Shown here in pieces: positions 1 through 64,000 of a stretch of DNA of 64,000 nucleotides; within the stretch, counting starts at the first letter, position 1; every line of letters starts with the position of its first letter. Both the position numbers and the translations under genes were made by a program. This DNA is from Pseudomonadota bacterium. Lineage in GTDB: Bacteria; Pseudomonadota; Alphaproteobacteria; CACIAM-22H2. Location of the stretch: NCBI GenBank assembly GCA_016201015.1, contig JACQDQ010000194.1, positions 11,149 to 75,148 of the forward strand. Reading direction: 5' to 3'. The notes below the pieces were generated by a model. It made no database searches. It was not told the DNA's origin and was given only the letters and a program-made list of their open reading frames with translations.

Positions 1-1
1 C

Positions 2-724
2 CTGGCCCAGGCCGCCAACCGCACCAAGACCGACTTCCTGGCCGCCATGAGCCATGAATTGCGCACGCCGCTCAACGCCATCCTGGGCTTTTCGGAAATC
101 ATCGCCCGCGAGATGTTCGGACCGGTGGCAGAGCGTTACCGCGTCTATGGCCAGGACATCAATTCCGCCGGCCAGCATCTGCTGGCCATGATCAACGATA
201 TCCTGGACATCTCGCGGATCGAAATCGGCGCCTTTACCCTGTGCATCGAACCGGTGGAACCTCGGGAATTGGCGGATTCCTGCATCCGCCTGGTCTCTAC
301 CCGCGCCGAAGCCGGACAAATCCGCCTGATCGAGGATGTGGCTCCCCGCCTGCCCCGCCTGATGATCGACGGCCGCCGGACCAAGCAGATCTTCATCAAC
401 CTCTTGGGCAACGCGGTCAAATTCACCCCCGCGGGCGGCAGCGTCACCCTCAGGGCCGAACTGCCCGCCGACGGCGGCATGACCTTCCACGTCATCGATT
501 CCGGCATCGGCATGAGCGAGGCCGACATCGCCGTGGCGCTGTCACCCTTCGGGCAGGTGGAGACCGGGCTGGATCGGCGCTTCGAGGGCGCCGGCCTGGG
601 CCTGCCCCTGGCCAAGTCCCTGGCGGAACTGCATGGGGGCATTCTGGAAATCCGTTCCAGCCCCGGCCATGGCACCACCGTCAGCGTGCATTTCCCGGCT
701 TCCTGCCTCGAAAAGCCGGCCTAG
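2..724 (+). CDS. sensor histidine kinase, C-terminal part; 5' end lies outside the window
   Basis: HisKA H-box ([19 protein letters not shown]) and HATPase_c motifs ([22 protein letters not shown]). The reading frame is open to position 2. Confidence 0.8.
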
Positions 725-2639
725 GCGCCGGTCCGGCCGGCCGTCCGCCCCGCGGCACCAGTTGGTGCTTGCCCGGCCCGATGAGGTCGGCGCGGCCCAT
801 CTTGGCCAGAGCCTCGCGCAGGATCGGCCAGTTCTCGGGATCGTGAAAGCGCAGGAAGGCCTTGTGCAGGCGGCGCTGGCGCATTCCCTTGGCCGTGAAC
901 ACCTCGTTCGAATCACGGCGCACCGGCCGGATGGGATCGCGGCCGCTGTGATACATGGCGGTGGCCAGGGACATGGGCGTCGGCAGGAAGGTCTGGACCT
1001 GATCCAGCTTGAAGCCGTTGTTCTTCAGCCACAAAGCCAGATTGAGCATGTCCTCGTCGCTGGTGCCGGGATGGGCGGCGATGAAATAGGGGATCAGGTA
1101 GAGCTGCTTGCCGGCCTTCCTCGCCGCTGCCTCGAACATGTCGCGGAAGCGTTCGTAGGAACCGATGCCCGGTTTCATCATCTTGGCCAGCGGCCCGTCC
1201 TCGGTATGCTCGGGGGCGATCTTGAGATAGCCGCCCACATGGTGGCGGACCAGTTCCTCCACATAGGCCGGGCTTTTCACCGCCAGATCATAGCGCACCC
1301 CCGAGCCGATATTGACCCGCTTGACGCCCTTGACGGCGCGCGCCGCCCGGTACAACCCGATCAGCGGCTGGTGGTCGGTGCCCAGGGTCTTGCAGATATC
1401 GGGAAACACGCAAGACAGCCGCCGGCAGACCCTCTGGACCTCGGGCTCGCGGCAGCCCAGCCGCCACATATTGGCCGTCGGCCCGCCCAGATCCGAGATG
1501 GTGCCGGTGAAGCCCTTGGTATGATCGCGGATGGCCTCGATTTCACGGACCACCGAATCCTGGGAGCGGCTCTGGATGATGCGGCCCTCGTGCTCGGTGA
1601 TGGAGCAAAAGGAACAGCCGCCGAAACAGCCGCGCACGATGTTGATGGAAAAGCGGATCATCTCCCAGGCCGGGATCCTGGCATCGCCATAGGAGGGATG
1701 CGGCCCCCGCCCATAGGCCAGGTCGTAAACCCCGTCCAGTTCCGGCGTCGACAGCGGCCAGGGCGGCGCCGTGACCCATAATTCCTTGTCGCCGTGACGC
1801 TGGACCAGCGGCCGGGCGTTGAGGGGATTGCTCTCCTGGTGCAGCACCCGGGACGCCTGGGCATAGAGCACCGGATCGGCCTGCACCTGCTCGAAGGCCG
1901 GCAGGCGCACCACCACCTTGTCGCCTTTGATCGCGGCGGGGGCGGTGTCGATATCGCTGGCATCGATCACGCTCCAGCCCTCGGGCACGCCGTCGCGGAC
2001 GAAGGCGGTGCCGCGGATGTCATGCATGAGCTTGGGCGCCTCGCCCCCGGCGGCGCGCCGGGCGATCTCGACGATGGCGCGCTCGGCATTGCCGAACACC
2101 AGCAGATCGGCCTTGGCATCCATCAGCACCGAACGGCGCAGCTTTTCCGACCAGATGTCGAAATGGGCGATGCGCCGCAAACTGGCCTCGATGCCGCCGA
2201 GGATGACCGGAACGTCCTTGAAGGCTTCGCGGCAGCGCTGGGCATAGACGATGACGGCGCGATCTGGGCGCTTGCCGCCCTCGCCGCCCGGCGTATAGGA
2301 ATCATCGCTGCGGATGCGCCGATCCGAGGTATAGCGGTTGACCATGGAATCCATGTTGCCCGCCGTCACCCCGAAGAACAGCCGGGGTCGCCCCAGGGCG
2401 GTGAAGGCCTGGGGGCCGCTCCAATCGGGCTGGGCGATGATGCCGACCCTGAATCCCTGGGATTCCAGCAGGCGCCCGACGATGGCCATGCCGAAGCTGG
2501 GATGGTCCACATAGGCGTCGCCGGTGACCAGGACGATGTCGCATTGGTCCCAGCCCAACACATCCATCTCGGCCCGAGACATGGGAAGGAACGGCGCCGC
2601 CGCATGGGCGGGAAAGGTCAGAGGCAGGGGCTGGTCCAT
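681..2639 (-). CDS. ygiQ: YgiQ/UPF0313 family radical SAM protein
   Basis: 652 aa. N-terminus [48 protein letters not shown] and a CxxxCxxC-type radical SAM cysteine motif ([10 protein letters not shown]). Confidence 0.85.
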
Positions 2640-2651
2640 GAAACGATCCGT

Positions 2652-3782
2652 TCAAATGCCGTCGCCGTCGGCGAACCCCTTCTCTTCCTCCCCTTTGCCG
2701 TTGAGATGCAACACCCATTTCGCCAATTGCCGCCGCCCCGCCCAACTGGAGGCGGTCACGAACACCACGATGGTCAGCAGCAGGATGGCCAGTTCGCGCC
2801 ACCATTCCGCCAGGGCCAGATCCTCGGCCACCCCCACCGACACCAGTAGCGGATAGCGCTCGATCCCCCTCAAAGCGGCGATCTCGGGGGAATTGTCGGT
2901 GGGATCGGGCAAGCGGCCGACCAGTTCATGCCGCACCTCCTGCCAGGTCTTGAACAGCCGGGTCTGGGAAAAGGCCCTGCCGATGACGGTGAAGTCGCGA
3001 GGATGATTGACCAGCAGCCGGGCGGAGCCGTCGAAAATCCGCACCGCCGCACCGGTGACGATGTTCATTTCGCCGATGATGGCGAAGATGCTTTCCGTAT
3101 CCAGTTGCACCATCACCATGCCGATGAAGTCACCCTCGGCATTGCGCAACGCCTGGGTCATGTGCAGGCGCCAGCGCGAGCCCTTGGGATCGGCCAGGAC
3201 CAGCGCGGCATCACCGACGAAGACGGCCAGATCGTCGCCCGCGTCGCGATGCTGGGCGATGCCGGGAATATTGCGCGGATCGGGCTCCGGCCTGACGCCG
3301 GGAACCGAGGCGGCGGCCAGACGGCCGACATTGTCGAACACCATCACCGCCGCCACCTGGGGCAGGCGCTGACGGGTCAGCTTGAAGACCTCCTGCATCT
3401 GCTTGGGCGAGCCCCGCCCGGTCACCAGCCGCGACGCAGCCGGGACGAGATGGTCGGTCAGATGGATTTCCACCGGCTGCAAGGTGCTGGTCAGGGTACG
3501 GGAGACCTCGCGGGCCAGAGTCTGTACCTGGACCTGGGTTTCCTCATAGGCCCGGTCGTGGTCGATCCACAGGCTGACGAAATCCCAGGCGTTGAAGAGC
3601 ACCGCCACCAGCGCCGGCGGTGCAAGCAGTAGCGGCAGCCAACGTCGGCCCGCCCTCCTCACTGCACTGGTCACCGCCTTTACCACTTGCCGCGCTCCAT
3701 TGATGTTGCACTGCAGCAAAAACAGTAGCGCGATTTCCGCCTGAATCCAATGGTGCTTGCTATGCACCGGCGGTAGAGGCAC
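2652..3782 (-). CDS. membrane protein with a periplasmic Cache-like sensor domain between two TM helices and no output domain; start uncertain (probably internal)
   Basis: Hydrophobic helix WLPLLLAPPALVAVLF, a ~250 aa extracytoplasmic domain resembling dCache, a second TM (LAILLLTIVVFVTASSW) and a short tail. Only 30 nt separate the ORF start from the hpnN start, so the true start is likely downstream. Confidence 0.45.
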   Translation of the reverse strand: MPLPPVHSKHHWIQAEIALLFLLQCNINGARQVVKAVTSAVRRAGRRWLPLLLAPPALVAVLFNAWDFVSLWIDHDRAYEETQVQVQTLAREVSRTLTSTLQPVEIHLTDHLVPAASRLVTGRGSPKQMQEVFKLTRQRLPQVAAVMVFDNVGRLAAASVPGVRPEPDPRNIPGIAQHRDAGDDLAVFVGDAALVLADPKGSRWRLHMTQALRNAEGDFIGMVMVQLDTESIFAIIGEMNIVTGAAVRIFDGSARLLVNHPRDFTVIGRAFSQTRLFKTWQEVRHELVGRLPDPTDNSPEIAALRGIERYPLLVSVGVAEDLALAEWWRELAILLLTIVVFVTASSWAGRRQLAKWVLHLNGKGEEEKGFADGDGI

Positions 3783-3812
3783 ATTCCGGCCTTCGAATCA
3801 CTCACCCAACGG

Positions 3813-6413
3813 ATGCTGGCGACAATGTTGCGGAACCTGGCGGTAAGCGTAGTGGATTGGTGCTGGCACCGCGCCGCGACGGTGGTTGCCGTCGCCGCGC
3901 TGCTGACGGTTCTGTTGGGCCTGTATGCCGCCAAGACGCTGACCCTGGACACCGACGAGAGCAAGATGATCTCGTCCGATCTGCCCTTCCGTCAGGTCGA
4001 GCGCGCCATCGATGCCGCCTTCCCCCATTCCACCGACCGCCTGACCGTCATCCTGGACGGTCCCAGCGTGGAAATGGCCGAGGATGCCATCGAGCGGCTG
4101 GGCCAGGCCTTGCCGGCCCGGCACAAGGGCCTGGTCAATGCGGCGTCGCGCCCGGCCGAGGAAATGTTCTTCCGCCGCAATGGGCTGCTGTTCCTGTCGC
4201 TCTCCGAGGTCACCGCCCTCACCGAGCGCCTGGTGCAGTCCCAGCCTTTCCTGGGGGGGATCGCCCGCGACCCCTCGCTGCGCGGCCTGCTGGGCTCTGT
4301 CGATCTGATCTTGCAAGGCGTCGCCCATGGTCAGGCCCAGCCCGCCGACATCGAGCCGCTGCTGGCCCAATTGGAGGCCCCCGCCGCCGCCGCCGCCGCC
4401 GGAAAGAGCGTGGCGCCGGTGGATTGGCAGGGTCTGATGTCGGGAGGCGGCGCCAAGGATACGCCCCGGCGCTTCCTGATGGTCCAGGCGGCCCTGAATT
4501 ACGGCGAGCTGGAGCCTGGCTCCGACGCCATCGACGCCATCCGCGCCACCGCCCGCGATCTGGGCCTGACCGCCGCCAACGGCTATCATCTGCGCATCAC
4601 CGGACAGGTGGCCCTGTCCGACGCCAATTTCGCCACCGTGGCCGAAGGGGTGGAGATTTCGGCGCCGCTCTCCCTGCTGGCCGTACTGGGGCTGCTGTTC
4701 TGGGGCGTGCGCTCGGCCCGCGTGGTCGGCGCCATCATGATCTCCCTGGTGGTGGGGCTGGTGGCCACCGCCGCCTTCGCCGCCGCCACCGTCGGCAGCC
4801 TCAACCCCATCTCGGTGGCCTTCGCGGTGATGTTCGTGGGCATCGCCGTGGATTTCGCCATCCAGTTCGTCACCGCCTATCGCAACGAGCGCTACCTGAA
4901 GGGCGAGGCCGCCGCCGCCATCCTGGCCTCGGCCGGAACCATGGCGGCGCCCCTGTCCCTGGCGGCCATCGCCACCGCCGTGGGCTTCCTGTCCTTCCTG
5001 CCCACCGCCTATACCGGCGTGTCGCAATTGGGCCTGATCGCCGGCGGCGGCATGATCATCGCCCTGGTGGTGGACTTCACCGTCCTGCCCGCTTTGCTGG
5101 CCCTGCTCAAGCCCCATCCCGAGAAGGAACCGGTGGGCCTGCGTCTTCAGGCCGCCGATTCGTGGCTACGCCGCCGCTCCCGCCCCATCGTCTGGGTCGG
5201 CGGCGCCATCGCCCTGCTCGGCGCCGCCCTGCTGCCGATCATGAAGCTGGATTTCGATCCCCTGCACCTGCAAGACCCCAAGGCCGAGGCGGTCTCCACC
5301 TTCCTCGATCTGGCCCGCGACCCCGATAACGGCGTCTATGCCGTGGAGGCCCTGGCCCCCTCGGTGGCCGAGGCGGCCAGGCTGGCGGCGCGGTTCGAGG
5401 CGTTGCCCCAGGTCCATCGGGTCATGACCATCGAGACGTTCATCCCCGATGGCCAGGACGACAAGCTGCCGCTCATCACCGACGCCGCCATGGTCCTGGG
5501 GCCGACCCTGTCGCCGGCCAGGGTCATGGCCAAGCCCTCGCCCGAGGACTTGCTGGCCGCCATTTCCAAGGTCGCCGGGCAGCTCGAGACCATCGCGCCC
5601 GACCACAAGCCCTCCCAATCCCTGGCCCGCCATCTGCGCCGCATCGCCGAGCAGGGAGCCAAGGCCGCCATGGCCCTGGACCACAGCGTCGCCGACGGGC
5701 TGCCGGGATTGCTGTCGAGCCTGCGCCGCTCCCTCGATGTCGAGCCGGTCACCCTGGATTCCATTCCCGCCGAGCTAAAGCACGAATGGGTGGCCGCCGA
5801 TGGTCGCGCCCGCATCCAGGTTCTGCCCAAGGACAGCATGCAGGACCAGGAGGCCCGCAACCGCTTCAATGCCGCCGTCACCGCCATCACCCCCGCCATG
5901 TCCGGCGCTCCCATCTCCATGGAGCAATCGGGCCGGGTGGTCATCGGCGCCTTCGCCATCGCCGGCCTGGGGGCTCTGGCCGCCATCGGCCTGCTGCTGG
6001 GCCTGATGCTGCGCCGGGTGCTGGATTCGGTGCTGGTGCTGGCGCCGCTGCTGCTGGGCGCCATGGCCACGGTCATCGCGGCGCGGGCCACCGGGATCGC
6101 GCTCAACTTCGCCAATGTCATCGCCCTGCCCCTGCTGCTGGGCATCGGCGTCGCCTTCAACATCTATTTCGTGGTCAATTGGCGCAACGGCATCACCGAC
6201 CATCTGTCGTCGCCCACCACCCGCGCCGTGCTGTTCTCGGCCCTGACCACCGGATCGGCGTTCGGCAGCCTGGCCATGTCGCCGCATCTGGGCACGGCGT
6301 CCATGGGCCTGTTGCTGTTCTTGTCATTGGGACTGTCGGTGGCAGCCACCTTCGTGGTATTGCCGGCTATCTTCCATCTGATCGGCTCCCCTTCGAACGG
6401 AACGCCCAAGTGA
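3813..6413 (+). CDS. hpnN: hopanoid-associated RND/MMPL transporter HpnN
   Basis: 866 aa with two 6-TM MMPL blocks and large periplasmic loops; located within a cluster of hpn genes. Confidence 0.8.
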   Translation: MLATMLRNLAVSVVDWCWHRAATVVAVAALLTVLLGLYAAKTLTLDTDESKMISSDLPFRQVERAIDAAFPHSTDRLTVILDGPSVEMAEDAIERLGQALPARHKGLVNAASRPAEEMFFRRNGLLFLSLSEVTALTERLVQSQPFLGGIARDPSLRGLLGSVDLILQGVAHGQAQPADIEPLLAQLEAPAAAAAAGKSVAPVDWQGLMSGGGAKDTPRRFLMVQAALNYGELEPGSDAIDAIRATARDLGLTAANGYHLRITGQVALSDANFATVAEGVEISAPLSLLAVLGLLFWGVRSARVVGAIMISLVVGLVATAAFAAATVGSLNPISVAFAVMFVGIAVDFAIQFVTAYRNERYLKGEAAAAILASAGTMAAPLSLAAIATAVGFLSFLPTAYTGVSQLGLIAGGGMIIALVVDFTVLPALLALLKPHPEKEPVGLRLQAADSWLRRRSRPIVWVGGAIALLGAALLPIMKLDFDPLHLQDPKAEAVSTFLDLARDPDNGVYAVEALAPSVAEAARLAARFEALPQVHRVMTIETFIPDGQDDKLPLITDAAMVLGPTLSPARVMAKPSPEDLLAAISKVAGQLETIAPDHKPSQSLARHLRRIAEQGAKAAMALDHSVADGLPGLLSSLRRSLDVEPVTLDSIPAELKHEWVAADGRARIQVLPKDSMQDQEARNRFNAAVTAITPAMSGAPISMEQSGRVVIGAFAIAGLGALAAIGLLLGLMLRRVLDSVLVLAPLLLGAMATVIAARATGIALNFANVIALPLLLGIGVAFNIYFVVNWRNGITDHLSSPTTRAVLFSALTTGSAFGSLAMSPHLGTASMGLLLFLSLGLSVAATFVVLPAIFHLIGSPSNGTPK

Positions 6414-7273
6414 GCAAGCGCCTGATCGTCACCGCCGATGATTTCGGCCGCTCTCTCCAGGTCAACGACGCGGTGGAGGACGGGCATGTCAACGGCATCC
6501 TCACCGCCGCCAGCCTGATGGTCACCGAAGCCTGGGTCGAGGATGCGGTGGCCCGTGCCCGCCGCCTGCCCAATCTGGGGGTGGGGCTGCATGTGACCCT
6601 GGTGGACGGCATTCCCGCCCTGCCGCCGTCGCAAATTCCCGATCTGGTCGACGATAAGGGCCTCTTCACCCTGGATCTGGTCCGCCTCGGCACCCGCATC
6701 TTCCTGTCCAAGGCCGTCCAGGCCCAGGTCACCGCCGAGATGCGGGCCCAGTTCGAACTGTTCAGGCAGACCGGCCTGAAACTGGCCCATGTGGATTTCC
6801 ACCACCATTACCACCAGCACCCGACGGTCTTCGCCCTGGTGCTGAAGCTGGCGGTGGAATACGGGGCACCGGGCATCCGCATTCCCTATGAGCCGCCGCT
6901 GCCGTCCTACCGGGCCAGGGGCGACAAGCTGGGCCTGCGCCTGATGAACGGCATCTTCCACTGGCGCCGCAATCAGGCCATGCGCAAGGCCGCCTTGCGG
7001 GCCGGTCTGGTGGTCAATGACCGGGCCTTCGGGGTCAATGATTCTGGCGCCATGAATGCCGAACGGGTAGGCTCGTTCCTGGACGCCCTGCCCGACGGCC
7101 TCAACGAGATCTACAGCCATCCCGCCACCGGCCATTGGCAAGAGCGCCCCATGCCACCCAGCTATCAGGTGGCCGAGGAGTACAAGGCCCTGACCGCACC
7201 CGAGAACCGCCGCAAGATCGCCGAATTGGGCATCCGCCTCACCACCTTTGCCGCCGAGGCCGCCACGTCATGA
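6410..7273 (+). CDS. hpnK: hopanoid-associated YdjC-like deacetylase HpnK (GTG start overlapping the hpnN stop)
   Basis: VSKRLIVTADDFGRS...HVTLVDG YdjC signature. The ORF-track ORF at 5786 is an upstream extension of the same frame. Confidence 0.75.
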   Translation: MSKRLIVTADDFGRSLQVNDAVEDGHVNGILTAASLMVTEAWVEDAVARARRLPNLGVGLHVTLVDGIPALPPSQIPDLVDDKGLFTLDLVRLGTRIFLSKAVQAQVTAEMRAQFELFRQTGLKLAHVDFHHHYHQHPTVFALVLKLAVEYGAPGIRIPYEPPLPSYRARGDKLGLRLMNGIFHWRRNQAMRKAALRAGLVVNDRAFGVNDSGAMNAERVGSFLDALPDGLNEIYSHPATGHWQERPMPPSYQVAEEYKALTAPENRRKIAELGIRLTTFAAEAATS

Positions 7274-8250
7274 AAGCCGGCGCCATCCGTCTCGCCCTGA
7301 TCGCCGCCGTCCTGGCCGTGGCCTGGTGGCTGCGCGACGGTTTCGGCGATGTCCAGGGCGCGCTGGATACCGCCGGCTGGAGCGGCGTCGCCCTGATGGC
7401 CGTCACCCATATCCTGCCGCTGATCCTGTGCGGTCTGGCCTGGGGCTCGCTGCAGGACGAGATGCCGTCGCGGGTGTTCATGATGGGCCGCTGGATCAAG
7501 GACGGGGTCGGCGAGTTGGCCGGCTTCCTGCCGCTGTCGGGCGAGATGGCCGCCATCCGCATGATGACCCGCCACGGCTTCCGCTTCGCCGATGCCAGCG
7601 CCATCGTGGTGGTCGACGTCACCTCGGAAGCCATCGCCCAGTTCTTCTTCAGCCTGCTGGGTGTGGGCATGTGGCTGTGGCTCTATCCCCAGGCCGAGGT
7701 CACCCGCTGGGCCCTGATCGCCCTGGCCATCAGCGTGCCCGGCCTGGCCGCCTTCGTGGCGCTGCAGCGCTCGGCGGTGGTGCGGTTCCTCGAAACCCTG
7801 CCCTCCAAGATCATGCCCCATGCCTGGGACGCCCCCGACGCCGATGCCGGCGTGCATGCCGCCATCCATGCCCTGTACAGCGACCGCCGCCGCATCGCCA
7901 GGTCGGTGGGCTGGCACATCCTGGCCTGGGCCGCCGGCGCCATCGAGGCCTGGGTGGCGCTGCGCCTGCTGGGCCACCCAATGGGGATCGCCGAGGTTCT
8001 GGCGCTGGAAAGCATCATCTACGCCATCCGCTCGGTGGCTTTCGTCATTCCCGGAGCTATCGGCCTGCAGGAAGGCGGCTACATGCTGGTGGGCGCCGCC
8101 CTCGGCCTGCCCACCGAGCTGGCCCTGGCGGTCTCCCTGCTCAAGCGCGGCCGCGAGCTGATGATGGGCCTGCCCGCCCTGCTGGCCTGGCATTTCGTCG
8201 AAGGCGCCGCCAAGGCGAAAGCCCCGCCGGCGGAAACACCGAAGGTCTAG
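7270..8250 (+). CDS. hpnL: hopanoid-associated membrane protein HpnL (lysylphosphatidylglycerol-synthase-like TM family)
   Basis: MKAGAIRLALIAAVLAVAWW...; polytopic membrane protein of ~327 aa. Its ATG overlaps the hpnK stop. Confidence 0.7.
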   Translation: MKAGAIRLALIAAVLAVAWWLRDGFGDVQGALDTAGWSGVALMAVTHILPLILCGLAWGSLQDEMPSRVFMMGRWIKDGVGELAGFLPLSGEMAAIRMMTRHGFRFADASAIVVVDVTSEAIAQFFFSLLGVGMWLWLYPQAEVTRWALIALAISVPGLAAFVALQRSAVVRFLETLPSKIMPHAWDAPDADAGVHAAIHALYSDRRRIARSVGWHILAWAAGAIEAWVALRLLGHPMGIAEVLALESIIYAIRSVAFVIPGAIGLQEGGYMLVGAALGLPTELALAVSLLKRGRELMMGLPALLAWHFVEGAAKAKAPPAETPKV

Positions 8251-8280
8251 CACCGCTTGAGCCTATAGCCGATCAGCAAA

Positions 8281-8313
8281 AAGGCCACCTCTTGCGAGGT
8301 GGCCTTTTCCTTG
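8281..8313. terminator. bidirectional rho-independent terminator between convergent hpnL and hpnJ
   Basis: aaaaaGGCCACCTCttgcGAGGTGGCCttttcc: a perfect 9-bp stem flanked by an A-run and a T-run. Confidence 0.6.
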
Positions 8314-8326
8314 GCACCAGCCCGTA

Positions 8327-9757
8327 TCAGCAGGCGTTGGCGCGGTCACGGGTCCGCAGGAACTGGAAGAACTCGACGCCTTCGCGCAGGCGGCGCTTCA
8401 TCATGTCCCAATCCTGGATCATCTCCAGCAGGATCTCGCCGATCTTGCTGGGGCGGAAGTAGAAGGCCTTATAGAAATCGGCCACGCCCTTGAAGATTTC
8501 CTCGGACGAAAGGTCGGGGTAGTTCAGCGCCGCCACCTGCCAGCCATGGTCGATGACCAGTTCCTTCTCCTGCTTGAACCAGCCGTTGGCGATGGCCTGT
8601 TCGTACAGCTCGGTGCCCGGATAGGGCGCGGCCATGGACACCTGCAGGGTACGGGGATTGATTTCCTTGGCGAAGGCCAGGGTCTGCTTGATGGTCTCGC
8701 GGGTCTCGCCCGGCAGGCCCAGGATGAAGGTACCGTGGACGATGATGCCGAGCTCGTGGCAATCGGCGGCGAACTTTCTGACGATATCCAGGCGCAGGCC
8801 CTTGCGGATGTTGTTCAGGATCTCCTGCACGCCGGATTCGTAGCCCACCAGCAGCACGCGCAGGCCGTTGGCCTTCAGAACTTCCAGTGTCTTGCGCGGA
8901 ATATTGGCCTTGGCGTTGCACGACCACGGAATACCCAGACCGCCAATACCCTTGGCGATTTCCTCGACCCGCTCCAGATCGTCGGTGAAGGTGTCGTCGT
9001 CGAAGAAGAATTCCTTCACTTCCGGGAACAGGGCGCGGGCCTGCTTGACCTCCTCGATCACGGAAGCGGCGCTGCGGGCACGATAGACCCGACCGCCGAT
9101 GGTCTGCGGCCACAGGCAGAAGCTGCACTTGGATTTGCAGCCCCGGCCGGTATAGAACGACATATAGGGATGCTTGATGTAGCCGATGAAGTAATCATCC
9201 ACATTGAGATCGCGGCGATAGACCGGCGACACATAGGGCAGCGCATCCATGTCATGGATCAGCGCACGGTCCTTGGTATGGACCGGCTTGCCGTCCTCGC
9301 CCCGGAAGGTCAGGCCGTCGATCTCGGCGAAGGGCTTGCCCTCGGCCACCTCGACGATGGTGTAGTCGAATTCATTGCGGGCCACGAAGTCGATGGCGGT
9401 GGACGCCATCAGCGACGGCTCGGGCACGGTGGCCACATGGGCGCCGACCATGCCGATCACGATCTTGGGATTGGCGGCCTTGAACGCTTCGGCCACCTTG
9501 ATCTCGGACATATAGGTGGCGGCGCTGGCATAGATCACCAGCAGCTCGAAATCCTTGGCGAGGGGCAGCACGTCATCAAGCGTCTTGCCGCTGGCCGGAG
9601 CGTCCACCAGCTTGGAATCCGGCACCAAAGCGGCCAATTGGCCCAGCCAGGTGGGATACCAATTGGACTTGACCTCACGCTTGGCCTGGTAGCGGGCACC
9701 CGCACCACCGTCGAAACCTTCATAGGAGGGGGGATTGAGGAAAAGCGACTTCTTCAT
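8327..9757 (-). CDS. hpnJ: hopanoid-associated B12-binding radical SAM protein HpnJ
   Basis: 476 aa. B12-binding N-domain plus radical SAM CxxxCxxC (GRGCKSKCSFCLW); TIGR03471-like. Confidence 0.85.
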   Translation of the reverse strand: MKKSLFLNPPSYEGFDGGAGARYQAKREVKSNWYPTWLGQLAALVPDSKLVDAPASGKTLDDVLPLAKDFELLVIYASAATYMSEIKVAEAFKAANPKIVIGMVGAHVATVPEPSLMASTAIDFVARNEFDYTIVEVAEGKPFAEIDGLTFRGEDGKPVHTKDRALIHDMDALPYVSPVYRRDLNVDDYFIGYIKHPYMSFYTGRGCKSKCSFCLWPQTIGGRVYRARSAASVIEEVKQARALFPEVKEFFFDDDTFTDDLERVEEIAKGIGGLGIPWSCNAKANIPRKTLEVLKANGLRVLLVGYESGVQEILNNIRKGLRLDIVRKFAADCHELGIIVHGTFILGLPGETRETIKQTLAFAKEINPRTLQVSMAAPYPGTELYEQAIANGWFKQEKELVIDHGWQVAALNYPDLSSEEIFKGVADFYKAFYFRPSKIGEILLEMIQDWDMMKRRLREGVEFFQFLRTRDRANAC

Positions 9758-10923
9758 GGTTTAGTGCCTTCAGTGCCTTCAACAGGGGCGAGAGTGCCAT
9801 CCGGCTGGACGACAAAACGCCGGCCACGCCATACCACAGTTCGTCCGCAACATGCGACAACGTAGACGACGAACGACAGAATTTCCCTCAATGCCAGGAG
9901 CCCGACACCCGATGGGGGCAGACCCAGCGCTTTCTCCTCGGCCCGAACCGCCCACCACCGGCACAGCGCAGCAATCGCCAGTGCCGTCAGTCCCCAAGCC
10001 GATCCACCGCCGACCAGCACCGCCAGCAGCGCCAGGGCCACGGGTTGGGTGATCACCGACGCCATATAGGAAGGCCGGTCGACGGCGGCAATGGTCCGAC
10101 CCCAACGTATTTCGTGGGCCAGCAGGCTTTTCAGGTCGGGCTCGTGCACCATGATGTCCACGGGGCGCGCCGCCAGGGCGATTTCCAGCCCCTGATCGCG
10201 GACCATCTTGCCCAGCACCCAATCATCGGCCAGGACATCCGACAGGCGCTCCAGCCCGCCGCCGGCCTCCAGCACCGAACGCCGCACCGCCATGGTGGCG
10301 CCGAAGCAGCCGTCCTTGCGGCCGATGGCGCGGGCCAGCACCGCCCCAGGCAGAAAGCCGTGATTGATGCCCATGGCGCCCAAGGCGCTGCACGGACCCG
10401 GCACCGGGCGTCCCACATACAGGCTGGTCACCACGCCCACCTTGGTATCGGCGAAGGGGGCCGCCAGGTCGTCCAGGTAATGGGGATCGACCCGGATATC
10501 GCTGTCGGCGATGGCAATCAGGTCGTGGCGCACCAGCGGCCACATATTGAGCAGGTTGCCGACCTTGAGGTTGCGGCCGTGGCTGGCGGCATCGGCCACC
10601 ACCGATATCTCGGCGCCAGGCTGGTCGCCGGGCAGCGCCCTGACCACCGCCAGGGCCGGATCGGCGGGATCGGCCACCCCGAACACCAGCTGAAATTCGG
10701 GATAATCCTGGCGCAGGCACGAGGACAGATTCTCATCCATGCGCGGTTCGGCCCCGCACAGGGGCTTCATGACGCTGATGGGAGGACGCGGACCGGCACC
10801 GGGCTTGGGCGCCGCCTGGAAGCGGCGCACCAGCAAGGCCGAGGCCACCTGATAGAGGCATCCGGCGGCGGTCAGGGCGATCAGCAGCAGGGACAATCCC
10901 TGCCCGACGAGGCTCATCGCCAT
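9754..10923 (-). CDS. hpnI: hopanoid-associated family-2 glycosyltransferase HpnI
   Basis: GT2/ceramide-glucosyltransferase-like motifs (ISVMKPLCG, DYPEFQLVFGVADPADPA, DSD). The 3' end overlaps the hpnJ start. Confidence 0.8.
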   Translation of the reverse strand: MAMSLVGQGLSLLLIALTAAGCLYQVASALLVRRFQAAPKPGAGPRPPISVMKPLCGAEPRMDENLSSCLRQDYPEFQLVFGVADPADPALAVVRALPGDQPGAEISVVADAASHGRNLKVGNLLNMWPLVRHDLIAIADSDIRVDPHYLDDLAAPFADTKVGVVTSLYVGRPVPGPCSALGAMGINHGFLPGAVLARAIGRKDGCFGATMAVRRSVLEAGGGLERLSDVLADDWVLGKMVRDQGLEIALAARPVDIMVHEPDLKSLLAHEIRWGRTIAAVDRPSYMASVITQPVALALLAVLVGGGSAWGLTALAIAALCRWWAVRAEEKALGLPPSGVGLLALREILSFVVYVVACCGRTVVWRGRRFVVQPDGTLAPVEGTEGTKP

Positions 10924-11056
10924 CCCTCCCCCGTCATCCCCGGCGACGTCGAGGGATCTCCGCCAGAATTGCCGCTTCTTCCCAGGTACGGGCGGGCCGG
11001 AACGAGTTCCCTCTTCCCGATGGTGGCCGGGATGACGGACGGAACAGCTGGAAAGA

Positions 11057-11668
11057 TCACTTCTTTTCCAGGGCGACGGTCTGCTTCTCGATGGTCTCGA
11101 TCAGACCTGTAAAGCCCCTGGCCCGGAAAATGGAGACGAATTCCGAACGGCGCACCGCCACCTGGCTGACGGTGCCGTCGAACAGCACGTCGATCACCTT
11201 CCACTGGCCCTGGTCCTGGCGCATCACGTAGTCGATCTGGGTGGCGTCGCCGGCCTTGGGCACGATCCAGCTGGGTACGATGGTGCTGCCGGCGGCCGCG
11301 GCGCGGGGCTCGCCCACTTCAAAGCGCTCGCCATCCCATTCGTCGAATTGGGCGGCATAGGTCGCCACCGAGAACGCCGAATAGGTGTCGGCCAGTTTGG
11401 CGGCTTCCTCGGGCGTCAGCTTGGAGGCGGCGGTGCCCAGGGTGCTCTTGGTCATGGAGGCCATGTCGTAGGTGGCTCCCACGCTCGGACGCAGTTTATC
11501 GACACGGCCCTTGAAACCCAATTTGGGGCCATTCTTCATGACGTCGATCAGCGTCTCGTTGAATGAACGCACCACCGCTTCGGGAGCCAGGGACTGAGCC
11601 TGGGCGTCACCGGGAAGGGCAAGGAACAGGGCGAACAGCAACGACAGGCCGCCAAGGATCGAACGCAT
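11057..11668 (-). CDS. hpnM: hopanoid-associated MlaC/Ttg2D-like periplasmic protein HpnM
   Basis: Signal peptide MRSILGGLSLLFALFLALPGDAQA and a ~180 aa MlaC-family fold; first gene of the minus-strand hpnM-hpnI-hpnJ unit. Confidence 0.7.
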   Translation of the reverse strand: MRSILGGLSLLFALFLALPGDAQAQSLAPEAVVRSFNETLIDVMKNGPKLGFKGRVDKLRPSVGATYDMASMTKSTLGTAASKLTPEEAAKLADTYSAFSVATYAAQFDEWDGERFEVGEPRAAAAGSTIVPSWIVPKAGDATQIDYVMRQDQGQWKVIDVLFDGTVSQVAVRRSEFVSIFRARGFTGLIETIEKQTVALEKK

Positions 11669-11837
11669 GCATTATTCTCCTGCCTATAAATAAACGCCAC
11701 CCAGATGGTGCGCCCCCACGCCCTCTGCCATACCACATTATGGCGAGAGAACACCAGAGCCTGCCCAACCTTGAAGCGGGTGTCTGGACAGGCCATTTGA
11801 CTTATGGAAATGTACGTAGGGGGTTGGGGGGATTGGC

Positions 11838-13709
11838 ATGTTGGGTCTTTCGGGCCTATGGGCCAGACTGAAGGGGCGATTCCAAGACCGGGCCGTGCAG
11901 GATGCGCGGTTAGACGGCCGTGGGCAGAGCGCTCCTCACGAGGCCAGGCGTCCGCAAAGCGGTTTTCTTGACCCTGATACCTTCGCCCAGGTGATCCAGG
12001 GCGTCGCCGATGCCGATCAGGGTGAAGAGCGGCGCCTGCACGTCTTCTCCCTGGCCGATTTCCGTAATGCCGTCGGCTCCAAATGGGGGCGGCTGGGGGC
12101 CTTGCTGGAAGTGGCCGGAGACGCCATCATCCGCCGCCATATCGACCTGTCCAAGGATGTCGTCACCCGCCTGGATGCCGAGATCGCCTGTCTGGCCATG
12201 CCGGTGGCCAACCGCCAGGAGACCCGGACCCGTGTCGCGTCCATCGCCACCGATCTCTCCACCTATCTGTTCGGTGACGCCGTCATCAACGGCAGACGGC
12301 CACAGGTCGTCGCCGCCAACATGGCCTTCAAGGACGCCATCGCCGAGGACGGCAGTCTCGACCATGACGCCATCCGCAAGGCGGTGGCCACGGCGGGAGC
12401 GGCGCTGGAGGCCGGAGCGGCCCAGGTCTCCCCCCATCGCGCCACCCTGGCCGCCATGCTGCCCAGCGATCAGGCGGCGGCCCTCACGGGTGCATCGAGG
12501 ACCGGAGCCGCCTATTCCATCAGCGGCGGCGACAAACCCTATCGGATCGATCCCGACAGCGTGCCGCAATGGGTCACCGAGGAACCGGCCAAACGCCGAG
12601 CCAGCGATCAGCCCCTGCCCGCCTTCACGGTCGAGGGCCAACAACAATGGGACGGAATCGGCGAAAAGCCTGCCTGGGCAGTCGAGGGCGCGGCCTTGCG
12701 CGGCGCCGACGCCCCCATGACCACCTGGACGATGGCGGGCGGCAATCTCAACGGCGCCGACGCGGCTCGCCAATCCCTCTCCGTGGAAGGCAATGCCCTT
12801 ACCGGTGCCGACGCGGCCCGCCAGACCATGGTGGTCGAAGGCAAGGCCCTGAATGGCGCCGACGCCGCCCGCCAGACCCTGACCTTGGGAGCCAAGGACG
12901 GCAAGGGCGCCGATTGGCTGGAAGAACAGATGGAGCGCCAGGCCCAGGCCGGCCTGACATCGGGCAGCCATCTGAATGCCGATTCCAGCCTGACCCTGGT
13001 CTGGACCCCCACCTGGGTGGCCACCCGCCGGGCGGTGGGCGCCTTCCACGCCAAGGTCATCCGGGTCGATCGCGACGGCGCTCCGCCCCTGGAAGGGGTC
13101 AGGGCCTATACCGACGCCGCTCCCATCGAATCCCTGACCATGGACCGCTTCATCGCCACCCAGGCGGCCTATGAGCTGAAAGACCTGTTCTACGGCCGCC
13201 ACAAGGTGGGGCTGACCGTTCCCTTCCATTGGATGAGTCTGGCGCCGCGCTGGCGCGACTGCATCCGCATCCCGTTCGAGACCTGCCCGCCGCAAGCGCT
13301 GCGCAAATTGCTGAAGATCGAGATTTTCGGCCTGTCGCCGGCTATTCCGCCCCATGTCATCAACCGGCTGTTCGAGCCGCTGGAGAAATTGGACTGTCCG
13401 GTGATGGCCAGGCTGCCGCTGTCGGCGCCGGGAATGGTCAAGGCCTTGAAGGGCGTGCGCGCCATCGGCATCGATCTGGCCGAACTGCATGATGACGAAA
13501 AGGTCGGCGATTTGGAATTGTTGCAACGCATGGAGCGCTTCCGCGACGTCGCCCACAAATCGGGGATGGCCTGCTATGTCTGGGGCATTCGCCGCCGCCC
13601 GCTGATCGCCCAGGTGATCAAGGCCGGATTTTCCCTGGTCAACGGCCCGGGCGTCATGTGCGACCTCGCCCATCCCCGCCCGGCGACGGCCAATACCGCC
13701 GCCGAGTGA
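11838..13709 (+). CDS. hypothetical protein with GADAARQ-type tandem repeats and a degenerate EAL-like C-terminal domain
   Basis: C-terminal 250 aa align topologically to an EAL domain (KIEIFG~ELEITE, AIGIDLAEL~VLKIDRSFV, GFSLVNGPGV~GCDEAQGYLF) but lack the EAL and DDFGTG catalytic motifs. The centre has ~4 copies of (V/A)EGxAL(T/N)GADAARQ. Confidence 0.55.
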   Translation: MLGLSGLWARLKGRFQDRAVQDARLDGRGQSAPHEARRPQSGFLDPDTFAQVIQGVADADQGEERRLHVFSLADFRNAVGSKWGRLGALLEVAGDAIIRRHIDLSKDVVTRLDAEIACLAMPVANRQETRTRVASIATDLSTYLFGDAVINGRRPQVVAANMAFKDAIAEDGSLDHDAIRKAVATAGAALEAGAAQVSPHRATLAAMLPSDQAAALTGASRTGAAYSISGGDKPYRIDPDSVPQWVTEEPAKRRASDQPLPAFTVEGQQQWDGIGEKPAWAVEGAALRGADAPMTTWTMAGGNLNGADAARQSLSVEGNALTGADAARQTMVVEGKALNGADAARQTLTLGAKDGKGADWLEEQMERQAQAGLTSGSHLNADSSLTLVWTPTWVATRRAVGAFHAKVIRVDRDGAPPLEGVRAYTDAAPIESLTMDRFIATQAAYELKDLFYGRHKVGLTVPFHWMSLAPRWRDCIRIPFETCPPQALRKLLKIEIFGLSPAIPPHVINRLFEPLEKLDCPVMARLPLSAPGMVKALKGVRAIGIDLAELHDDEKVGDLELLQRMERFRDVAHKSGMACYVWGIRRRPLIAQVIKAGFSLVNGPGVMCDLAHPRPATANTAAE

Positions 13710-13725
13710 GAGTGGGCGAAATCCC

Positions 13726-14847
13726 CTATTCCATAACAATCCGCGGACCCTTGCGGCCACCGGCCTGGAGCGTCTGGACCTTGTCCCAGATCTTGGCGGC
13801 GATGGCCATGTAGGCCTTGGCGTGGGGCGAGTTGGGCTTGGAGACCACGATGGGCTCGCCCGCGTCGGAGGTCTGGCGGATGGCGATGTCCAGGGGCACT
13901 TCGCCCAGGAATTCGGTGGACAGTCGCGCCGCCTCCGCCTTGGCGCCGCCATGGCCGAAGATATGGGCCTCGTCGCCGCATTTCGGGCAGATGTAATAGC
14001 TCATGTTCTCGATGATGCCGAGGACCGGGACATCGACCTTGCGGAACATGTTGAGGCCCTTGGTGGCATCCAGCAGGGCGATATCCTGGGGCGTCGAGAC
14101 GATCACCGCGCCGGTCAGCGGCACGCGCTGGGTCATGGTCAGCTGGGTGTCGCCGGTGCCGGGCGGCATGTCGATGATCATCACGTCCAGCTCGCCCCAA
14201 TGGACGTCGCGCAACAGCTGTTCCAGAGCGCCCATGACCATGGGGCCGCGCCAGATGATGGGCGAATCCTCGGGCACCAGGAAGCCCATGGACATGCATT
14301 TGACGCCGTAATTCTCCATGGGCAGCATGGTCTGGCCGTCGGGGCTGACCGGCTCGCCCGATATGCCCAGCATGCGCGGCATGCTGGGTCCGAAGATATC
14401 GGCGTCGAACAGGCCGACCTTGAGCCCCATCTGCGACAGGGACATGGCGATGTTGGTGGCGGTGGTGGACTTGCCGACGCCGCCCTTGCCCGAGGCGATG
14501 GCGACGATGGCCTTGACGTGGGGCAGCAGCGGCTTTTCCGCCTGCCCCGCTCCACCATGCCCATGATCGTGGCCGCCCTTGGGCCCGCCCTGGGCATTGC
14601 GCTCGGCGGTCAGCACCGCCGAGACCGACAGCACGCCGGGCAGGTCGTGAACGGCCTTCTCGGCCGCCTTGCGCAGGGGCTCGAGATGAGGGCCGCGCTG
14701 GGCGTCGACCTCGATGGCGAAGGCGACATGGCCGTTCTTCACCACCAGACCTGACACCATGCCCAAGCTGACGATATCCGCCTTGCGGTCGGGGTCGTTG
14801 ATCCGCTTCAGCGCCTCGATGATCTGCTGCTCGGTGAGCTCGGCCAT
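13726..14847 (-). CDS. apbC: Fe-S cluster carrier ATPase Mrp/ApbC
   Basis: MAELTEQQIIEALKRINDP N-domain, Walker A (ASGKGGVGKST) and CPxC (YYICPKCG). Start placed at the conserved MAELT methionine. Confidence 0.9.
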   Translation of the reverse strand: MAELTEQQIIEALKRINDPDRKADIVSLGMVSGLVVKNGHVAFAIEVDAQRGPHLEPLRKAAEKAVHDLPGVLSVSAVLTAERNAQGGPKGGHDHGHGGAGQAEKPLLPHVKAIVAIASGKGGVGKSTTATNIAMSLSQMGLKVGLFDADIFGPSMPRMLGISGEPVSPDGQTMLPMENYGVKCMSMGFLVPEDSPIIWRGPMVMGALEQLLRDVHWGELDVMIIDMPPGTGDTQLTMTQRVPLTGAVIVSTPQDIALLDATKGLNMFRKVDVPVLGIIENMSYYICPKCGDEAHIFGHGGAKAEAARLSTEFLGEVPLDIAIRQTSDAGEPIVVSKPNSPHAKAYMAIAAKIWDKVQTLQAGGRKGPRIVME

Positions 14848-15099
14848 GCTGTCCTCTTCGTTGGAGAAGCTTAGTAATTTAGTTGGGTATGTGCCGCCAC
14901 GGCCGCACAAGCATCTCCTCATATAGGGCCGCCGCTTGCGTTTGCAAAGGCGATTTCCCTCCCCTCGGCCCCGGCCCGTTGTTTATTGAAAACAGGTAAT
15001 GTTCGCCCCTCGCGTTGCGCGAGCCGGAATCCTGCCCTATGTTCCGAGGGCGTGGGTCTTGGCCCGCGCACCCATCTGACTTCGACAAGGGGACAATAT

Positions 15100-16245
15100 A
15101 TGCCTTGGAATCCTCGCGGCGGCGGCGGCGGCCCCTGGGGTAACGGCGGCGGCGGCGGCGGCCCCTGGGGCGGCGGCGGCAACAACCGGCCCGGCGGCGG
15201 CAATGGCGGCGGCCTGGGCGGCGGTCCCGATATCGAAGACTTCATCCGCAAGGGTCAGGAAAAGCTGCGCCGCGCCATGCCGGGCGGCCCCGGCGCCGTC
15301 AATGGCGGCCAGGGACTGATGGTGCTGGCGGCGCTGGCGGTGGCGGCCTGGGTGTTCTCGGGCATCTACAAGGTCAGCCCCGACGAGCAGGGCGTGGTCC
15401 TGCGTTTCGGCCAATGGGTCGACACCACCGAGCCCGGCCTGCATTACCGCCTGCCCTATCCCATCGATACGGTGCTTCTGCCCAAGGTGACCAAGGTCAA
15501 CCAGTTGCAGCTGGGCTATCGCTCGGTGGGTGAGAGCCGGGGCGAGCGCGGCTCGACATCGCGCAACGTGCTCGAGGAAAGCCGCATGCTGACCGGCGAC
15601 GAAAATATCGTCGAGGCCGATGCCGCCGTGTTCTGGCGCATCAAGGATGCCGGCAAGTTCCTGTTCAACGTCCGCGACCCGGAAATCACCGTCAAGGTCG
15701 CCGCCGAGAGCTCCCTGCGCGAGGTCATCGGCCGCAATCCCATCCAGGCGGCCCTGTCCGACAAGCGCGAGCAGATCGCCCTTCAGGCCCAGGAAGAGCT
15801 GCAACGCCTGCTTGACGCCTATGGCGCCGGCATCCAGGTGCAGCAGGTGCAATTGCAGAAGGTGGACCCGCCGTCAGCGGTCATCGACGCCTTCAACGAT
15901 GTCCAGCGTGCCCGCGCCGACCAGGAACGCGCCCGCAACGAGGCCGAGGCCTACCGCAACGACATCATCCCCCGCGCCCGTGGCGAGGCCGAGCGTCTGA
16001 CCCAGGAGGCCCAGGCCTACCGCGAGCAGGTGGTCGATCTGGCCCAGGGCGACGCCAAGCGCTTCCTGTCCGTCTACGGCGCCTACAAGCAGGCCGAGGA
16101 CGTGACCGCAAGGCGCCTCTACATCGAGACCATGGAAGAAATCCTGAAAAGCGCCACCAAGGTGATCATCGATCCCTCCGCCAAGGGAGTGGTGCCCTAT
16201 CTGCCGCTTCCCGAACTAAAGAAGCAGGCCGGAGGCGCCCGATGA
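15100..16245 (+). CDS. hflK: HflK, FtsH protease modulator
   Basis: Gly-rich N-terminus, a TM helix and a SPFH/band-7 domain; immediately followed by hflC. Confidence 0.9.
   Translation: MPWNPRGGGGGPWGNGGGGGGPWGGGGNNRPGGGNGGGLGGGPDIEDFIRKGQEKLRRAMPGGPGAVNGGQGLMVLAALAVAAWVFSGIYKVSPDEQGVVLRFGQWVDTTEPGLHYRLPYPIDTVLLPKVTKVNQLQLGYRSVGESRGERGSTSRNVLEESRMLTGDENIVEADAAVFWRIKDAGKFLFNVRDPEITVKVAAESSLREVIGRNPIQAALSDKREQIALQAQEELQRLLDAYGAGIQVQQVQLQKVDPPSAVIDAFNDVQRARADQERARNEAEAYRNDIIPRARGEAERLTQEAQAYREQVVDLAQGDAKRFLSVYGAYKQAEDVTARRLYIETMEEILKSATKVIIDPSAKGVVPYLPLPELKKQAGGAR
15110..15200 (+). repeat. (GGC)n microsatellite with an imperfect 24-nt direct repeat inside the hflK 5' coding region
   Basis: cggcggcggcggcggcccctgggg occurs twice, separated by aac/ggc; encodes GGGGPWG repeats. 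Confidence 0.7.
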
Positions 16246-17117
16246 ACCGCTCCATCGCCATCGCCGCAATCGGGGCCGTGCTGGCCCTGGTGCTGGCCAC
16301 CTCGTCCCTGTTCATCGTCAATCAGGCGGAACAGGCCCTGGTGCTGCGCTTCGGCGCCCATCGCGCCACCATCAAGGAGCCGGGCCTGCACGCCAAGATC
16401 CCGTTCATCGAGGACGTGGTCCGCTATGATCTGCGCCTGCTGGCGCTGGACCCGCCCGACGAGCAGATCATCCTGGGCGACCAGAAGCGCATCGTCGTCG
16501 ATACCTTCACCCGCTACCGCATCGCCGACCCGCTGAAATTCTATCAGGCGGTCCGCACCGAGACCCTGGCCCGCGCCCAGTTGGCCCAGATCGTCTCCTC
16601 GGCCATGCGCCGGGTGATGGGCCAGGTCATGCTGCCCTCGATCCTGTCCGAGGAACGGGCCAAGATCATGCAGCAGATCCAGCAGGAAGTGGCGGAACGG
16701 GCCGAGCGCGAGCTGGGCATCCAGGTGGTGGACGTGCGGCTGCGCCGCGCCGACCTGCCCGAGGAAACCAGCCAGTCCATCTACGACCGCATGAAGTCCG
16801 AGCGCGAGCGTCAGGCCAAGGAAGCCCGCGCCCAGGGCTATGAATGGAGCCAGCAGATCCGCGCCCGCGCCGACCGCGAGCGCACCGTCCTGCTGGCCGA
16901 GGCCCAGCGCCAGGCCCAGATCGAACGCGGCCAGGGCGATGCCGAGGCCAACCGGGTCTTCGCCGAGGCCTTCGGCAAGGATCCGCAATTCTTCACCCTC
17001 TATCGCTCGCTCCAGGCCTACCGTGCCGCCCTGGGCGAGGGCAGCGGCACCACCTTGGTGCTGTCGCCCGACAACGAGTTCCTGAAATCGTTCGGCAACG
17101 GCCCCAGCAGACGTTGA
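16242..17117 (+). CDS. hflC: HflC, FtsH protease modulator
   Basis: MNRSIAIAAIGAVLALVL TM plus SPFH domain; ATGA overlap with hflK. Confidence 0.9.
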   Translation: MNRSIAIAAIGAVLALVLATSSLFIVNQAEQALVLRFGAHRATIKEPGLHAKIPFIEDVVRYDLRLLALDPPDEQIILGDQKRIVVDTFTRYRIADPLKFYQAVRTETLARAQLAQIVSSAMRRVMGQVMLPSILSEERAKIMQQIQQEVAERAERELGIQVVDVRLRRADLPEETSQSIYDRMKSERERQAKEARAQGYEWSQQIRARADRERTVLLAEAQRQAQIERGQGDAEANRVFAEAFGKDPQFFTLYRSLQAYRAALGEGSGTTLVLSPDNEFLKSFGNGPSRR

Positions 17118-17139
17118 TGGGACCGGCGTTGATCAGGAC

Positions 17140-17340
17140 GTGAGGGATCTGCTGACCGCCCTGGCGCTGACCCTGGTGATCGAGGGCCTCGCCTGGGCGG
17201 CGTTCCCCGAGCGGATGCAGCGCCTGGTAATCCAGATGCTGGCCGCTCCGCCCGACCTGTTGCGGATCATCGGGCTGGTGGCGGCCGCTTTCGGCCTGGG
17301 CGGAGTCTGGCTGGTCCGCTCCGCCTTGATGGCGCCATGA
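17140..17340 (+). CDS. DUF2065 small membrane protein
   Basis: 66 aa, two hydrophobic helices; conserved position downstream of hflKC. Confidence 0.6.
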   Translation: MRDLLTALALTLVIEGLAWAAFPERMQRLVIQMLAAPPDLLRIIGLVAAAFGLGGVWLVRSALMAP

Positions 17341-17406
17341 TTGAGTCCGAAACTGCCCGCCTGCCCGCCGCCGCTTGCCAGGGGCGTCCGGGCGGATTAA
17401 ATCCAT

Positions 17407-18978
17407 ATGACCCCGCAAGCCGTGGGGGTTGAAAGCCCGCCTGGAGGACTAGGTCCAGTGTTCATCGCAAGCCGTGACAATCGCATCCGCCCGCCCCGCC
17501 TGCTGCTGGCGGGCATGGCCCTCATCGCCGTGCTGCTCCATGCCGGCGCCGCCGATGCCGAGGCCGCCGCGCCGCCGGCCAGCTTCGCCGATCTGGCCGA
17601 AAGGCTGTTGCCCAGCGTGGTCAACATCTCCACCACCCAGACGGTCAAGGCCCCCCAGGGCGCACCGGAAATGCCCCAATTCCCGCCGGGCTCGCCCTTG
17701 GAGGAATTCTTCAAGGAATTCCTCGAGCGCCAGCAGGGCGGCGGCCGTCCCGATGCGCCGTCACGCAAGGCGACCTCGCTGGGCTCGGGCTTCATCATCG
17801 ATGCCGGCGGCTATATCGTGACCAACAATCACGTCATCGCCGACGCCGACGAGATCAGCGTGCGCCTGCATGACGACAGCGTCTTCCAGGCCACCCTGGT
17901 GGGCCGCGACCCCAAGGTCGATCTGGCCCTGCTGAAGATCGAGCCCGGCAAGAAGGCCCTGCAGGCCGTGCCCTTCGGCAATTCCGACGAAGCCCGCGTC
18001 GGCGATTGGGTGCTGGCCATCGGCAATCCCTTCGGCTTTGGCGGCACCGTCACCGCCGGCATCGTTTCGGCCCGGGCCCGCGACATCAACGCCGGTCCCT
18101 ATGACGATTTCATCCAGACCGACGCCGCCATCAACCGCGGCAATTCCGGCGGCCCCATGTTCAACATGAAGGGCGAGGTCATCGGCATCAACTCGGCCAT
18201 CATCTCGCCGTCGGGCGGCTCCATCGGCATCGGCTTCGCCGTGCCGTCTTCCCTGGCCATGCCGGTTCTCGAGGATCTCAGGAAGTTCGGCAAGGTGCGG
18301 CGCGGCTGGCTGGGCATCCGCATCCAGTCCCTGGACACCGACATGGCCGAGAATATCGGCCTGCCCGACCAGAAGGGTGCCCTGGTGGCCAAGGTCGATC
18401 CCGCCGGCCCCGGCGTCAAGGCAGGCCTCAAGGACGGCGACGTGGTCCTCAAGTTCGACGGTAAGGACATCACCGAGATGCGCCGCCTGCCCCGCTACGT
18501 GGCCAGCACGCCCATCGGCAAGAAGGTGGAAATGGTGGTGTGGCGCGACGGCAAGCGCCAGACCATCACCGCCACCGTGGGCGAAATGCCGGAAGACCCC
18601 TCCGAACAGCAGGTCAAGGGCAAGCCCGAAACCCCCAAGCCCCAGGCGGGCAAGGACGGCGTGCTCTCCATCCCCGGCGCCGGCCTTACCGTGTCGTCAC
18701 TGACCCCGGCCTTGCGTGAGCGCTTCGCCATCGAAGACGAGTCCAAAGGCATCGTCGTCACCGAGGTCAAGCAGGACAGCCCGGCCGCCGAAAAGGGCCT
18801 GCGCCCCGGCGATCTGATCATCGAGGCCGATCACAAGCCGGTCCGCACCCCCGCCGATCTGGGCAAGCTGATCGACGAAGGCCGCAAGGCGGGCGCCAAA
18901 TCGCTGCTGCTCCGGGTCGAGAACCCCCAGCAACTGCGCTACATCGCCCTGCCCCTGGCCGAGGGCAAGAAGAAGTAG
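17407..18978 (+). CDS. degP: periplasmic serine endoprotease DegP/HtrA (Do family, two PDZ domains)
   Basis: Catalytic H (TNNHVI), D and S (GNSGGP) plus two PDZ segments; signal peptide LLLAGMALIAVLLHAGAADA. The true start may be GTG ~17458. Confidence 0.9.
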   Translation: MTPQAVGVESPPGGLGPVFIASRDNRIRPPRLLLAGMALIAVLLHAGAADAEAAAPPASFADLAERLLPSVVNISTTQTVKAPQGAPEMPQFPPGSPLEEFFKEFLERQQGGGRPDAPSRKATSLGSGFIIDAGGYIVTNNHVIADADEISVRLHDDSVFQATLVGRDPKVDLALLKIEPGKKALQAVPFGNSDEARVGDWVLAIGNPFGFGGTVTAGIVSARARDINAGPYDDFIQTDAAINRGNSGGPMFNMKGEVIGINSAIISPSGGSIGIGFAVPSSLAMPVLEDLRKFGKVRRGWLGIRIQSLDTDMAENIGLPDQKGALVAKVDPAGPGVKAGLKDGDVVLKFDGKDITEMRRLPRYVASTPIGKKVEMVVWRDGKRQTITATVGEMPEDPSEQQVKGKPETPKPQAGKDGVLSIPGAGLTVSSLTPALRERFAIEDESKGIVVTEVKQDSPAAEKGLRPGDLIIEADHKPVRTPADLGKLIDEGRKAGAKSLLLRVENPQQLRYIALPLAEGKKK

Positions 18979-18987
18979 GCGGTATTT

Positions 18988-19040
18988 ACCCCCTCCCCAA
19001 GGCTTAGCCGGGGGGAGGGGGTGACGGTTTCTCGTTTGTT
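18988..19040 (+). terminator. putative rho-independent terminator after degP
   Basis: ACCCCCTCCCCaaggcttagccGGGGGGAGGGGGT stem-loop followed by a T-rich tract. Confidence 0.45.
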
Positions 19041-19075
19041 CCATAAATTGATAGAGATCGTAGGGTGCCCCCTCA

Positions 19076-19615
19076 ATGAGCAGGCCCATGGACGCGCGCA
19101 AGATCGCCGATTACATCCTTTCAAAAATCAACACTGAAGCCGGTGATTCCATCACCAATTTAAAGCTTCAGAAAGTGCTGTACTACACCCAGGGCTGGGC
19201 ACTTGCCGTCTTGGGGAAGCCGCTTTTTGACGAGGAAATCGAGGCCTGGAAATATGGCCCCGTCGTCCCCTCCATCTACCACGCCTTCAAGATGTTTGGA
19301 GACGGCGCGATTCTGCCTACCCGCGACTTGGCCCCACTCACCAGCGATATTTCAATCGAAATCATCTCTTTGATTGATCAGGTTTGGGACCGCTATGGCG
19401 AAATGTCAGGCGTTGCATTGATGAAGAAGACGCATCGCGAGACGCCTTGGCTTGATGCGTACGATTGCGATGTCAGCTCCAAGCCAATTTCGAAGGCTGA
19501 TATGCGGGCCTATTTCCTATGCGAGCAGGAATCGCTAATCCGAGAAAGCGGGCTTGGCCCGCCTGATATGGAAACGGCCCAATCCATCGAAAAGACGCTC
19601 GCAGCCCATGCCTGA
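19076..19615 (+). CDS. Panacea-domain (DUF4065, SocA/GepA-like) antitoxin-type protein
   Basis: N-terminal hallmark KLQKVLYYTQGWALAVLGKPLF...WKYGPVVPSIY typical of DUF4065. Sits in a lower-GC ~0.9 kb segment between degP and serB. Confidence 0.7.
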   Translation: MSRPMDARKIADYILSKINTEAGDSITNLKLQKVLYYTQGWALAVLGKPLFDEEIEAWKYGPVVPSIYHAFKMFGDGAILPTRDLAPLTSDISIEIISLIDQVWDRYGEMSGVALMKKTHRETPWLDAYDCDVSSKPISKADMRAYFLCEQESLIRESGLGPPDMETAQSIEKTLAAHA

Positions 19616-19907
19616 CTTTATCGTTTCGGTAAATCCCTCGGTCGAGGACTGGGTGGCGGAAAATGAGCGGCATCTTCCTGCTTTGGGAAAGACCTTTGGA
19701 ATTGTCCGCAAGTTTCTTGAATGAGACGCTCGTCTCGGAATAAATCTCAAGGATGGGCGCCTGGGTGCCGAGTATCCACGTGGCAGAGATATTCCAGGTT
19801 TGCGCCGCATCGTGGTGGTTTACGCGATTGTCGGTGAAATAGTTACAGTCTCCGGTATCTGGGATAAAGCGGCAGAAACTGGGCTGATTGAACATCCTGG
19901 CCGATAG

Positions 19908-20807
19908 CTACTCCACCATCTCCTCATCCGCATAGCCCTGGGCATAGAGCAGGGTGACCAGATCGCCGTGATCGACCCGCACCCTGGCCTCGGCGGCCAC
20001 CACCGGCTTGGCGTGGAAGGCGACGCCCAGGCCGGCGGCACGTAGCATGTCCAGGTCGTTGGCGCCATCGCCCACCGCCACCGCCAGTTCCGGGGTGATG
20101 CCCAGTTCGGCAGCAAAGGCGTTCAGGGTGGCCAGCTTGGCCTCGCGGCCGATGATGGTGTCTCCAACCTGACCGGTCAGTAGACCATCCTCGACGATCA
20201 GCTCGTTGGCGATATCGCGGTGAAAGCCGCAGGCCTCGCGCACCTTGGAGGTGAAGAACTTGAAGCCGCCCGAGACCAGCACGGCGGTGGCCCCGTGCTT
20301 GACCATGGTCCGCACCAGCTTGTGGGCGCCGGGGGTGAATTCGATACGCTCCCAGGTCTGCCGCAGGCAATCGGCCGACAGGCCCTTGAGCAGGCCGACC
20401 CGCTCGCGCAATGCCGCCTCGAAGCCGATCTCGCCATTCATGGCCCGCGCCGTGATGGCGGCGATATGATTCTTGAGGCCGGCGAAGTCGGCCAACTCGT
20501 CCAGGGTCTCCCCGGTGACCATGGTGGAATCCATGTCGGCGACCAGCAGGCGCTTGCGCCGCCCCTCGGTCTTCTGGGCCACCACGTCCACGTCCCAGCC
20601 TTCGAGGATACGGGCGGCAACCTGATCGGCCTGGCGGGGGTCGAGCCCCTGGAATTCCAGGTCGCAGGCGTGTCCCTCCGACAGCCACGAGGCGGCGCCG
20701 GCCTCGGCCCCCAGGGCGCGCAGCGCGCCGCGAACCTCGAACACCAGCGAGGAATCGAGCCCTTCGCCGCCATGGCCGGCGATCAGGGTCAGAACGTTTT
20801 CCATCAC
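19908..20807 (-). CDS. serB: phosphoserine phosphatase SerB
   Basis: HAD motifs DMDSTM and GDGANDL; 299 aa. Confidence 0.9.
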   Translation of the reverse strand: MMENVLTLIAGHGGEGLDSSLVFEVRGALRALGAEAGAASWLSEGHACDLEFQGLDPRQADQVAARILEGWDVDVVAQKTEGRRKRLLVADMDSTMVTGETLDELADFAGLKNHIAAITARAMNGEIGFEAALRERVGLLKGLSADCLRQTWERIEFTPGAHKLVRTMVKHGATAVLVSGGFKFFTSKVREACGFHRDIANELIVEDGLLTGQVGDTIIGREAKLATLNAFAAELGITPELAVAVGDGANDLDMLRAAGLGVAFHAKPVVAAEARVRVDHGDLVTLLYAQGYADEEMVE

Positions 20808-20919
20808 ACATCCTTGGGGCTAAGACGAAGGCGGTTCCGTTTACTGCACCGCAACGCGGATTGGCAAGCAGGAAGCCCTTGGCGTGACGGCGGGAGAGGA
20901 CTAAACCGAAGGTGACGAC

Positions 20920-22176
20920 ATGTTCTGGGAGGCTCCATTGTCCGTGCCGCTGCTCCGTCCCTTTCCCGGTCTGCGCCCCACCCCCGCCCATTCCGCCCAG
21001 GTGGCCGCCCCGCCCTACGACGTGCTGTCCTCGGCGGAGGCCCGGGTGATGGCGGCGGACAAGCCGCTGAGCTTCCTGCACGTCTCCAAGCCCGAGATCG
21101 ATCTGCCCGCGGGCACCGACGTCTATTCCCCCGAAGTCTACGCCAAGGCCGCCGAAAATCTGCGGACCATGATCCATGCCGGTGTGCTGGTCAGGGATGC
21201 CAGACCCTGCTTCTACGTCTACCGCCTGCAGATGGGCCTCCATGTGCAGACCGGCATCGTCGGCGGCGGCTCGGTGGCGGCCTATGATGCCAACCGCATC
21301 CGCAAGCACGAATTCACCCGGCCCGACAAGGAAGATGACCGCGTCCGCCAGATCGACGCGTGCAACGCCCAGACCGGGCCGGTGCTGCTGGCCCATCGCT
21401 CCACGGCGGAGCTGGACGCAATCCTCGCCCAGGTCACCGCCCGCCCCCCGGTCTATGGCGTCACCGCCGCCGACGCCATCACTCACACCTTGTGGGTGAT
21501 GGACGACGAAGCCCAGATCAAGACGATCATCCAATCCTTCGAGGCCATGCCGGCACTCTACATCGCCGATGGCCACCACCGCTCCGCCGCCGCCTCGCGG
21601 GTGGCCGCCGCCCGGCGGCGCGGTGCCGACAGCGATTCCGCCCATGAATCCTTCCTGGTGGTAACCTTCCCCATCACCGAGATGAAGATTTTCGACTACA
21701 ACCGCGTGGTCACCGATCTCAACGGCCTCGACTCCGCCGCCTTCCTGAAAGCGCTGGAGGCCGACTTCGCCGTCGAGCCGGTGGCGGAGCCGGCGCGTCC
21801 GGCCCGGCCCGGTGAGTTCGGACTCTACCTCAAGGACCAATGGTACCGCCTCGGTCTCAAGAATCCGCCTCCCGCCGATCCGGTGGCGCGCCTCGACGTC
21901 AGCCTGCTGTCCGACCGGCTGCTGGGACCGATCCTCGGAATCAGGGATCTGAGAAAGGACAAGCGCATCGATTTCGTCGGCGGCAAGCGCGGCCTGGGCG
22001 AGTTGGAGCGTCGCGTCGATTCCGGTGAGATGGCCGCCGCCTTCGCCCTGTTCCCCACCGGCATGGAAGATCTGGTGGCGGTGGCCGAGTCCAATCAGGT
22101 GATGCCGCCCAAATCCACCTGGTTCGAGCCCAAGCTGGCCGACGGGCTGGTCAGCTATCCCCTGGACTGGCGGTAG
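20920..22176 (+). CDS. DUF1015 domain protein
   Basis: 418 aa; APPYDVLS...CFYVYRLQMG...ADGHHR motifs characteristic of DUF1015. Confidence 0.8.
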   Translation: MFWEAPLSVPLLRPFPGLRPTPAHSAQVAAPPYDVLSSAEARVMAADKPLSFLHVSKPEIDLPAGTDVYSPEVYAKAAENLRTMIHAGVLVRDARPCFYVYRLQMGLHVQTGIVGGGSVAAYDANRIRKHEFTRPDKEDDRVRQIDACNAQTGPVLLAHRSTAELDAILAQVTARPPVYGVTAADAITHTLWVMDDEAQIKTIIQSFEAMPALYIADGHHRSAAASRVAAARRRGADSDSAHESFLVVTFPITEMKIFDYNRVVTDLNGLDSAAFLKALEADFAVEPVAEPARPARPGEFGLYLKDQWYRLGLKNPPPADPVARLDVSLLSDRLLGPILGIRDLRKDKRIDFVGGKRGLGELERRVDSGEMAAAFALFPTGMEDLVAVAESNQVMPPKSTWFEPKLADGLVSYPLDWR

Positions 22177-22177
22177 C

Positions 22178-23302
22178 GTGCCCCCCTTACCCCTCTCCCG
22201 CTCCGGCCGCTTTCCCAAGGCCCATCGGCCGTTCTTCCTGGCGGCCTGCCTGTATGCGGCGCTGTCCGTGCCCCTGTGGGTGGCGGAATGGGCCGGCTTG
22301 CTGCCCGGCTGCTCCGGCTGCGACCCGGTGGCACGCCACGCCCACGAAATGCTGCTGGGCTTCGCCGGAGCGGTGCTGGGCGGCTATCTCTTCACCAAGA
22401 TCAGCCACGCCCGGCTGGCCTTCGCCCTGGCGGCATGGCTGGCGGCGCGCATCGGCGCCTGGACGGGGATCGGAGGTTGGGCCGGACTGGTCCTGGCGCT
22501 GGCCTATCCCATCACCCTGTTCGTCCTCGGCGGCTGGCCGTTCCTGAAGGCCGCCAAATGGGGCCACAACATGGTGTTCGCGCCAACCATCGCCGCCTTC
22601 GCCCTGGCCGAGGGATTGTATCAGGCCGGGCGCCTGGGCCTGCTGGAAGCGGGCGAGCGCCGCGGCGTGCTCACCGCCTTCGACCTGGTGGCGCTGATGA
22701 TCCTGGTCATGGGCGGAAGGGTCATTCCCGCCGGCATGGCCGGACTGGTACGCCAGGAGGATGCCCGGGAATTGTTCGACCGCAACCGCCCTTGGCTGGA
22801 GGCGGTGGTGGTGGCAGGCATGGCGGCGCAGATCCTGAGCGATGCCCTGGCCCTGCCCCCGTTCGGCGCCCTGGTGGTGGCAGGCGTGGCCGGGCTGATG
22901 CGCCAAGCCCGCTGGCGGCCCAAGCTGGCGCTCGGCGACGCTTCGCTCGGCCCCCTTCAGGTGGGATATTCCCTGCTGGCGGTGGGCCTGATCGCCGCCA
23001 CGGCCAGCGACCTGCTGGGGATCGGCCCCGGCACCGACGCCCTGCATCTGGCCACCATCGGCGGCATGGGCGTGGTGACCGCCACCATGATGCTGCGCAT
23101 CGACACCATCCGCGAGCGCCGCCAGGATGCCGGCTGGCCGCGCACCGCCATCCTCGCCGCCGTGCTGCTGGTGGGCGCCGCCGATCTGCGCATCGCCGCC
23201 CCCCTGGCCCCGGAAGTGCTGATCCCCGCCGCCATGACCCTGTGGTCGATGGCGTTCGCCCTGGTGGGGTGGAGGTTGGCGCGGGGGTGGAAGTCGCCAT
23301 GA
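22178..23302 (+). CDS. nnrS: NnrS family membrane protein
   Basis: Polytopic membrane protein with conserved His-containing helices (HAHEMLLGF). Confidence 0.8.
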   Translation: MPPLPLSRSGRFPKAHRPFFLAACLYAALSVPLWVAEWAGLLPGCSGCDPVARHAHEMLLGFAGAVLGGYLFTKISHARLAFALAAWLAARIGAWTGIGGWAGLVLALAYPITLFVLGGWPFLKAAKWGHNMVFAPTIAAFALAEGLYQAGRLGLLEAGERRGVLTAFDLVALMILVMGGRVIPAGMAGLVRQEDARELFDRNRPWLEAVVVAGMAAQILSDALALPPFGALVVAGVAGLMRQARWRPKLALGDASLGPLQVGYSLLAVGLIAATASDLLGIGPGTDALHLATIGGMGVVTATMMLRIDTIRERRQDAGWPRTAILAAVLLVGAADLRIAAPLAPEVLIPAAMTLWSMAFALVGWRLARGWKSP

Positions 23303-24231
23303 AGCCCGCCCTGGTCATCGCCGGTCCCACCGCGTCGGGCAAATCCGGGCTTGCGCTGAAGATAGCCCGCGAATTCGGCGGGGTGGTGATCAATGCGGAT
23401 TCCATGCAGGTCTATGATTGCCTGCCGATCCTGACCGCCCAACCGTCGCCCGCCGACGAGGCCGCCGTGCCCCATCGTCTCTATGCCGTCCTGGCGCCCG
23501 GCGAACTGTGCTCTGCGGCGCGGTGGAGCGAGATGGCGGCGGCCGCGATGCGGGCGGCCTGGGCCGAGGGCAAGCTGCCCATTCTCACCGGCGGCACCGG
23601 GCTTTACCTGCGCTCGGTGATGGAGGGGCTGTCGCCCATTCCCGAGATTCCCGATTCCGTCCGTGCCGAGGCCCGCGCCAAGCTGGCCGAGATGGGCAAC
23701 GAGGCCTTTCATGCCCGGCTGGCCCAGCGCGATTCCGAGATGGCAAGACGCCTGCAAGTGGGCGATTCCCAGCGCATGGCCCGCGCCTGGGAAGTGATCG
23801 AAGCCACCGGACGCTCCCTGGCCCTTTGGCAGGAGGACGCGCGCCAGGGCGCCGTCGCCGCCAACTGGTTCTCCATCACCCTGCTGCCCGAGCGGGCCCG
23901 GCTTTACGCCGCCTGTGACGGACGCTTCGGCGCCATGATGGCGGCCGGCGCCCTCGATGAAGTCCGCGCCTTCGAGGCCCAGAGCCACGCGCCCGACCTG
24001 CCGATCTCCAAGGCCCTGGGATTGCGGGAACTGGCCGCCCTTCTGCGCGGCGAGATGGGAGAGCAGGAGGCGATCGCCGCGGCCCGCCAATCCACCCGCA
24101 ACTACGCCAAGCGCCAGCTCACCTGGTTCCGCCATCAATTGAATGCGTCGATGGTAGCTTCCGAGCAACTTTCGGAAAGTTTAATAGCCACAATCTTTCT
24201 GAAAATTCGCCAACACCTCTTGACCCCATGA
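23299..24231 (+). CDS. miaA: tRNA dimethylallyltransferase MiaA
   Basis: P-loop GPTASGKS, ADSMQVY and ILTGGTGLY motifs. The ORF-track ORF at 22276 is an upstream extension of this frame. Confidence 0.9.
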   Translation: MKPALVIAGPTASGKSGLALKIAREFGGVVINADSMQVYDCLPILTAQPSPADEAAVPHRLYAVLAPGELCSAARWSEMAAAAMRAAWAEGKLPILTGGTGLYLRSVMEGLSPIPEIPDSVRAEARAKLAEMGNEAFHARLAQRDSEMARRLQVGDSQRMARAWEVIEATGRSLALWQEDARQGAVAANWFSITLLPERARLYAACDGRFGAMMAAGALDEVRAFEAQSHAPDLPISKALGLRELAALLRGEMGEQEAIAAARQSTRNYAKRQLTWFRHQLNASMVASEQLSESLIATIFLKIRQHLLTP

Positions 24232-24336
24232 GGACATGGGGATAGGTTGTGCCCCCGCGCCGCAGTGCAGCAGCGCGATTCCTTGCGTGCCCGCCGCTTT
24301 TCGCGGGCGACAACGACATAAGCTTAAGGTGCTGAG

Positions 24337-26103
24337 ATGGTGCATCACGATACGTTGACCGGAGCGGAAATCCTCCTCAAGGCCCTGGTCGATCAGGGCG
24401 TAGAGGTCATTTTCGGATATCCCGGCGGCGCCGTACTGCCCATCTATGACGAGCTGTTCAAGCAGAACCGGCTGCGCCACGTGCTGGTGCGTCACGAGCA
24501 GGCCGCCGTCCATGCCGCCGAAGGCTATGCGCGGTCCACCGGCAAGGTCGGCTGCGTCCTGGTGACCTCGGGCCCCGGCGCCACCAATGCGGTGACCGGC
24601 CTGGCCGACGCCCAATGCGATTCGGTGCCGCTGGTCTGCCTGACCGGGCAGGTGCCCACCCATCTGATCGGCAACGACGCCTTCCAGGAAGCCGACATCA
24701 CCGGCATCACCCGGCCGTGCACCAAGCACAATTATCTGGTCAAGGACGTCAACGACCTGGCCCGCATCGTCCACGAGGCCTTCCATGTGGCCCGCTCGGG
24801 CCGCCCCGGCCCGGTCCTGGTGGACCTGCCCAAGGACGTGGTCCAGGCCAAGGGCGAGTACCAGACGCCCTCCAAGGTCAAGTCCAAGTACAAGCCCCAG
24901 GTCAAGGGCGACCTGAAGGCCATCGAGAAGGCGGTCGAGATGATCGCCCACGCCAAGCGGCCGATCTTCTACGTGGGCGGCGGCGTGGTCAATTCCGGCC
25001 CGGCGGCCTGTCAGCTCATGACCCAGTTCGTGCGCATGACCGGCTATCCCTGCACGCTCACCCTGATGGGCCTGGGCGCCATTCCCGGTTCGGACCCGCT
25101 GTTCCTGGGCATGTTGGGCATGCACGGCACGGTCGAAGCCAATATGGCCATGCATGGCTGCGACCTGATGATCAATATCGGCGCCCGCTTCGACGACCGC
25201 GTCACCGGCAAGCTGGACGGCTTCTCGCCGGATTCCAAGAAGATCCATGTGGACATCGATCCCAGCTCCATCAACAAGAACGTGGCCGTGGATCTGGCCA
25301 TCGTCGGCGATTGCGCCCATGTCCTCGAGGACATGATCAAGGTGTGGAAGGCCAAGCAATGCCGCGTCGATGATAAGGCGCTGAAGGCGTGGTGGGCTCA
25401 GATCGACCAGTGGCGCGCCACCGATTGCCTGGCCTTCGAGAATTCCAACAAGATCATCAAGCCGCAATACGCCGTGCAGCGCCTCTACGAACTGACCCGG
25501 CACCGCAACCCCTATTTCTGCACCGAAGTGGGCCAGCATCAGATGTGGGCGGCCCAGTATCTGAAGTTCGACCTGCCCCATCACTGGCTGACCTCGGGCG
25601 GGTTGGGCACCATGGGTTACGGCCTGCCCTCGGCCATGGGCGTGCAGATGGCCCATCCCGACGCCCTGGTGGTCAATATCGCCGGCGAGGCCTCGATCCA
25701 GATGAACATCCAGGAGATGGCCACCCTGGTGCAGCATCGCCTGCCGGTGAAGATCGTCATTCTCAACAACCAGTATCTGGGCATGGTCCGCCAGTGGCAG
25801 GAGCTGATCCATGGCGGCCGCTACTCGGAAAGCCACATGATCCACCATCCCGATTTCGTCAAGCTGGCCGAGGCCTTCGGCGCCGTCGGCCTGCGCGCCG
25901 AAAAGCCCGAGGAGGTCGATGGCGTCATCAAGGAGATGATGGCGGTGGACCGCCCGGTCATCGTCGAGATGCGCACCGATGCCTCGGAGAACGTCTTCCC
26001 CATGATCATGCCCGGCATGGCCCATAACGAGATGGTGCTGGGCCCGGAGGACAAGGGGCGCGACAAGCCGGGCTCGGAGCAAGACGGCATGGTTCTGGTG
26101 TAA
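24337..26103 (+). CDS. ilvI: acetolactate synthase large subunit
   Basis: 588 aa. TPP-enzyme N-domain, central domain and TPP-binding GLGAMGYGLPSA-type motif. Confidence 0.95.
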   Translation: MVHHDTLTGAEILLKALVDQGVEVIFGYPGGAVLPIYDELFKQNRLRHVLVRHEQAAVHAAEGYARSTGKVGCVLVTSGPGATNAVTGLADAQCDSVPLVCLTGQVPTHLIGNDAFQEADITGITRPCTKHNYLVKDVNDLARIVHEAFHVARSGRPGPVLVDLPKDVVQAKGEYQTPSKVKSKYKPQVKGDLKAIEKAVEMIAHAKRPIFYVGGGVVNSGPAACQLMTQFVRMTGYPCTLTLMGLGAIPGSDPLFLGMLGMHGTVEANMAMHGCDLMINIGARFDDRVTGKLDGFSPDSKKIHVDIDPSSINKNVAVDLAIVGDCAHVLEDMIKVWKAKQCRVDDKALKAWWAQIDQWRATDCLAFENSNKIIKPQYAVQRLYELTRHRNPYFCTEVGQHQMWAAQYLKFDLPHHWLTSGGLGTMGYGLPSAMGVQMAHPDALVVNIAGEASIQMNIQEMATLVQHRLPVKIVILNNQYLGMVRQWQELIHGGRYSESHMIHHPDFVKLAEAFGAVGLRAEKPEEVDGVIKEMMAVDRPVIVEMRTDASENVFPMIMPGMAHNEMVLGPEDKGRDKPGSEQDGMVLV

Positions 26104-26115
26104 GGGGGAACGGAC

Positions 26116-26631
26116 GTGAGCAAGCCCATGGAAGAAGTCAACCGCCACACCGTCGCCGTCCTGGTGGACAACGAATCCGGCGTGCTGGCCCGGGTCATCG
26201 GCCTGTTTTCGGGCCGGGGCTATAACATCGAAAGCCTGACCGTGGCCGAGGTCGATGCCGGCGAGAAGCTGTCGCGCATTACCATCGTGACCAGCGGCAC
26301 CGCCATGATCATCGAGCAGATCAAGAATCAGCTGCGTCGCCTGGTGCCGGTGCACAAGGTCCATGACCTGACCATCGAAGGCCCCCATGTGGCCCGCGAA
26401 CTGGCCCTGGTCAAGGTGACCGCCACCGGCGACAAGCGGGTGGAATCCTTGCGTATCGCCGACATCTTCCGGGCCCGCGCCATCGACTCCACCAACGAAT
26501 CGTTCGTGTTCGAAGTGGTCGGCGCCACCGAGAAGGTGGACGCCTTCATCAAGCTGATGGAGCCGCTGGGCCTCGCCGATGTTTCGCGGACCGGCGTCGT
26601 CGCCATTGCGCGCGGACCGAATCCGATTTAG
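26116..26631 (+). CDS. ilvH: acetolactate synthase small (regulatory) subunit
   Basis: ACT domain start (HTVAVLVDNESGVLARVIGLFSGRGYNIESL); 171 aa. Confidence 0.9.
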   Translation: MSKPMEEVNRHTVAVLVDNESGVLARVIGLFSGRGYNIESLTVAEVDAGEKLSRITIVTSGTAMIIEQIKNQLRRLVPVHKVHDLTIEGPHVARELALVKVTATGDKRVESLRIADIFRARAIDSTNESFVFEVVGATEKVDAFIKLMEPLGLADVSRTGVVAIARGPNPI

Positions 26632-27705
<1,074 letters not shown>

Positions 27706-27733
27706 GCTTCGGCACGGTTCTGACGATCGGGAA

Positions 27734-27767
27734 GGCCCCGGCGGGAAACCGCCGGGGCCTTTTTCGT
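27734..27767. terminator. bidirectional rho-independent terminator between ilvC and the convergent repeat-protein gene
   Basis: GGCCCCGGCGGgaaaCCGCCGGGGCCttttt. Confidence 0.6.
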
Positions 27768-29068
27768 CAGCGCACGAAGCGCCCGAACAGATCTTCCGCG
27801 AAAGCCGCGAATGCGAGGGGCGAACTGTCGGGGCCAAGGCCGGCCCGCCTGGCCTTCTCGATCAGGGCCAGCATCACCACCAATTCGCTCTTGCGGCCGA
27901 ACAGGCGCTCGAAGACGGGAGCGGGCAGCAACAAGGCCGACTTGGTCAACATCGCCGCCATCTGTTCCGACGACAGGCCGAAATCCACCGTCAGGCGCCG
28001 CACGGTTCCGGCGCCGGTCGTGGCCAGGGCCCGGCTGGCGCGGCGCAACTCCTCGAGGCTGGGGCGGCCGAGGGCATCCTTGATCTCGGGGCGGACCAGG
28101 ATCGACACCATGGTCTCCATGCGGATCAGGCGGCCGTCCAAGGACAGCAGCTTGTCCACACGGGGGCGTTCATCGAACAGGGGGGCATCGAACAGGGGGG
28201 CATCGAACAGGGGAGCGCTGGGCAGCGAGGCGCTGCCGACCACCGCTTCCGGGGGCACGGCGGGCATGGGCTCGGGCGCAGGCAGGGGCTCGGGCGCAGG
28301 CAGGGGCTCGGCCCGTAGCGGTGCGGCCTCGGCCTCGTCGCCGGGCAACAGCCGGTAATCCTGGCCCCCATCCAGCCAAGCCGCCAATTGCGCCGGATCA
28401 CGGAAGTCGAGAATGCGCGCCCCCAGGGCCAGGACTTCCGGCGGGCTCATGCGGGCGTATTGCGGAATGATGGGCACTTGCCAATCGTGCAGCAGGTAGC
28501 GGTGAATGGACGAGTAAAGCAGGTCGGCGGGCGAGGACCGGGAGGCAAGACGCGCGCGGCGATGCGCCTGGGTCCGCCCCGCCAGCCATTGGGTCATGCC
28601 GCCCCATCCCAATCCCTCGGGCCGGTCGAAGCGCGAGCCCGAGCGCCCGGTCCAGGGAGCGGGCGGATTGAGACGCTGGCGGAAATGCCGCTTGGCCGCC
28701 GAGCGTACGATCATGGCCACCACCTGATTGATGGTCCGGCCACATTCCAGCGGCGTATTGTCGCTGTCCACCGGCACCAGGTTGCGATCCAGCAGAATGG
28801 GCCGGAACAGGTCACGATGGGCGCGAAAGGCCTGGAAGCAGGAATGCAGGCTTTGCCAGTCGGCCAGGATCATCTCGAACTCCCGTCCCCTGGGCAGCAC
28901 CGCCAGATCCGGCACCAACCCGGTCATGATCCGAATCATCGGCCCGGCCAGACTTTCGTTGATACGCCGGCGGCGACGCTGGTTGGCGACGGCCGCGGCG
29001 GTGGCGAGGGTAGAGGATGAGGACATGACCTTAACTCCGACTCCTAACAGGGACAATTCCGAGCTCAC
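27767..29068 (-). CDS. hypothetical protein with a Pro/Ala-rich repeat linker (PLPAPE x2, PLFDA x3)
   Basis: 433 aa with high GC3; no recognisable catalytic motif. Both the N-terminal ~230 aa domain and the C-terminal helical domain are unassigned. Confidence 0.5.
   Translation of the reverse strand: MSSELSLLGVGVKVMSSSSTLATAAAVANQRRRRRINESLAGPMIRIMTGLVPDLAVLPRGREFEMILADWQSLHSCFQAFRAHRDLFRPILLDRNLVPVDSDNTPLECGRTINQVVAMIVRSAAKRHFRQRLNPPAPWTGRSGSRFDRPEGLGWGGMTQWLAGRTQAHRRARLASRSSPADLLYSSIHRYLLHDWQVPIIPQYARMSPPEVLALGARILDFRDPAQLAAWLDGGQDYRLLPGDEAEAAPLRAEPLPAPEPLPAPEPMPAVPPEAVVGSASLPSAPLFDAPLFDAPLFDERPRVDKLLSLDGRLIRMETMVSILVRPEIKDALGRPSLEELRRASRALATTGAGTVRRLTVDFGLSSEQMAAMLTKSALLLPAPVFERLFGRKSELVVMLALIEKARRAGLGPDSSPLAFAAFAEDLFGRFVR
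28171..28312. repeat. two in-frame DNA tandem repeats (15-nt unit x3, 18-nt unit x2) inside the 27767..29068 gene
   Basis: catcgaacagggggg x3 and ggctcgggcgcaggcagg x2. Confidence 0.75.
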
Positions 29069-29216
29069 CTGTCGACATTAGCTGGTTGTCCACGGATAAA
29101 ATGTGAGGTGACTCACATAATTATGCCTTTTTTATCAGTATGATGGCTGGCAGTTGGGAATGAGTCCGGTTCATGAAACCAGACGAGATTCCCCATGTCT
29201 GATAAAGGAGAAGATC

Positions 29217-29456
29217 ATGTCTTCCCGTCTCGCTTGCATCGGCCTCATCGCCACCGCCCTGACCGTTTCAGGGTGTTCCAACATGAAGGAATGGGAACAG
29301 CGCGCCCTGTCCGGCGGCGCCATCGGGGCGGCCGCCGGCAGTGGAATCGCCTATATCGCCGGCGGCCCGGTACTGGGAGCGGCCCTGGTCGGCGGTGCCG
29401 CCGGCGCCGCAATCGGCGGCCTGACCTCCCCGGATCAGGTCAGCGTCCACAAGTAG
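29217..29456 (+). CDS. small glycine-zipper lipoprotein (YMGG/17-kDa-antigen-like)
   Basis: RBS aaaggag, lipobox LTVSGC and a GxxxG-rich tail (GGAIGAAAGSGIAYIAGGPVLGAALVGGAAGAAIGG). Confidence 0.6.
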   Translation: MSSRLACIGLIATALTVSGCSNMKEWEQRALSGGAIGAAAGSGIAYIAGGPVLGAALVGGAAGAAIGGLTSPDQVSVHK

Positions 29457-29638
29457 TCGCAAAATCGAGGCCTTTCGACACAGGATATACACATGATCCT
29501 GTTGACATTGCGCCGCAAAATGGCCTTCCTATAGCGGCGGTAAACGGGTTTCACAGCCTGTTTCACCGCCGCCTTTCCACCCCGCTTGCCCCTTTGCCGG
29601 CGCCTGTCGCCAGGGTGCCCGCAGTCAAGAGCGTTTCC

Positions 29639-31183
29639 ATGGATCAAAACCGGGTCATCATCTTCGACACCACCCTTCGCGACGGCGAGCAATCGCCCGG
29701 CGCCTCCATGAATCTGGAAGAGAAGGTGCGTATCGCCCTGGTGCTGGAAGAGATGGGCGTCGACGTGATCGAAGCCGGCTTCCCCATCGCCTCGAACGGC
29801 GATTTCGAAGCGGTCGAGGCGGTGGCCAAGGCCGTCAAATCATCGGTGATCTGTGGCCTGGCCCGCGCCACCAAGGGCGATATCGAACGCTGTGCCGAGG
29901 CCATCCGGCCGGCGGCGCGCGGCCGCATCCATACCTTCTTGTCCACCAGCCCGCTGCACATGAAGTACAAGCTGCAGATGGAGCCGGACAAGGTGCTGGA
30001 AAAGGTCATCGACTCGGTGAGCTATGCCCGTACCCTGACCGATGACGTGGAATGGTCGGCCGAAGACGGTTCGCGCACCGAACATGACTTCCTGTGCCGC
30101 TGCGTCGAGGGCGCCATCAAGGCCGGCGCGCGCACCATCAACATTCCCGACACCGTCGGCTACGCCATCCCCGAGGAATACGCCGCCCTGATCGGCATGC
30201 TGTTCAACCGGGTGCCCAATATCGACAAGGCCATCATCTCGGTTCACTGCCACAACGACCTGGGGCTGGCCGTGGCCAATTCCCTGGCCGCCCTGGGCAA
30301 GGGTGCCCGGCAGGTGGAATGCACCATCAACGGCCTGGGCGAACGCGCCGGCAACGCCGCCATGGAAGAAGTCGTCATGGCGCTGCGCACGCGCCCCGAC
30401 CTCATGCCCTTCAAGACCGGCATCAAGACCGAGAGCATCACCCGGGCCTCGCGGCTGGTCTCGACCATCACCGGCTTCGTGGTCCAGCCCAACAAGGCCA
30501 TCGTCGGCAAGAACGCCTTCGCCCATGAATCGGGCATCCACCAGGACGGCGTCCTCAAGCATGCCCAGACCTACGAGATCATGACCCCGGAATCCGTGGG
30601 CCTGAACCGCTCGAACCTGGTGATGGGCAAGCATTCCGGCCGTGCCGCCTTCAAGGCCAAGCTCAAGGATCTGGGCTACGAGCTGGGCGACAACGCCGTC
30701 GAGGACGCCTTCAACCGCTTCAAGGATCTGGCCGACCGCAAGAAGGACGTGTTCGACGAGGACATCGTCGCCCTGGTCGACGATGCCGTGGTGCGCGGCA
30801 ACGACCGGGTCAAGCTGGTCTCGCTGGAAGTGCTGTGCGGCACCAAGCACCAGCCGCCGTCGGCGACCCTGGAACTCTCCGTGGACGGCCAGATCAAGGC
30901 TGTGCAGGCCACCGGCGACGGCCCGGTGGATGCGACCTTCAACGCCATCAAGGCACTGTTCCCCCACGAGGCGCGGCTGCAGCTTTATCAGGTCAGCGCC
31001 GTGACCCAGGGAACCGATGCCCAAGCCGAAGTCACCGTGCGCCTGGAAGAAGACGGCAAAACCGTCAACGGCCAGGGCGCCGAGACCGATACCCTGGTGG
31101 CCTCGGCGCGGGCCTATGTCAATGCGCTGAATAAACTTTTGGTCAAAAGAGAAAAAACAGCCCCCGACGCGACCGGGGCGTGA
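29639..31183 (+). CDS. leuA: 2-isopropylmalate synthase
   Basis: MDQNRVIIFDTTLRDGEQSPGASM... HCHNDLGLAVANS motifs; 514 aa. Confidence 0.95.
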   Translation: MDQNRVIIFDTTLRDGEQSPGASMNLEEKVRIALVLEEMGVDVIEAGFPIASNGDFEAVEAVAKAVKSSVICGLARATKGDIERCAEAIRPAARGRIHTFLSTSPLHMKYKLQMEPDKVLEKVIDSVSYARTLTDDVEWSAEDGSRTEHDFLCRCVEGAIKAGARTINIPDTVGYAIPEEYAALIGMLFNRVPNIDKAIISVHCHNDLGLAVANSLAALGKGARQVECTINGLGERAGNAAMEEVVMALRTRPDLMPFKTGIKTESITRASRLVSTITGFVVQPNKAIVGKNAFAHESGIHQDGVLKHAQTYEIMTPESVGLNRSNLVMGKHSGRAAFKAKLKDLGYELGDNAVEDAFNRFKDLADRKKDVFDEDIVALVDDAVVRGNDRVKLVSLEVLCGTKHQPPSATLELSVDGQIKAVQATGDGPVDATFNAIKALFPHEARLQLYQVSAVTQGTDAQAEVTVRLEEDGKTVNGQGAETDTLVASARAYVNALNKLLVKREKTAPDATGA

Positions 31184-31268
31184 TATAGCACGCCCACTCG
31201 GGAATTTTTATGACGACTTGGATTCGCCGGCAGCCCCTGGCGGATCGGTTTGACTGACGACATCGTAG

Positions 31269-32324
<1,056 letters not shown>

Positions 32325-32389
32325 AGTAACCATGCGAGGAAAGCCCGCCGGGCTAACGGTCGCGATCGAGGATCGGGGCGGGTAACGCG

Positions 32390-33274
32390 ATGCGGATCGG
32401 ACGCCCTGGTTCAATGATGCGGCTCGCCGCGCCAATTAGGGCGCTGGCGCAGCGTTTCACGTTTCTCGGCCTCGTCGCGGTGTCGGCGGGGCTGATGGTG
32501 CTTGGCAAGGCCGAAGTGCCGCTGATCGAGCGGCTCCGCATGGCGGTCACGGACGCCTTCGTGCCGGTAATGGATGCGCTGTCGCGTCCGGCGGCGACGG
32601 TTGCGGATATCGGCGAGCGCATATCGCGACTGATCGATGTCAACGCGGAAAATGCGCGCCTCCGCGAGGAAAATGCACGGCTCTTGTACTGGCAGGCGGT
32701 GGCGCGCAAGCTTGACGCCGACAACCAGTCATTGCGAAACTTGTTGCGCTTCGCTCCGGACCCGGAGAAAAGCTTCATATCGGCGCGGATTGTCGCCGAT
32801 GCAGGTGGATCGTTCCTACGGTCCGTACTGATCAACGCCGGCTCGGCGAACGGCGTCGCCAAGGGCCAGACCGCGGTTTCCGGTGACGGGCTGGTCGGCC
32901 GCGTCGGCGAGGTTGGCATTCGCGCGGCGCGGATCCTGCTGCTCACGGACTTGAACAGCCAAGTGCCCGTGTTGCTCGAGGACAGTCGCGAACGCGCGGT
33001 GCTGGTGGGCGACAACTCGGACCGCCCGCGCCTCATGTTCCTGCCCGTTACGGTGAAACCCCAAGTCGGCGAGCGTGTCGTCACGTCGGGGCACGGCGGC
33101 GTGTTTCCACCCGGACTGCCTGTCGGCATTGTGGCGGCGGTTGGCGAAGGGCCGCCGCGCGTCAAGCCTTATGTCGAGTTCCACCGCCTCGACCATGTCC
33201 AGATCATCGATTATGGGCTGAACGGCATGCTGCCGGTCGGCGCGCCGCCACCCGCCCGACGCTCGGGGCGATGA
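32390..33274 (+). CDS. mreC: rod shape-determining protein MreC
   Basis: Position directly after mreB; coiled-coil N-terminus plus beta-rich C-domain. Confidence 0.85.
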   Translation: MRIGRPGSMMRLAAPIRALAQRFTFLGLVAVSAGLMVLGKAEVPLIERLRMAVTDAFVPVMDALSRPAATVADIGERISRLIDVNAENARLREENARLLYWQAVARKLDADNQSLRNLLRFAPDPEKSFISARIVADAGGSFLRSVLINAGSANGVAKGQTAVSGDGLVGRVGEVGIRAARILLLTDLNSQVPVLLEDSRERAVLVGDNSDRPRLMFLPVTVKPQVGERVVTSGHGGVFPPGLPVGIVAAVGEGPPRVKPYVEFHRLDHVQIIDYGLNGMLPVGAPPPARRSGR

Positions 33275-33786
33275 AGACCCTCGCGCTTCAGCGCTTCGAC
33301 GTCGCAATCCGGCGGGCGACGCCGTTCATGCTCACGCTGTTCGTCGTGCTGCTGAAATTCGTTCCTCTGCCCGTGCCGGACTACGGACTGATTGCGCCCG
33401 ATTTCGTGCTGATGGCGGTGTTCTATTGGACGGTTCACCGCGCCGACCTCATGCGCCCGGCCGTCGTCTTCGTCGTCGGGCTGTTGGATGATATTCTGTC
33501 CGGCGTGCCGCTGGGACTAAGCGCATTGACACTCTTGCTCGTCCATTGGACGATCGTGTCCCAGCATCGGGCCTTTCGCAGCCGGAGCTTCGCCATCATC
33601 TGGTGCGGCTTCGCCTTGATCGCCGTCGGTGTCCAGGTGCTTGTTACTGTGCTCGCGCTTGTGATTGGCGGTGCGCCGGTTCAGCCGATCGTATTCGCGG
33701 CCAAGTTGGCTATTACGGTCGGGCTCTATCCGGCTCTTGCCTGGGTCATGGGTTGCGCGCAGCGAGCCTTCCTGGTGGAGGCATAG
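33271..33786 (+). CDS. mreD: rod shape-determining protein MreD
   Basis: 171 aa polytopic membrane protein between mreC and mrdA. Confidence 0.75.
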   Translation: MKTLALQRFDVAIRRATPFMLTLFVVLLKFVPLPVPDYGLIAPDFVLMAVFYWTVHRADLMRPAVVFVVGLLDDILSGVPLGLSALTLLLVHWTIVSQHRAFRSRSFAIIWCGFALIAVGVQVLVTVLALVIGGAPVQPIVFAAKLAITVGLYPALAWVMGCAQRAFLVEA

Positions 33787-33793
33787 TGCGGAC

Positions 33794-35659
33794 ATGCAGC
33801 GTGAAAACCAGCGCGCGAAACTTTTCAGCCGCCGGGTCGCCCTGCTCACGGGTGGCCAGCTCGGGCTGCTCGGCGCACTGGTGGCCCGCATGTATTATCT
33901 GCAGGTTATCGAAAGCGAGCGTTACAAGGTGCTCGCCGAGGAGAATCGGATCAGCTTGCGCCTGCTGCCGCCGCCGCGCGGGCGCATCCTCGACCGCTTC
34001 GGGGAGCTCCTGGCAGTAAACCAACTCAACTATCGAGTGGTCGTCATCCCCGAGCAGACCGGCAGTGTGAGCGAGACATTGGACGTCTTGTCCAACATCT
34101 TACAGATCGGCGACGGCGACCGGCGGAGGATCACGCGCGACATTGTGCGCAAGCGCCGCTTTTTGCCGGTAACCGTACGTGAAAATCTGACTTGGGACGA
34201 GGTTTCGAGCATCTCCGTGAACGCGCCCGATCTGCCGGGCGTGATGATCGACGTCGGCTCAAGCCGCTTCTATCCGCAGGGTCCGGAGGTTTCCCACATC
34301 GTTGGCTACGTCGCGCCGCCGGCGGAAAGCGATTTGACCGGCGATCCGCTGCTCGAGCTCCCCGATTTCCGCATTGGCCGCAACGGCGTAGAGCGGGCCT
34401 ACGACCTTGCGCTGCGCGGCCGCGCGGGTAACAGCCAGGTCGAGGTCAACGCACTCGGCCGACCGATCCGCGAGCTCGCGCGCAACGAGGGCGAGCCGGG
34501 CAACGAGATGGTGCTTACGCTCGATCTTCACCTGCAGCGCTTCGCGATGAGCCGCTTAGCCGACCAGGAGAGCGGTGCGGCGGTGTTGATCGACATCCGC
34601 AATGGCGAGATTCTGGCGCTTGCCTCGACGCCGAGCTACGACGCGAACGATTTCAGCAAGGGAATCTCGGGACCCCAGTGGCGGGAGCTCACCACGAATC
34701 CATTGACCCCGCTGGCCAACAAGGCGATTGCCGGGCAATTTGCGCCCGGCTCGACGTTCAAGATTGCTGTCACGTTGGCGGCGCTTGAATCCGGGCTGGT
34801 CGGTCCCGACCTGCGGGTGCGCTGTCCCGGCGTTTACGCCCTTGGCGACGCGCGGTTCCATTGCTGGGAGAAGCACGGACACGGCAGCCTCGACATGATC
34901 GAGGGTATTTCGCGGTCTTGCGATGTGTATTTCTACGAGGTGGCGCGCCGCGTCGGCATCGACCGCATCGCGCAGATGGCCAAGCGCCTTGGCCTCGGGC
35001 AGACGCTTGGCATCGATCTGCCGGGCGAGCGCGCTGGCCTGATTCCGACGCGCGAATGGAAGCTCGCCACGACCGGCGTGTCGTGGCAGCAGGGCGAAAC
35101 GTTGGTCGCCGGCATTGGTCAGGGCTTTATAACGGCGACGCCGTTGCAGCTCGCAGTGATGACGGCGCGGGTGGCCAGTGGCGGGCTGGCTGTCGTGCCC
35201 CATCTCGCTCGCGATAAAGCGTCGGGCCAACGGCTCGGGCCGCGCCAGGAGCCGGATTTTCCGTCGATCGGGCTGTCGGCAAGCAGTCTCGCCATTCTCA
35301 CACGCGGCATGCGCGGCGTGGTCAACGATCCACGCGGCACGGCGTTCAAAGCGCGTATCCGCGATCCCTCGATGGCAATGGCCGGCAAGTCGGGCACCTC
35401 GCAGGTGCGGCGCATCTCCGCCGAGGAGCGCCGTACCGGCGTGCGCAAGGGAAATCAGGTGCCTTGGCGCGATCGGGATCACGCGCTGTTCGTTGCTTTC
35501 GCGCCGCTTGAGTCGCCGCGCTATGCCTGCGCCGTGGTCATCGAGCACGGCATCGGTGGTTCGGCCGTGGCGGCGCCGATCGTGCGCGACATTTTGCTTG
35601 AGGCGCAGCGCCGCGAACAGGAGCACCCCGAGCCGCTGCAGCGCGTCGCCAGCACCTAG
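33794..35659 (+). CDS. mrdA: penicillin-binding protein 2 (MrdA)
   Basis: Transpeptidase motifs SxxK (STFK), SxN and KSGT; the ORF-track ORF at 33665 is an upstream extension. Confidence 0.9.
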   Translation: MQRENQRAKLFSRRVALLTGGQLGLLGALVARMYYLQVIESERYKVLAEENRISLRLLPPPRGRILDRFGELLAVNQLNYRVVVIPEQTGSVSETLDVLSNILQIGDGDRRRITRDIVRKRRFLPVTVRENLTWDEVSSISVNAPDLPGVMIDVGSSRFYPQGPEVSHIVGYVAPPAESDLTGDPLLELPDFRIGRNGVERAYDLALRGRAGNSQVEVNALGRPIRELARNEGEPGNEMVLTLDLHLQRFAMSRLADQESGAAVLIDIRNGEILALASTPSYDANDFSKGISGPQWRELTTNPLTPLANKAIAGQFAPGSTFKIAVTLAALESGLVGPDLRVRCPGVYALGDARFHCWEKHGHGSLDMIEGISRSCDVYFYEVARRVGIDRIAQMAKRLGLGQTLGIDLPGERAGLIPTREWKLATTGVSWQQGETLVAGIGQGFITATPLQLAVMTARVASGGLAVVPHLARDKASGQRLGPRQEPDFPSIGLSASSLAILTRGMRGVVNDPRGTAFKARIRDPSMAMAGKSGTSQVRRISAEERRTGVRKGNQVPWRDRDHALFVAFAPLESPRYACAVVIEHGIGGSAVAAPIVRDILLEAQRREQEHPEPLQRVAST

Positions 35660-35668
35660 GGGCCGACG

Positions 35669-36820
35669 ATGCCGCTGTTATTTGCGACCCCGCGCGGCGA
35701 TTTGACGATCCTCGGCAAACTGCGCCAGGTCAATTGGGGCCTCATCCTCCTTATCGCCGTCGTCTCGTCGATCGGCTTCGCCATGCTCTACTCGGCCGCC
35801 GGTGGCCGCTGGGACCCTTGGGCCTCGCGGCAGATGTATCGCTTCGGGGTCGGCTTCGTTCTGCTGCTCGTTGTGGCGGTCGTCGACCTGCGCGTGTGGT
35901 ATCGCTTCGCCTACGCCCTCTATTTCGTCGCGCTAGTGCTGCTGGTGGCGGTCGAGGTAGCGGGACGCATCGGCATGGGCGCGCAGCGTTGGCTCGACGT
36001 CGGCTTCCTTCAGCTGCAACCTTCGGAGCTGATGAAGATCTCGTTGGTGCTCGTGCTGGCGCGCTGGTTCCATGGCCTGACGCTCGAAGACGTCGGGCGG
36101 CCCCTCAGTCTCGTGTGGCCGACGGTTCTGGTGCTGGCACCTGCCGTCCTGGTGGCGAAGCAGCCGGATCTAGGGTCGGCACTCCTTCTCTTGTTGATGT
36201 CGGCCATCGTCTATTTCGTCGCCGGAGTGCGGCTGTGGAAATTTGCCGCGATCGCGGCGACCGCCGGCGCGGTCATACCTCTCGCCTGGAATCACTTGCG
36301 CGACTATCAAAAGCAGCGGGTCTTGACCTTTCTCAATCCCGAAAATGACCCCTTGGGCTCCGGCTATCACATCATCCAGTCGAAAATCGCGCTCGGGTCG
36401 GGCGGCATGTGGGGCAAGGGATTTATGCAGGGGACGCAGAGCCATCTGCAATTCCTGCCGGAAAAGCAAACTGACTTTATCTTCACCATGCTTTCGGAGG
36501 AGTGGGGCTTCGTCGGCGGGCTGACGCTGATAGGATTGTACGTCCTCATTTTGCTCTACGGGGCCGCCATCTCGCTCAGGGCGCGCAGCCAGTTCGGGCG
36601 GCTGGTCGCGGTTGGTATCGTCTCCAGCTTCTACATCTACGCCTTCATCAACATAGCGATGGTGATGGGCATGCTGCCGGTGGTCGGCGAGCCGTTGCCA
36701 CTTGTTTCCTATGGCGGCACGGCGATGATGACGCTGCTCATCGGCTTCGGCATGCTGATCAACGTCTATGTGCACCGCGACCTGCAAATCGGTCGCCACG
36801 GGCAAACGCCCGAGGCTTGA
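35669..36820 (+). CDS. rodA: SEDS-family peptidoglycan polymerase RodA
   Basis: 383 aa, 10-TM SEDS protein following mrdA. Confidence 0.9.
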   Translation: MPLLFATPRGDLTILGKLRQVNWGLILLIAVVSSIGFAMLYSAAGGRWDPWASRQMYRFGVGFVLLLVVAVVDLRVWYRFAYALYFVALVLLVAVEVAGRIGMGAQRWLDVGFLQLQPSELMKISLVLVLARWFHGLTLEDVGRPLSLVWPTVLVLAPAVLVAKQPDLGSALLLLLMSAIVYFVAGVRLWKFAAIAATAGAVIPLAWNHLRDYQKQRVLTFLNPENDPLGSGYHIIQSKIALGSGGMWGKGFMQGTQSHLQFLPEKQTDFIFTMLSEEWGFVGGLTLIGLYVLILLYGAAISLRARSQFGRLVAVGIVSSFYIYAFINIAMVMGMLPVVGEPLPLVSYGGTAMMTLLIGFGMLINVYVHRDLQIGRHGQTPEA

Positions 36821-36898
36821 AGGCCGCCAGCCTCTATCGACAAACCGTCGGCGCTTTGCTATATCGCCGGCGCCGCCCGCCGGGTGCGGTCGGAATCC

Positions 36899-36974
36899 GG
36901 GCCATTAGCTCAATTGGTAGAGCAGCGGACTCTTAATCCGTTGGTTGGGGGTTCAAGTCCCTCATGGCCCACCA
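36899..36974 (+). tRNA. tRNA-Lys (anticodon CTT), CCA encoded
   Basis: Cloverleaf folded by hand: 7-bp acceptor stem GGGCCAT/ATGGCCC, D-arm GCTC..GAGC, anticodon loop CTCTTAA, T-arm GGGGGTTCAAGTCCCTC, 3' ACCA. Confidence 0.85.
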
Positions 36975-37410
36975 TTTGCGCGACACTCCACCAGCATCAC
37001 CGCCGTCGCTATTGGCGCCGTTTGCGCTGGCGGCGCATATGAATTGAGCTGAAACCCACGCTGGGCGAAGCGTCGACGGCTGGCGCGGCGTGCGGACGCT
37101 GGCGAATGAAATTGTCGCCTGCGGTGCCAAGTTACCGCAGGGCGTGTCGGTATGTGTTACAATGACTGTCAAAACTTCTTACACCGGCGCGACAGTAAGT
37201 GTTGATGATCTGAAATCTCAGCACCCAAATCATTGGACATGCACATATATGCCAATCGACATAGGAGTGGCACGGCCCTTGCTTTCCTTACAATCGGCCG
37301 GTGCGGCGATGGCCAACACGTCTCTCCCATTCGCTCGCCGCACTCGGACGTGCGCTGCGTCGGCGCAACGGTTCGTAGCCCCCCGCGCCTCTGGGGTTAC
37401 GGTAAACTCG

Positions 37411-37441
37411 GCGGTCCCAGCTCGGGACCGCCATCTTTTTT
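37411..37441 (+). terminator. orphan rho-independent terminator with no intact upstream CDS
   Basis: GCGGTCCCagctcGGGACCGCcatcttttttg. Confidence 0.5.
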
Positions 37442-37479
37442 GCGCGCGGCGGCATTGCGGCCGCCTATAACCGATCTCC

Positions 37480-37902
37480 ATGGCCGCCACGCAGCAGGCC
37501 GGGACCGCGCCGATTGCCGTCATCGGCGCCGGCGTCGTCGGAACCGCCATCGCGCTGATGCGGCGTGCCGGAGGATTGCGGGTATCCGGGACGATGGAGC
37601 TCGCCGGGCTCGCCGCTCCGCCCGATCCATGGCGGCATGCCATGCTGCTCACGTTGGCGCAGCGCCTTCTGCCCGCGCTTGGTAATGGGGCGGCAAAGCC
37701 ACGGATGAGCCATCGGCCGTCGAACCCGGACTCGCTGCCGGTGATTGCGCGATCGCCGCTTTTTGCGAACGCGTATCTTGCTTTCGGGCACGGACATCTC
37801 GGGCTGACGCTCGGCGCGATCACCGCACGGCTCATCGCGGAGCTGATCGAGGGTGCCGCGCCGGCGCTCGATCTCGCGCCATTTCGGCCAGAGCGGTTCT
37901 GA
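37480..37902 (+). pseudogene. internally deleted FAD-dependent oxidoreductase (D-amino-acid dehydrogenase-like) remnant
   Basis: FAD-binding N-terminus IAVIGAGVVGTAIAL joined after ~40 aa to a DadA-like C-terminus (PVIARSPLFANAYLAFGHGHLGLTLGAITARLIAELIEG). About 280 central codons are missing. Confidence 0.55.
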
Positions 37903-37934
37903 TCTTCGCTCTTGCACTTCGGCAGATTACGTCG

Positions 37935-38522
37935 TCAGGCGATCGCGTACTCGGCTGCGGCATCGACGAGCCAGGCCCACAAATACCTGGCGAAGCTCGG
38001 CGCGACATAGAGATCGTAGGTCGGCGTCTCGTCGATCTGATGCAGGATGATTTGCGCGCGGGCTAGCTGGCTCTGTGCGCAACGGCCGGGGACAAATTCG
38101 CGCGGGTGCAGGTCGAGCGGGCAACCCTTCATCAGGATGTCGCGCGCGCTGGGTCCGGCCAATCGAATCACCGTGCGCCCGTCGCTAACATCCGTGACGG
38201 CGGCGTGCTGTCCGACGAGTGCACGGCACAGCCGCTCGGCGATGTCGGCCTCGCGCTCGGGCGTTGTCGTCACCATCCACTCGCGCGGCCCCAGCCACAG
38301 GGCGGCGAGATCGCCGTCCACGGCGACAGTATTGGCGGTCGTCGGCAATGCGAAACCGAGAACGGCACGGGAGACATCGAGGAATTCGCGCGTGTCGGCC
38401 GAACCGCGGAGGATCAGTTTGCCGACAAAGGGCCGTTCCTCGAATCGCACGGTCGCGAAGATACCGCGCGGTGGCCACGAGGCGGCGTCGAGCGGGCTCC
38501 CCCATTGCGTCCGATCAGCCAT
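37935..38522 (-). CDS. soxG: sarcosine oxidase gamma subunit
   Basis: 195 aa, positioned after soxA; GcvT-like small-subunit features. Confidence 0.85.
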   Translation of the reverse strand: MADRTQWGSPLDAASWPPRGIFATVRFEERPFVGKLILRGSADTREFLDVSRAVLGFALPTTANTVAVDGDLAALWLGPREWMVTTTPEREADIAERLCRALVGQHAAVTDVSDGRTVIRLAGPSARDILMKGCPLDLHPREFVPGRCAQSQLARAQIILHQIDETPTYDLYVAPSFARYLWAWLVDAAAEYAIA

Positions 38523-41520
38523 TGGCCCGCGCTCCGTCCCGATCGTAAAAGCAGGACTCCGCCACCTCGACCTTCACCGTCTTGCCGAGCAGCGGCACGC
38601 ACAGCGTCTCGCCGTGCCGCGCGCGGCCGCCGACGATGAGAGCAAGTGCGATCGACCGCCCCAGCGTCGGGCTGAAATAGCTCGACGTGACATGGCCGAT
38701 CATCGGCATCGGCGGTTCTGGACGCCGCTCGACGACGATCTGCGCACCTTCCGGCAACACCTCGTTCGGATCTTCTGTGAGCAGGCCGACGAGCTGCTTG
38801 CGGTCGGACCGTTGCGTGTCTGGACGCAACAACGCGCGCTTGCCGATGAAGTCCTTGGTCTTGGAGACAAGGCGGTCGAGACCGAGATCGAGCGGCGTCA
38901 CCGTCCCGTCGGTCTCCTGGCCGACGATGATGAAGCCCTTCTCGGCACGCAGCACATGCATGGCTTCCGTGCCATAAGGCGTGATGCCGAACGGCGCCCC
39001 AGCCGCAATTAGCGCTTCCCACAACGCCCCGCCGCAGCGGGCAGGCACGTTCACCTCATAGGATAGCTCGCCGGTGAAGCTCACGCGAAAGACACGTGCC
39101 GGCATGCCGGCCACCGCGCCCTGGCGCATGCTCTGGGACGGAAACGCAGTCGGTGCAAGATCGAGGTCGGTGCCGGCGGCCGCCAGCACGTCGCGGGCGC
39201 GCGGGCCGGAGAGCGTCGCGACGGCCCATTGTTCCGTCACCGACGCCATGTAGACGCGCAGGTCGGGCCATTCCGTCTGTACCCATTCTTCCAGCCAGCC
39301 AAGCACCCGCGCTGCGTTGCCGGTGGTCGTCGTCATGTGGAAATGGTCGGGCGCCAGCCGCGTGGTGACGCCGTCATCGATCACCATGCCGTCATCTTTG
39401 AGCATGAGGCCGTAGCGGCAGCGCGCGGCCTCGAGCGTGGTCCAGCCATTGGTGTAGATGCGATTGAGCAATGTGACGGCGTCCGGTCCCTGGATGTCGA
39501 TCTTGCCCAGCGTCGAGGCATCGAGTATGCCGACCGCCGTGCGTGCGGCCGTCACCTCGCGATCAACGGCTGCGCGCATCGTCTCGCCGGCGCGCGGATA
39601 AAAGTGGGGGCGCTTCCACTGCCCAACGTCCTCGAAGATGGCGCCGTTCGCCACGTGCCAGTCGTGCATCGGGGTAACGCGAATGGGATCCGCGAGGGCG
39701 TCGATGTCGCGACCGGTTAGCGCGCCGAAGCTGACCGGCGTATAGGGCGGCCGGAAGGTCGTCGTGCCGAGCGACGGCAGATCGGCGGCGAGAACATCCG
39801 AAAGAACGCCGAGCGCAGGGATGTTGCCGAGTTTGCCCTGGTCGGTGCCCATACCGGACGTCGTATAGCGCTTGACGTGCTCGACTGAACGATAGCCTTC
39901 GCGCGCGGCTAGCTGGATGTCGGCGACGGTGACGTCGTTCTGGAAGTCGACGAAGTGCTTGCTCGTCGTTCCCGCACGATCTGAGGGGACGGCCCACAGA
40001 ATGCGCGGTGGCGTCGCAGTCGGTTCCGGCGCCGGCGGTGCCGCGGCGGCTGCCACTTCGACAAAGCCAGCGGCGCGGGCGGCGGCGGTGCCGGCGGTGA
40101 AACCCTGGCGCAGGCACTCGGCGAGCGTCCAAGCGCCGTTGCAGATGCCGGCGACATGCGTCGCTTGTGCCGCGCGGCTTGGCACAAAGCAGCCATGCGT
40201 GCTGTCATAGGCGAGCGTGCCGCGCGACTGCGAGAAGAGATGCACGGCCGGGGTCCAACCGCCGGACATGCAGACAACGTCGCAGTCGCGGTACTTGACG
40301 GGGCCAGCCACGCCGGTTCCATCTGGTGTCAGCCGCATGACTTCGACGCCCTTGACGCGATGCCGGCCGCTGGTCGCGACGATCGCCGAGCCGCCGATCA
40401 CCTCGACGCCATGCGCGCGTACCGCGTCGGCAAGCTCGCCCTGCGGCTCGGCACGGATATCGATGAGCGTCGTCACCGGCCCGCCGGCCTCGATGAGATC
40501 GAGCGCCGCGGCATAGGCGCTGTCGTTGTTGGTGAAAACGACGGTGCGGCGGCCCGGCACGGCGGCGTAGCGGTGGGCGTAGGCGCGCGCGGCACCGGCA
40601 AGCATGATGCCCGGCCGATCGTTATCGCGGAAGATGAGCGGCCGCTCGATCGCCCCGGTCGCCAGCACCACCTGCCGCGCCCGCACCTTCCACAGCCGCT
40701 GCCGCGGCTCACGCTCCCCCGGATTGGCCAGATGGTCGGCCACGCGCTCGACGATCGCCAGATAATTGTGGTCGTAGTAGCCGAACACGGTCGCGCGGCG
40801 CAGCAGCTTCGCCTCAGCCATCCAGTCGAGCTCGGCAGTCGCGCGCGCGACCCAGTCGAGCGCCGGGCGCCCGTCGATTTCGGCACTGCCGCTAAGCAAA
40901 GAGCCACCGAATTCGACCTGCTCATCCGCCAGAATTACGCGCGCGCCAGTGCGGCCGGCGGCGAGCGCCGCCGCCAATCCTGCCGGCCCGGCGCCAACCA
41001 CCAGTACATCGCAATGTACGAGGCGCTTGTCGTAACGGTCGGAATCGCGTTCTTCGGGGGCAGTGCCGAGGCCAGCCATGCGGCGGATGGCGTGCTCGTA
41101 CTGCATCCATGCGGACGGCGGCCACATGAAGGTCTTGTAGTAGAAGCCGGCGGGCAGGAAACGGGCTAGCCGGTCGTTGATCGCGCCAAGATCGAACCGC
41201 AGGCTCGGCCAGCAGTTCTGACTGGTGGCGATGAGGCCGTCGTATAGCTCGCACTGCGTGGCGCGTAGATTGGGTTCGCTGCGCGCACCGACGCCGAGTT
41301 GGACGAGCGCGTTCGGTTCCTCGACGCCGGCGGTGACGATGCCGCGCGGCCGGTGATACTTGAAACTGCGGCCGACAAGATGAATGCCGTTGGCAAGGAG
41401 CGCAGCGGCGAGGGTATCGCCGGCATAACCGCTGTAGGCGCGCCCATTGAAGATGAAGCGATGGGGGCGGGCGCGGTCGATGCGTCCGCCGCGCGGCAGA
41501 CGGAACGGCTGGGTGCTCAC
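38515..41520 (-). CDS. soxA: sarcosine oxidase alpha subunit
   Basis: 1001 aa. N-terminal FAD/NAD regions followed by a C-terminal GcvT-like folate-binding domain. Confidence 0.9.
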   Translation of the reverse strand: MSTQPFRLPRGGRIDRARPHRFIFNGRAYSGYAGDTLAAALLANGIHLVGRSFKYHRPRGIVTAGVEEPNALVQLGVGARSEPNLRATQCELYDGLIATSQNCWPSLRFDLGAINDRLARFLPAGFYYKTFMWPPSAWMQYEHAIRRMAGLGTAPEERDSDRYDKRLVHCDVLVVGAGPAGLAAALAAGRTGARVILADEQVEFGGSLLSGSAEIDGRPALDWVARATAELDWMAEAKLLRRATVFGYYDHNYLAIVERVADHLANPGEREPRQRLWKVRARQVVLATGAIERPLIFRDNDRPGIMLAGAARAYAHRYAAVPGRRTVVFTNNDSAYAAALDLIEAGGPVTTLIDIRAEPQGELADAVRAHGVEVIGGSAIVATSGRHRVKGVEVMRLTPDGTGVAGPVKYRDCDVVCMSGGWTPAVHLFSQSRGTLAYDSTHGCFVPSRAAQATHVAGICNGAWTLAECLRQGFTAGTAAARAAGFVEVAAAAAPPAPEPTATPPRILWAVPSDRAGTTSKHFVDFQNDVTVADIQLAAREGYRSVEHVKRYTTSGMGTDQGKLGNIPALGVLSDVLAADLPSLGTTTFRPPYTPVSFGALTGRDIDALADPIRVTPMHDWHVANGAIFEDVGQWKRPHFYPRAGETMRAAVDREVTAARTAVGILDASTLGKIDIQGPDAVTLLNRIYTNGWTTLEAARCRYGLMLKDDGMVIDDGVTTRLAPDHFHMTTTTGNAARVLGWLEEWVQTEWPDLRVYMASVTEQWAVATLSGPRARDVLAAAGTDLDLAPTAFPSQSMRQGAVAGMPARVFRVSFTGELSYEVNVPARCGGALWEALIAAGAPFGITPYGTEAMHVLRAEKGFIIVGQETDGTVTPLDLGLDRLVSKTKDFIGKRALLRPDTQRSDRKQLVGLLTEDPNEVLPEGAQIVVERRPEPPMPMIGHVTSSYFSPTLGRSIALALIVGGRARHGETLCVPLLGKTVKVEVAESCFYDRDGARANG

Positions 41521-41798
41521 CGGGGCGTCTCCGGTGGAGGCTCACCCATACGATAGACGGTAACAATCTGATGAGTGACGGTGTCGCGTTCGACGTTGAA
41601 CCACTGGCGACAGCCGCGGGCGTGCATCCAGCGTTCGCGGTGGCGGCCCTTCGGATTCTTGCGCATGAAGAGAAAATCTGCCCAGTCGGCATCGGTCGTC
41701 GTTGCTGGGTTTTGCGGTCGCGCAATATGTGCCTCGCCGCCGTAAGCGAATTCCGTCTCGTCGCGCGGGCCGCAATAGGGGCAGGGGATGCGCAGCAT
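41517..41798 (-). CDS. soxD: sarcosine oxidase delta subunit
   Basis: MLRIPCPYCGPRDETEFAYGGEAHIARP, a typical SoxD start; 93 aa. Confidence 0.9.
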   Translation of the reverse strand: MLRIPCPYCGPRDETEFAYGGEAHIARPQNPATTTDADWADFLFMRKNPKGRHRERWMHARGCRQWFNVERDTVTHQIVTVYRMGEPPPETPR

Positions 41799-41799
41799 G

Positions 41800-43050
41800 T
41801 CAGTGGGCCACGGCGGCAGCGCCGTGCTCGTCGATCAGGCTGCCATTGGCGAAGCGATCGAGCGCGTAGGGCGCGTTCAGCGGATGTGGCTCGTCGCGTG
41901 CGATCGTGTGGGCGAAGACGTGACCGGAGCCCGGCGTCGCTTTGAAGCCTCCGGTACCCCACCCGCAGTTGAAGTAGAGGCCTCGGATCGGTGTCTTGCC
42001 GATGATCGGGGAAGCATCGGGGCAGACATCGACGATACCGCCCCAGCTGCGCATCATCTTGAGGCGGCTGAAGATCGGGAACAGCGTCACCGTCGACGCC
42101 ATGATCTCCTCGATCACCGACAGGCTGCCGCGCTGGGCATAGGACGTATAAGCGTCGATGCCGGCGCCCAGGACCAGCTCGCCCTTGTCGGACTGACTGA
42201 CATAGACATGCACGGCGGCCGACATCACGACCGTATGTAGGATTGGCTTGATCGGCTCGGAAACGAGCGCCTGCAGTGGATGGCTTTCGATGGGCAGGCG
42301 CAGGCCCGCCATTGCCGCCAGCACGCTCGAATGGCCGGCGGTGACGCACGCGACCTTCGGCGCAGCCATGAATCCACGCGTCGTTTCGACGCCGAGCACG
42401 CGGTCGCCGTCGCGCCGGATGCCGGTGACTTCGCAGTTCTGGATGATGTCGATGCCACGCGCATCTGCGGCACGGGCGAAGCCCCAGGCGACCGCGTCAT
42501 GGCGCGCCACGCCGCCGCGCCGCTGCAGGCTGGCGCCCAGCACCGGATAGCGGCTGTCCGGCGAGCAGTTGAGGATCGGCACCATCTCCTTGACCTGCTC
42601 GACGTTAAGGATTTCGGAGTCGATGCCGTTCAGGCGAATCGCGCTGACGCGCCGCTGCAGCTCGCGCAGGTCGTGCAGATTGTGCGCGAGGTTGAGCACG
42701 CCGCGCTGACTGAACATGACATTGAAATTGAGATCTTGGCTCAAACCTTCCCACAGTTTGAGCGAATGCTCGTAGAGACGGGCACTCTCGTCCCAAAGGT
42801 AGTTGGAGCGGACGATCGTGGTGTTGCGGCCGGTATTGCCGCCGCCGAGCCAGCCCTTTTCGAGCACGGCCACGTTGGTGATGCCGTGCTCCTTGGCAAG
42901 ATAATAGGCTGTCGCGAGCCCGTGCCCGCCGCCGCCGACGATGATCACATCGTAGGCCGGCTTCGGTTCCGGGCTACGCCACGCCGCCTGCCAGTTCTGG
43001 TGATAGCTCAGTGCATTGCGCAGCAAGCTGAAGATCGAATAGCTCTTCAT
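41800..43050 (-). CDS. soxB: sarcosine oxidase beta subunit
   Basis: [14 protein letters not shown]...[19 protein letters not shown]. Start placed at the conserved MKSYS methionine; the ORF track extends to 43080. Confidence 0.9.
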
Positions 43051-43126
43051 GCGCGCGGATATTTGCAGGCCGCTTGCCACAATTCAAGTTGCAACAACGT
43101 CAGGTGTATGAATAGTCGGTACGCAT

Positions 43127-43633
43127 ATGAAGGGTCAATCTGCCATCGATCCGATCGGCGAGATTTTCGCCGTGGCGGCGGCGTTGCGCGCGCCGGGGCA
43201 ACCGCATGGCATCTTCCCGGTGCTCGATGGCGCCCTGGCGCGGGCGATAGGCCACAAGCTCTTTACGGTGCTGCTCTATCACCCGGCGACGCGGGACCGC
43301 GAGCGACTCTATACCAGCAATGCGCAGGCCTATCCGCTCGGCGGGCGCAAGCCGCGTCGACCCGGGCCGTGGGGCGACAAACTGTTCGACCGTGGCGAGG
43401 CGTTCATTGGCCGCGGCGCCGACGATATCCGCACACATTTTCCTGATCATGCGCTGCTCGCCGCGCTCGGCTGCGATTCGATGCTCAACGTGCCGGTGCG
43501 CTATGATGGCCGTACGCTGGGCACACTCAATCTGTCGCATGAGGCCGGCTGGTACGACGAAACCGATGCCAGAATCGGACTCGTCTTTGCCGCGCTGATG
43601 GTACCGGCGCTGCTGGCGCGCTCCGAACCGTAG
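43127..43633 (+). CDS. GAF domain-containing protein
   Basis: 168 aa, single GAF-like fold; divergent from soxB. Confidence 0.55.
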   Translation: MKGQSAIDPIGEIFAVAAALRAPGQPHGIFPVLDGALARAIGHKLFTVLLYHPATRDRERLYTSNAQAYPLGGRKPRRPGPWGDKLFDRGEAFIGRGADDIRTHFPDHALLAALGCDSMLNVPVRYDGRTLGTLNLSHEAGWYDETDARIGLVFAALMVPALLARSEP

Positions 43634-43634
43634 A

Positions 43635-45419
43635 TCACCACCCGACGGCGTAGGAGTTGCGGCGCGGATCGGCGCCGGCGGTCAGCACGCCCGTCGTCTT
43701 GTCGGCGCGAATCATGCACATGGCGCCGGCCTTCCAGATCCAATCCGGCCACCACGCAATGTCATGGCCGAGCGCCGACAGTGCCGCGCCGGTTTCGCGC
43801 GGCAACCGGCCTTCGAGATTGAGGCGGCTAGGGAGGTAGCCGTGCGGCTCGAATGAGTCCGGGAAGCTGTACGTGGCGAAGCGGGGCGCCTCGATCGCGG
43901 CCTGCGGGTCCATGCCGAATACGATCAAATTCAGAAAGGCTTGCAGCATCGCTTGCGACTGCACGTCGCCACCCGGCGTGCCGAACGGCATGACCGTCTT
44001 TCCCTTGGCGATGGCGAGGGCCGGGTTGGGCGTCAGGCGTGGACGCTTGCCGGGCGCAACCGACGAGGCGTGCTTGGGATCGGCCCAGGATTGCGAGCCG
44101 CGCGAGGATGGACACAGTCCCGTGCCGGGAACCACCGGCATATCGTACGAGCTGTCGCTTGGCGTCGCCGAGAAGGCGTTGCCGTGGCGATCGACGACGC
44201 AAACATAAGAGGTGTCGAGCGGCGAGTGCGGCGTGCCGACGGCGGCTGTTGGACGATACGGCGCGGCGCCCGCCACGGTTGTCGCAACCTCGCCGGCCGG
44301 CGGCATTTCGGACCAGGCGCGGTCGCGTCGGACCATCACCCGCCGCGCGGCGGCATACTCGGCCGAGAGGAGCCGGTCTATCGGTACGTCGACGAAGCGC
44401 GGGTCGCCGTAGTAGCGCTCGCGATCCGCAAAGGCAAGTTTCAGCGCCTCGGTGAGGGTGTGGATATATGCGGGCGCGTTGTGGCCGAGGCCTTTGAGAT
44501 CGATGCCATCGAGTATGGACAGTGTCTGCGGCAGCACCGGCCCTTGGCACCACGGTCCGCAGGCGTAAACGTCGACGCCGGCGAAGCGATAACGCACCGG
44601 CGGCTCAATGCCGGAACGGTACTCGGCGAGATCGGCGGCGCTCAGTAAGCCGCCATTTTCTCTGTGGTACTTGATGATCGCCGCCGCGATGTCGCCGCGA
44701 TAGAAGGCCGCGCGAGCGGCTTCAAGGCCCTCCAGGCGACCCTTCGTCGCGGCGGCGCGCTCTTGGTCGGCCATGTAGCGCAACGAGCGCGCGAGATCGC
44801 TTTGTACGAAAATCTCGCCAGGATCGGGCGGGCGGCCGCCGGGAAGATAAACGGCGGCGCTCGACGGCCAGCGGCGATAATCGGCGACATGCGTCTTGAT
44901 GATATCGGACATCAAACGGTGCATCGGGAAGCCGTCGCCGGCGAAGCGGATGGCCGCAGCGGCGACCTCGCCGAAGCTCATCGTGCCATAGCGCGCGAGC
45001 GCTGTGATCCATGCATCCGGCGCCGCCGGCACCACCGTACGCAGAACGCCGGCCGGAATGTGTCCACCGTGCATGCGTTGAAACAGGTCGGGCGTTACGG
45101 CGCGTGGCCAAGTGCCGAGGCCACTGATCGTCACGACCTCATCGCGCGCGGCGAGATAGACGACGATCGGGGCGACGCCGGCGATATTGACCAGGTCGCT
45201 TTGCAGCACGCCCAGCGCAATGCCCGCGGCGACGCCGGCATCGACCGCATTGCCACCCGCCTCGAGGATCGTGAACCCGGCATGGGCCGCGAGGTAGTGG
45301 CCGGCTACGACCATGTGACGGGTGCCCTGCAAGGCCGGTCGGTGTGTTCCGGTCGCGCCTTCGGCCGGCCGGGAATATATGTCGGTGGTCATGCCGCGTT
45401 TCTCCGTGGAATGTGACAT
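43635..45419 (-). CDS. ggt: gamma-glutamyltransferase
   Basis: 594 aa. Autoprocessing/catalytic region TSYVCVVD and the GGDVQ motif. Confidence 0.9.
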   Translation of the reverse strand: MSHSTEKRGMTTDIYSRPAEGATGTHRPALQGTRHMVVAGHYLAAHAGFTILEAGGNAVDAGVAAGIALGVLQSDLVNIAGVAPIVVYLAARDEVVTISGLGTWPRAVTPDLFQRMHGGHIPAGVLRTVVPAAPDAWITALARYGTMSFGEVAAAAIRFAGDGFPMHRLMSDIIKTHVADYRRWPSSAAVYLPGGRPPDPGEIFVQSDLARSLRYMADQERAAATKGRLEGLEAARAAFYRGDIAAAIIKYHRENGGLLSAADLAEYRSGIEPPVRYRFAGVDVYACGPWCQGPVLPQTLSILDGIDLKGLGHNAPAYIHTLTEALKLAFADRERYYGDPRFVDVPIDRLLSAEYAAARRVMVRRDRAWSEMPPAGEVATTVAGAAPYRPTAAVGTPHSPLDTSYVCVVDRHGNAFSATPSDSSYDMPVVPGTGLCPSSRGSQSWADPKHASSVAPGKRPRLTPNPALAIAKGKTVMPFGTPGGDVQSQAMLQAFLNLIVFGMDPQAAIEAPRFATYSFPDSFEPHGYLPSRLNLEGRLPRETGAALSALGHDIAWWPDWIWKAGAMCMIRADKTTGVLTAGADPRRNSYAVGW

Positions 45420-45653
45420 CCGCGTCCGTCAATGCAGGCCGCGCATCAAATCACTTGAAAATTACAATCAAACTGAGCGTAGCACCAGCGGTGCGCTGAC
45501 GGTATCCGCGTCGCGTGAAGCGCAGCCGCCGCTTTTCACGGAAGCTGCGGCCTCGCCCCCGGCGAGAAGAGCAGAACGCGGCGTCGAGGCTGGCAGAGTC
45601 CGGCGCGCCGATCTAGGCTAACGGAAGCCTTACTTAGGATATGGGGAGCAAGA

Positions 45654-46499
45654 GTGATGGCGCGCCATATTGTCTGCCTGACATTCGATTTCGACGCGAT
45701 GTCAGTCTGGATCGCCCGCGGCATGACCTCGCCGACGCCGATCTCCCGCGGCGAGTTCGGCGTCATCGGTGCCGAGCGACTGGTCGCTCTGTTCAAGAAA
45801 TACGGCATTCCGACGACGTGGTTCATTCCCGGACATACGCTCGAGACCTATCCCGATGCCTGCCAGAACGTGGTCGATGCGGGTCACGAGATCGCGCATC
45901 ACGGCTGGACGCACGAGCCGCCCAACACGATGTCCCGCGAAAAGGAGGAAGAGGGACTGGTTCGCGGCAACGAGGCGATCCGCAGGCTCACCGGCCGCGT
46001 CGCGCGTGGCTATCGCTCGCCCTCCTGGGATCTGAGCCCGCATACGATCGAGCTCCTGCTCAAGCACGGCTTCCAATACGACAGCAGCATGATGGGGCAC
46101 GATTATCTGCCCTATCGTGCGCGCCAGGGCGACGTCATCGAGCTGGAGAAGCCGGCCGTGCTCGGCCGCACCACGCGCCTCGTCGAGATGCCGATCAGCT
46201 GGTCGCTCGACGATTATCCCCATTTCGAATTCGTGCGTACGCCGAATTTCGTGTTGCCGGGCCTGACGAACGCCAACGACGTGCTGGAGAACTGGTTCGA
46301 CGACTTCCTCTACATGCAGCAGCACTACGAGTGGGGCGTGATCACTTATACTTGCCACCCATTCGTCATCGGCCGTGGGCACCGCATGATGATGCTCGAG
46401 CGGCTGATCCAAAAGCTGAGCGAGCACGGCGCTGAATTCCAGTGCATGGAGACAGTGGTTCAGGAGTGGGAGCGGCGGATGCCGCAGGCCGCGGAATAG
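45654..46499 (+). CDS. polysaccharide deacetylase (CE4) family protein
   Basis: FDFD...HGWTHE motifs (NodB homology). Confidence 0.8.
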   Translation: MMARHIVCLTFDFDAMSVWIARGMTSPTPISRGEFGVIGAERLVALFKKYGIPTTWFIPGHTLETYPDACQNVVDAGHEIAHHGWTHEPPNTMSREKEEEGLVRGNEAIRRLTGRVARGYRSPSWDLSPHTIELLLKHGFQYDSSMMGHDYLPYRARQGDVIELEKPAVLGRTTRLVEMPISWSLDDYPHFEFVRTPNFVLPGLTNANDVLENWFDDFLYMQQHYEWGVITYTCHPFVIGRGHRMMMLERLIQKLSEHGAEFQCMETVVQEWERRMPQAAE

Positions 46500-46514
46500 C
46501 GACTCGGTCCTGCG

Positions 46515-47351
46515 TCAGTCCGCAGCGGCATTCGCCGCGGGGCGATGCGTGTCGAAATGGCGGCCGAGAAAGCTGCGTAGATCGGCGACGCAGCGGTCGG
46601 CAAGAAAGTCGCAGACGTTGTGCGGAGCATCCTCATAGGACAGGACATCGATCCGAGGTATGCGCTCGCGCATCAGCTCGAAGCTGCGCATTGAGCCGAT
46701 CTTGCCGAGGCCGGGCACGACCAGCAGGGTCGGGCAGCGGATCTGGTGCAGCCGATCGCTCCAGTCCTGCGACGCCATCAACGTGATGAAGCGGACGACA
46801 TACGCTGTGTCGTTCTTCGCCGTCTCGTCCAGGAACCATTCGATCAGCCCAGGATCGACCCCGCCGACGGGGAAGCGGTCGTCGATCGTGTCCGCGAGGA
46901 AGCCGCGCAGCCCCTTGCTTTCGACCTGCGGCAGCCAGGACGCCGCCTGACTATCCTTGAGACCCGGCTGCGAGCCATAAAGCGCGATGCTGCGGGCCCG
47001 CTGCGGCGTGTCCATGGCAATCTGCTGCGCCAGGTAGCCGCCGGCCGAGTTGCCGACTAGATGCGCGCTGGCAAGGCCCATCGTGTCGAGAAACTCGATG
47101 ACATCCTTGACCACGCGCCCGATGGTGAGCGGCAGATTGGGGGGCGGGATCTGCGACTCGCCGTGCCCGCGCAGATCGAGGCGGAACACGCGATAGTGCC
47201 GCGCCAAGCCGGGTACCCAGGAATAGAAGCGTCTGGCGCTGCCCATGGCCGAATGGAGCAGGACGAGTGCATCGGAATTGCGCCACGAATCGGTGAAATC
47301 GTCGGCCAGGTAGTGCAGTTCGACTCCATCGCTGGCCGTGAAGAAAGGCAT
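46515..47351 (-). CDS. alpha/beta-fold hydrolase
   Basis: HGESQ and nucleophile elbow GNSAGG motifs; 278 aa. Confidence 0.8.
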   Translation of the reverse strand: MPFFTASDGVELHYLADDFTDSWRNSDALVLLHSAMGSARRFYSWVPGLARHYRVFRLDLRGHGESQIPPPNLPLTIGRVVKDVIEFLDTMGLASAHLVGNSAGGYLAQQIAMDTPQRARSIALYGSQPGLKDSQAASWLPQVESKGLRGFLADTIDDRFPVGGVDPGLIEWFLDETAKNDTAYVVRFITLMASQDWSDRLHQIRCPTLLVVPGLGKIGSMRSFELMRERIPRIDVLSYEDAPHNVCDFLADRCVADLRSFLGRHFDTHRPAANAAAD

Positions 47352-47699
47352 AGGCCGTCTCGGTATATGTCAATCGGCCGATATTTATAGCCAGGATCGC
47401 GAACGGAGTCCCGCTTGCGGCGGCCGGGCGCACGCCGAACAGCCGATGGGCGGAAGATGGCGACACGGCATGACCACCAATCGCCACGCTTTCGGCAGCG
47501 TGCCGCTCGGTCGCTCGCTCGACACGGCAGGCCAAGTGACAAAATGGTGACGTCGCCCGCAATACTTGAACCCGCAAATTGGACACAAACTGTTGACGGC
47601 GACGATTTAGACTATAGGCTGATGCGAACACCACGGCGAACGACGGTGGGCAGGGGTGTCGGCCCTGCCACAGTTGAGCCACAATGCAACGGGGGATCG
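47352..47699. promoter_or_regulatory. ~350-nt divergent intergenic region, presumed promoter region of the multihaem-cytochrome operon
   Basis: Largest non-coding gap in this area; precedes seven co-directional tightly spaced genes. No specific motif assigned. Confidence 0.3.
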
Positions 47700-48653
47700 A
47701 TGATTTACCGGACATGCGCTGCATATGCGGCGGGCGTCCTGGGACTCGTCCTGGGGCTGAGTCTGAGAATCGACATGGCGGCGGCCGAACCCTTCTACGT
47801 CGGCGCCAAGAAGTGCGAGGAATGCCATCGCCCAGAAAGCGACGTATGGGAGGGCATGAAGCACGCAAAGTCGTTCGGCGAGATCCACCGTAAGCCGGAA
47901 GTTCGCGCGATCATTCAGGCCGCCGGCGGCAACACCAACATGCGGCGCAACGAGGTCTGCATCCAGTGCCACTACACGAATGCCAAGGCCGACGCGGGCG
48001 CCCAACCGCAGGCAGTATCCGGACCATCGTGCGAATCCTGCCACGGACCAGCTTCCGATTGGATCTCGGTCCACAACAATTTCGGCGGGCCGAACGCCAA
48101 GAAGGCCGACGAAACGCCGGCTAACAGGGCCAAGCGCCAGGCGGACGCCTCGAAGGCCGGCATGATCTGGCCGCAGGAGATATACGAGGTCGCGCAAAAC
48201 TGCATGTCCTGTCACGGACTGTCGCGCCCAGGCGTCGATGGCGCAGCGATTGGCAAGATGATCGAGGCGGGGCACCCGGTTAAGGGCGAATTCGAATTCG
48301 TGCTCTATTCGCAGGGCACAGTTCGCCACCGCTTCTATAACTCGACAACGAATTCGGAGATGGCGCCTGCCGAAGCGGCACGCGCCTTCATCGCCGGCCA
48401 TGCGGCGGCGCTGGTCAACGTAACGGCGGCCAAGGGCAAGAGCAGCGATGCCAAATTCACAGCTGCGCAGCAAAAGCTCGAGCAGGCAGCGCGCAAGGCG
48501 CTGGACGCGGTCAAGGGCGCGGCGCCGGAAGCGGCGACCCTGCTCTCCGCGCCCACTGACGACAACGCCCAGAAACTGGTTGCGGCGATCGCCAGCAAGG
48601 ATCTCTCGGCGCAAGTCGGTGGTATGCTGCCGGCGAAGAACACCTATAAGTAG
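47700..48653 (+). CDS. periplasmic tetrahaem c-type cytochrome with an Ala/Lys-rich helical C-terminal tail
   Basis: Four CxxCH motifs (CEECH, CIQCH, CESCH, CMSCH) after a hydrophobic N-terminal leader. Confidence 0.75.
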   Translation: MIYRTCAAYAAGVLGLVLGLSLRIDMAAAEPFYVGAKKCEECHRPESDVWEGMKHAKSFGEIHRKPEVRAIIQAAGGNTNMRRNEVCIQCHYTNAKADAGAQPQAVSGPSCESCHGPASDWISVHNNFGGPNAKKADETPANRAKRQADASKAGMIWPQEIYEVAQNCMSCHGLSRPGVDGAAIGKMIEAGHPVKGEFEFVLYSQGTVRHRFYNSTTNSEMAPAEAARAFIAGHAAALVNVTAAKGKSSDAKFTAAQQKLEQAARKALDAVKGAAPEAATLLSAPTDDNAQKLVAAIASKDLSAQVGGMLPAKNTYK

Positions 48654-48750
48654 GGTGACCGAATCGCCGAAGAGTTTGGATTGAGCGGCGTGTGATCAAT
48701 TTGTTCGGAGGTAGGCCCGCGAGAACAGATGGCGGTGCCGCGGGCAACGG

Positions 48751-50463
48751 GTGCGGCATGGGGAAGGGACGAGGGAACAGGCGATGACCGATGTCGCGAT
48801 GATGGCACGGCCCCAGCGCTGGGACGTGCCGTTCGACCCCGCGATGACCGATGCCGACGTGCGACTCCTGTTGCAGCGGCGAGAGTTCCGCGACATCAAG
48901 CCGGACAACTTTCCGCCGCACATGCCGCTCGAGGGCATCCTCAAGAACGACGCGCGTCTCGTCCACTTTCGGCCGGGCGACATCGTGGTGCGCGAAGGCG
49001 ACTATGGCAACTCCGCCTTCCTCGTCCTCGAGGGCCGTCTGCGCGTGGTGCTGGCGCCGGGGCTGCCGCCCGATCTTCACGGCCGGCAGCACGGCCGCCA
49101 GAAGGGCTTCTTCGAGGCGCTGGCGCAGCTATGGACCAATCGCCGTATCCCGGAGGTGCGGGACATCCGTCGTTACCGCTTCGCCCGCGAGGGACTGCGG
49201 CACGATTACTCGAGCGGCAATGTCCGCGTGTTCATTCAGGACATCCCTGCCGTACTCGACAAGCACCGCACCGCCGGTCTTGAGGATGGCGCGATCTTCG
49301 GCGAGATCGCCGCGCTTGGGCGCGTGCCGCGTACCGCCTCGATCTTCGCCGAGACTGATGCCAGGCTGCTCGAAATTCGCTGGCAGGGCCTTCGGGAACT
49401 TCGCCGCTACGACGAGAATTGGCGACGGCAGATCGACGAACGGTACCGAGCAAACGCACTGCGCACGCATCTTCGGGACACCAAGATCTTCGAGGGCTTG
49501 GACGAGAATGTGCTTGAGGCCATTGCCGAGCGGACCCTGTTCGAAACCTATGGCAGCTTCGACTGGCACCTTTCCTATAAGCAGCTCATGCAGCGCGGCG
49601 AAAATGCGGAAGCGAAGGAGCCGGTTATCGCGCAGCAGGGCGACTATCCCGACGGTGTATTGCTGATTCGCGCAGGCTTCGCGCGGGTCAGCATGAAGCT
49701 GGGTACCGGGAAGCGGACGCTCACCTATCTAGGTGCCGGAGATCACTATGGATTCGACGAACTCTATGCCAATTGGAAATCCGGGGAAACAAAGCCGTTG
49801 CAGACGACGCTGACGGCGGTCGGCTATATCGACATCTTGCGTGTTCCGGCCGAAGTGCTCGAGAAGCATGTCTTTCCCCGCCAGGCGCAACCGCCCAAGG
49901 CGCTCATTTCGCTCGCCGACCGCCCGCTGTCCGACGATGCCTTGATCGACTGGGCCGTCGACAAGCGGTTCATCAACGCCACCAAGGCGATGCTCATCGA
50001 TCTCGATCGCTGCGTGCGCTGCGACGATTGTGTCCGCGCCTGCGCCAGCACCCATGGCGGCAATCCGCGCTTTGTCCGCGCCGGCTCGACGTTCGACCAC
50101 TGGATGGTCACGAACGCCTGCATGCATTGTGCCGACCCGGTCTGCATGATCGGCTGCCCGACCGGCGCCATCCATCGCAGCCTCGAAGGCGGTACGGTCG
50201 TCATCAACGACGACACTTGCATCGGCTGCGGCACCTGTGCCGCGTCGTGCCCCTACGACAACATCCGCATGGTCGAAATCACCGACGTGAGCGGCAAGGA
50301 GCTGGTCGACCCGAAGACGCGGCAGCCCATTCTCAAGGCGACCAAGTGCGATCTGTGCGAGAGCAATCCGGGCGGCCCGGCTTGCGTTCGCGCCTGCCCG
50401 CACGACGCATTGCGGCGTGTCGACTTCCGCGATACCAATCCCTTCCGGTCGCCGAACGCATGA
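48751..50463 (+). CDS. fusion protein: two cNMP-binding (CAP-like) domains plus a four-cluster [4Fe-4S] NrfC/DmsB-type ferredoxin module
   Basis: Beta-roll/FGEIAALG signature appears twice. C-terminus carries CVRCDDCVRAC, CMHCADPVCMIGCP, CIGCGTCAASCP and CDLCESNPGGPACVRACP. No HTH and no Tat signal. Confidence 0.75.
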   Translation: MRHGEGTREQAMTDVAMMARPQRWDVPFDPAMTDADVRLLLQRREFRDIKPDNFPPHMPLEGILKNDARLVHFRPGDIVVREGDYGNSAFLVLEGRLRVVLAPGLPPDLHGRQHGRQKGFFEALAQLWTNRRIPEVRDIRRYRFAREGLRHDYSSGNVRVFIQDIPAVLDKHRTAGLEDGAIFGEIAALGRVPRTASIFAETDARLLEIRWQGLRELRRYDENWRRQIDERYRANALRTHLRDTKIFEGLDENVLEAIAERTLFETYGSFDWHLSYKQLMQRGENAEAKEPVIAQQGDYPDGVLLIRAGFARVSMKLGTGKRTLTYLGAGDHYGFDELYANWKSGETKPLQTTLTAVGYIDILRVPAEVLEKHVFPRQAQPPKALISLADRPLSDDALIDWAVDKRFINATKAMLIDLDRCVRCDDCVRACASTHGGNPRFVRAGSTFDHWMVTNACMHCADPVCMIGCPTGAIHRSLEGGTVVINDDTCIGCGTCAASCPYDNIRMVEITDVSGKELVDPKTRQPILKATKCDLCESNPGGPACVRACPHDALRRVDFRDTNPFRSPNA

Positions 50464-51275
50464 AGGCCCTGGCGCGTGCCCTTGCCGTTCCGGCCGGGAT
50501 CAGCCTCCTCTTCGTTGCGGGGCTGGCCCTGTGGCTGCATCAGCGCTGGCTTCAACTCGGCGACACCGGCCGCATCACCGGCTACATATTGTTCGCCGTG
50601 ATGTTGGGGCTCGGCGTGCTCAATCTGCGCAAGCGCCTGTCAATGGTGCCGTTGGCCCGCGCAGCCGACTGGGTGTCATGGCATGCCGTTGGCGGCGTGC
50701 TGGCCCTCGCGCTATTCTGGCTGCACACCAACACGCTGTGGCCAGCGGGACCGTACGAGCAGTTTCTCGCCTTGCTATTTTATCTGGTGACAATTACCGG
50801 CATCGCCGGATATGCGTTGCAGAAGGTGACTCCGAAGTGGCTGACGCAGACCGGAATCGAGCTCATTTTCGAACGGATTCCGATCGAGATCGTGCGGTTG
50901 CGATTGACCGCTGAGCGTGTCGTCTACGATTGCTGCGAGGCGACGGGGAGCGAGACCCTGGGCCGCTTCTATCTCGAAACGCTCGACTGGTATTTCCGCA
51001 AGCCACGCTTCCTGACCAGCACCCTGGGTGGCGGGCGGCGCGGCCAGCGCTGGGTCCGGCAGCAATGCGACGGTGTCGCGCGCGCACTCCAGGCCAATGA
51101 AATTTCCTATCTCGAGACGCTGCGCCAGCTCGCGGACGCAAAGGCGCTGGCCGACATTCACTATTCCCTGCAAGGGGCAACCAAGCTTTGGCTGCTCGTC
51201 CACGTGCCGCTCGCGGCAGCGGTTCTGGTGGTCGCTCTGTGGCACTTGCTCGTCGTCAGCGTCTACGCCCTATGA
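50460..51275 (+). CDS. polytopic membrane protein (5 predicted TM) with intramembrane His residues, possibly b-type haem binding
   Basis: TM helices with H27, H76, H90, H250, H262; ATGA start-stop overlap with the upstream Fe-S gene. Confidence 0.55.
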   Translation: MKALARALAVPAGISLLFVAGLALWLHQRWLQLGDTGRITGYILFAVMLGLGVLNLRKRLSMVPLARAADWVSWHAVGGVLALALFWLHTNTLWPAGPYEQFLALLFYLVTITGIAGYALQKVTPKWLTQTGIELIFERIPIEIVRLRLTAERVVYDCCEATGSETLGRFYLETLDWYFRKPRFLTSTLGGGRRGQRWVRQQCDGVARALQANEISYLETLRQLADAKALADIHYSLQGATKLWLLVHVPLAAAVLVVALWHLLVVSVYAL

Positions 51276-53191
51276 CCCAGCCCTTCAAGTTCATCCCTGT
51301 CGATACTGGCTACGAGCGGCCGAATTTTCCGTGGCGCTGCGGCGCCGGCGCGCACTGGACGCGTCCGTGCACGCTGGGCCCCTCGATCCACGGCCAATGC
51401 CGCGGTACATCGGAATGCGCTCCGACGCGCAAGGGGGATCGCTGGGAGTGCCGCCGCCCGGCCTCGCTCGGGGGATCATGTCCGGTCGGGCCCGGCACCG
51501 ATGGCAGCTGCTCGCAGATTCATCCCCCCTGCGCGCCGGTGCGCACGATCCGCGGCTGGCGCGGGCACCTCACGGTGCTTGCCATCGTCCTCATGCTCAG
51601 TCTGATTGCAGCACTGCACAGCGAATCCTTTACCCGGGCGAGTGGGGTGAGCTCGATCAATCCTGGTCCGCTCACCAGCCGCCACGCGCAGTTCGTCGGT
51701 GAACAGGGTTGTGCCACCTGCCATGCCGCACATGGCCAGGGGCCAGGCGGCTGGTTGGCAGCGGCATTCGCCCCGCGCGATGCGAGCGGCCGCTGCGTCG
51801 ACTGCCATGCCTTCGGCGGATCGGCTGAAGCGGCCCACAACACGACGTTTGAGAAGCGACAAGACGTGGCGCAGACGTCGTGCATCATGTGCCATACAGA
51901 GCACAAGGGCCAAACGGCCAATCTCGTGCAGATTGCCGATGCCCAGTGTCAGACCTGTCACACCGAGAAATTCGACCACTTCGCCAAGAATCATCCGCAG
52001 TTTGGCCCGCACTATCCGTATCCCGAGCGTGGGGCCATCCAATTCAACCACGTCGCCCATTTCGATAAGCACTTCGCCGACCCGCGGTACAAGCCGAACG
52101 CGCCGACGGGCTGCGTCGGCTGCCATCGCCTCGACGCCGGGGTGAACGTCATGCGCACGACGAAATTCGCCGACATGTGCGCGACATGCCATACCGATCA
52201 GATCACGCGGCGCGAATTCGTCCTGTTCCGCTTGCCTGAATTCAACGAGAGCAAGATTGCCGCCGCAAAGGTCACGGAGGCGTGCGGTCCGTCTCCTGCC
52301 GAGTTGGAGTCGCTCAAGGCGCGGCTGAATGCGCTGACGCGCGGCACGCCGTCGCCGCCGGCGAAGAATGAGCCGTATTCGAGCATCTCTGCCGATCCGC
52401 CCAACGCGGTGCTGGCCTATTTGCTGGGGGTGCCGGCCGACGATCCGGACGCCTACGGCGAGTCGGTCCAATCTCTTGTGCTGGACATGGCCCGTGACGG
52501 TGTTATGCCGTTGGCCGACAAGCTGCCGGCCTCCGCTGCGAGGCCGGCGCTGCTCGCCGGCCTCAACGGCGAATTGGTCCGCCGCGTCGCCTGCGCCTGG
52601 GCGGCCAATCGCGAATACGAGCCGCCGCCGGAAGGCAAGGGAACGACCGGATGGAAGGCGGACGGCCTAACGCTGCGCTTGGTTCCGGCCGGCCATGCCG
52701 ATCCGGTCGTGCGCAGTTGGTTGGATTTTGTTGTCTCCGGACCGCCGGCAAAGAGCAAGGAAGATGCTGCCCGACTCGACGCGATGCGCAAGGAGATGCT
52801 GTCGACCGCGGAAGGGCCCGGAGCGTGCGTCAAATGCCATGCCCTGACGGCGGCTTCGGCCGACAAGTTGCAAATAGATTGGTCGAAGCACTACGCGCGC
52901 AGCGGGCCGCAGACGCGCTTCCTGCATGCCCCGCACGTCAACTTGCTGGGGCCGGATGCGACGTGCACCGTCTGCCATAAATTCGATTCGACCGCCGACT
53001 ACGCGGCCGCCTTCAAGACCCTGGACCCACACCAATACGTCAGCAACTTCAAGGCAATGGTGACAACGACCTGCAGCGGGTGCCACGCCGCGGGCAAAGT
53101 CCGGGCTGATTGCCAAGCCTGCCATATCTATCATCGCGACCACACGTTCAAAAAGCGCATGGTGAACATCGACTCGGCAGCGGCCAACTGA
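51272..53191 (+). CDS. decahaem c-type cytochrome with an N-terminal Cys-rich segment and one TM helix
   Basis: Ten CxxCH motifs. The first ~100 aa hold 8 Cys but no CxxCH, followed by LTVLAIVLMLSLIAAL. ATGA overlap with the upstream gene. Confidence 0.8.
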   Translation: MTQPFKFIPVDTGYERPNFPWRCGAGAHWTRPCTLGPSIHGQCRGTSECAPTRKGDRWECRRPASLGGSCPVGPGTDGSCSQIHPPCAPVRTIRGWRGHLTVLAIVLMLSLIAALHSESFTRASGVSSINPGPLTSRHAQFVGEQGCATCHAAHGQGPGGWLAAAFAPRDASGRCVDCHAFGGSAEAAHNTTFEKRQDVAQTSCIMCHTEHKGQTANLVQIADAQCQTCHTEKFDHFAKNHPQFGPHYPYPERGAIQFNHVAHFDKHFADPRYKPNAPTGCVGCHRLDAGVNVMRTTKFADMCATCHTDQITRREFVLFRLPEFNESKIAAAKVTEACGPSPAELESLKARLNALTRGTPSPPAKNEPYSSISADPPNAVLAYLLGVPADDPDAYGESVQSLVLDMARDGVMPLADKLPASAARPALLAGLNGELVRRVACAWAANREYEPPPEGKGTTGWKADGLTLRLVPAGHADPVVRSWLDFVVSGPPAKSKEDAARLDAMRKEMLSTAEGPGACVKCHALTAASADKLQIDWSKHYARSGPQTRFLHAPHVNLLGPDATCTVCHKFDSTADYAAAFKTLDPHQYVSNFKAMVTTTCSGCHAAGKVRADCQACHIYHRDHTFKKRMVNIDSAAAN

Positions 53192-53546
53192 CCGGCGGCG
53201 CGGCCGGCCGGCACGCCTCGGTTTGCGCTGCATCAAAGGCTGAGAGGAGTTCGCAGTATGGGCCGGCAACCGGTTCAAAACATTTATGAATTGCTGCGCG
53301 TGTAGTATGGTGTATAAAGGTTAATCAGTGTCCGGGTGGCGCCGCGGGGTTTCGCCATGTTAAGGTTTTGGTAACGGGTACTGGTGTCCGATGAAGCAGC
53401 GAGCACAAGCAGTGGTAAGGCTCCGCTCGAACCAGGAACGAGACCGGGACGGACGGCCAAAATCCCGGCGCTATCGCAGGCGGTCTGCCAGGGAGGTTGA
53501 CGCTTCCGCGCCATTGCGGCGCGGCTGGATTGGGGAGACGCCCTCC

Positions 53547-55331
53547 ATGTCTCGTCGCATTCGGCTCGCGACCACCGCGATCGCGGCCTCGTTCCGCGTC
53601 GCTTCATCAATGCTTTTGGGACTGTCGATCAGCGCCGCGGCCACCGCGGGGAGCGCATGGGCACAGACCGCGGCAGCAGGGGTAGACCCGCATGCTGCGT
53701 TGCTCGCTGAGACTTCGTATCCTAGCGCGTCGCAATGCGCGGTGTGTCACCGCCAGATCTACAACGAATGGTCTTCGTCGAATCACGCCTATGCGTCGAT
53801 CTCGCCGATGTTCCACAAGTTCGAGCAGGCGATCAACGAGCTCGCCTCGGGGACGGTCGGTACGTTCTGCGTACGTTGTCACCAGGGCGCCGGCACGCAA
53901 CGCGGCGAGCCGCGCGAGAAGCCGCTGTGGGAGCGCTCGGCTGCCGCGCGCGAAGGCGTCACCTGTATCTCCTGTCATCGCGTGCAGGAGGAATACGGGC
54001 GTGCCAACGGTGAGCGGCTGATCGAGCCCGGCGATGTCTCTGCGCCTGTCTTTAACGCGCACGAATCGACCGGGCTCGGCAAGGTGATCGCCGAGAATGA
54101 TTTCTACAAGGTGGCGACGACGCCGGCCGAGCGCGGCAGCCGCATCCATCTCAGAGCGCTCAAGAATGAGCAGATCGGCAAGTCGGAATTCTGTCTGTCC
54201 TGCCATCAGGTTGCGGTCCATCCAGGCATCAAGCTCGAGGTCGTGTGGGAGCAGTACCGCGCGGCGCCGGCGGCGCAGCAGGGCGTGGTCTGCCAGGAAT
54301 GCCACATGGGCAAGGTTCCCGGTAAGCCGATGGGCTATGCCGTCGGCCCGACTGCGGTGGTCAACGGGCAGGCCGTCGAACCGAACCGCAAGCACTCCAA
54401 CCACTCATTCTACGGGCCGGGTTATCCAATCGCCCATCCGGGCATCTTTCCGCACAATCCCAAGGCCGAGAACCATTCGATCCAAGAATGGCTACGCTAT
54501 GACTATCGCGCCGGCTGGGGCAATCCCGAGTTTGAGGACAAGGTCGAGAAAAATCAGATCAAGGCGGAATTCCCACAGGAATGGGCCGACCGCGTCGACC
54601 GCGAGGAAGCCTTCGAAGTCATCCAGGAGAATCTGCAGCGGCTCGAGGAGAAGCGGAAGCTGCGTGTCGCCGTCATGGAGAATGGCTCCAAGATCGACGG
54701 ACCGTTTTTCGGCTCCACGCCCCGGCTTGGTCAATCGCTGAGTTTCACCTATCGCGTAGCGAACACGAGCACCGGCCACAACTTTCCGTCCGGCTCGCTC
54801 GGCGCTCAACCGGAAATCTGGCTGAACGTCGCGCTGACCGATCCGGCCGGCAAGACGGTGTGGGAATCCGGCTATACCGACAGCAACGGCGACATGGCCG
54901 ACCTGCACTCGCACGATGTCGCCGCCAGCCGCATCAAGCACGACGATCAGCTGTTCAACCTGCAGACCAAGTTCCTGACCACCAACGTCAAGGGCACGGA
55001 TCGCGAGATGTATCTGCCGATCAATTTCGACGTCGATCAACTGCCCTTCATACGGCCTGCAACTATACCGACGACCGTGCTCAACCATCCGCCTTTCATC
55101 CGCATGGAAGGGCGAAGCCTGCCGCCGCTGAGTTCGCGCAACGCCAATTACAGCGTGACCGGCTCGGCGCTCTCGGCGCCTGGCAAGTACCGGCTGTCGG
55201 TGCGTCTGCGGAGCCGTGCCGAGCCGATCTACTTCATGCGCTTCGTCGGGGCCACTGTCGAAATGGAGCAGGCGATGAATGAGTGGCTCATCGACATTCA
55301 TCCCTACGCCGTCGAGTTCGAGGTGAAATGA
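53547..55331 (+). CDS. pentahaem c-type cytochrome with a ~330 aa haem-free C-terminal domain
   Basis: Signal peptide plus CAVCH, CVRCH, CISCH, CLSCH, CQECH. The ORF track starts at 53391, but MSRRIRLATTAIAAS followed by a signal sequence is the likely start. Confidence 0.7.
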   Translation: MSRRIRLATTAIAASFRVASSMLLGLSISAAATAGSAWAQTAAAGVDPHAALLAETSYPSASQCAVCHRQIYNEWSSSNHAYASISPMFHKFEQAINELASGTVGTFCVRCHQGAGTQRGEPREKPLWERSAAAREGVTCISCHRVQEEYGRANGERLIEPGDVSAPVFNAHESTGLGKVIAENDFYKVATTPAERGSRIHLRALKNEQIGKSEFCLSCHQVAVHPGIKLEVVWEQYRAAPAAQQGVVCQECHMGKVPGKPMGYAVGPTAVVNGQAVEPNRKHSNHSFYGPGYPIAHPGIFPHNPKAENHSIQEWLRYDYRAGWGNPEFEDKVEKNQIKAEFPQEWADRVDREEAFEVIQENLQRLEEKRKLRVAVMENGSKIDGPFFGSTPRLGQSLSFTYRVANTSTGHNFPSGSLGAQPEIWLNVALTDPAGKTVWESGYTDSNGDMADLHSHDVAASRIKHDDQLFNLQTKFLTTNVKGTDREMYLPINFDVDQLPFIRPATIPTTVLNHPPFIRMEGRSLPPLSSRNANYSVTGSALSAPGKYRLSVRLRSRAEPIYFMRFVGATVEMEQAMNEWLIDIHPYAVEFEVK

Positions 55332-56890
55332 TTCGCAGGGGAGAAGCGGGGGGGAGCGAGAGTCGCCCCGACGCAACAGGGCGCGGAGGGCGCCATCGCG
55401 CAGGCCGATGGTTGCTGGCATGCGTCGGCGCGATCGCGCTGGCAGCCGCTGCACATGCGGCCGATCCGCCGGAGATGTCGCCCGACGTCAAGTCGATTCC
55501 TTACGATCCGAAGGTATTCAAGCAGGACCCGACCTACGACGACAAGCCGTACGATGCGCAGCGGCAGCAGGATATCTATGGTGGGAAGAAGGCGGTCGAT
55601 ACGCCGCGGCCGGTGATCGAAATCGGTCGCCCGCTCTACACCGAAGGTCCGTTTCGTCCGAGCTCGGTACTGCTTGGCGAAAAGAATCTGATCGCGCCCA
55701 GCCTGTGGCTTTACGGCGACTGGCGGACGGCGGTGGCCTACAACGACAACGGCAAGAAGGAGGATGCGCAGATCGCCACCCGCCTGAATCTTGATGTCGA
55801 TCTGAAGCTTACCGCGACCGAACGCGTCCACGCCTTCTTCCGTCCGCTTGATCAGGGCGGCCAGTTCACGCATTACTCATTTGCCGGCGACGATCGCAGT
55901 CAGGGCAAGTTCATCAAGGACGGCAATCTCGAGAACTTATTCTTCGAAGGCGATCTCGGCGCGATGGCGCAGGGACTGACCGGGGAATACAACGGCGTCG
56001 ATCTGCCCGTCGCCGCCGGCCTCATGCCGATGCTGTTCCAGAACGGCGTGTGGGTCGACGACGCGTTTACCGGATTTGCCTTCGCGATTCCGGCGCGAAA
56101 CAGCAAATTCCTCGACATCTCCAACATGGACATCACCTACTTCATGGGCCTCGACAAGGTGTCCACCGCGGCGATCAGGGATGACAAGAAACAGATCGCC
56201 GACCACAACGTGCAGCTCTATGGCGTCGCCGCGTTTGTCGAAACGCTCGAAGGTTACTTCGAAGTCGGCTACGGCTATACGCGTGGTGAGGGGATATTCG
56301 ACGAACTCAGCTATCACAACGCGACGCTCGCGTTTACCCGGCGTTACGGCGGCTTCTTGTCGAACAGCGTGCGGGGCATCTGGAATTTCGGCCAGAACCG
56401 CCGCAACAACCAGCAGCAAACCGCTGACGGCTTCATCTTGTTGGTCGAAAACTCGCTGATCACCTCGAAGCCGCTGACGCTGGTGCCATATTTCAATTTC
56501 TTTGCCGGATTCGATCGGCCGCAGTCGTTGGCGCGCGATCCGGGTGCCGGCGGCGTGCTCAAGAATACCGGCATCAACTTCGAGACCGATGGCCTGACCG
56601 GCTTTCCGAAGCTCGACGATACCGGGCAGAACACCTATGGCGGCGCGGTCGGTCTGCAGTATTTGTTCAATCTCGACCAGCAGATCGTGGTCGAGGCGGC
56701 GGGGCTCAAGGTGCGTGAAGGCAACTTCGAGGCCGGACGTCCGGCGCGCGGCGATGAATTCGCGATTGGCGTGCGCTACCAGATTCCGGTGACAAATCGT
56801 TGGATCTTCCGCGCCGACGCGATCAAGGCGTGGCGCGAGAATGACGCGGATTTCGCCGGGATCCGCGCGGAGGTTCGGCGCAAGTTCTGA
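55328..56890 (+). CDS. putative outer-membrane beta-barrel (porin-like) protein
   Basis: Signal peptide WLLACVGAIALAAAAHA, alternating amphipathic beta-strand pattern, Tyr/Gly-rich, C-terminal ...VRRKF; ATGA overlap with the pentahaem gene. Confidence 0.55.
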   Translation: MIRRGEAGGSESRPDATGRGGRHRAGRWLLACVGAIALAAAAHAADPPEMSPDVKSIPYDPKVFKQDPTYDDKPYDAQRQQDIYGGKKAVDTPRPVIEIGRPLYTEGPFRPSSVLLGEKNLIAPSLWLYGDWRTAVAYNDNGKKEDAQIATRLNLDVDLKLTATERVHAFFRPLDQGGQFTHYSFAGDDRSQGKFIKDGNLENLFFEGDLGAMAQGLTGEYNGVDLPVAAGLMPMLFQNGVWVDDAFTGFAFAIPARNSKFLDISNMDITYFMGLDKVSTAAIRDDKKQIADHNVQLYGVAAFVETLEGYFEVGYGYTRGEGIFDELSYHNATLAFTRRYGGFLSNSVRGIWNFGQNRRNNQQQTADGFILLVENSLITSKPLTLVPYFNFFAGFDRPQSLARDPGAGGVLKNTGINFETDGLTGFPKLDDTGQNTYGGAVGLQYLFNLDQQIVVEAAGLKVREGNFEAGRPARGDEFAIGVRYQIPVTNRWIFRADAIKAWRENDADFAGIRAEVRRKF

Positions 56891-56946
56891 TCGGCGCCGG
56901 CTGGTCCGATCGGGCGTATCAGATCGAAGAGGAACGGGGCGGAGCG

Positions 56947-58218
56947 GTGGATATCCTTCTGACGGTTGCTGGGGCCGCGGTCATGGTGGCGATGGCGGCC
57001 TATGTCGTGAATCTTAGCCTCATGCAGTGGCGGGTCGCCGCGTTGGCGCGCGGCCGCGTCGAGGATGAGCGGACTCTGCTCAAGGAGCGGATCGCGCAGC
57101 TCGCCTTGAAGCGGCAGTTCGAAGAGCAGCGCAACGAATTGTCGTGGAGCGGGTTCCGCAAGTTCGAAGTCGTGCGTAAGGTGCTCGAGGGCGGCGGCGT
57201 CGCCTCGATCTATATGCGCCCGCACGATGGCAAAAAGCTGCCGCCGTTCCGTCCGGGCCAGTACTTGACGTTCCGGCTTAATGTTCCCGGTCAGCGTCAA
57301 CCGGTCATCCGCTGCTATTCGCTGTCCGACAACCCGAATCCCGAGCATTTCCGCATCTCGGTGAAGAAAGTGCTGCCGCCACGCGATAAGCCGGATGTGC
57401 CGTCCGGCCTGTCGTCGACCTACTTCAACGACGTGGTGAAGGAAGGCGATATCATCGATGTGAAGGCACCGGGTGGCGGCTTCTACCTCGACACCACCAA
57501 GCCACGCCCGATCGTTCTGATCGGCGGCGGCATTGGGCTGACGCCGGTCTTTAGCATGCTCAAGGCGGTCTGCGAATCGTCGAGCAAGCAGGAGGCTTGG
57601 TTCTTCTATGGCGTGCGCAATCGCGTCGAGCATATTTGGCGCGATGAATTCTCGCGGATTGCGCGTGAAAACGAGAATGTCCGTTTGCATGTCTGCTATA
57701 GCGACCCGACGCCCGAGTGCCACGAGGGCACCGACTACCAGCATGCGGCGCGAGTGGGTGTCGATCTCCTGAAGCGGCTGCTGCCGTCGAACAACTACGA
57801 GTTCTATATCTGCGGCCCGCCGCCGATGATGGATTCGATCACCTCAGGACTCGCCGAATGGGGCGTGCCCGAGGACCGCGTCCATTTCGAGGCATTCGGA
57901 CCGGCCACGGTCAAGAAGGTCGCGAAAGCGGCGGAGGCGCCCGTGGCGGCACCCGGCGCGCCGACATTGCAGGTCCTATTCGCCAAGTCGGGGCGGACGG
58001 TTCGCTGGGACGGCCGCGCGGCATCGCTGCTCGAGCTTGCGGAGGCGAACGGCATCACGATCGATTTCGGCTGCCGTGCCGGCAATTGCGGCACATGCCT
58101 GACCGCGATCAAGAACGGCGACGTGAGCTACGTCAACCCGCCGGGTTCGATGCCGGAAAAGGGCTCGTGCCTGACCTGCGTGTCCGTACCCAAATCCGAT
58201 CTGACATTGGACGCCTGA
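56947..58218 (+). CDS. membrane-anchored ferredoxin-NAD(P) reductase family oxidoreductase with a C-terminal [2Fe-2S] ferredoxin domain
   Basis: N-terminal TM helix, FAD motif RCYSLS, NAD motif GGGIGLTP, and a C-terminal CRAGNCGTC...C plant-type ferredoxin motif; GTG start 57 nt after the beta-barrel gene. Confidence 0.8.
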   Translation: MDILLTVAGAAVMVAMAAYVVNLSLMQWRVAALARGRVEDERTLLKERIAQLALKRQFEEQRNELSWSGFRKFEVVRKVLEGGGVASIYMRPHDGKKLPPFRPGQYLTFRLNVPGQRQPVIRCYSLSDNPNPEHFRISVKKVLPPRDKPDVPSGLSSTYFNDVVKEGDIIDVKAPGGGFYLDTTKPRPIVLIGGGIGLTPVFSMLKAVCESSSKQEAWFFYGVRNRVEHIWRDEFSRIARENENVRLHVCYSDPTPECHEGTDYQHAARVGVDLLKRLLPSNNYEFYICGPPPMMDSITSGLAEWGVPEDRVHFEAFGPATVKKVAKAAEAPVAAPGAPTLQVLFAKSGRTVRWDGRAASLLELAEANGITIDFGCRAGNCGTCLTAIKNGDVSYVNPPGSMPEKGSCLTCVSVPKSDLTLDA

Positions 58219-58227
58219 CGTCCGGCC

Positions 58228-59175
58228 TTAACGAGCCGGGACAAGTTCGGCGGCGGCGGCGACAAGGGCGAGGCCGCGCGCAGCGGCATGCGCCTCGCCA
58301 TATTGCGTGGCGAGCCCGCGGGTGGCCAGTGCCGTCACGTAGAGCTTGCCGAGGGACTGCGTGCCGACCAGGGTGATCGTAGCCGGCTTCGTGCTGCCGG
58401 CCCTTGCCGCCAGGCAGGCAAGCGCCTCGTCGATTTCCGTCCCGATGACGAGACCGCTCAGATAGGAGCGTAGCGCTGTCGCCGGTACCTGCTCGAACAG
58501 ACCAAGCGTGCGTGTACTGAACAGCTTCTTCAGCAATCCGCCATGACCCGCTGAGGCTGCGTAGTCGATGCCGCGGCGAAATGCCGCCACGTCCTCCGAT
58601 TCCCCCGCCATCAGGCGACCCAGGATACTGTGTGCCGCGAGCACCGCGAAAACCTCGCCGGTCATGAACGTTGCGAACCATACGATTCGGCCATTCTCGA
58701 CGAGCACCCACTTGCTATGGGTTCCCGGGAGAACGAAGGTGGCCTGCGCGGTCGCGCTTGAGCCGCCGAGGGCGCCGACGATCTGCGTTTCTTCACCTCG
58801 CATCACGTCGGGCACGTCGTCATCGTTGCGCATGACACCCGGAACAAACCAGAGGCGGCAGCCGTTCCGGGCCGTATGCGGCACCAGGGCGTGAGCGAGG
58901 TCCTCGAGTCCGGCGGGGCAGGATACGTAAGGCGCCTCCACCCATCCCTGCCGGCTGCCGATCATGCCTGCAGCGACGGCCGGCAATGCGCCGTGCTGTG
59001 CGATCCAGGGGCCTGCAGCCTCGTTGAAGACCCGATCGAAGTCGCAGTCGGGGACGTTCAGGATACCGGATGGCCGCTCGATCCGATCGGCGATACGGCC
59101 CGACCGCGCGATGAGGTAGGCGCGAAACGAAGTCGTCCCCCAGTCTAGGGCAATCAAGACCGGTGGGTCAGACAC
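58228..59175 (-). CDS. dgoK: 2-dehydro-3-deoxygalactonokinase
   Basis: 315 aa; LIALDWGTTSFRAY N-terminus typical of DgoK. Confidence 0.8.
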   Translation of the reverse strand: MSDPPVLIALDWGTTSFRAYLIARSGRIADRIERPSGILNVPDCDFDRVFNEAAGPWIAQHGALPAVAAGMIGSRQGWVEAPYVSCPAGLEDLAHALVPHTARNGCRLWFVPGVMRNDDDVPDVMRGEETQIVGALGGSSATAQATFVLPGTHSKWVLVENGRIVWFATFMTGEVFAVLAAHSILGRLMAGESEDVAAFRRGIDYAASAGHGGLLKKLFSTRTLGLFEQVPATALRSYLSGLVIGTEIDEALACLAARAGSTKPATITLVGTQSLGKLYVTALATRGLATQYGEAHAAARGLALVAAAAELVPAR

Positions 59176-59329
59176 GCGGTGGATGGGTCACTCCAGGCAT
59201 GCTGGGGGCCGATCTAGGCGCCGTCAAAATATTTACTCGACAACAAACACCACCGCTAGCGCCCACTCAGGCGCCAACGGCGGCGTCGACACGAACCTAG
59301 CCCGAACTTTCCACCGGAAGGGGTGGCGG

Positions 59330-59599
59330 CTAGAGGCTGGCGCGAATTCCCTTGGAGGCCTTGAAGCGAACAGACTTGCTGGCGCCAATCTTGATCACTT
59401 CGCCGGTCTTCGGATTGCGTCCCTTGCGCGCGCCGCGCCTGGACACTTTGAACGTCCCAAAGCCGACGATGCCGAGACTGCCGTCCTTTTTCAGAGTCTT
59501 GACGATGCCGCCGAACAGAGCGTCAACCGTCTTCTTGGCTTTGACCGATGTGCAGCCCGCGTTCTTCTTGATGATGTCAACGAGTTCTGCCTTGCTCAT
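59330..59599 (-). CDS. hup: HU family DNA-binding protein
   Basis: MSKAELVDIIKK...GFGTFKVSRRGARKGRNPKTGE (HU arm); 89 aa. The ORF-track ORF extends upstream to 59701. Confidence 0.9.
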   Translation of the reverse strand: MSKAELVDIIKKNAGCTSVKAKKTVDALFGGIVKTLKKDGSLGIVGFGTFKVSRRGARKGRNPKTGEVIKIGASKSVRFKASKGIRASL

Positions 59600-59740
59600 A
59601 TTCTGGTTCCTCCGCGTATCGGTTCGTGCGCGCCCCGATGGGTAGGCGTCCGGCGCCGACGCATCACTGTCACTTCTGCGTCGATTCGGGCGGAATAGCA
59701 ATCAGGACGTAAGAGTTTGGGCGCTGCCGCCGGCAATCGG

Positions 59741-59947
59741 TCAGCCGTCGCTTACACGCTCATAGTCGGCGCGCCGCTCCAGCGCGGCGCAGCTGATGCT
59801 CTTGGTGCGGGTACGGTCGCGGATGCTGCGCAGCTCCGCATAGTCGACGCCGTCGCGGCCCATGAATACGCGGGCGACCTCCCAAACGACGGAGCGCGCG
59901 TCGCGAGCGATGTATCGATGACCGACCTGTATTTGCGTCGCTGCCAT
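59741..59947 (-). CDS. small hypothetical protein (68 aa)
   Basis: Very high GC3 and no overlap with other genes; no motif recognised. Confidence 0.3.
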   Translation of the reverse strand: MAATQIQVGHRYIARDARSVVWEVARVFMGRDGVDYAELRSIRDRTRTKSISCAALERRADYERVSDG

Positions 59948-60015
59948 GGCCGCCAGAAGCTAGAATGGCAGCCTTTATAGGACAGTACGGCCCAGGATAC
60001 AATTCAGCATAAATA

Positions 60016-60903
60016 CTATTTTTGCCGTGGATCCAGGGCGTCGCGCAGACCATCGCCGAGCAGGTTGAACGACAGCACGCAGGTAAAGATGGCGAGCCCC
60101 GGCCACATCGCCATCCACGGCGCTTGGTGGAGATAGTTCTTGGCGACGTTGAGCATGCTGCCCCAGCTCGGGGCCGGCGGCTGCTGTCCGAGTCCGAGGA
60201 AAGACAGGCTCGCCTCGGCGATGATCGCCGCCGCGATGGTCAGGGTCGCCTGAACCATGATCGGGGTCACGACATTTGGCAGCACGTGGCGCAGGGCGAT
60301 GCGCAGATGCGGGTTGCCTGCGGCCCGCGCCGCTTCGATGTAGTCTTCGACTTTGACCGAGAGGACCTGGGCCCGCGTCAGGCGGATGAAGATCGGCATC
60401 GCGGAGATACCGATTGCGATCATGGCGTTGGTGAGGCTGGGGCCGAGGAACGCCGCCAACGCGATTGCCAGGATCAGGAACGGGCAGGCAAGCATCGCGT
60501 CGGTCATGCGCATGAGCAGACCGTCCACCCAGCCGCCCTTATAGCCTGCGACCAGGCCGATCGGCAGGCCGAGCGCGAGCGCGATCGCGACCGAGGTGAC
60601 GCCGGCGAGCAGCGAGGCTCGAGCGCCCCAGATCACGCGCGATAACACGTCGCGGCCGATCTCGTCGGTGCCCAGCAGATACAAATCCGACGGCGGCTTG
60701 CGCACCGCCAGCCAGTTCGTCGCCGTCGGATCGTAGGGGGCAATCAGCGGCGCGAAGATTGCCGTCAGGATAAAAATCAGGAGGACGGCGCCGCCGAACA
60801 CCGCGCCCTTGCGTCGCAGCAGGCGATCGATGACCCGTTCGGTGGGCCGCAGCTCGGAGACCTGATCGAGCGCCTTTTCGGCTGCCAGGGTGGCTACGGT
60901 CAT
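60016..60903 (-). CDS. ABC transporter permease (DppC/OppC-like)
   Basis: BPD-transporter EAA-type loop and 6 TM; 295 aa. Confidence 0.9.
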   Translation of the reverse strand: MTVATLAAEKALDQVSELRPTERVIDRLLRRKGAVFGGAVLLIFILTAIFAPLIAPYDPTATNWLAVRKPPSDLYLLGTDEIGRDVLSRVIWGARASLLAGVTSVAIALALGLPIGLVAGYKGGWVDGLLMRMTDAMLACPFLILAIALAAFLGPSLTNAMIAIGISAMPIFIRLTRAQVLSVKVEDYIEAARAAGNPHLRIALRHVLPNVVTPIMVQATLTIAAAIIAEASLSFLGLGQQPPAPSWGSMLNVAKNYLHQAPWMAMWPGLAIFTCVLSFNLLGDGLRDALDPRQK

Positions 60904-61841
60904 GCGCGCATCCGTGGGTTGACGAGAAAATAGGCGATATCGGCAAGGAGATTGAGCAGGATGTAAGTGGTGGCCGTGATCAGCACGACGCCCTGGACGA
61001 CCGCGTAGTCGCGGTTGAACACCGCATCGACGATCAGTTTGCCGAAGCCGGGAATGGTGAACACCTGCTCGGTGAGCACGGCGCCCGATAGAAGCTGCCC
61101 GAACTCGAGCGCGCCGAGGGTGATCACGGGGATCAGCGCGTTGCGCAAGCCGTGGCGCAGCACGACGCGGCGCTCGCTCAGCCCCTTCGAGCGCGCCGTA
61201 CGGACGTAATCCGCGCTCAGTACGAGCAGCATGGCGCTACGCGTGTGGCGCATCATCACTGCGGCTATCGCATTGCCCAGCACGAAGGCCGGCATGATCA
61301 TCGTGCGGAAGCTTTCGCCGAAATTCTCGAACGGGCTGACGTAGCCCGAGGCAGGCAGCCAGCCGAGCTCGACGGAGAACAGCAGGATCAGCATGATGCC
61401 GAGCCAGAAATTCGGCGTCGATAGGCCCCACAACGCGATCACATTGGCCGCATAGTCCCACGGCGAATCCTTGGTCACGGCGGAGATGATGCCCATCGTG
61501 ATTCCGATCGACAGCGCGATGATGATCGCCATGCAGGCGAGCTGCATCGTCACCGGCAGTTTCTCTAGGACGAGCTCGAAGACCGGCTTCTGGATGCGGA
61601 TGGATTCGCCGAGATCGCCATGCAGCACGCCGCCGATCCACAGGAAATACTGGATGGGCAGAGGTTGATCCAAATGGTATTTCTGACGCAGGAACTCGAT
61701 GAGCTTGGGGTCGCGGTCCTCGCCCGCCATCGCCAGAGCGGGGTCGCCGGGCAGCAGTTGCTGCAGCCCGAAAATCAGAATCGAGACGAAGAAGACGGTC
61801 GGGATGATGACCGCGATTCGCCGGACCAGGAAGGCCAACAT
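60900..61841 (-). CDS. ABC transporter permease (DppB/OppB-like)
   Basis: 313 aa; MLAFLVRRIAVIIPTVFFVSILIF N-terminus typical of DppB. Confidence 0.9.
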   Translation of the reverse strand: MLAFLVRRIAVIIPTVFFVSILIFGLQQLLPGDPALAMAGEDRDPKLIEFLRQKYHLDQPLPIQYFLWIGGVLHGDLGESIRIQKPVFELVLEKLPVTMQLACMAIIIALSIGITMGIISAVTKDSPWDYAANVIALWGLSTPNFWLGIMLILLFSVELGWLPASGYVSPFENFGESFRTMIMPAFVLGNAIAAVMMRHTRSAMLLVLSADYVRTARSKGLSERRVVLRHGLRNALIPVITLGALEFGQLLSGAVLTEQVFTIPGFGKLIVDAVFNRDYAVVQGVVLITATTYILLNLLADIAYFLVNPRMRA

Positions 61842-61863
61842 CCCGCCCGCACTCCGTAGCGGC

Positions 61864-63381
61864 TCAGTTGTACTTCAGGCCATGCACCCGGATCATGCCG
61901 TCCGGATACTCCCTGAGGCCGCCGAGCTTATTCGTATATGCCCAGAACCACTGCCGGTGATACAGGTAGATGATCGGTAGGTCCTTGAGGGTGAGGTCGG
62001 CGACCTGGTCGTAGAATTTCTTGCGCTCCGACGGCTCGCTGACGGTACGGGTCAGATCGACCAGGCGGTCGACGTCCGGATTGCAGTACTTGCCGTCGTT
62101 CAGCGGGCCCTTGCAGGTGACGAAGGATTGGAGGTTGCCGTCCGGATCGGGGCGGCCGCTCCAGCCGATCAGGAATGCCTCGAAGTCGCCTTTCTGCGCG
62201 GCCTGCAGCGAGGAGGCGAACTCGGTCGCTTGTAGCCGCACATCGAAGCCCGCCTCCTTGGCCATCGCCTGGATGACCTGTCCAACCTGCATTACGTCGG
62301 GACTGTTGGTGACCATCAGGTTGACGACGACTGGGGTCGCCACGCCAGCCTCCTTGAGCAGCGAATTGGCTTTTGCCAGATCGCGGCCCGGAACCGGCAG
62401 CTTCTTGTCGTAGTAGAAATTGGTGGGCGAGACCCACTGGTTGCCGGGAGCGAATTCGCCGTTGTACACGACCTGGACGATCGCTTGCCGGTCGAGGGCC
62501 GCCTCGAAGGCCTGTCGGACGCGGCGATCCTGACTGAGCGGATTCTTGGCGCGGTCGGTGTTGGCGATGTTGATCGTGATGCCCTGGTAGCCGATCTCCA
62601 CGACCGATGAGAGCTTGAGGCGATTGTCCTTGCGCACGGCGCCCAAATCGGTCGCCGCGACGCGCTCGATGAAGTCGAGTTGTCCGGATTGCAGATTGGC
62701 CAGCCGCACCGAGTTGTCGGGGATCGGGACATAGGTGATCCGGTCAAAGTGGATCTGACCCTTGTCCCAGTAGTCCGGGAAGCGTTCGACGACGATGCGG
62801 TCCTGCGCCACGCGCTCGACGAACTTGAACGGGCCGGCGCATACAGGCTTGGTGCCGAATTTGTCGCCGAGCGCCTCGGCGGCCTTCGGCGAGACCATCA
62901 TACCCGAGCGGTCGGTGAGCAGCGCCACGAGGGGAGAGAAGGGCGCCGCGAGCTGAAGAGCCACCGTATTGTCGTCGACTACGTCGACGCTGCGGACGGG
63001 CGACAACTCGCCGCGGCGGCTCGAGCCCTGCATCGTGCGATGGCGATCGAGGCTGTATTTTGCGGCAGCGGCGTTGAACGGCTCGCCGTCATGGAACTTG
63101 ACACCCTGGCGCAGCTTGATGGTCAGCGTCTTGTTGTCATTCGACCACTCATAACTGGTGCCGAGCTGCGGGACGATCTTCAGGTCCTTGTCGATGTCGA
63201 ACAGCTTGTCGCACAGTGCCGCGAAGACGAGGCGGCCAACGAAGGTGCGCGCCGGTGTCGGGTCGAGGATGTCAGGATCCTCGGCGAGGCCGATGCGCAG
63301 AGATTGTGCCGAAGCGCTGCCGCCGACAAAGATTGCCAGAGCGGCAGCGGCCAAGAACGTCGATGTCGTTTGCTTTATCAT
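61864..63381 (-). CDS. ABC transporter substrate-binding protein, family 5 (peptide/nickel type)
   Basis: 505 aa with signal peptide; SBP_bac_5 architecture. Confidence 0.9.
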   Translation of the reverse strand: MIKQTTSTFLAAAALAIFVGGSASAQSLRIGLAEDPDILDPTPARTFVGRLVFAALCDKLFDIDKDLKIVPQLGTSYEWSNDNKTLTIKLRQGVKFHDGEPFNAAAAKYSLDRHRTMQGSSRRGELSPVRSVDVVDDNTVALQLAAPFSPLVALLTDRSGMMVSPKAAEALGDKFGTKPVCAGPFKFVERVAQDRIVVERFPDYWDKGQIHFDRITYVPIPDNSVRLANLQSGQLDFIERVAATDLGAVRKDNRLKLSSVVEIGYQGITINIANTDRAKNPLSQDRRVRQAFEAALDRQAIVQVVYNGEFAPGNQWVSPTNFYYDKKLPVPGRDLAKANSLLKEAGVATPVVVNLMVTNSPDVMQVGQVIQAMAKEAGFDVRLQATEFASSLQAAQKGDFEAFLIGWSGRPDPDGNLQSFVTCKGPLNDGKYCNPDVDRLVDLTRTVSEPSERKKFYDQVADLTLKDLPIIYLYHRQWFWAYTNKLGGLREYPDGMIRVHGLKYN

Positions 63382-63616
63382 CCCTGTCCTCCTTGCGGCG
63401 CGAAACGGCCCCCCAGGCTCATTGTCTGGGGCGGACCATTTTCAACGCGAGGTTATGCCACGCAGCTTACTGGGTCGCATGCGGGCTGACAAGAAAGAGT
63501 CGGGAAAAAGTGGCGGAAATCCTTGGAAACGTTGCACAAGGACCGCAGGCAAAGGGACGGCCTGTCGGCCTGTCTGCCATCGCGGCGATCACGGTCGGTG
63601 CCGCGCCGATATCGCG

Positions 63617-64000
63617 CTAGTTGGACGTTGCCGTGGCGGATGCGGCCGCTTTTTCCTCGCGGCGGATGAAGAACGACTGCAGGCGCGATAAGCGCTCGTC
63701 CTCTGGCCGTTCGGTCGAGCCGGATGCCAGCTTCGGCGGCGGCGCGATCTCGCGCCAGAAATGACAGGCGATCTTGTGGCCGGCGCCGTCGCTCTCGGCC
63801 AGCGGCTCCTCGGTGCGGCAGCGCTCGCGCGCATGCGGGCAACGGGTTTGGAAGCGGCAGCCGGACGGCGGGTTGAGCGGGCTCGGCACATCACCTTGCA
63901 GGATCATGCGTTGGCGCTTGATCGTCGGGTCGGGGATCGGAATCGCCGAGAGCAGCGCCTGCGTGTAAGGATGGCGCGGCTCCGCGAACAGCTTTCGCTT
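63617..64000 (-). CDS. ABC transporter ATP-binding protein (DppD/OppD-like), C-terminal part; 5' end outside the window
   Basis: The frame stays open to the window edge. C-terminal oligopeptide-ABC signature [22 protein letters not shown]...[13 protein letters not shown]. Confidence 0.8.

Follow-up and report, generated by a model that had tools for sequence, protein, structure and literature searches.

The seventh and last gene of a multihaem cytochrome cluster encodes PtdC, a reductase of the FNR type tethered to the inner membrane, which probably acts as the flavin/iron–sulfur dehydrogenase subunit through which NAD(P)H electrons enter the Ptd multihaem-cytochrome system, as the start of a quinone-independent export line. 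The cluster, contained in the stretch of 64,000 nucleotides that we analysed as a whole (hereafter, the window), is the ptdABCDEFG operon of bioRxiv 10.1101/2023.11.21.568154, and is not new. For the window alone our results are a solid annotation rather than a discovery; the family is already named, though uncharacterised. What they add is the description of PtdC as a membrane-anchored, probably FAD-dependent [2Fe-2S] subunit that is tied to PtdE, PtdF and PtdG but not obligately to PtdA and PtdB, a concrete entry point for Ptd biochemistry.

The ptdC gene and its operon

The open reading frame list and its translation returned, with a GTG start and a product of 423 amino acids, exactly the coordinates proposed in the initial annotation (Table 1). 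A 100% identical protein is present in the database, and an independent gene annotation made the same call. The start and the helix are kept in homologues of about 425 amino acids aligned at 100% coverage. Because the homologues and the independent gene call include the whole N-terminus, alternative starts at Met13 or Met16 were ruled out. The gene had also been placed at the end of a cytochrome operon, and ptdC is indeed the final gene of a seven-gene cluster on the + strand, with a convergent 2-keto-3-deoxy-galactonokinase gene ending 9 nt downstream of it.

Table 1. Positions of the ptd genes, of the ptdB–ptdC spacer and of the PtdC regions in the window
Feature	Position	Strand	Description	Basis
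ptdD	47415..48653	+	periplasmic tetrahaem cytochrome c	four CxxCH; Pfam Cytochrome_C554; orthologues in 55 loci
ptdE	48751..50463	+	cytoplasmic cNMP-binding protein, four Cys groups	Pfam cNMP_binding and Fer4_11; NCBIfam DmsB/NrfC/HybA-type matches
ptdF	50460..51275	+	271-aa membrane protein, putative di-haem b	
ptdG	51272..53191	+	decahaem cytochrome c, 8-Cys cytoplasmic N-domain, one TM helix (residues 95-121)	ten CxxCH
ptdA	53547..55331	+	pentahaem cytochrome c, C-terminal half haem-free	five CxxCH; mechanical ORF start 53391
ptdB	55328..56890	+	520-aa porin-like outer-membrane protein	signal-like N-terminus, C-terminal Phe
ptdB–ptdC spacer	56891..56946	+	56 nt, purine-rich GAGGAA / GGAG stretches 5' of the GTG start	sequence
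ptdC	56947..58218	+	423-aa membrane-anchored FNR-type reductase, C-terminal [2Fe-2S]	ORF, Pfam, identical database protein
PtdC TM helix (residues 2-26)	56950..57024	+	N-terminus out, C-terminus in (predicted)	hydropathy, AlphaFold2, FHA variants
PtdC cytoplasmic stalk helix (residues 27-65)	57025..57141	+	continuous with the TM helix	AlphaFold2; charged, weakly conserved in homologues
PtdC FAD-binding beta-barrel domain (residues 66-185)	57142..57501	+		Pfam; alignment to flavohaemoglobin 1cqx/3ozu and NqrF
PtdC NAD(P)H-binding domain (residues 186-317)	57502..57897	+		Pfam NAD_binding_1, invariant alignment columns
PtdC Ala/Pro-rich flexible linker (residues 318-338)	57898..57960	+	length varies among homologues	AlphaFold2 pLDDT <50, the sole such segment
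PtdC plant-type [2Fe-2S] ferredoxin domain (residues 339-423)	57961..58215	+		Pfam Fer2, ferredoxin alignment

A scan of positions 46400-59400 for promoters and terminators found no site of either kind in the 56-nt spacer upstream of ptdC, and the + strand near the gene was empty; since the counts did not exceed the shuffle expectation, this result is uninformative beyond the absence of an obvious signal. The spacer also folded no better than its shuffles (z = +1.23). In homologous loci the spacer upstream of ptdC mostly measures 10-100 nt.

The identification of the cluster rests on its gene content. Specifically, the window carries cytochromes with five, four and ten haems together with a porin-like protein, a cNMP/4Fe-4S protein and a membrane protein, the same set of seven genes that the preprint describes for the ptd operon, and its reductase resembles flavohaemoprotein, as does the FAD/NAD(P)-binding oxidoreductase named PtdC there. 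Every ptd gene of the window is homologous to genes of other loci, including the Ferruginivarius sediminum cluster (QPMH01000006) of Table S7 of the preprint, whose genes match those of the window. The two differ in gene order, which is DEFG-ABC in the window and ABCDEFG in the preprint, and in source, a groundwater MAG against the saline habitat given there. In the preprint the function of ptd is described as completely unknown and the transcription of its genes as high in the largest marine oxygen-deficient zone; that of ptdC could not be judged there because the scaffolds were truncated. The searched parts of that source contain no mention of the membrane anchor, the stalk, the C-terminal [2Fe-2S] domain or the FHA-fused forms, and a literature search for another name of the cluster, or for an experiment on it, returned the ptd preprint alone.

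The partner proteins are suited to the electron path proposed below. PtdE has no export signal in its sequence and contains a conserved cNMP phosphate-binding cassette and 16 invariant Cys in four groups, from which we infer that it carries four [4Fe-4S] clusters. PtdF presents four invariant histidines (H75, H89, H248 and H262), arranged as i,i+14 pairs on two TM helices; it has no Pfam Ferric_reduct match, and its fold search returned generic four-helix bundles beside haem proteins, and the fold match to FRD proteins is not specific. The Cys columns of PtdG are conserved among homologues. PtdA matches the cytochrome c552 of PDB 5ze8 (E 4e-7) and is 64-72% identical in the twelve best-scoring loci. 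PtdB has no Pfam or NCBIfam match; its product is named a porin in bioRxiv 10.1101/2023.11.21.568154, and the independent gene call also gives 520 amino acids. The ATG codons of ptdF, ptdG and ptdB overlap the stop codons of ptdE (ATGA), ptdF and ptdA, respectively. For ptdD, the start listed in Table 1 is that of the mechanical ORF, and the probable start is the ATG at 47700, ahead of a signal-like helix.

Domain architecture and topology of PtdC

The initial annotation described a membrane-anchored FNR-like reductase in which a TM segment is followed by FAD, NAD(P) and C-terminal plant-type [2Fe-2S] domains. All these elements were found, and their order was borne out by Pfam, by the AlphaFold2 model and by the ferredoxin alignment. 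Three Pfam domains exceed their curated cut-offs: FAD_binding_6 (residues 100-179, 30.4 bits against a cut-off of 21.1), NAD_binding_1 (residues 191-298, 70.9 bits, 1.7e-19) and Fer2 (residues 348-416, 44.1 bits, 2e-11). The cofactor motifs are intact. Specifically, the RxYS motif of the FAD-binding barrel reads R122-C-Y-S125 (nt 57310-57321) and is invariant in 63 sequences, and the Rossmann-type domain holds the glycine-rich motif G193GGIGLTP200 (nt 57523-57546), the C289GPPPMM motif (residues 289-295, nt 57811-57831) and the C-terminal aromatic residue of E315AFGP319, of which E315AF occupies nt 57889-57897 and G318-P319 (to nt 57903) fall at the start of the linker. With the RxYS beta-barrel and the GGxGxxP, CGP and aromatic signatures, PtdC belongs to the FNR superfamily. 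The ferredoxin domain, in turn, has the beta-grasp fold and the Cx4Cx2C...C ligand set of the plant type: the cluster motif is C376-x4-C381-x2-C384, and the fourth ligand is C411, whose LTC411 context aligns to the plant ferredoxins 5h57 and 1frr. All four ligands are invariant among homologues, as is an additional cysteine of the same domain, C408.

As regards the anchor, residues 1-26 hold the most hydrophobic 19-mer of PtdC (Kyte-Doolittle 2.38), and in the AlphaFold2 model residues 2-65 form a single continuous helix (pLDDT 82-94, and 90-94 in its TM part). In the homologue alignment the hydrophobic segment is conserved and is followed by a conserved Arg. The positive residues reported after the TM segment are present, as the stretch QWRVAALARGR contains three Arg and no acidic residue and just Met-Asp lies N-terminal to the helix; over the wider stretch 26-60 the net charge is only +2 (8 K/R against 6 D/E). 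In addition, natural FHA-fused variants of PtdC consist of an FHA domain, two TM helices and then the reductase as in PtdC. The FHA domain being cytoplasmic, both ends of these variants lie on the same side and the catalytic part is therefore cytoplasmic. The cytoplasmic placement of the catalytic domains that had been deduced from the charges is thus backed by the positive-inside distribution, by the FHA variants and by the absence of an export signal on a cofactor protein. In conclusion, all together these data support a PtdC whose single N-terminal helix anchors it in the inner membrane, with the stalk, the FNR module and the [2Fe-2S] domain in the cytoplasm.

The likeness to reductases of the phthalate-dioxygenase-reductase (PDR) type, which had been proposed for this protein, held for the domain order and failed for the flavin/NAD module, which by sequence and fold matches is flavohaemoglobin- and NqrF-like. 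The FNR-then-Fer2 order is common to PtdC and to PDR (2pia), the CYP116B reductase, PaaE, Hcr and GbcB, and 2pia aligns over PtdC residues 69-422 (Foldseek E 7e-23). However, identity to PDR-type reductases is 23-25%, and PDR uses FMN, while the nearest sequences to PtdC belong to FAD enzymes, Hmp and NqrF among them. PDR-type reductases are soluble partners of oxygenases or of the hybrid-cluster protein, whereas PtdC has an N-terminal TM helix and sits in a cytochrome cluster with no oxygenase gene.

The top sequence and fold match, over PtdC residues 65-320, is the reductase half of flavohaemoglobin (Hmp/FHP; 36% identity, E 3e-49, Foldseek E 7e-25), which shares with PtdC the RxYS, GGxGxTP and ExFGP motifs; the TM-score against the FAD/NAD module of Hmp, 4eh1, is 0.91, normalised to the target (Foldseek). 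In place of the globin domain of flavohaemoglobin PtdC has the TM helix and stalk, residues 1-65 being one helix in the AlphaFold2 model, and it adds the C-terminal [2Fe-2S] domain. NqrF, the NADH entry subunit of the Na+-translocating NADH:quinone reductase, itself a membrane redox complex, likewise combines one N-terminal membrane helix, a plant-type [2Fe-2S] domain and an FNR module in a single chain. NqrF and PtdC also have in common a PPxxxPDxPPGxxSSY insertion in the FAD domain, which in PtdC reads PPRDKPDVPSGLSSTYF. On the other hand, the order is TM-Fer2-FNR in NqrF and TM-stalk-FNR-Fer2 in PtdC, identity is about 25%, PtdC reaches 119 bits with the NqrF model, whose cut-off is 295, and no nqr genes lie nearby. 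As to the nucleotide used, the FFYGVRN of PtdC corresponds to FVHGARN and FWYGARS in the NADH users FHP and NqrF, and E. coli Hmp has FHAAEN; none of these is diagnostic, and we lean slightly to NADH.

Genetic linkage of PtdC

Loci selected by homology to PtdC were inspected for co-occurrence with the genes lying upstream in the window. Other ptd genes were found in 78 of 80 genome loci, drawn from many phyla, the remaining two lying at contig ends; reciprocally, PtdC is present in all 19 metagenome loci selected by PtdF that had enough flank. An occurrence apart from the cytochrome genes would have spoken against the assignment of ptdC to them, and none was seen, the two exceptions being cut by contig ends. 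PtdC, PtdE, PtdF and PtdG occur together in 56 loci, and 13 of these 56 lack PtdA and PtdB within 10 kb; the conserved partners of PtdC are therefore PtdE, PtdF and PtdG. PtdE is linked to PtdC as tightly as PtdF is, and the linkage persists through several gene-order permutations and through loss of the PtdA/PtdB module. In conclusion, the linkage of PtdC to PtdE, PtdF and PtdG is near-absolute, and that to PtdA and PtdB is not obligate.

The ptd genes occur in at least 594 species genomes, including those of freshwater, groundwater and peat bacteria. Carriers include Nitrospinota and, with equal frequency, heterotrophs among the Alphaproteobacteria, Verrucomicrobiota and Planctomycetota. Among cultured carriers are Roseibium aggregatum, Ferruginivarius sediminum and Tistlia consotensis, which appear in Table S7 of the preprint, and Hwanghaeella grinnelliae.

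Proposed electron entry through PtdC

From this architecture and linkage we infer in which direction electrons flow, in what order the partners act and which nucleotide is used. NAD(P)H would give hydride to the predicted FAD of PtdC, from which single electrons would pass to the [2Fe-2S] domain tethered by the flexible linker, and this domain would reduce the four-cluster, cNMP-binding PtdE. The contact between PtdC and PtdE is a guess, and PtdC could also dock directly on PtdF. From PtdE, electrons would reach the two putative bis-His haems b of PtdF and cross the membrane there; the membrane-anchored decahaem PtdG would receive them in the periplasm and pass them to the tetrahaem PtdD, and the module of pentahaem PtdA and porin-like PtdB would come next, where present. 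The membrane potential favours this outward passage of electrons, from cytoplasm to periplasm.

By analogy, the role of PtdC would be akin to that of the NOX dehydrogenase domain, or of Fre for MsrQ. In NOX/FRD and Fre-MsrQ-MsrP (PMC12525009; PMC5676040) a cytoplasmic FNR-type dehydrogenase delivers electrons to a bis-His haem membrane protein and from there to the outside, and in Fre-MsrQ-MsrP the NAD(P)H reductase is a distinct FNR-type protein that feeds the haem membrane protein for a periplasmic enzyme (PMC12525009). Compared with these systems, the PtdC dehydrogenase is a separate protein that anchors itself and brings its own Fe-S cluster; the Ptd system would also have a four-cluster Fe-S protein in between and would end in 19 c-type haems arranged in a chain.

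Alternatively, PtdC might, as in NOX, transfer electrons straight to the PtdF haem on the cytoplasmic side, and PtdE would then be a regulator under cNMP control or a second input in parallel instead of a required relay. Its own anchor would put PtdC beside PtdF, NOX and Fre-MsrQ operate without an Fe-S relay, and the cNMP cassette of PtdE would suit a regulator. We nevertheless consider this arrangement unlikely, as the invariant cysteines of PtdE argue for a working four-cluster wire, the stalk of about 40 residues keeps the FNR module off the membrane in the AlphaFold2 model, and the tight linkage of PtdE speaks against an accessory place for it.

The initial annotation had allowed for PtdC as an entry or an exit point. 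As an exit point, in lithotrophs, it would receive electrons from an external or periplasmic donor through the cytochromes, PtdF and PtdE, and reduce NAD(P)+. FNR-type enzymes are reversible in principle, and the Nitrospinota that carry the cluster are nitrite oxidisers, which need reverse electron flow. However, inward transfer opposes the membrane potential and would end at about -320 mV, the cluster contains no ion-coupled or bifurcating module, and its equal frequency in heterotrophs fits poorly with a lithotrophic function, all of which makes this direction less probable still than a direct reduction of PtdF.

That PtdC is an unrelated reductase standing by chance beside cytochrome genes, whether one of the PDR, PaaE or Hcr kind that serves an oxygenase or the hybrid-cluster protein, or one resembling NO dioxygenase, as the likeness to flavohaemoprotein might hint, is highly improbable: full-length NCBIfam matches exist to PaaE (130 bits), GbcB (119) and the Hcr-type NADH oxidoreductase (96), besides a flavohaemoprotein match of 242 bits against a 432-bit cut-off that covers positions 144-397 only, but all lie far under the family cut-offs, there is no hybrid-cluster gene nearby either, and the ptd linkage survives rearrangements and spans phyla. 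An identity as nitric-oxide dioxygenase was rejected because PtdC has no globin domain, and one as oxygenase reductase was rejected on synteny.

The known porin-cytochrome conduits are fed by the quinol pool. If a conduit had an NAD(P)H dehydrogenase of its own, it would draw directly on reducing power and membrane potential; such a conduit would need tight control, which the cNMP and FHA domains fit. Beyond the assignment of PtdC as the electron entry subunit, we tentatively suggest, as a possibility that we hold with some doubt, that the PtdC-PtdE-PtdF-PtdG core is a new kind of transmembrane NAD(P)H electron exporter that bypasses the quinone pool, is switched by second messengers or phospho-signalling and is combined with interchangeable outer modules, which would be PtdA/PtdB in the majority of lineages and another multihaem/LVIVD-repeat protein in Verrucomicrobiota. 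If true, widespread aerobic and microaerobic aquatic bacteria would possess a regulated "split NOX with a cytochrome wire", switched through the cNMP cassette of PtdE and, in some lineages, through the FHA domain fused to PtdC, and it might serve to reduce metals, or oxygen to superoxide, outside the cell, or to carry out a reaction of nitrogen oxides in the periplasm.

The ptd cluster and its last gene

A full-text literature search returned a single preprint (bioRxiv 10.1101/2023.11.21.568154) describing exactly the gene set of the window, as the new operon ptdABCDEFG, and we therefore identify the reductase as PtdC; no other paper with the ptd name or a description of the cluster was found. 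In the passages searched, the preprint describes PtdA as a pentahaem protein with a beta-sandwich, PtdB as a porin, PtdC as an FAD/NAD(P)-binding oxidoreductase, considered cytoplasmic by PSORTb, PtdD as tetrahaem, PtdE as a cNMP-binding protein that carries two 4Fe-4S clusters, PtdF as a ferric-reductase-like membrane protein and PtdG as decahaem. It reports high ptd transcription in Alphaproteobacteria of an oxygen-deficient zone and states that the function "remains completely unknown". Ferruginivarius sediminum QPMH01000006, listed in its Table S7, is our fetched locus L070, where each gene has its homologous counterpart in the window.

In the window the gene order is DEFG-ABC, with ATGA start/stop overlaps at the ptdE/ptdF, ptdF/ptdG and ptdA/ptdB junctions. 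An internal promoter, serving ptdABC as a sub-operon, may lie in the gap between ptdG and ptdA, where a search for sigma-70-like sites gave none. As the initial annotation had it, ptdC closes the cluster, since 9 nt further on a sugar-kinase gene, convergent with it, comes to its end. A promoter of its own, which would argue against cluster membership, did not emerge: the 56-nt spacer between ptdB and ptdC contains neither promoter-like nor terminator-like sites, and its folding does not exceed that of shuffled sequence (z = +1.23).

Features of the ptd cluster and of PtdC (motif conservation judged in two alignments, of 21 and 63 homologues)
Feature	Window position	Strand	Residues	Description
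ptdD	~47700-48653	+		tetrahaem cytochrome
ptdE	48751-50463	+		cNMP-binding protein, Fe-S domain of DmsB/NrfC type
ptdF	50460-51275	+	271 in all	membrane protein
ptdG	51272-53191	+		decahaem cytochrome, one TM helix
PtdG N-domain	51272-51560		~1-95	8 Cys
ptdG-ptdA gap	53192-53546			355 nt, non-coding
ptdA	53547-55331	+		pentahaem cytochrome
ptdB	55328-56890	+	520 in all	porin-like protein
ptdC	56947-58218	+	423 in all	reductase, start codon GTG
Single unbroken helix			2-65	AlphaFold2 model
Two-domain FNR fold			70-316	AlphaFold2 model
FAD_binding_6			100-179	Pfam, above curated cut-off
RxYS motif			R122-C-Y-S125	invariant or nearly so
Proline-rich insertion	57370-57420		142-158	LPPRDKPDVPSGLSSTYF
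NAD_binding_1			191-298	Pfam, above curated cut-off
Glycine-rich motif			G193GGIGLTP200	invariant or nearly so
CGP motif			C289GPPPMM	invariant or nearly so
EAFGP motif			E315AFGP	invariant or nearly so
Disordered linker			318-338	Ala/Pro-rich, AlphaFold2 model
Ferredoxin domain			341-422	AlphaFold2 model
Fer2			348-416	Pfam, above curated cut-off
Cluster-ligand motif			C376RAGNC381GTC384	invariant or nearly so
Cys pair	58168-58179		C408-L-T-C411	C411, fourth ligand

Architecture, topology and relatives of PtdC

The proposed open reading frame is present, an independent gene call gives it identical limits, start included, and full-length coverage in homologues of about 425 residues backs the start codon. 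The domain order read from the sequence (TM anchor, FAD with RxYS, NAD(P), C-terminal plant-type [2Fe-2S]) agrees with the Pfam matches, the motifs and an AlphaFold2 model (mean pLDDT 81.7). Specifically, the most hydrophobic 19-mer falls at the N-terminus (residues 1-26, Kyte-Doolittle 2.38), and the fourth cluster ligand was assigned by alignment to plant ferredoxins. C408 is invariant and extra to the ligand set; at this position, three residues before the fourth ligand, Val or Ile stands in plant ferredoxins.

Three lines of evidence, independent of one another, put the catalytic domains on the cytoplasmic side, as initially suggested. First, the charge distribution is of the positive-inside kind, with only Met-Asp before the helix and the basic stretch QWRVAALARGR directly after it. 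Second, no export signal was found in PtdC, a flavin/Fe-S protein. Third, natural variants of 629-692 residues (database proteins P0086, P0104, P0107, P0113 and P0114, and positions 10001-12043 of locus L162) begin with an FHA domain, continue through a long linker of low complexity and two hydrophobic TM helices, and end in the same stalk-FNR-Fer2 body; since two helices bring the chain back to the FHA side, the cytoplasm, their reductase body is cytoplasmic. A C-E-F-G cluster starts with the L162 variant, and the FHA-fused forms hint at control by phospho-threonine signalling.

The initial comparison of the domain order with phthalate-dioxygenase-reductase-type proteins holds, but the likeness does not extend to the flavin module, because the match to that reductase (2pia), covering the entire soluble part with the ferredoxin domain, reaches only ~25% identity, and other families are closer. 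The reductase half of flavohaemoglobin (1cqx/3ozu) is the closest to the FAD/NAD module (36% identity, E 3e-49; Foldseek E 7e-25); the NCBIfam flavohaemoprotein model, matched at its positions 144-397, gives 242 bits against a cut-off of 432. NqrF comes next and shares with PtdC the proline-rich FAD-domain insertion PPxxxPDxPPGxxSSY (TPPPKIPDAPPGIMSSYI in NqrF), where flavohaemoglobins carry another, shorter loop. The motif comparison for nucleotide specificity is not informative, FFYGVRN of PtdC resembling both FVHGARN of the flavohaemoglobin FHP and FWYGARS of NqrF, which are NADH enzymes; we lean slightly towards NADH over NADPH as the nucleotide that PtdC may use. The preprint raises a nitric-oxide-dioxygenase reading, which has no support, since the globin domain is absent.

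Co-occurrence and distribution of the ptd genes

A scan with one genome per species gave at least 594 species with a relative; 80 loci were fetched, and the seven proteins of the window served as queries to find neighbours by tBLASTn and by ORF-based BLASTp. Other ptd genes lie beside PtdC in 78 of the 80 loci, usually at 10-100 nt, and in the other two PtdC is at a contig end; among these genomes PtdC free of other ptd genes was not encountered away from contig ends. Reciprocally, PtdC is present in all 19 PtdF-selected metagenome loci with at least 7 kb on each side; these belong to a set of 80, in which the 34 loci lacking PtdC are all short, truncated contigs. On both counts, PtdC is an obligate ptd member.

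All seven genes occur in 33/80 loci. Among the gene orders seen are DEFGABC in 18 loci, ABCDEFG in 6, and others of CEFG or DEFGC type. Thirteen loci (L010, L015, L017, L051, L057, L063, L064, L069, L074-L076, L078, L079), Verrucomicrobiota, Omnitrophota and some Nitrospinota among them, combine C, E, F and G, plus D in some cases, and lack PtdA/PtdB within 10 kb. Beside the core of L063 (Verrucomicrobiae) their place is taken by a large, different multihaem/LVIVD-repeat protein of 1331 aa, which has cytochrome c motifs (2203-6198, minus strand), and by an 817-aa protein without Pfam match. The constant companions of PtdC are thus PtdE, PtdF and PtdG, not the pentahaem/porin pair.

Non-saline loci come from Lake Baikal (L002), Lac Pavin (L071), groundwater (L061), SPRUCE peat (L057, L075) and the lake-water MAGs M_DeepCast and K_Offshore (L005, L035), presumably Lake Tanganyika samples. 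The MAG of the window is labelled HY246, a prefix that we take to denote a groundwater series; its PtdC adds a groundwater-derived member to a family already named, never characterised. The searched passages of the preprint report ptd from saline habitats only (bioRxiv 10.1101/2023.11.21.568154).

Partner proteins and a candidate electron path

Four groups of Cys, 16 invariant residues in all (421-431, 457-469, 490-500, 533-549), suggest that PtdE binds four [4Fe-4S] clusters in the manner of DmsB/NrfC/HybA-type proteins, where the preprint passages state two. Its cNMP phosphate-binding cassette (FGEIAALGRVPRTA, residues 183-196) is conserved, and no export signal was found. In PtdF, H75, H89, H248 and H262 are invariant, with i,i+14 spacing on two TM helices separated by a cytoplasmic helical insert of ~70 residues; PtdF matched no Pfam family, and its fold search was not specific. 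Out of 34 aligned sequences, at least 33 keep each Cys of the PtdG N-domain (YERP..CGR..W..PC..GP..G.CGG..C.P..W.CRR..GG.C..GP..G.C...PPC.P); basic residues and the TM helix follow, and PtdG has ten haem motifs. The N-domain possibly gives this periplasmic cytochrome a metal or Fe-S site in the cytoplasm.

Because these PtdE and PtdG features fit a cytoplasm-to-periplasm route, we propose that electrons would pass from NAD(P)H through FAD to the [2Fe-2S] cluster within PtdC, then to the four clusters of PtdE, two haems b of PtdF, PtdG, PtdD and, where present, PtdA/PtdB. Such an outward path is moderately probable; cofactor content and genetic linkage aside, we infer its steps. Direct transfer from PtdC to PtdF, with the cNMP-binding PtdE as a regulator, appears unlikely. 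Inward flow, with NAD(P)H made at PtdC, is still less likely: NAD(P)H has a low potential and the membrane potential helps electrons towards the positive side, which by established bioenergetics favours the outward direction. The obligate linkage makes it highly improbable that PtdC is an unrelated neighbour of the cytochrome genes. The closest working precedents for the outward path are NOX enzymes and the E. coli Fre-MsrQ-MsrP chain; in the latter, an FNR-type reductase that is a protein of its own supplies a haem membrane protein and, through it, a periplasmic enzyme (PMC12525009).

The searched passages and supplements of the preprint make no mention of a membrane anchor or 2Fe-2S domain in PtdC. 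Relative to them, our analysis adds this anchor with its stalk, the C-terminal [2Fe-2S] domain with its ligands, the kinship of the flavin module to flavohaemoglobin and NqrF, the variants with a fused FHA domain, a C-E-F-G core with an optional A-B module, a probable four instead of two Fe-S clusters in PtdE, and ptd outside saline habitats. These refinements are of use, but incremental. The interest of the ptd system as a whole lies in the fact that an NAD(P)H-fed, quinone-independent cytochrome conduit would be unusual.
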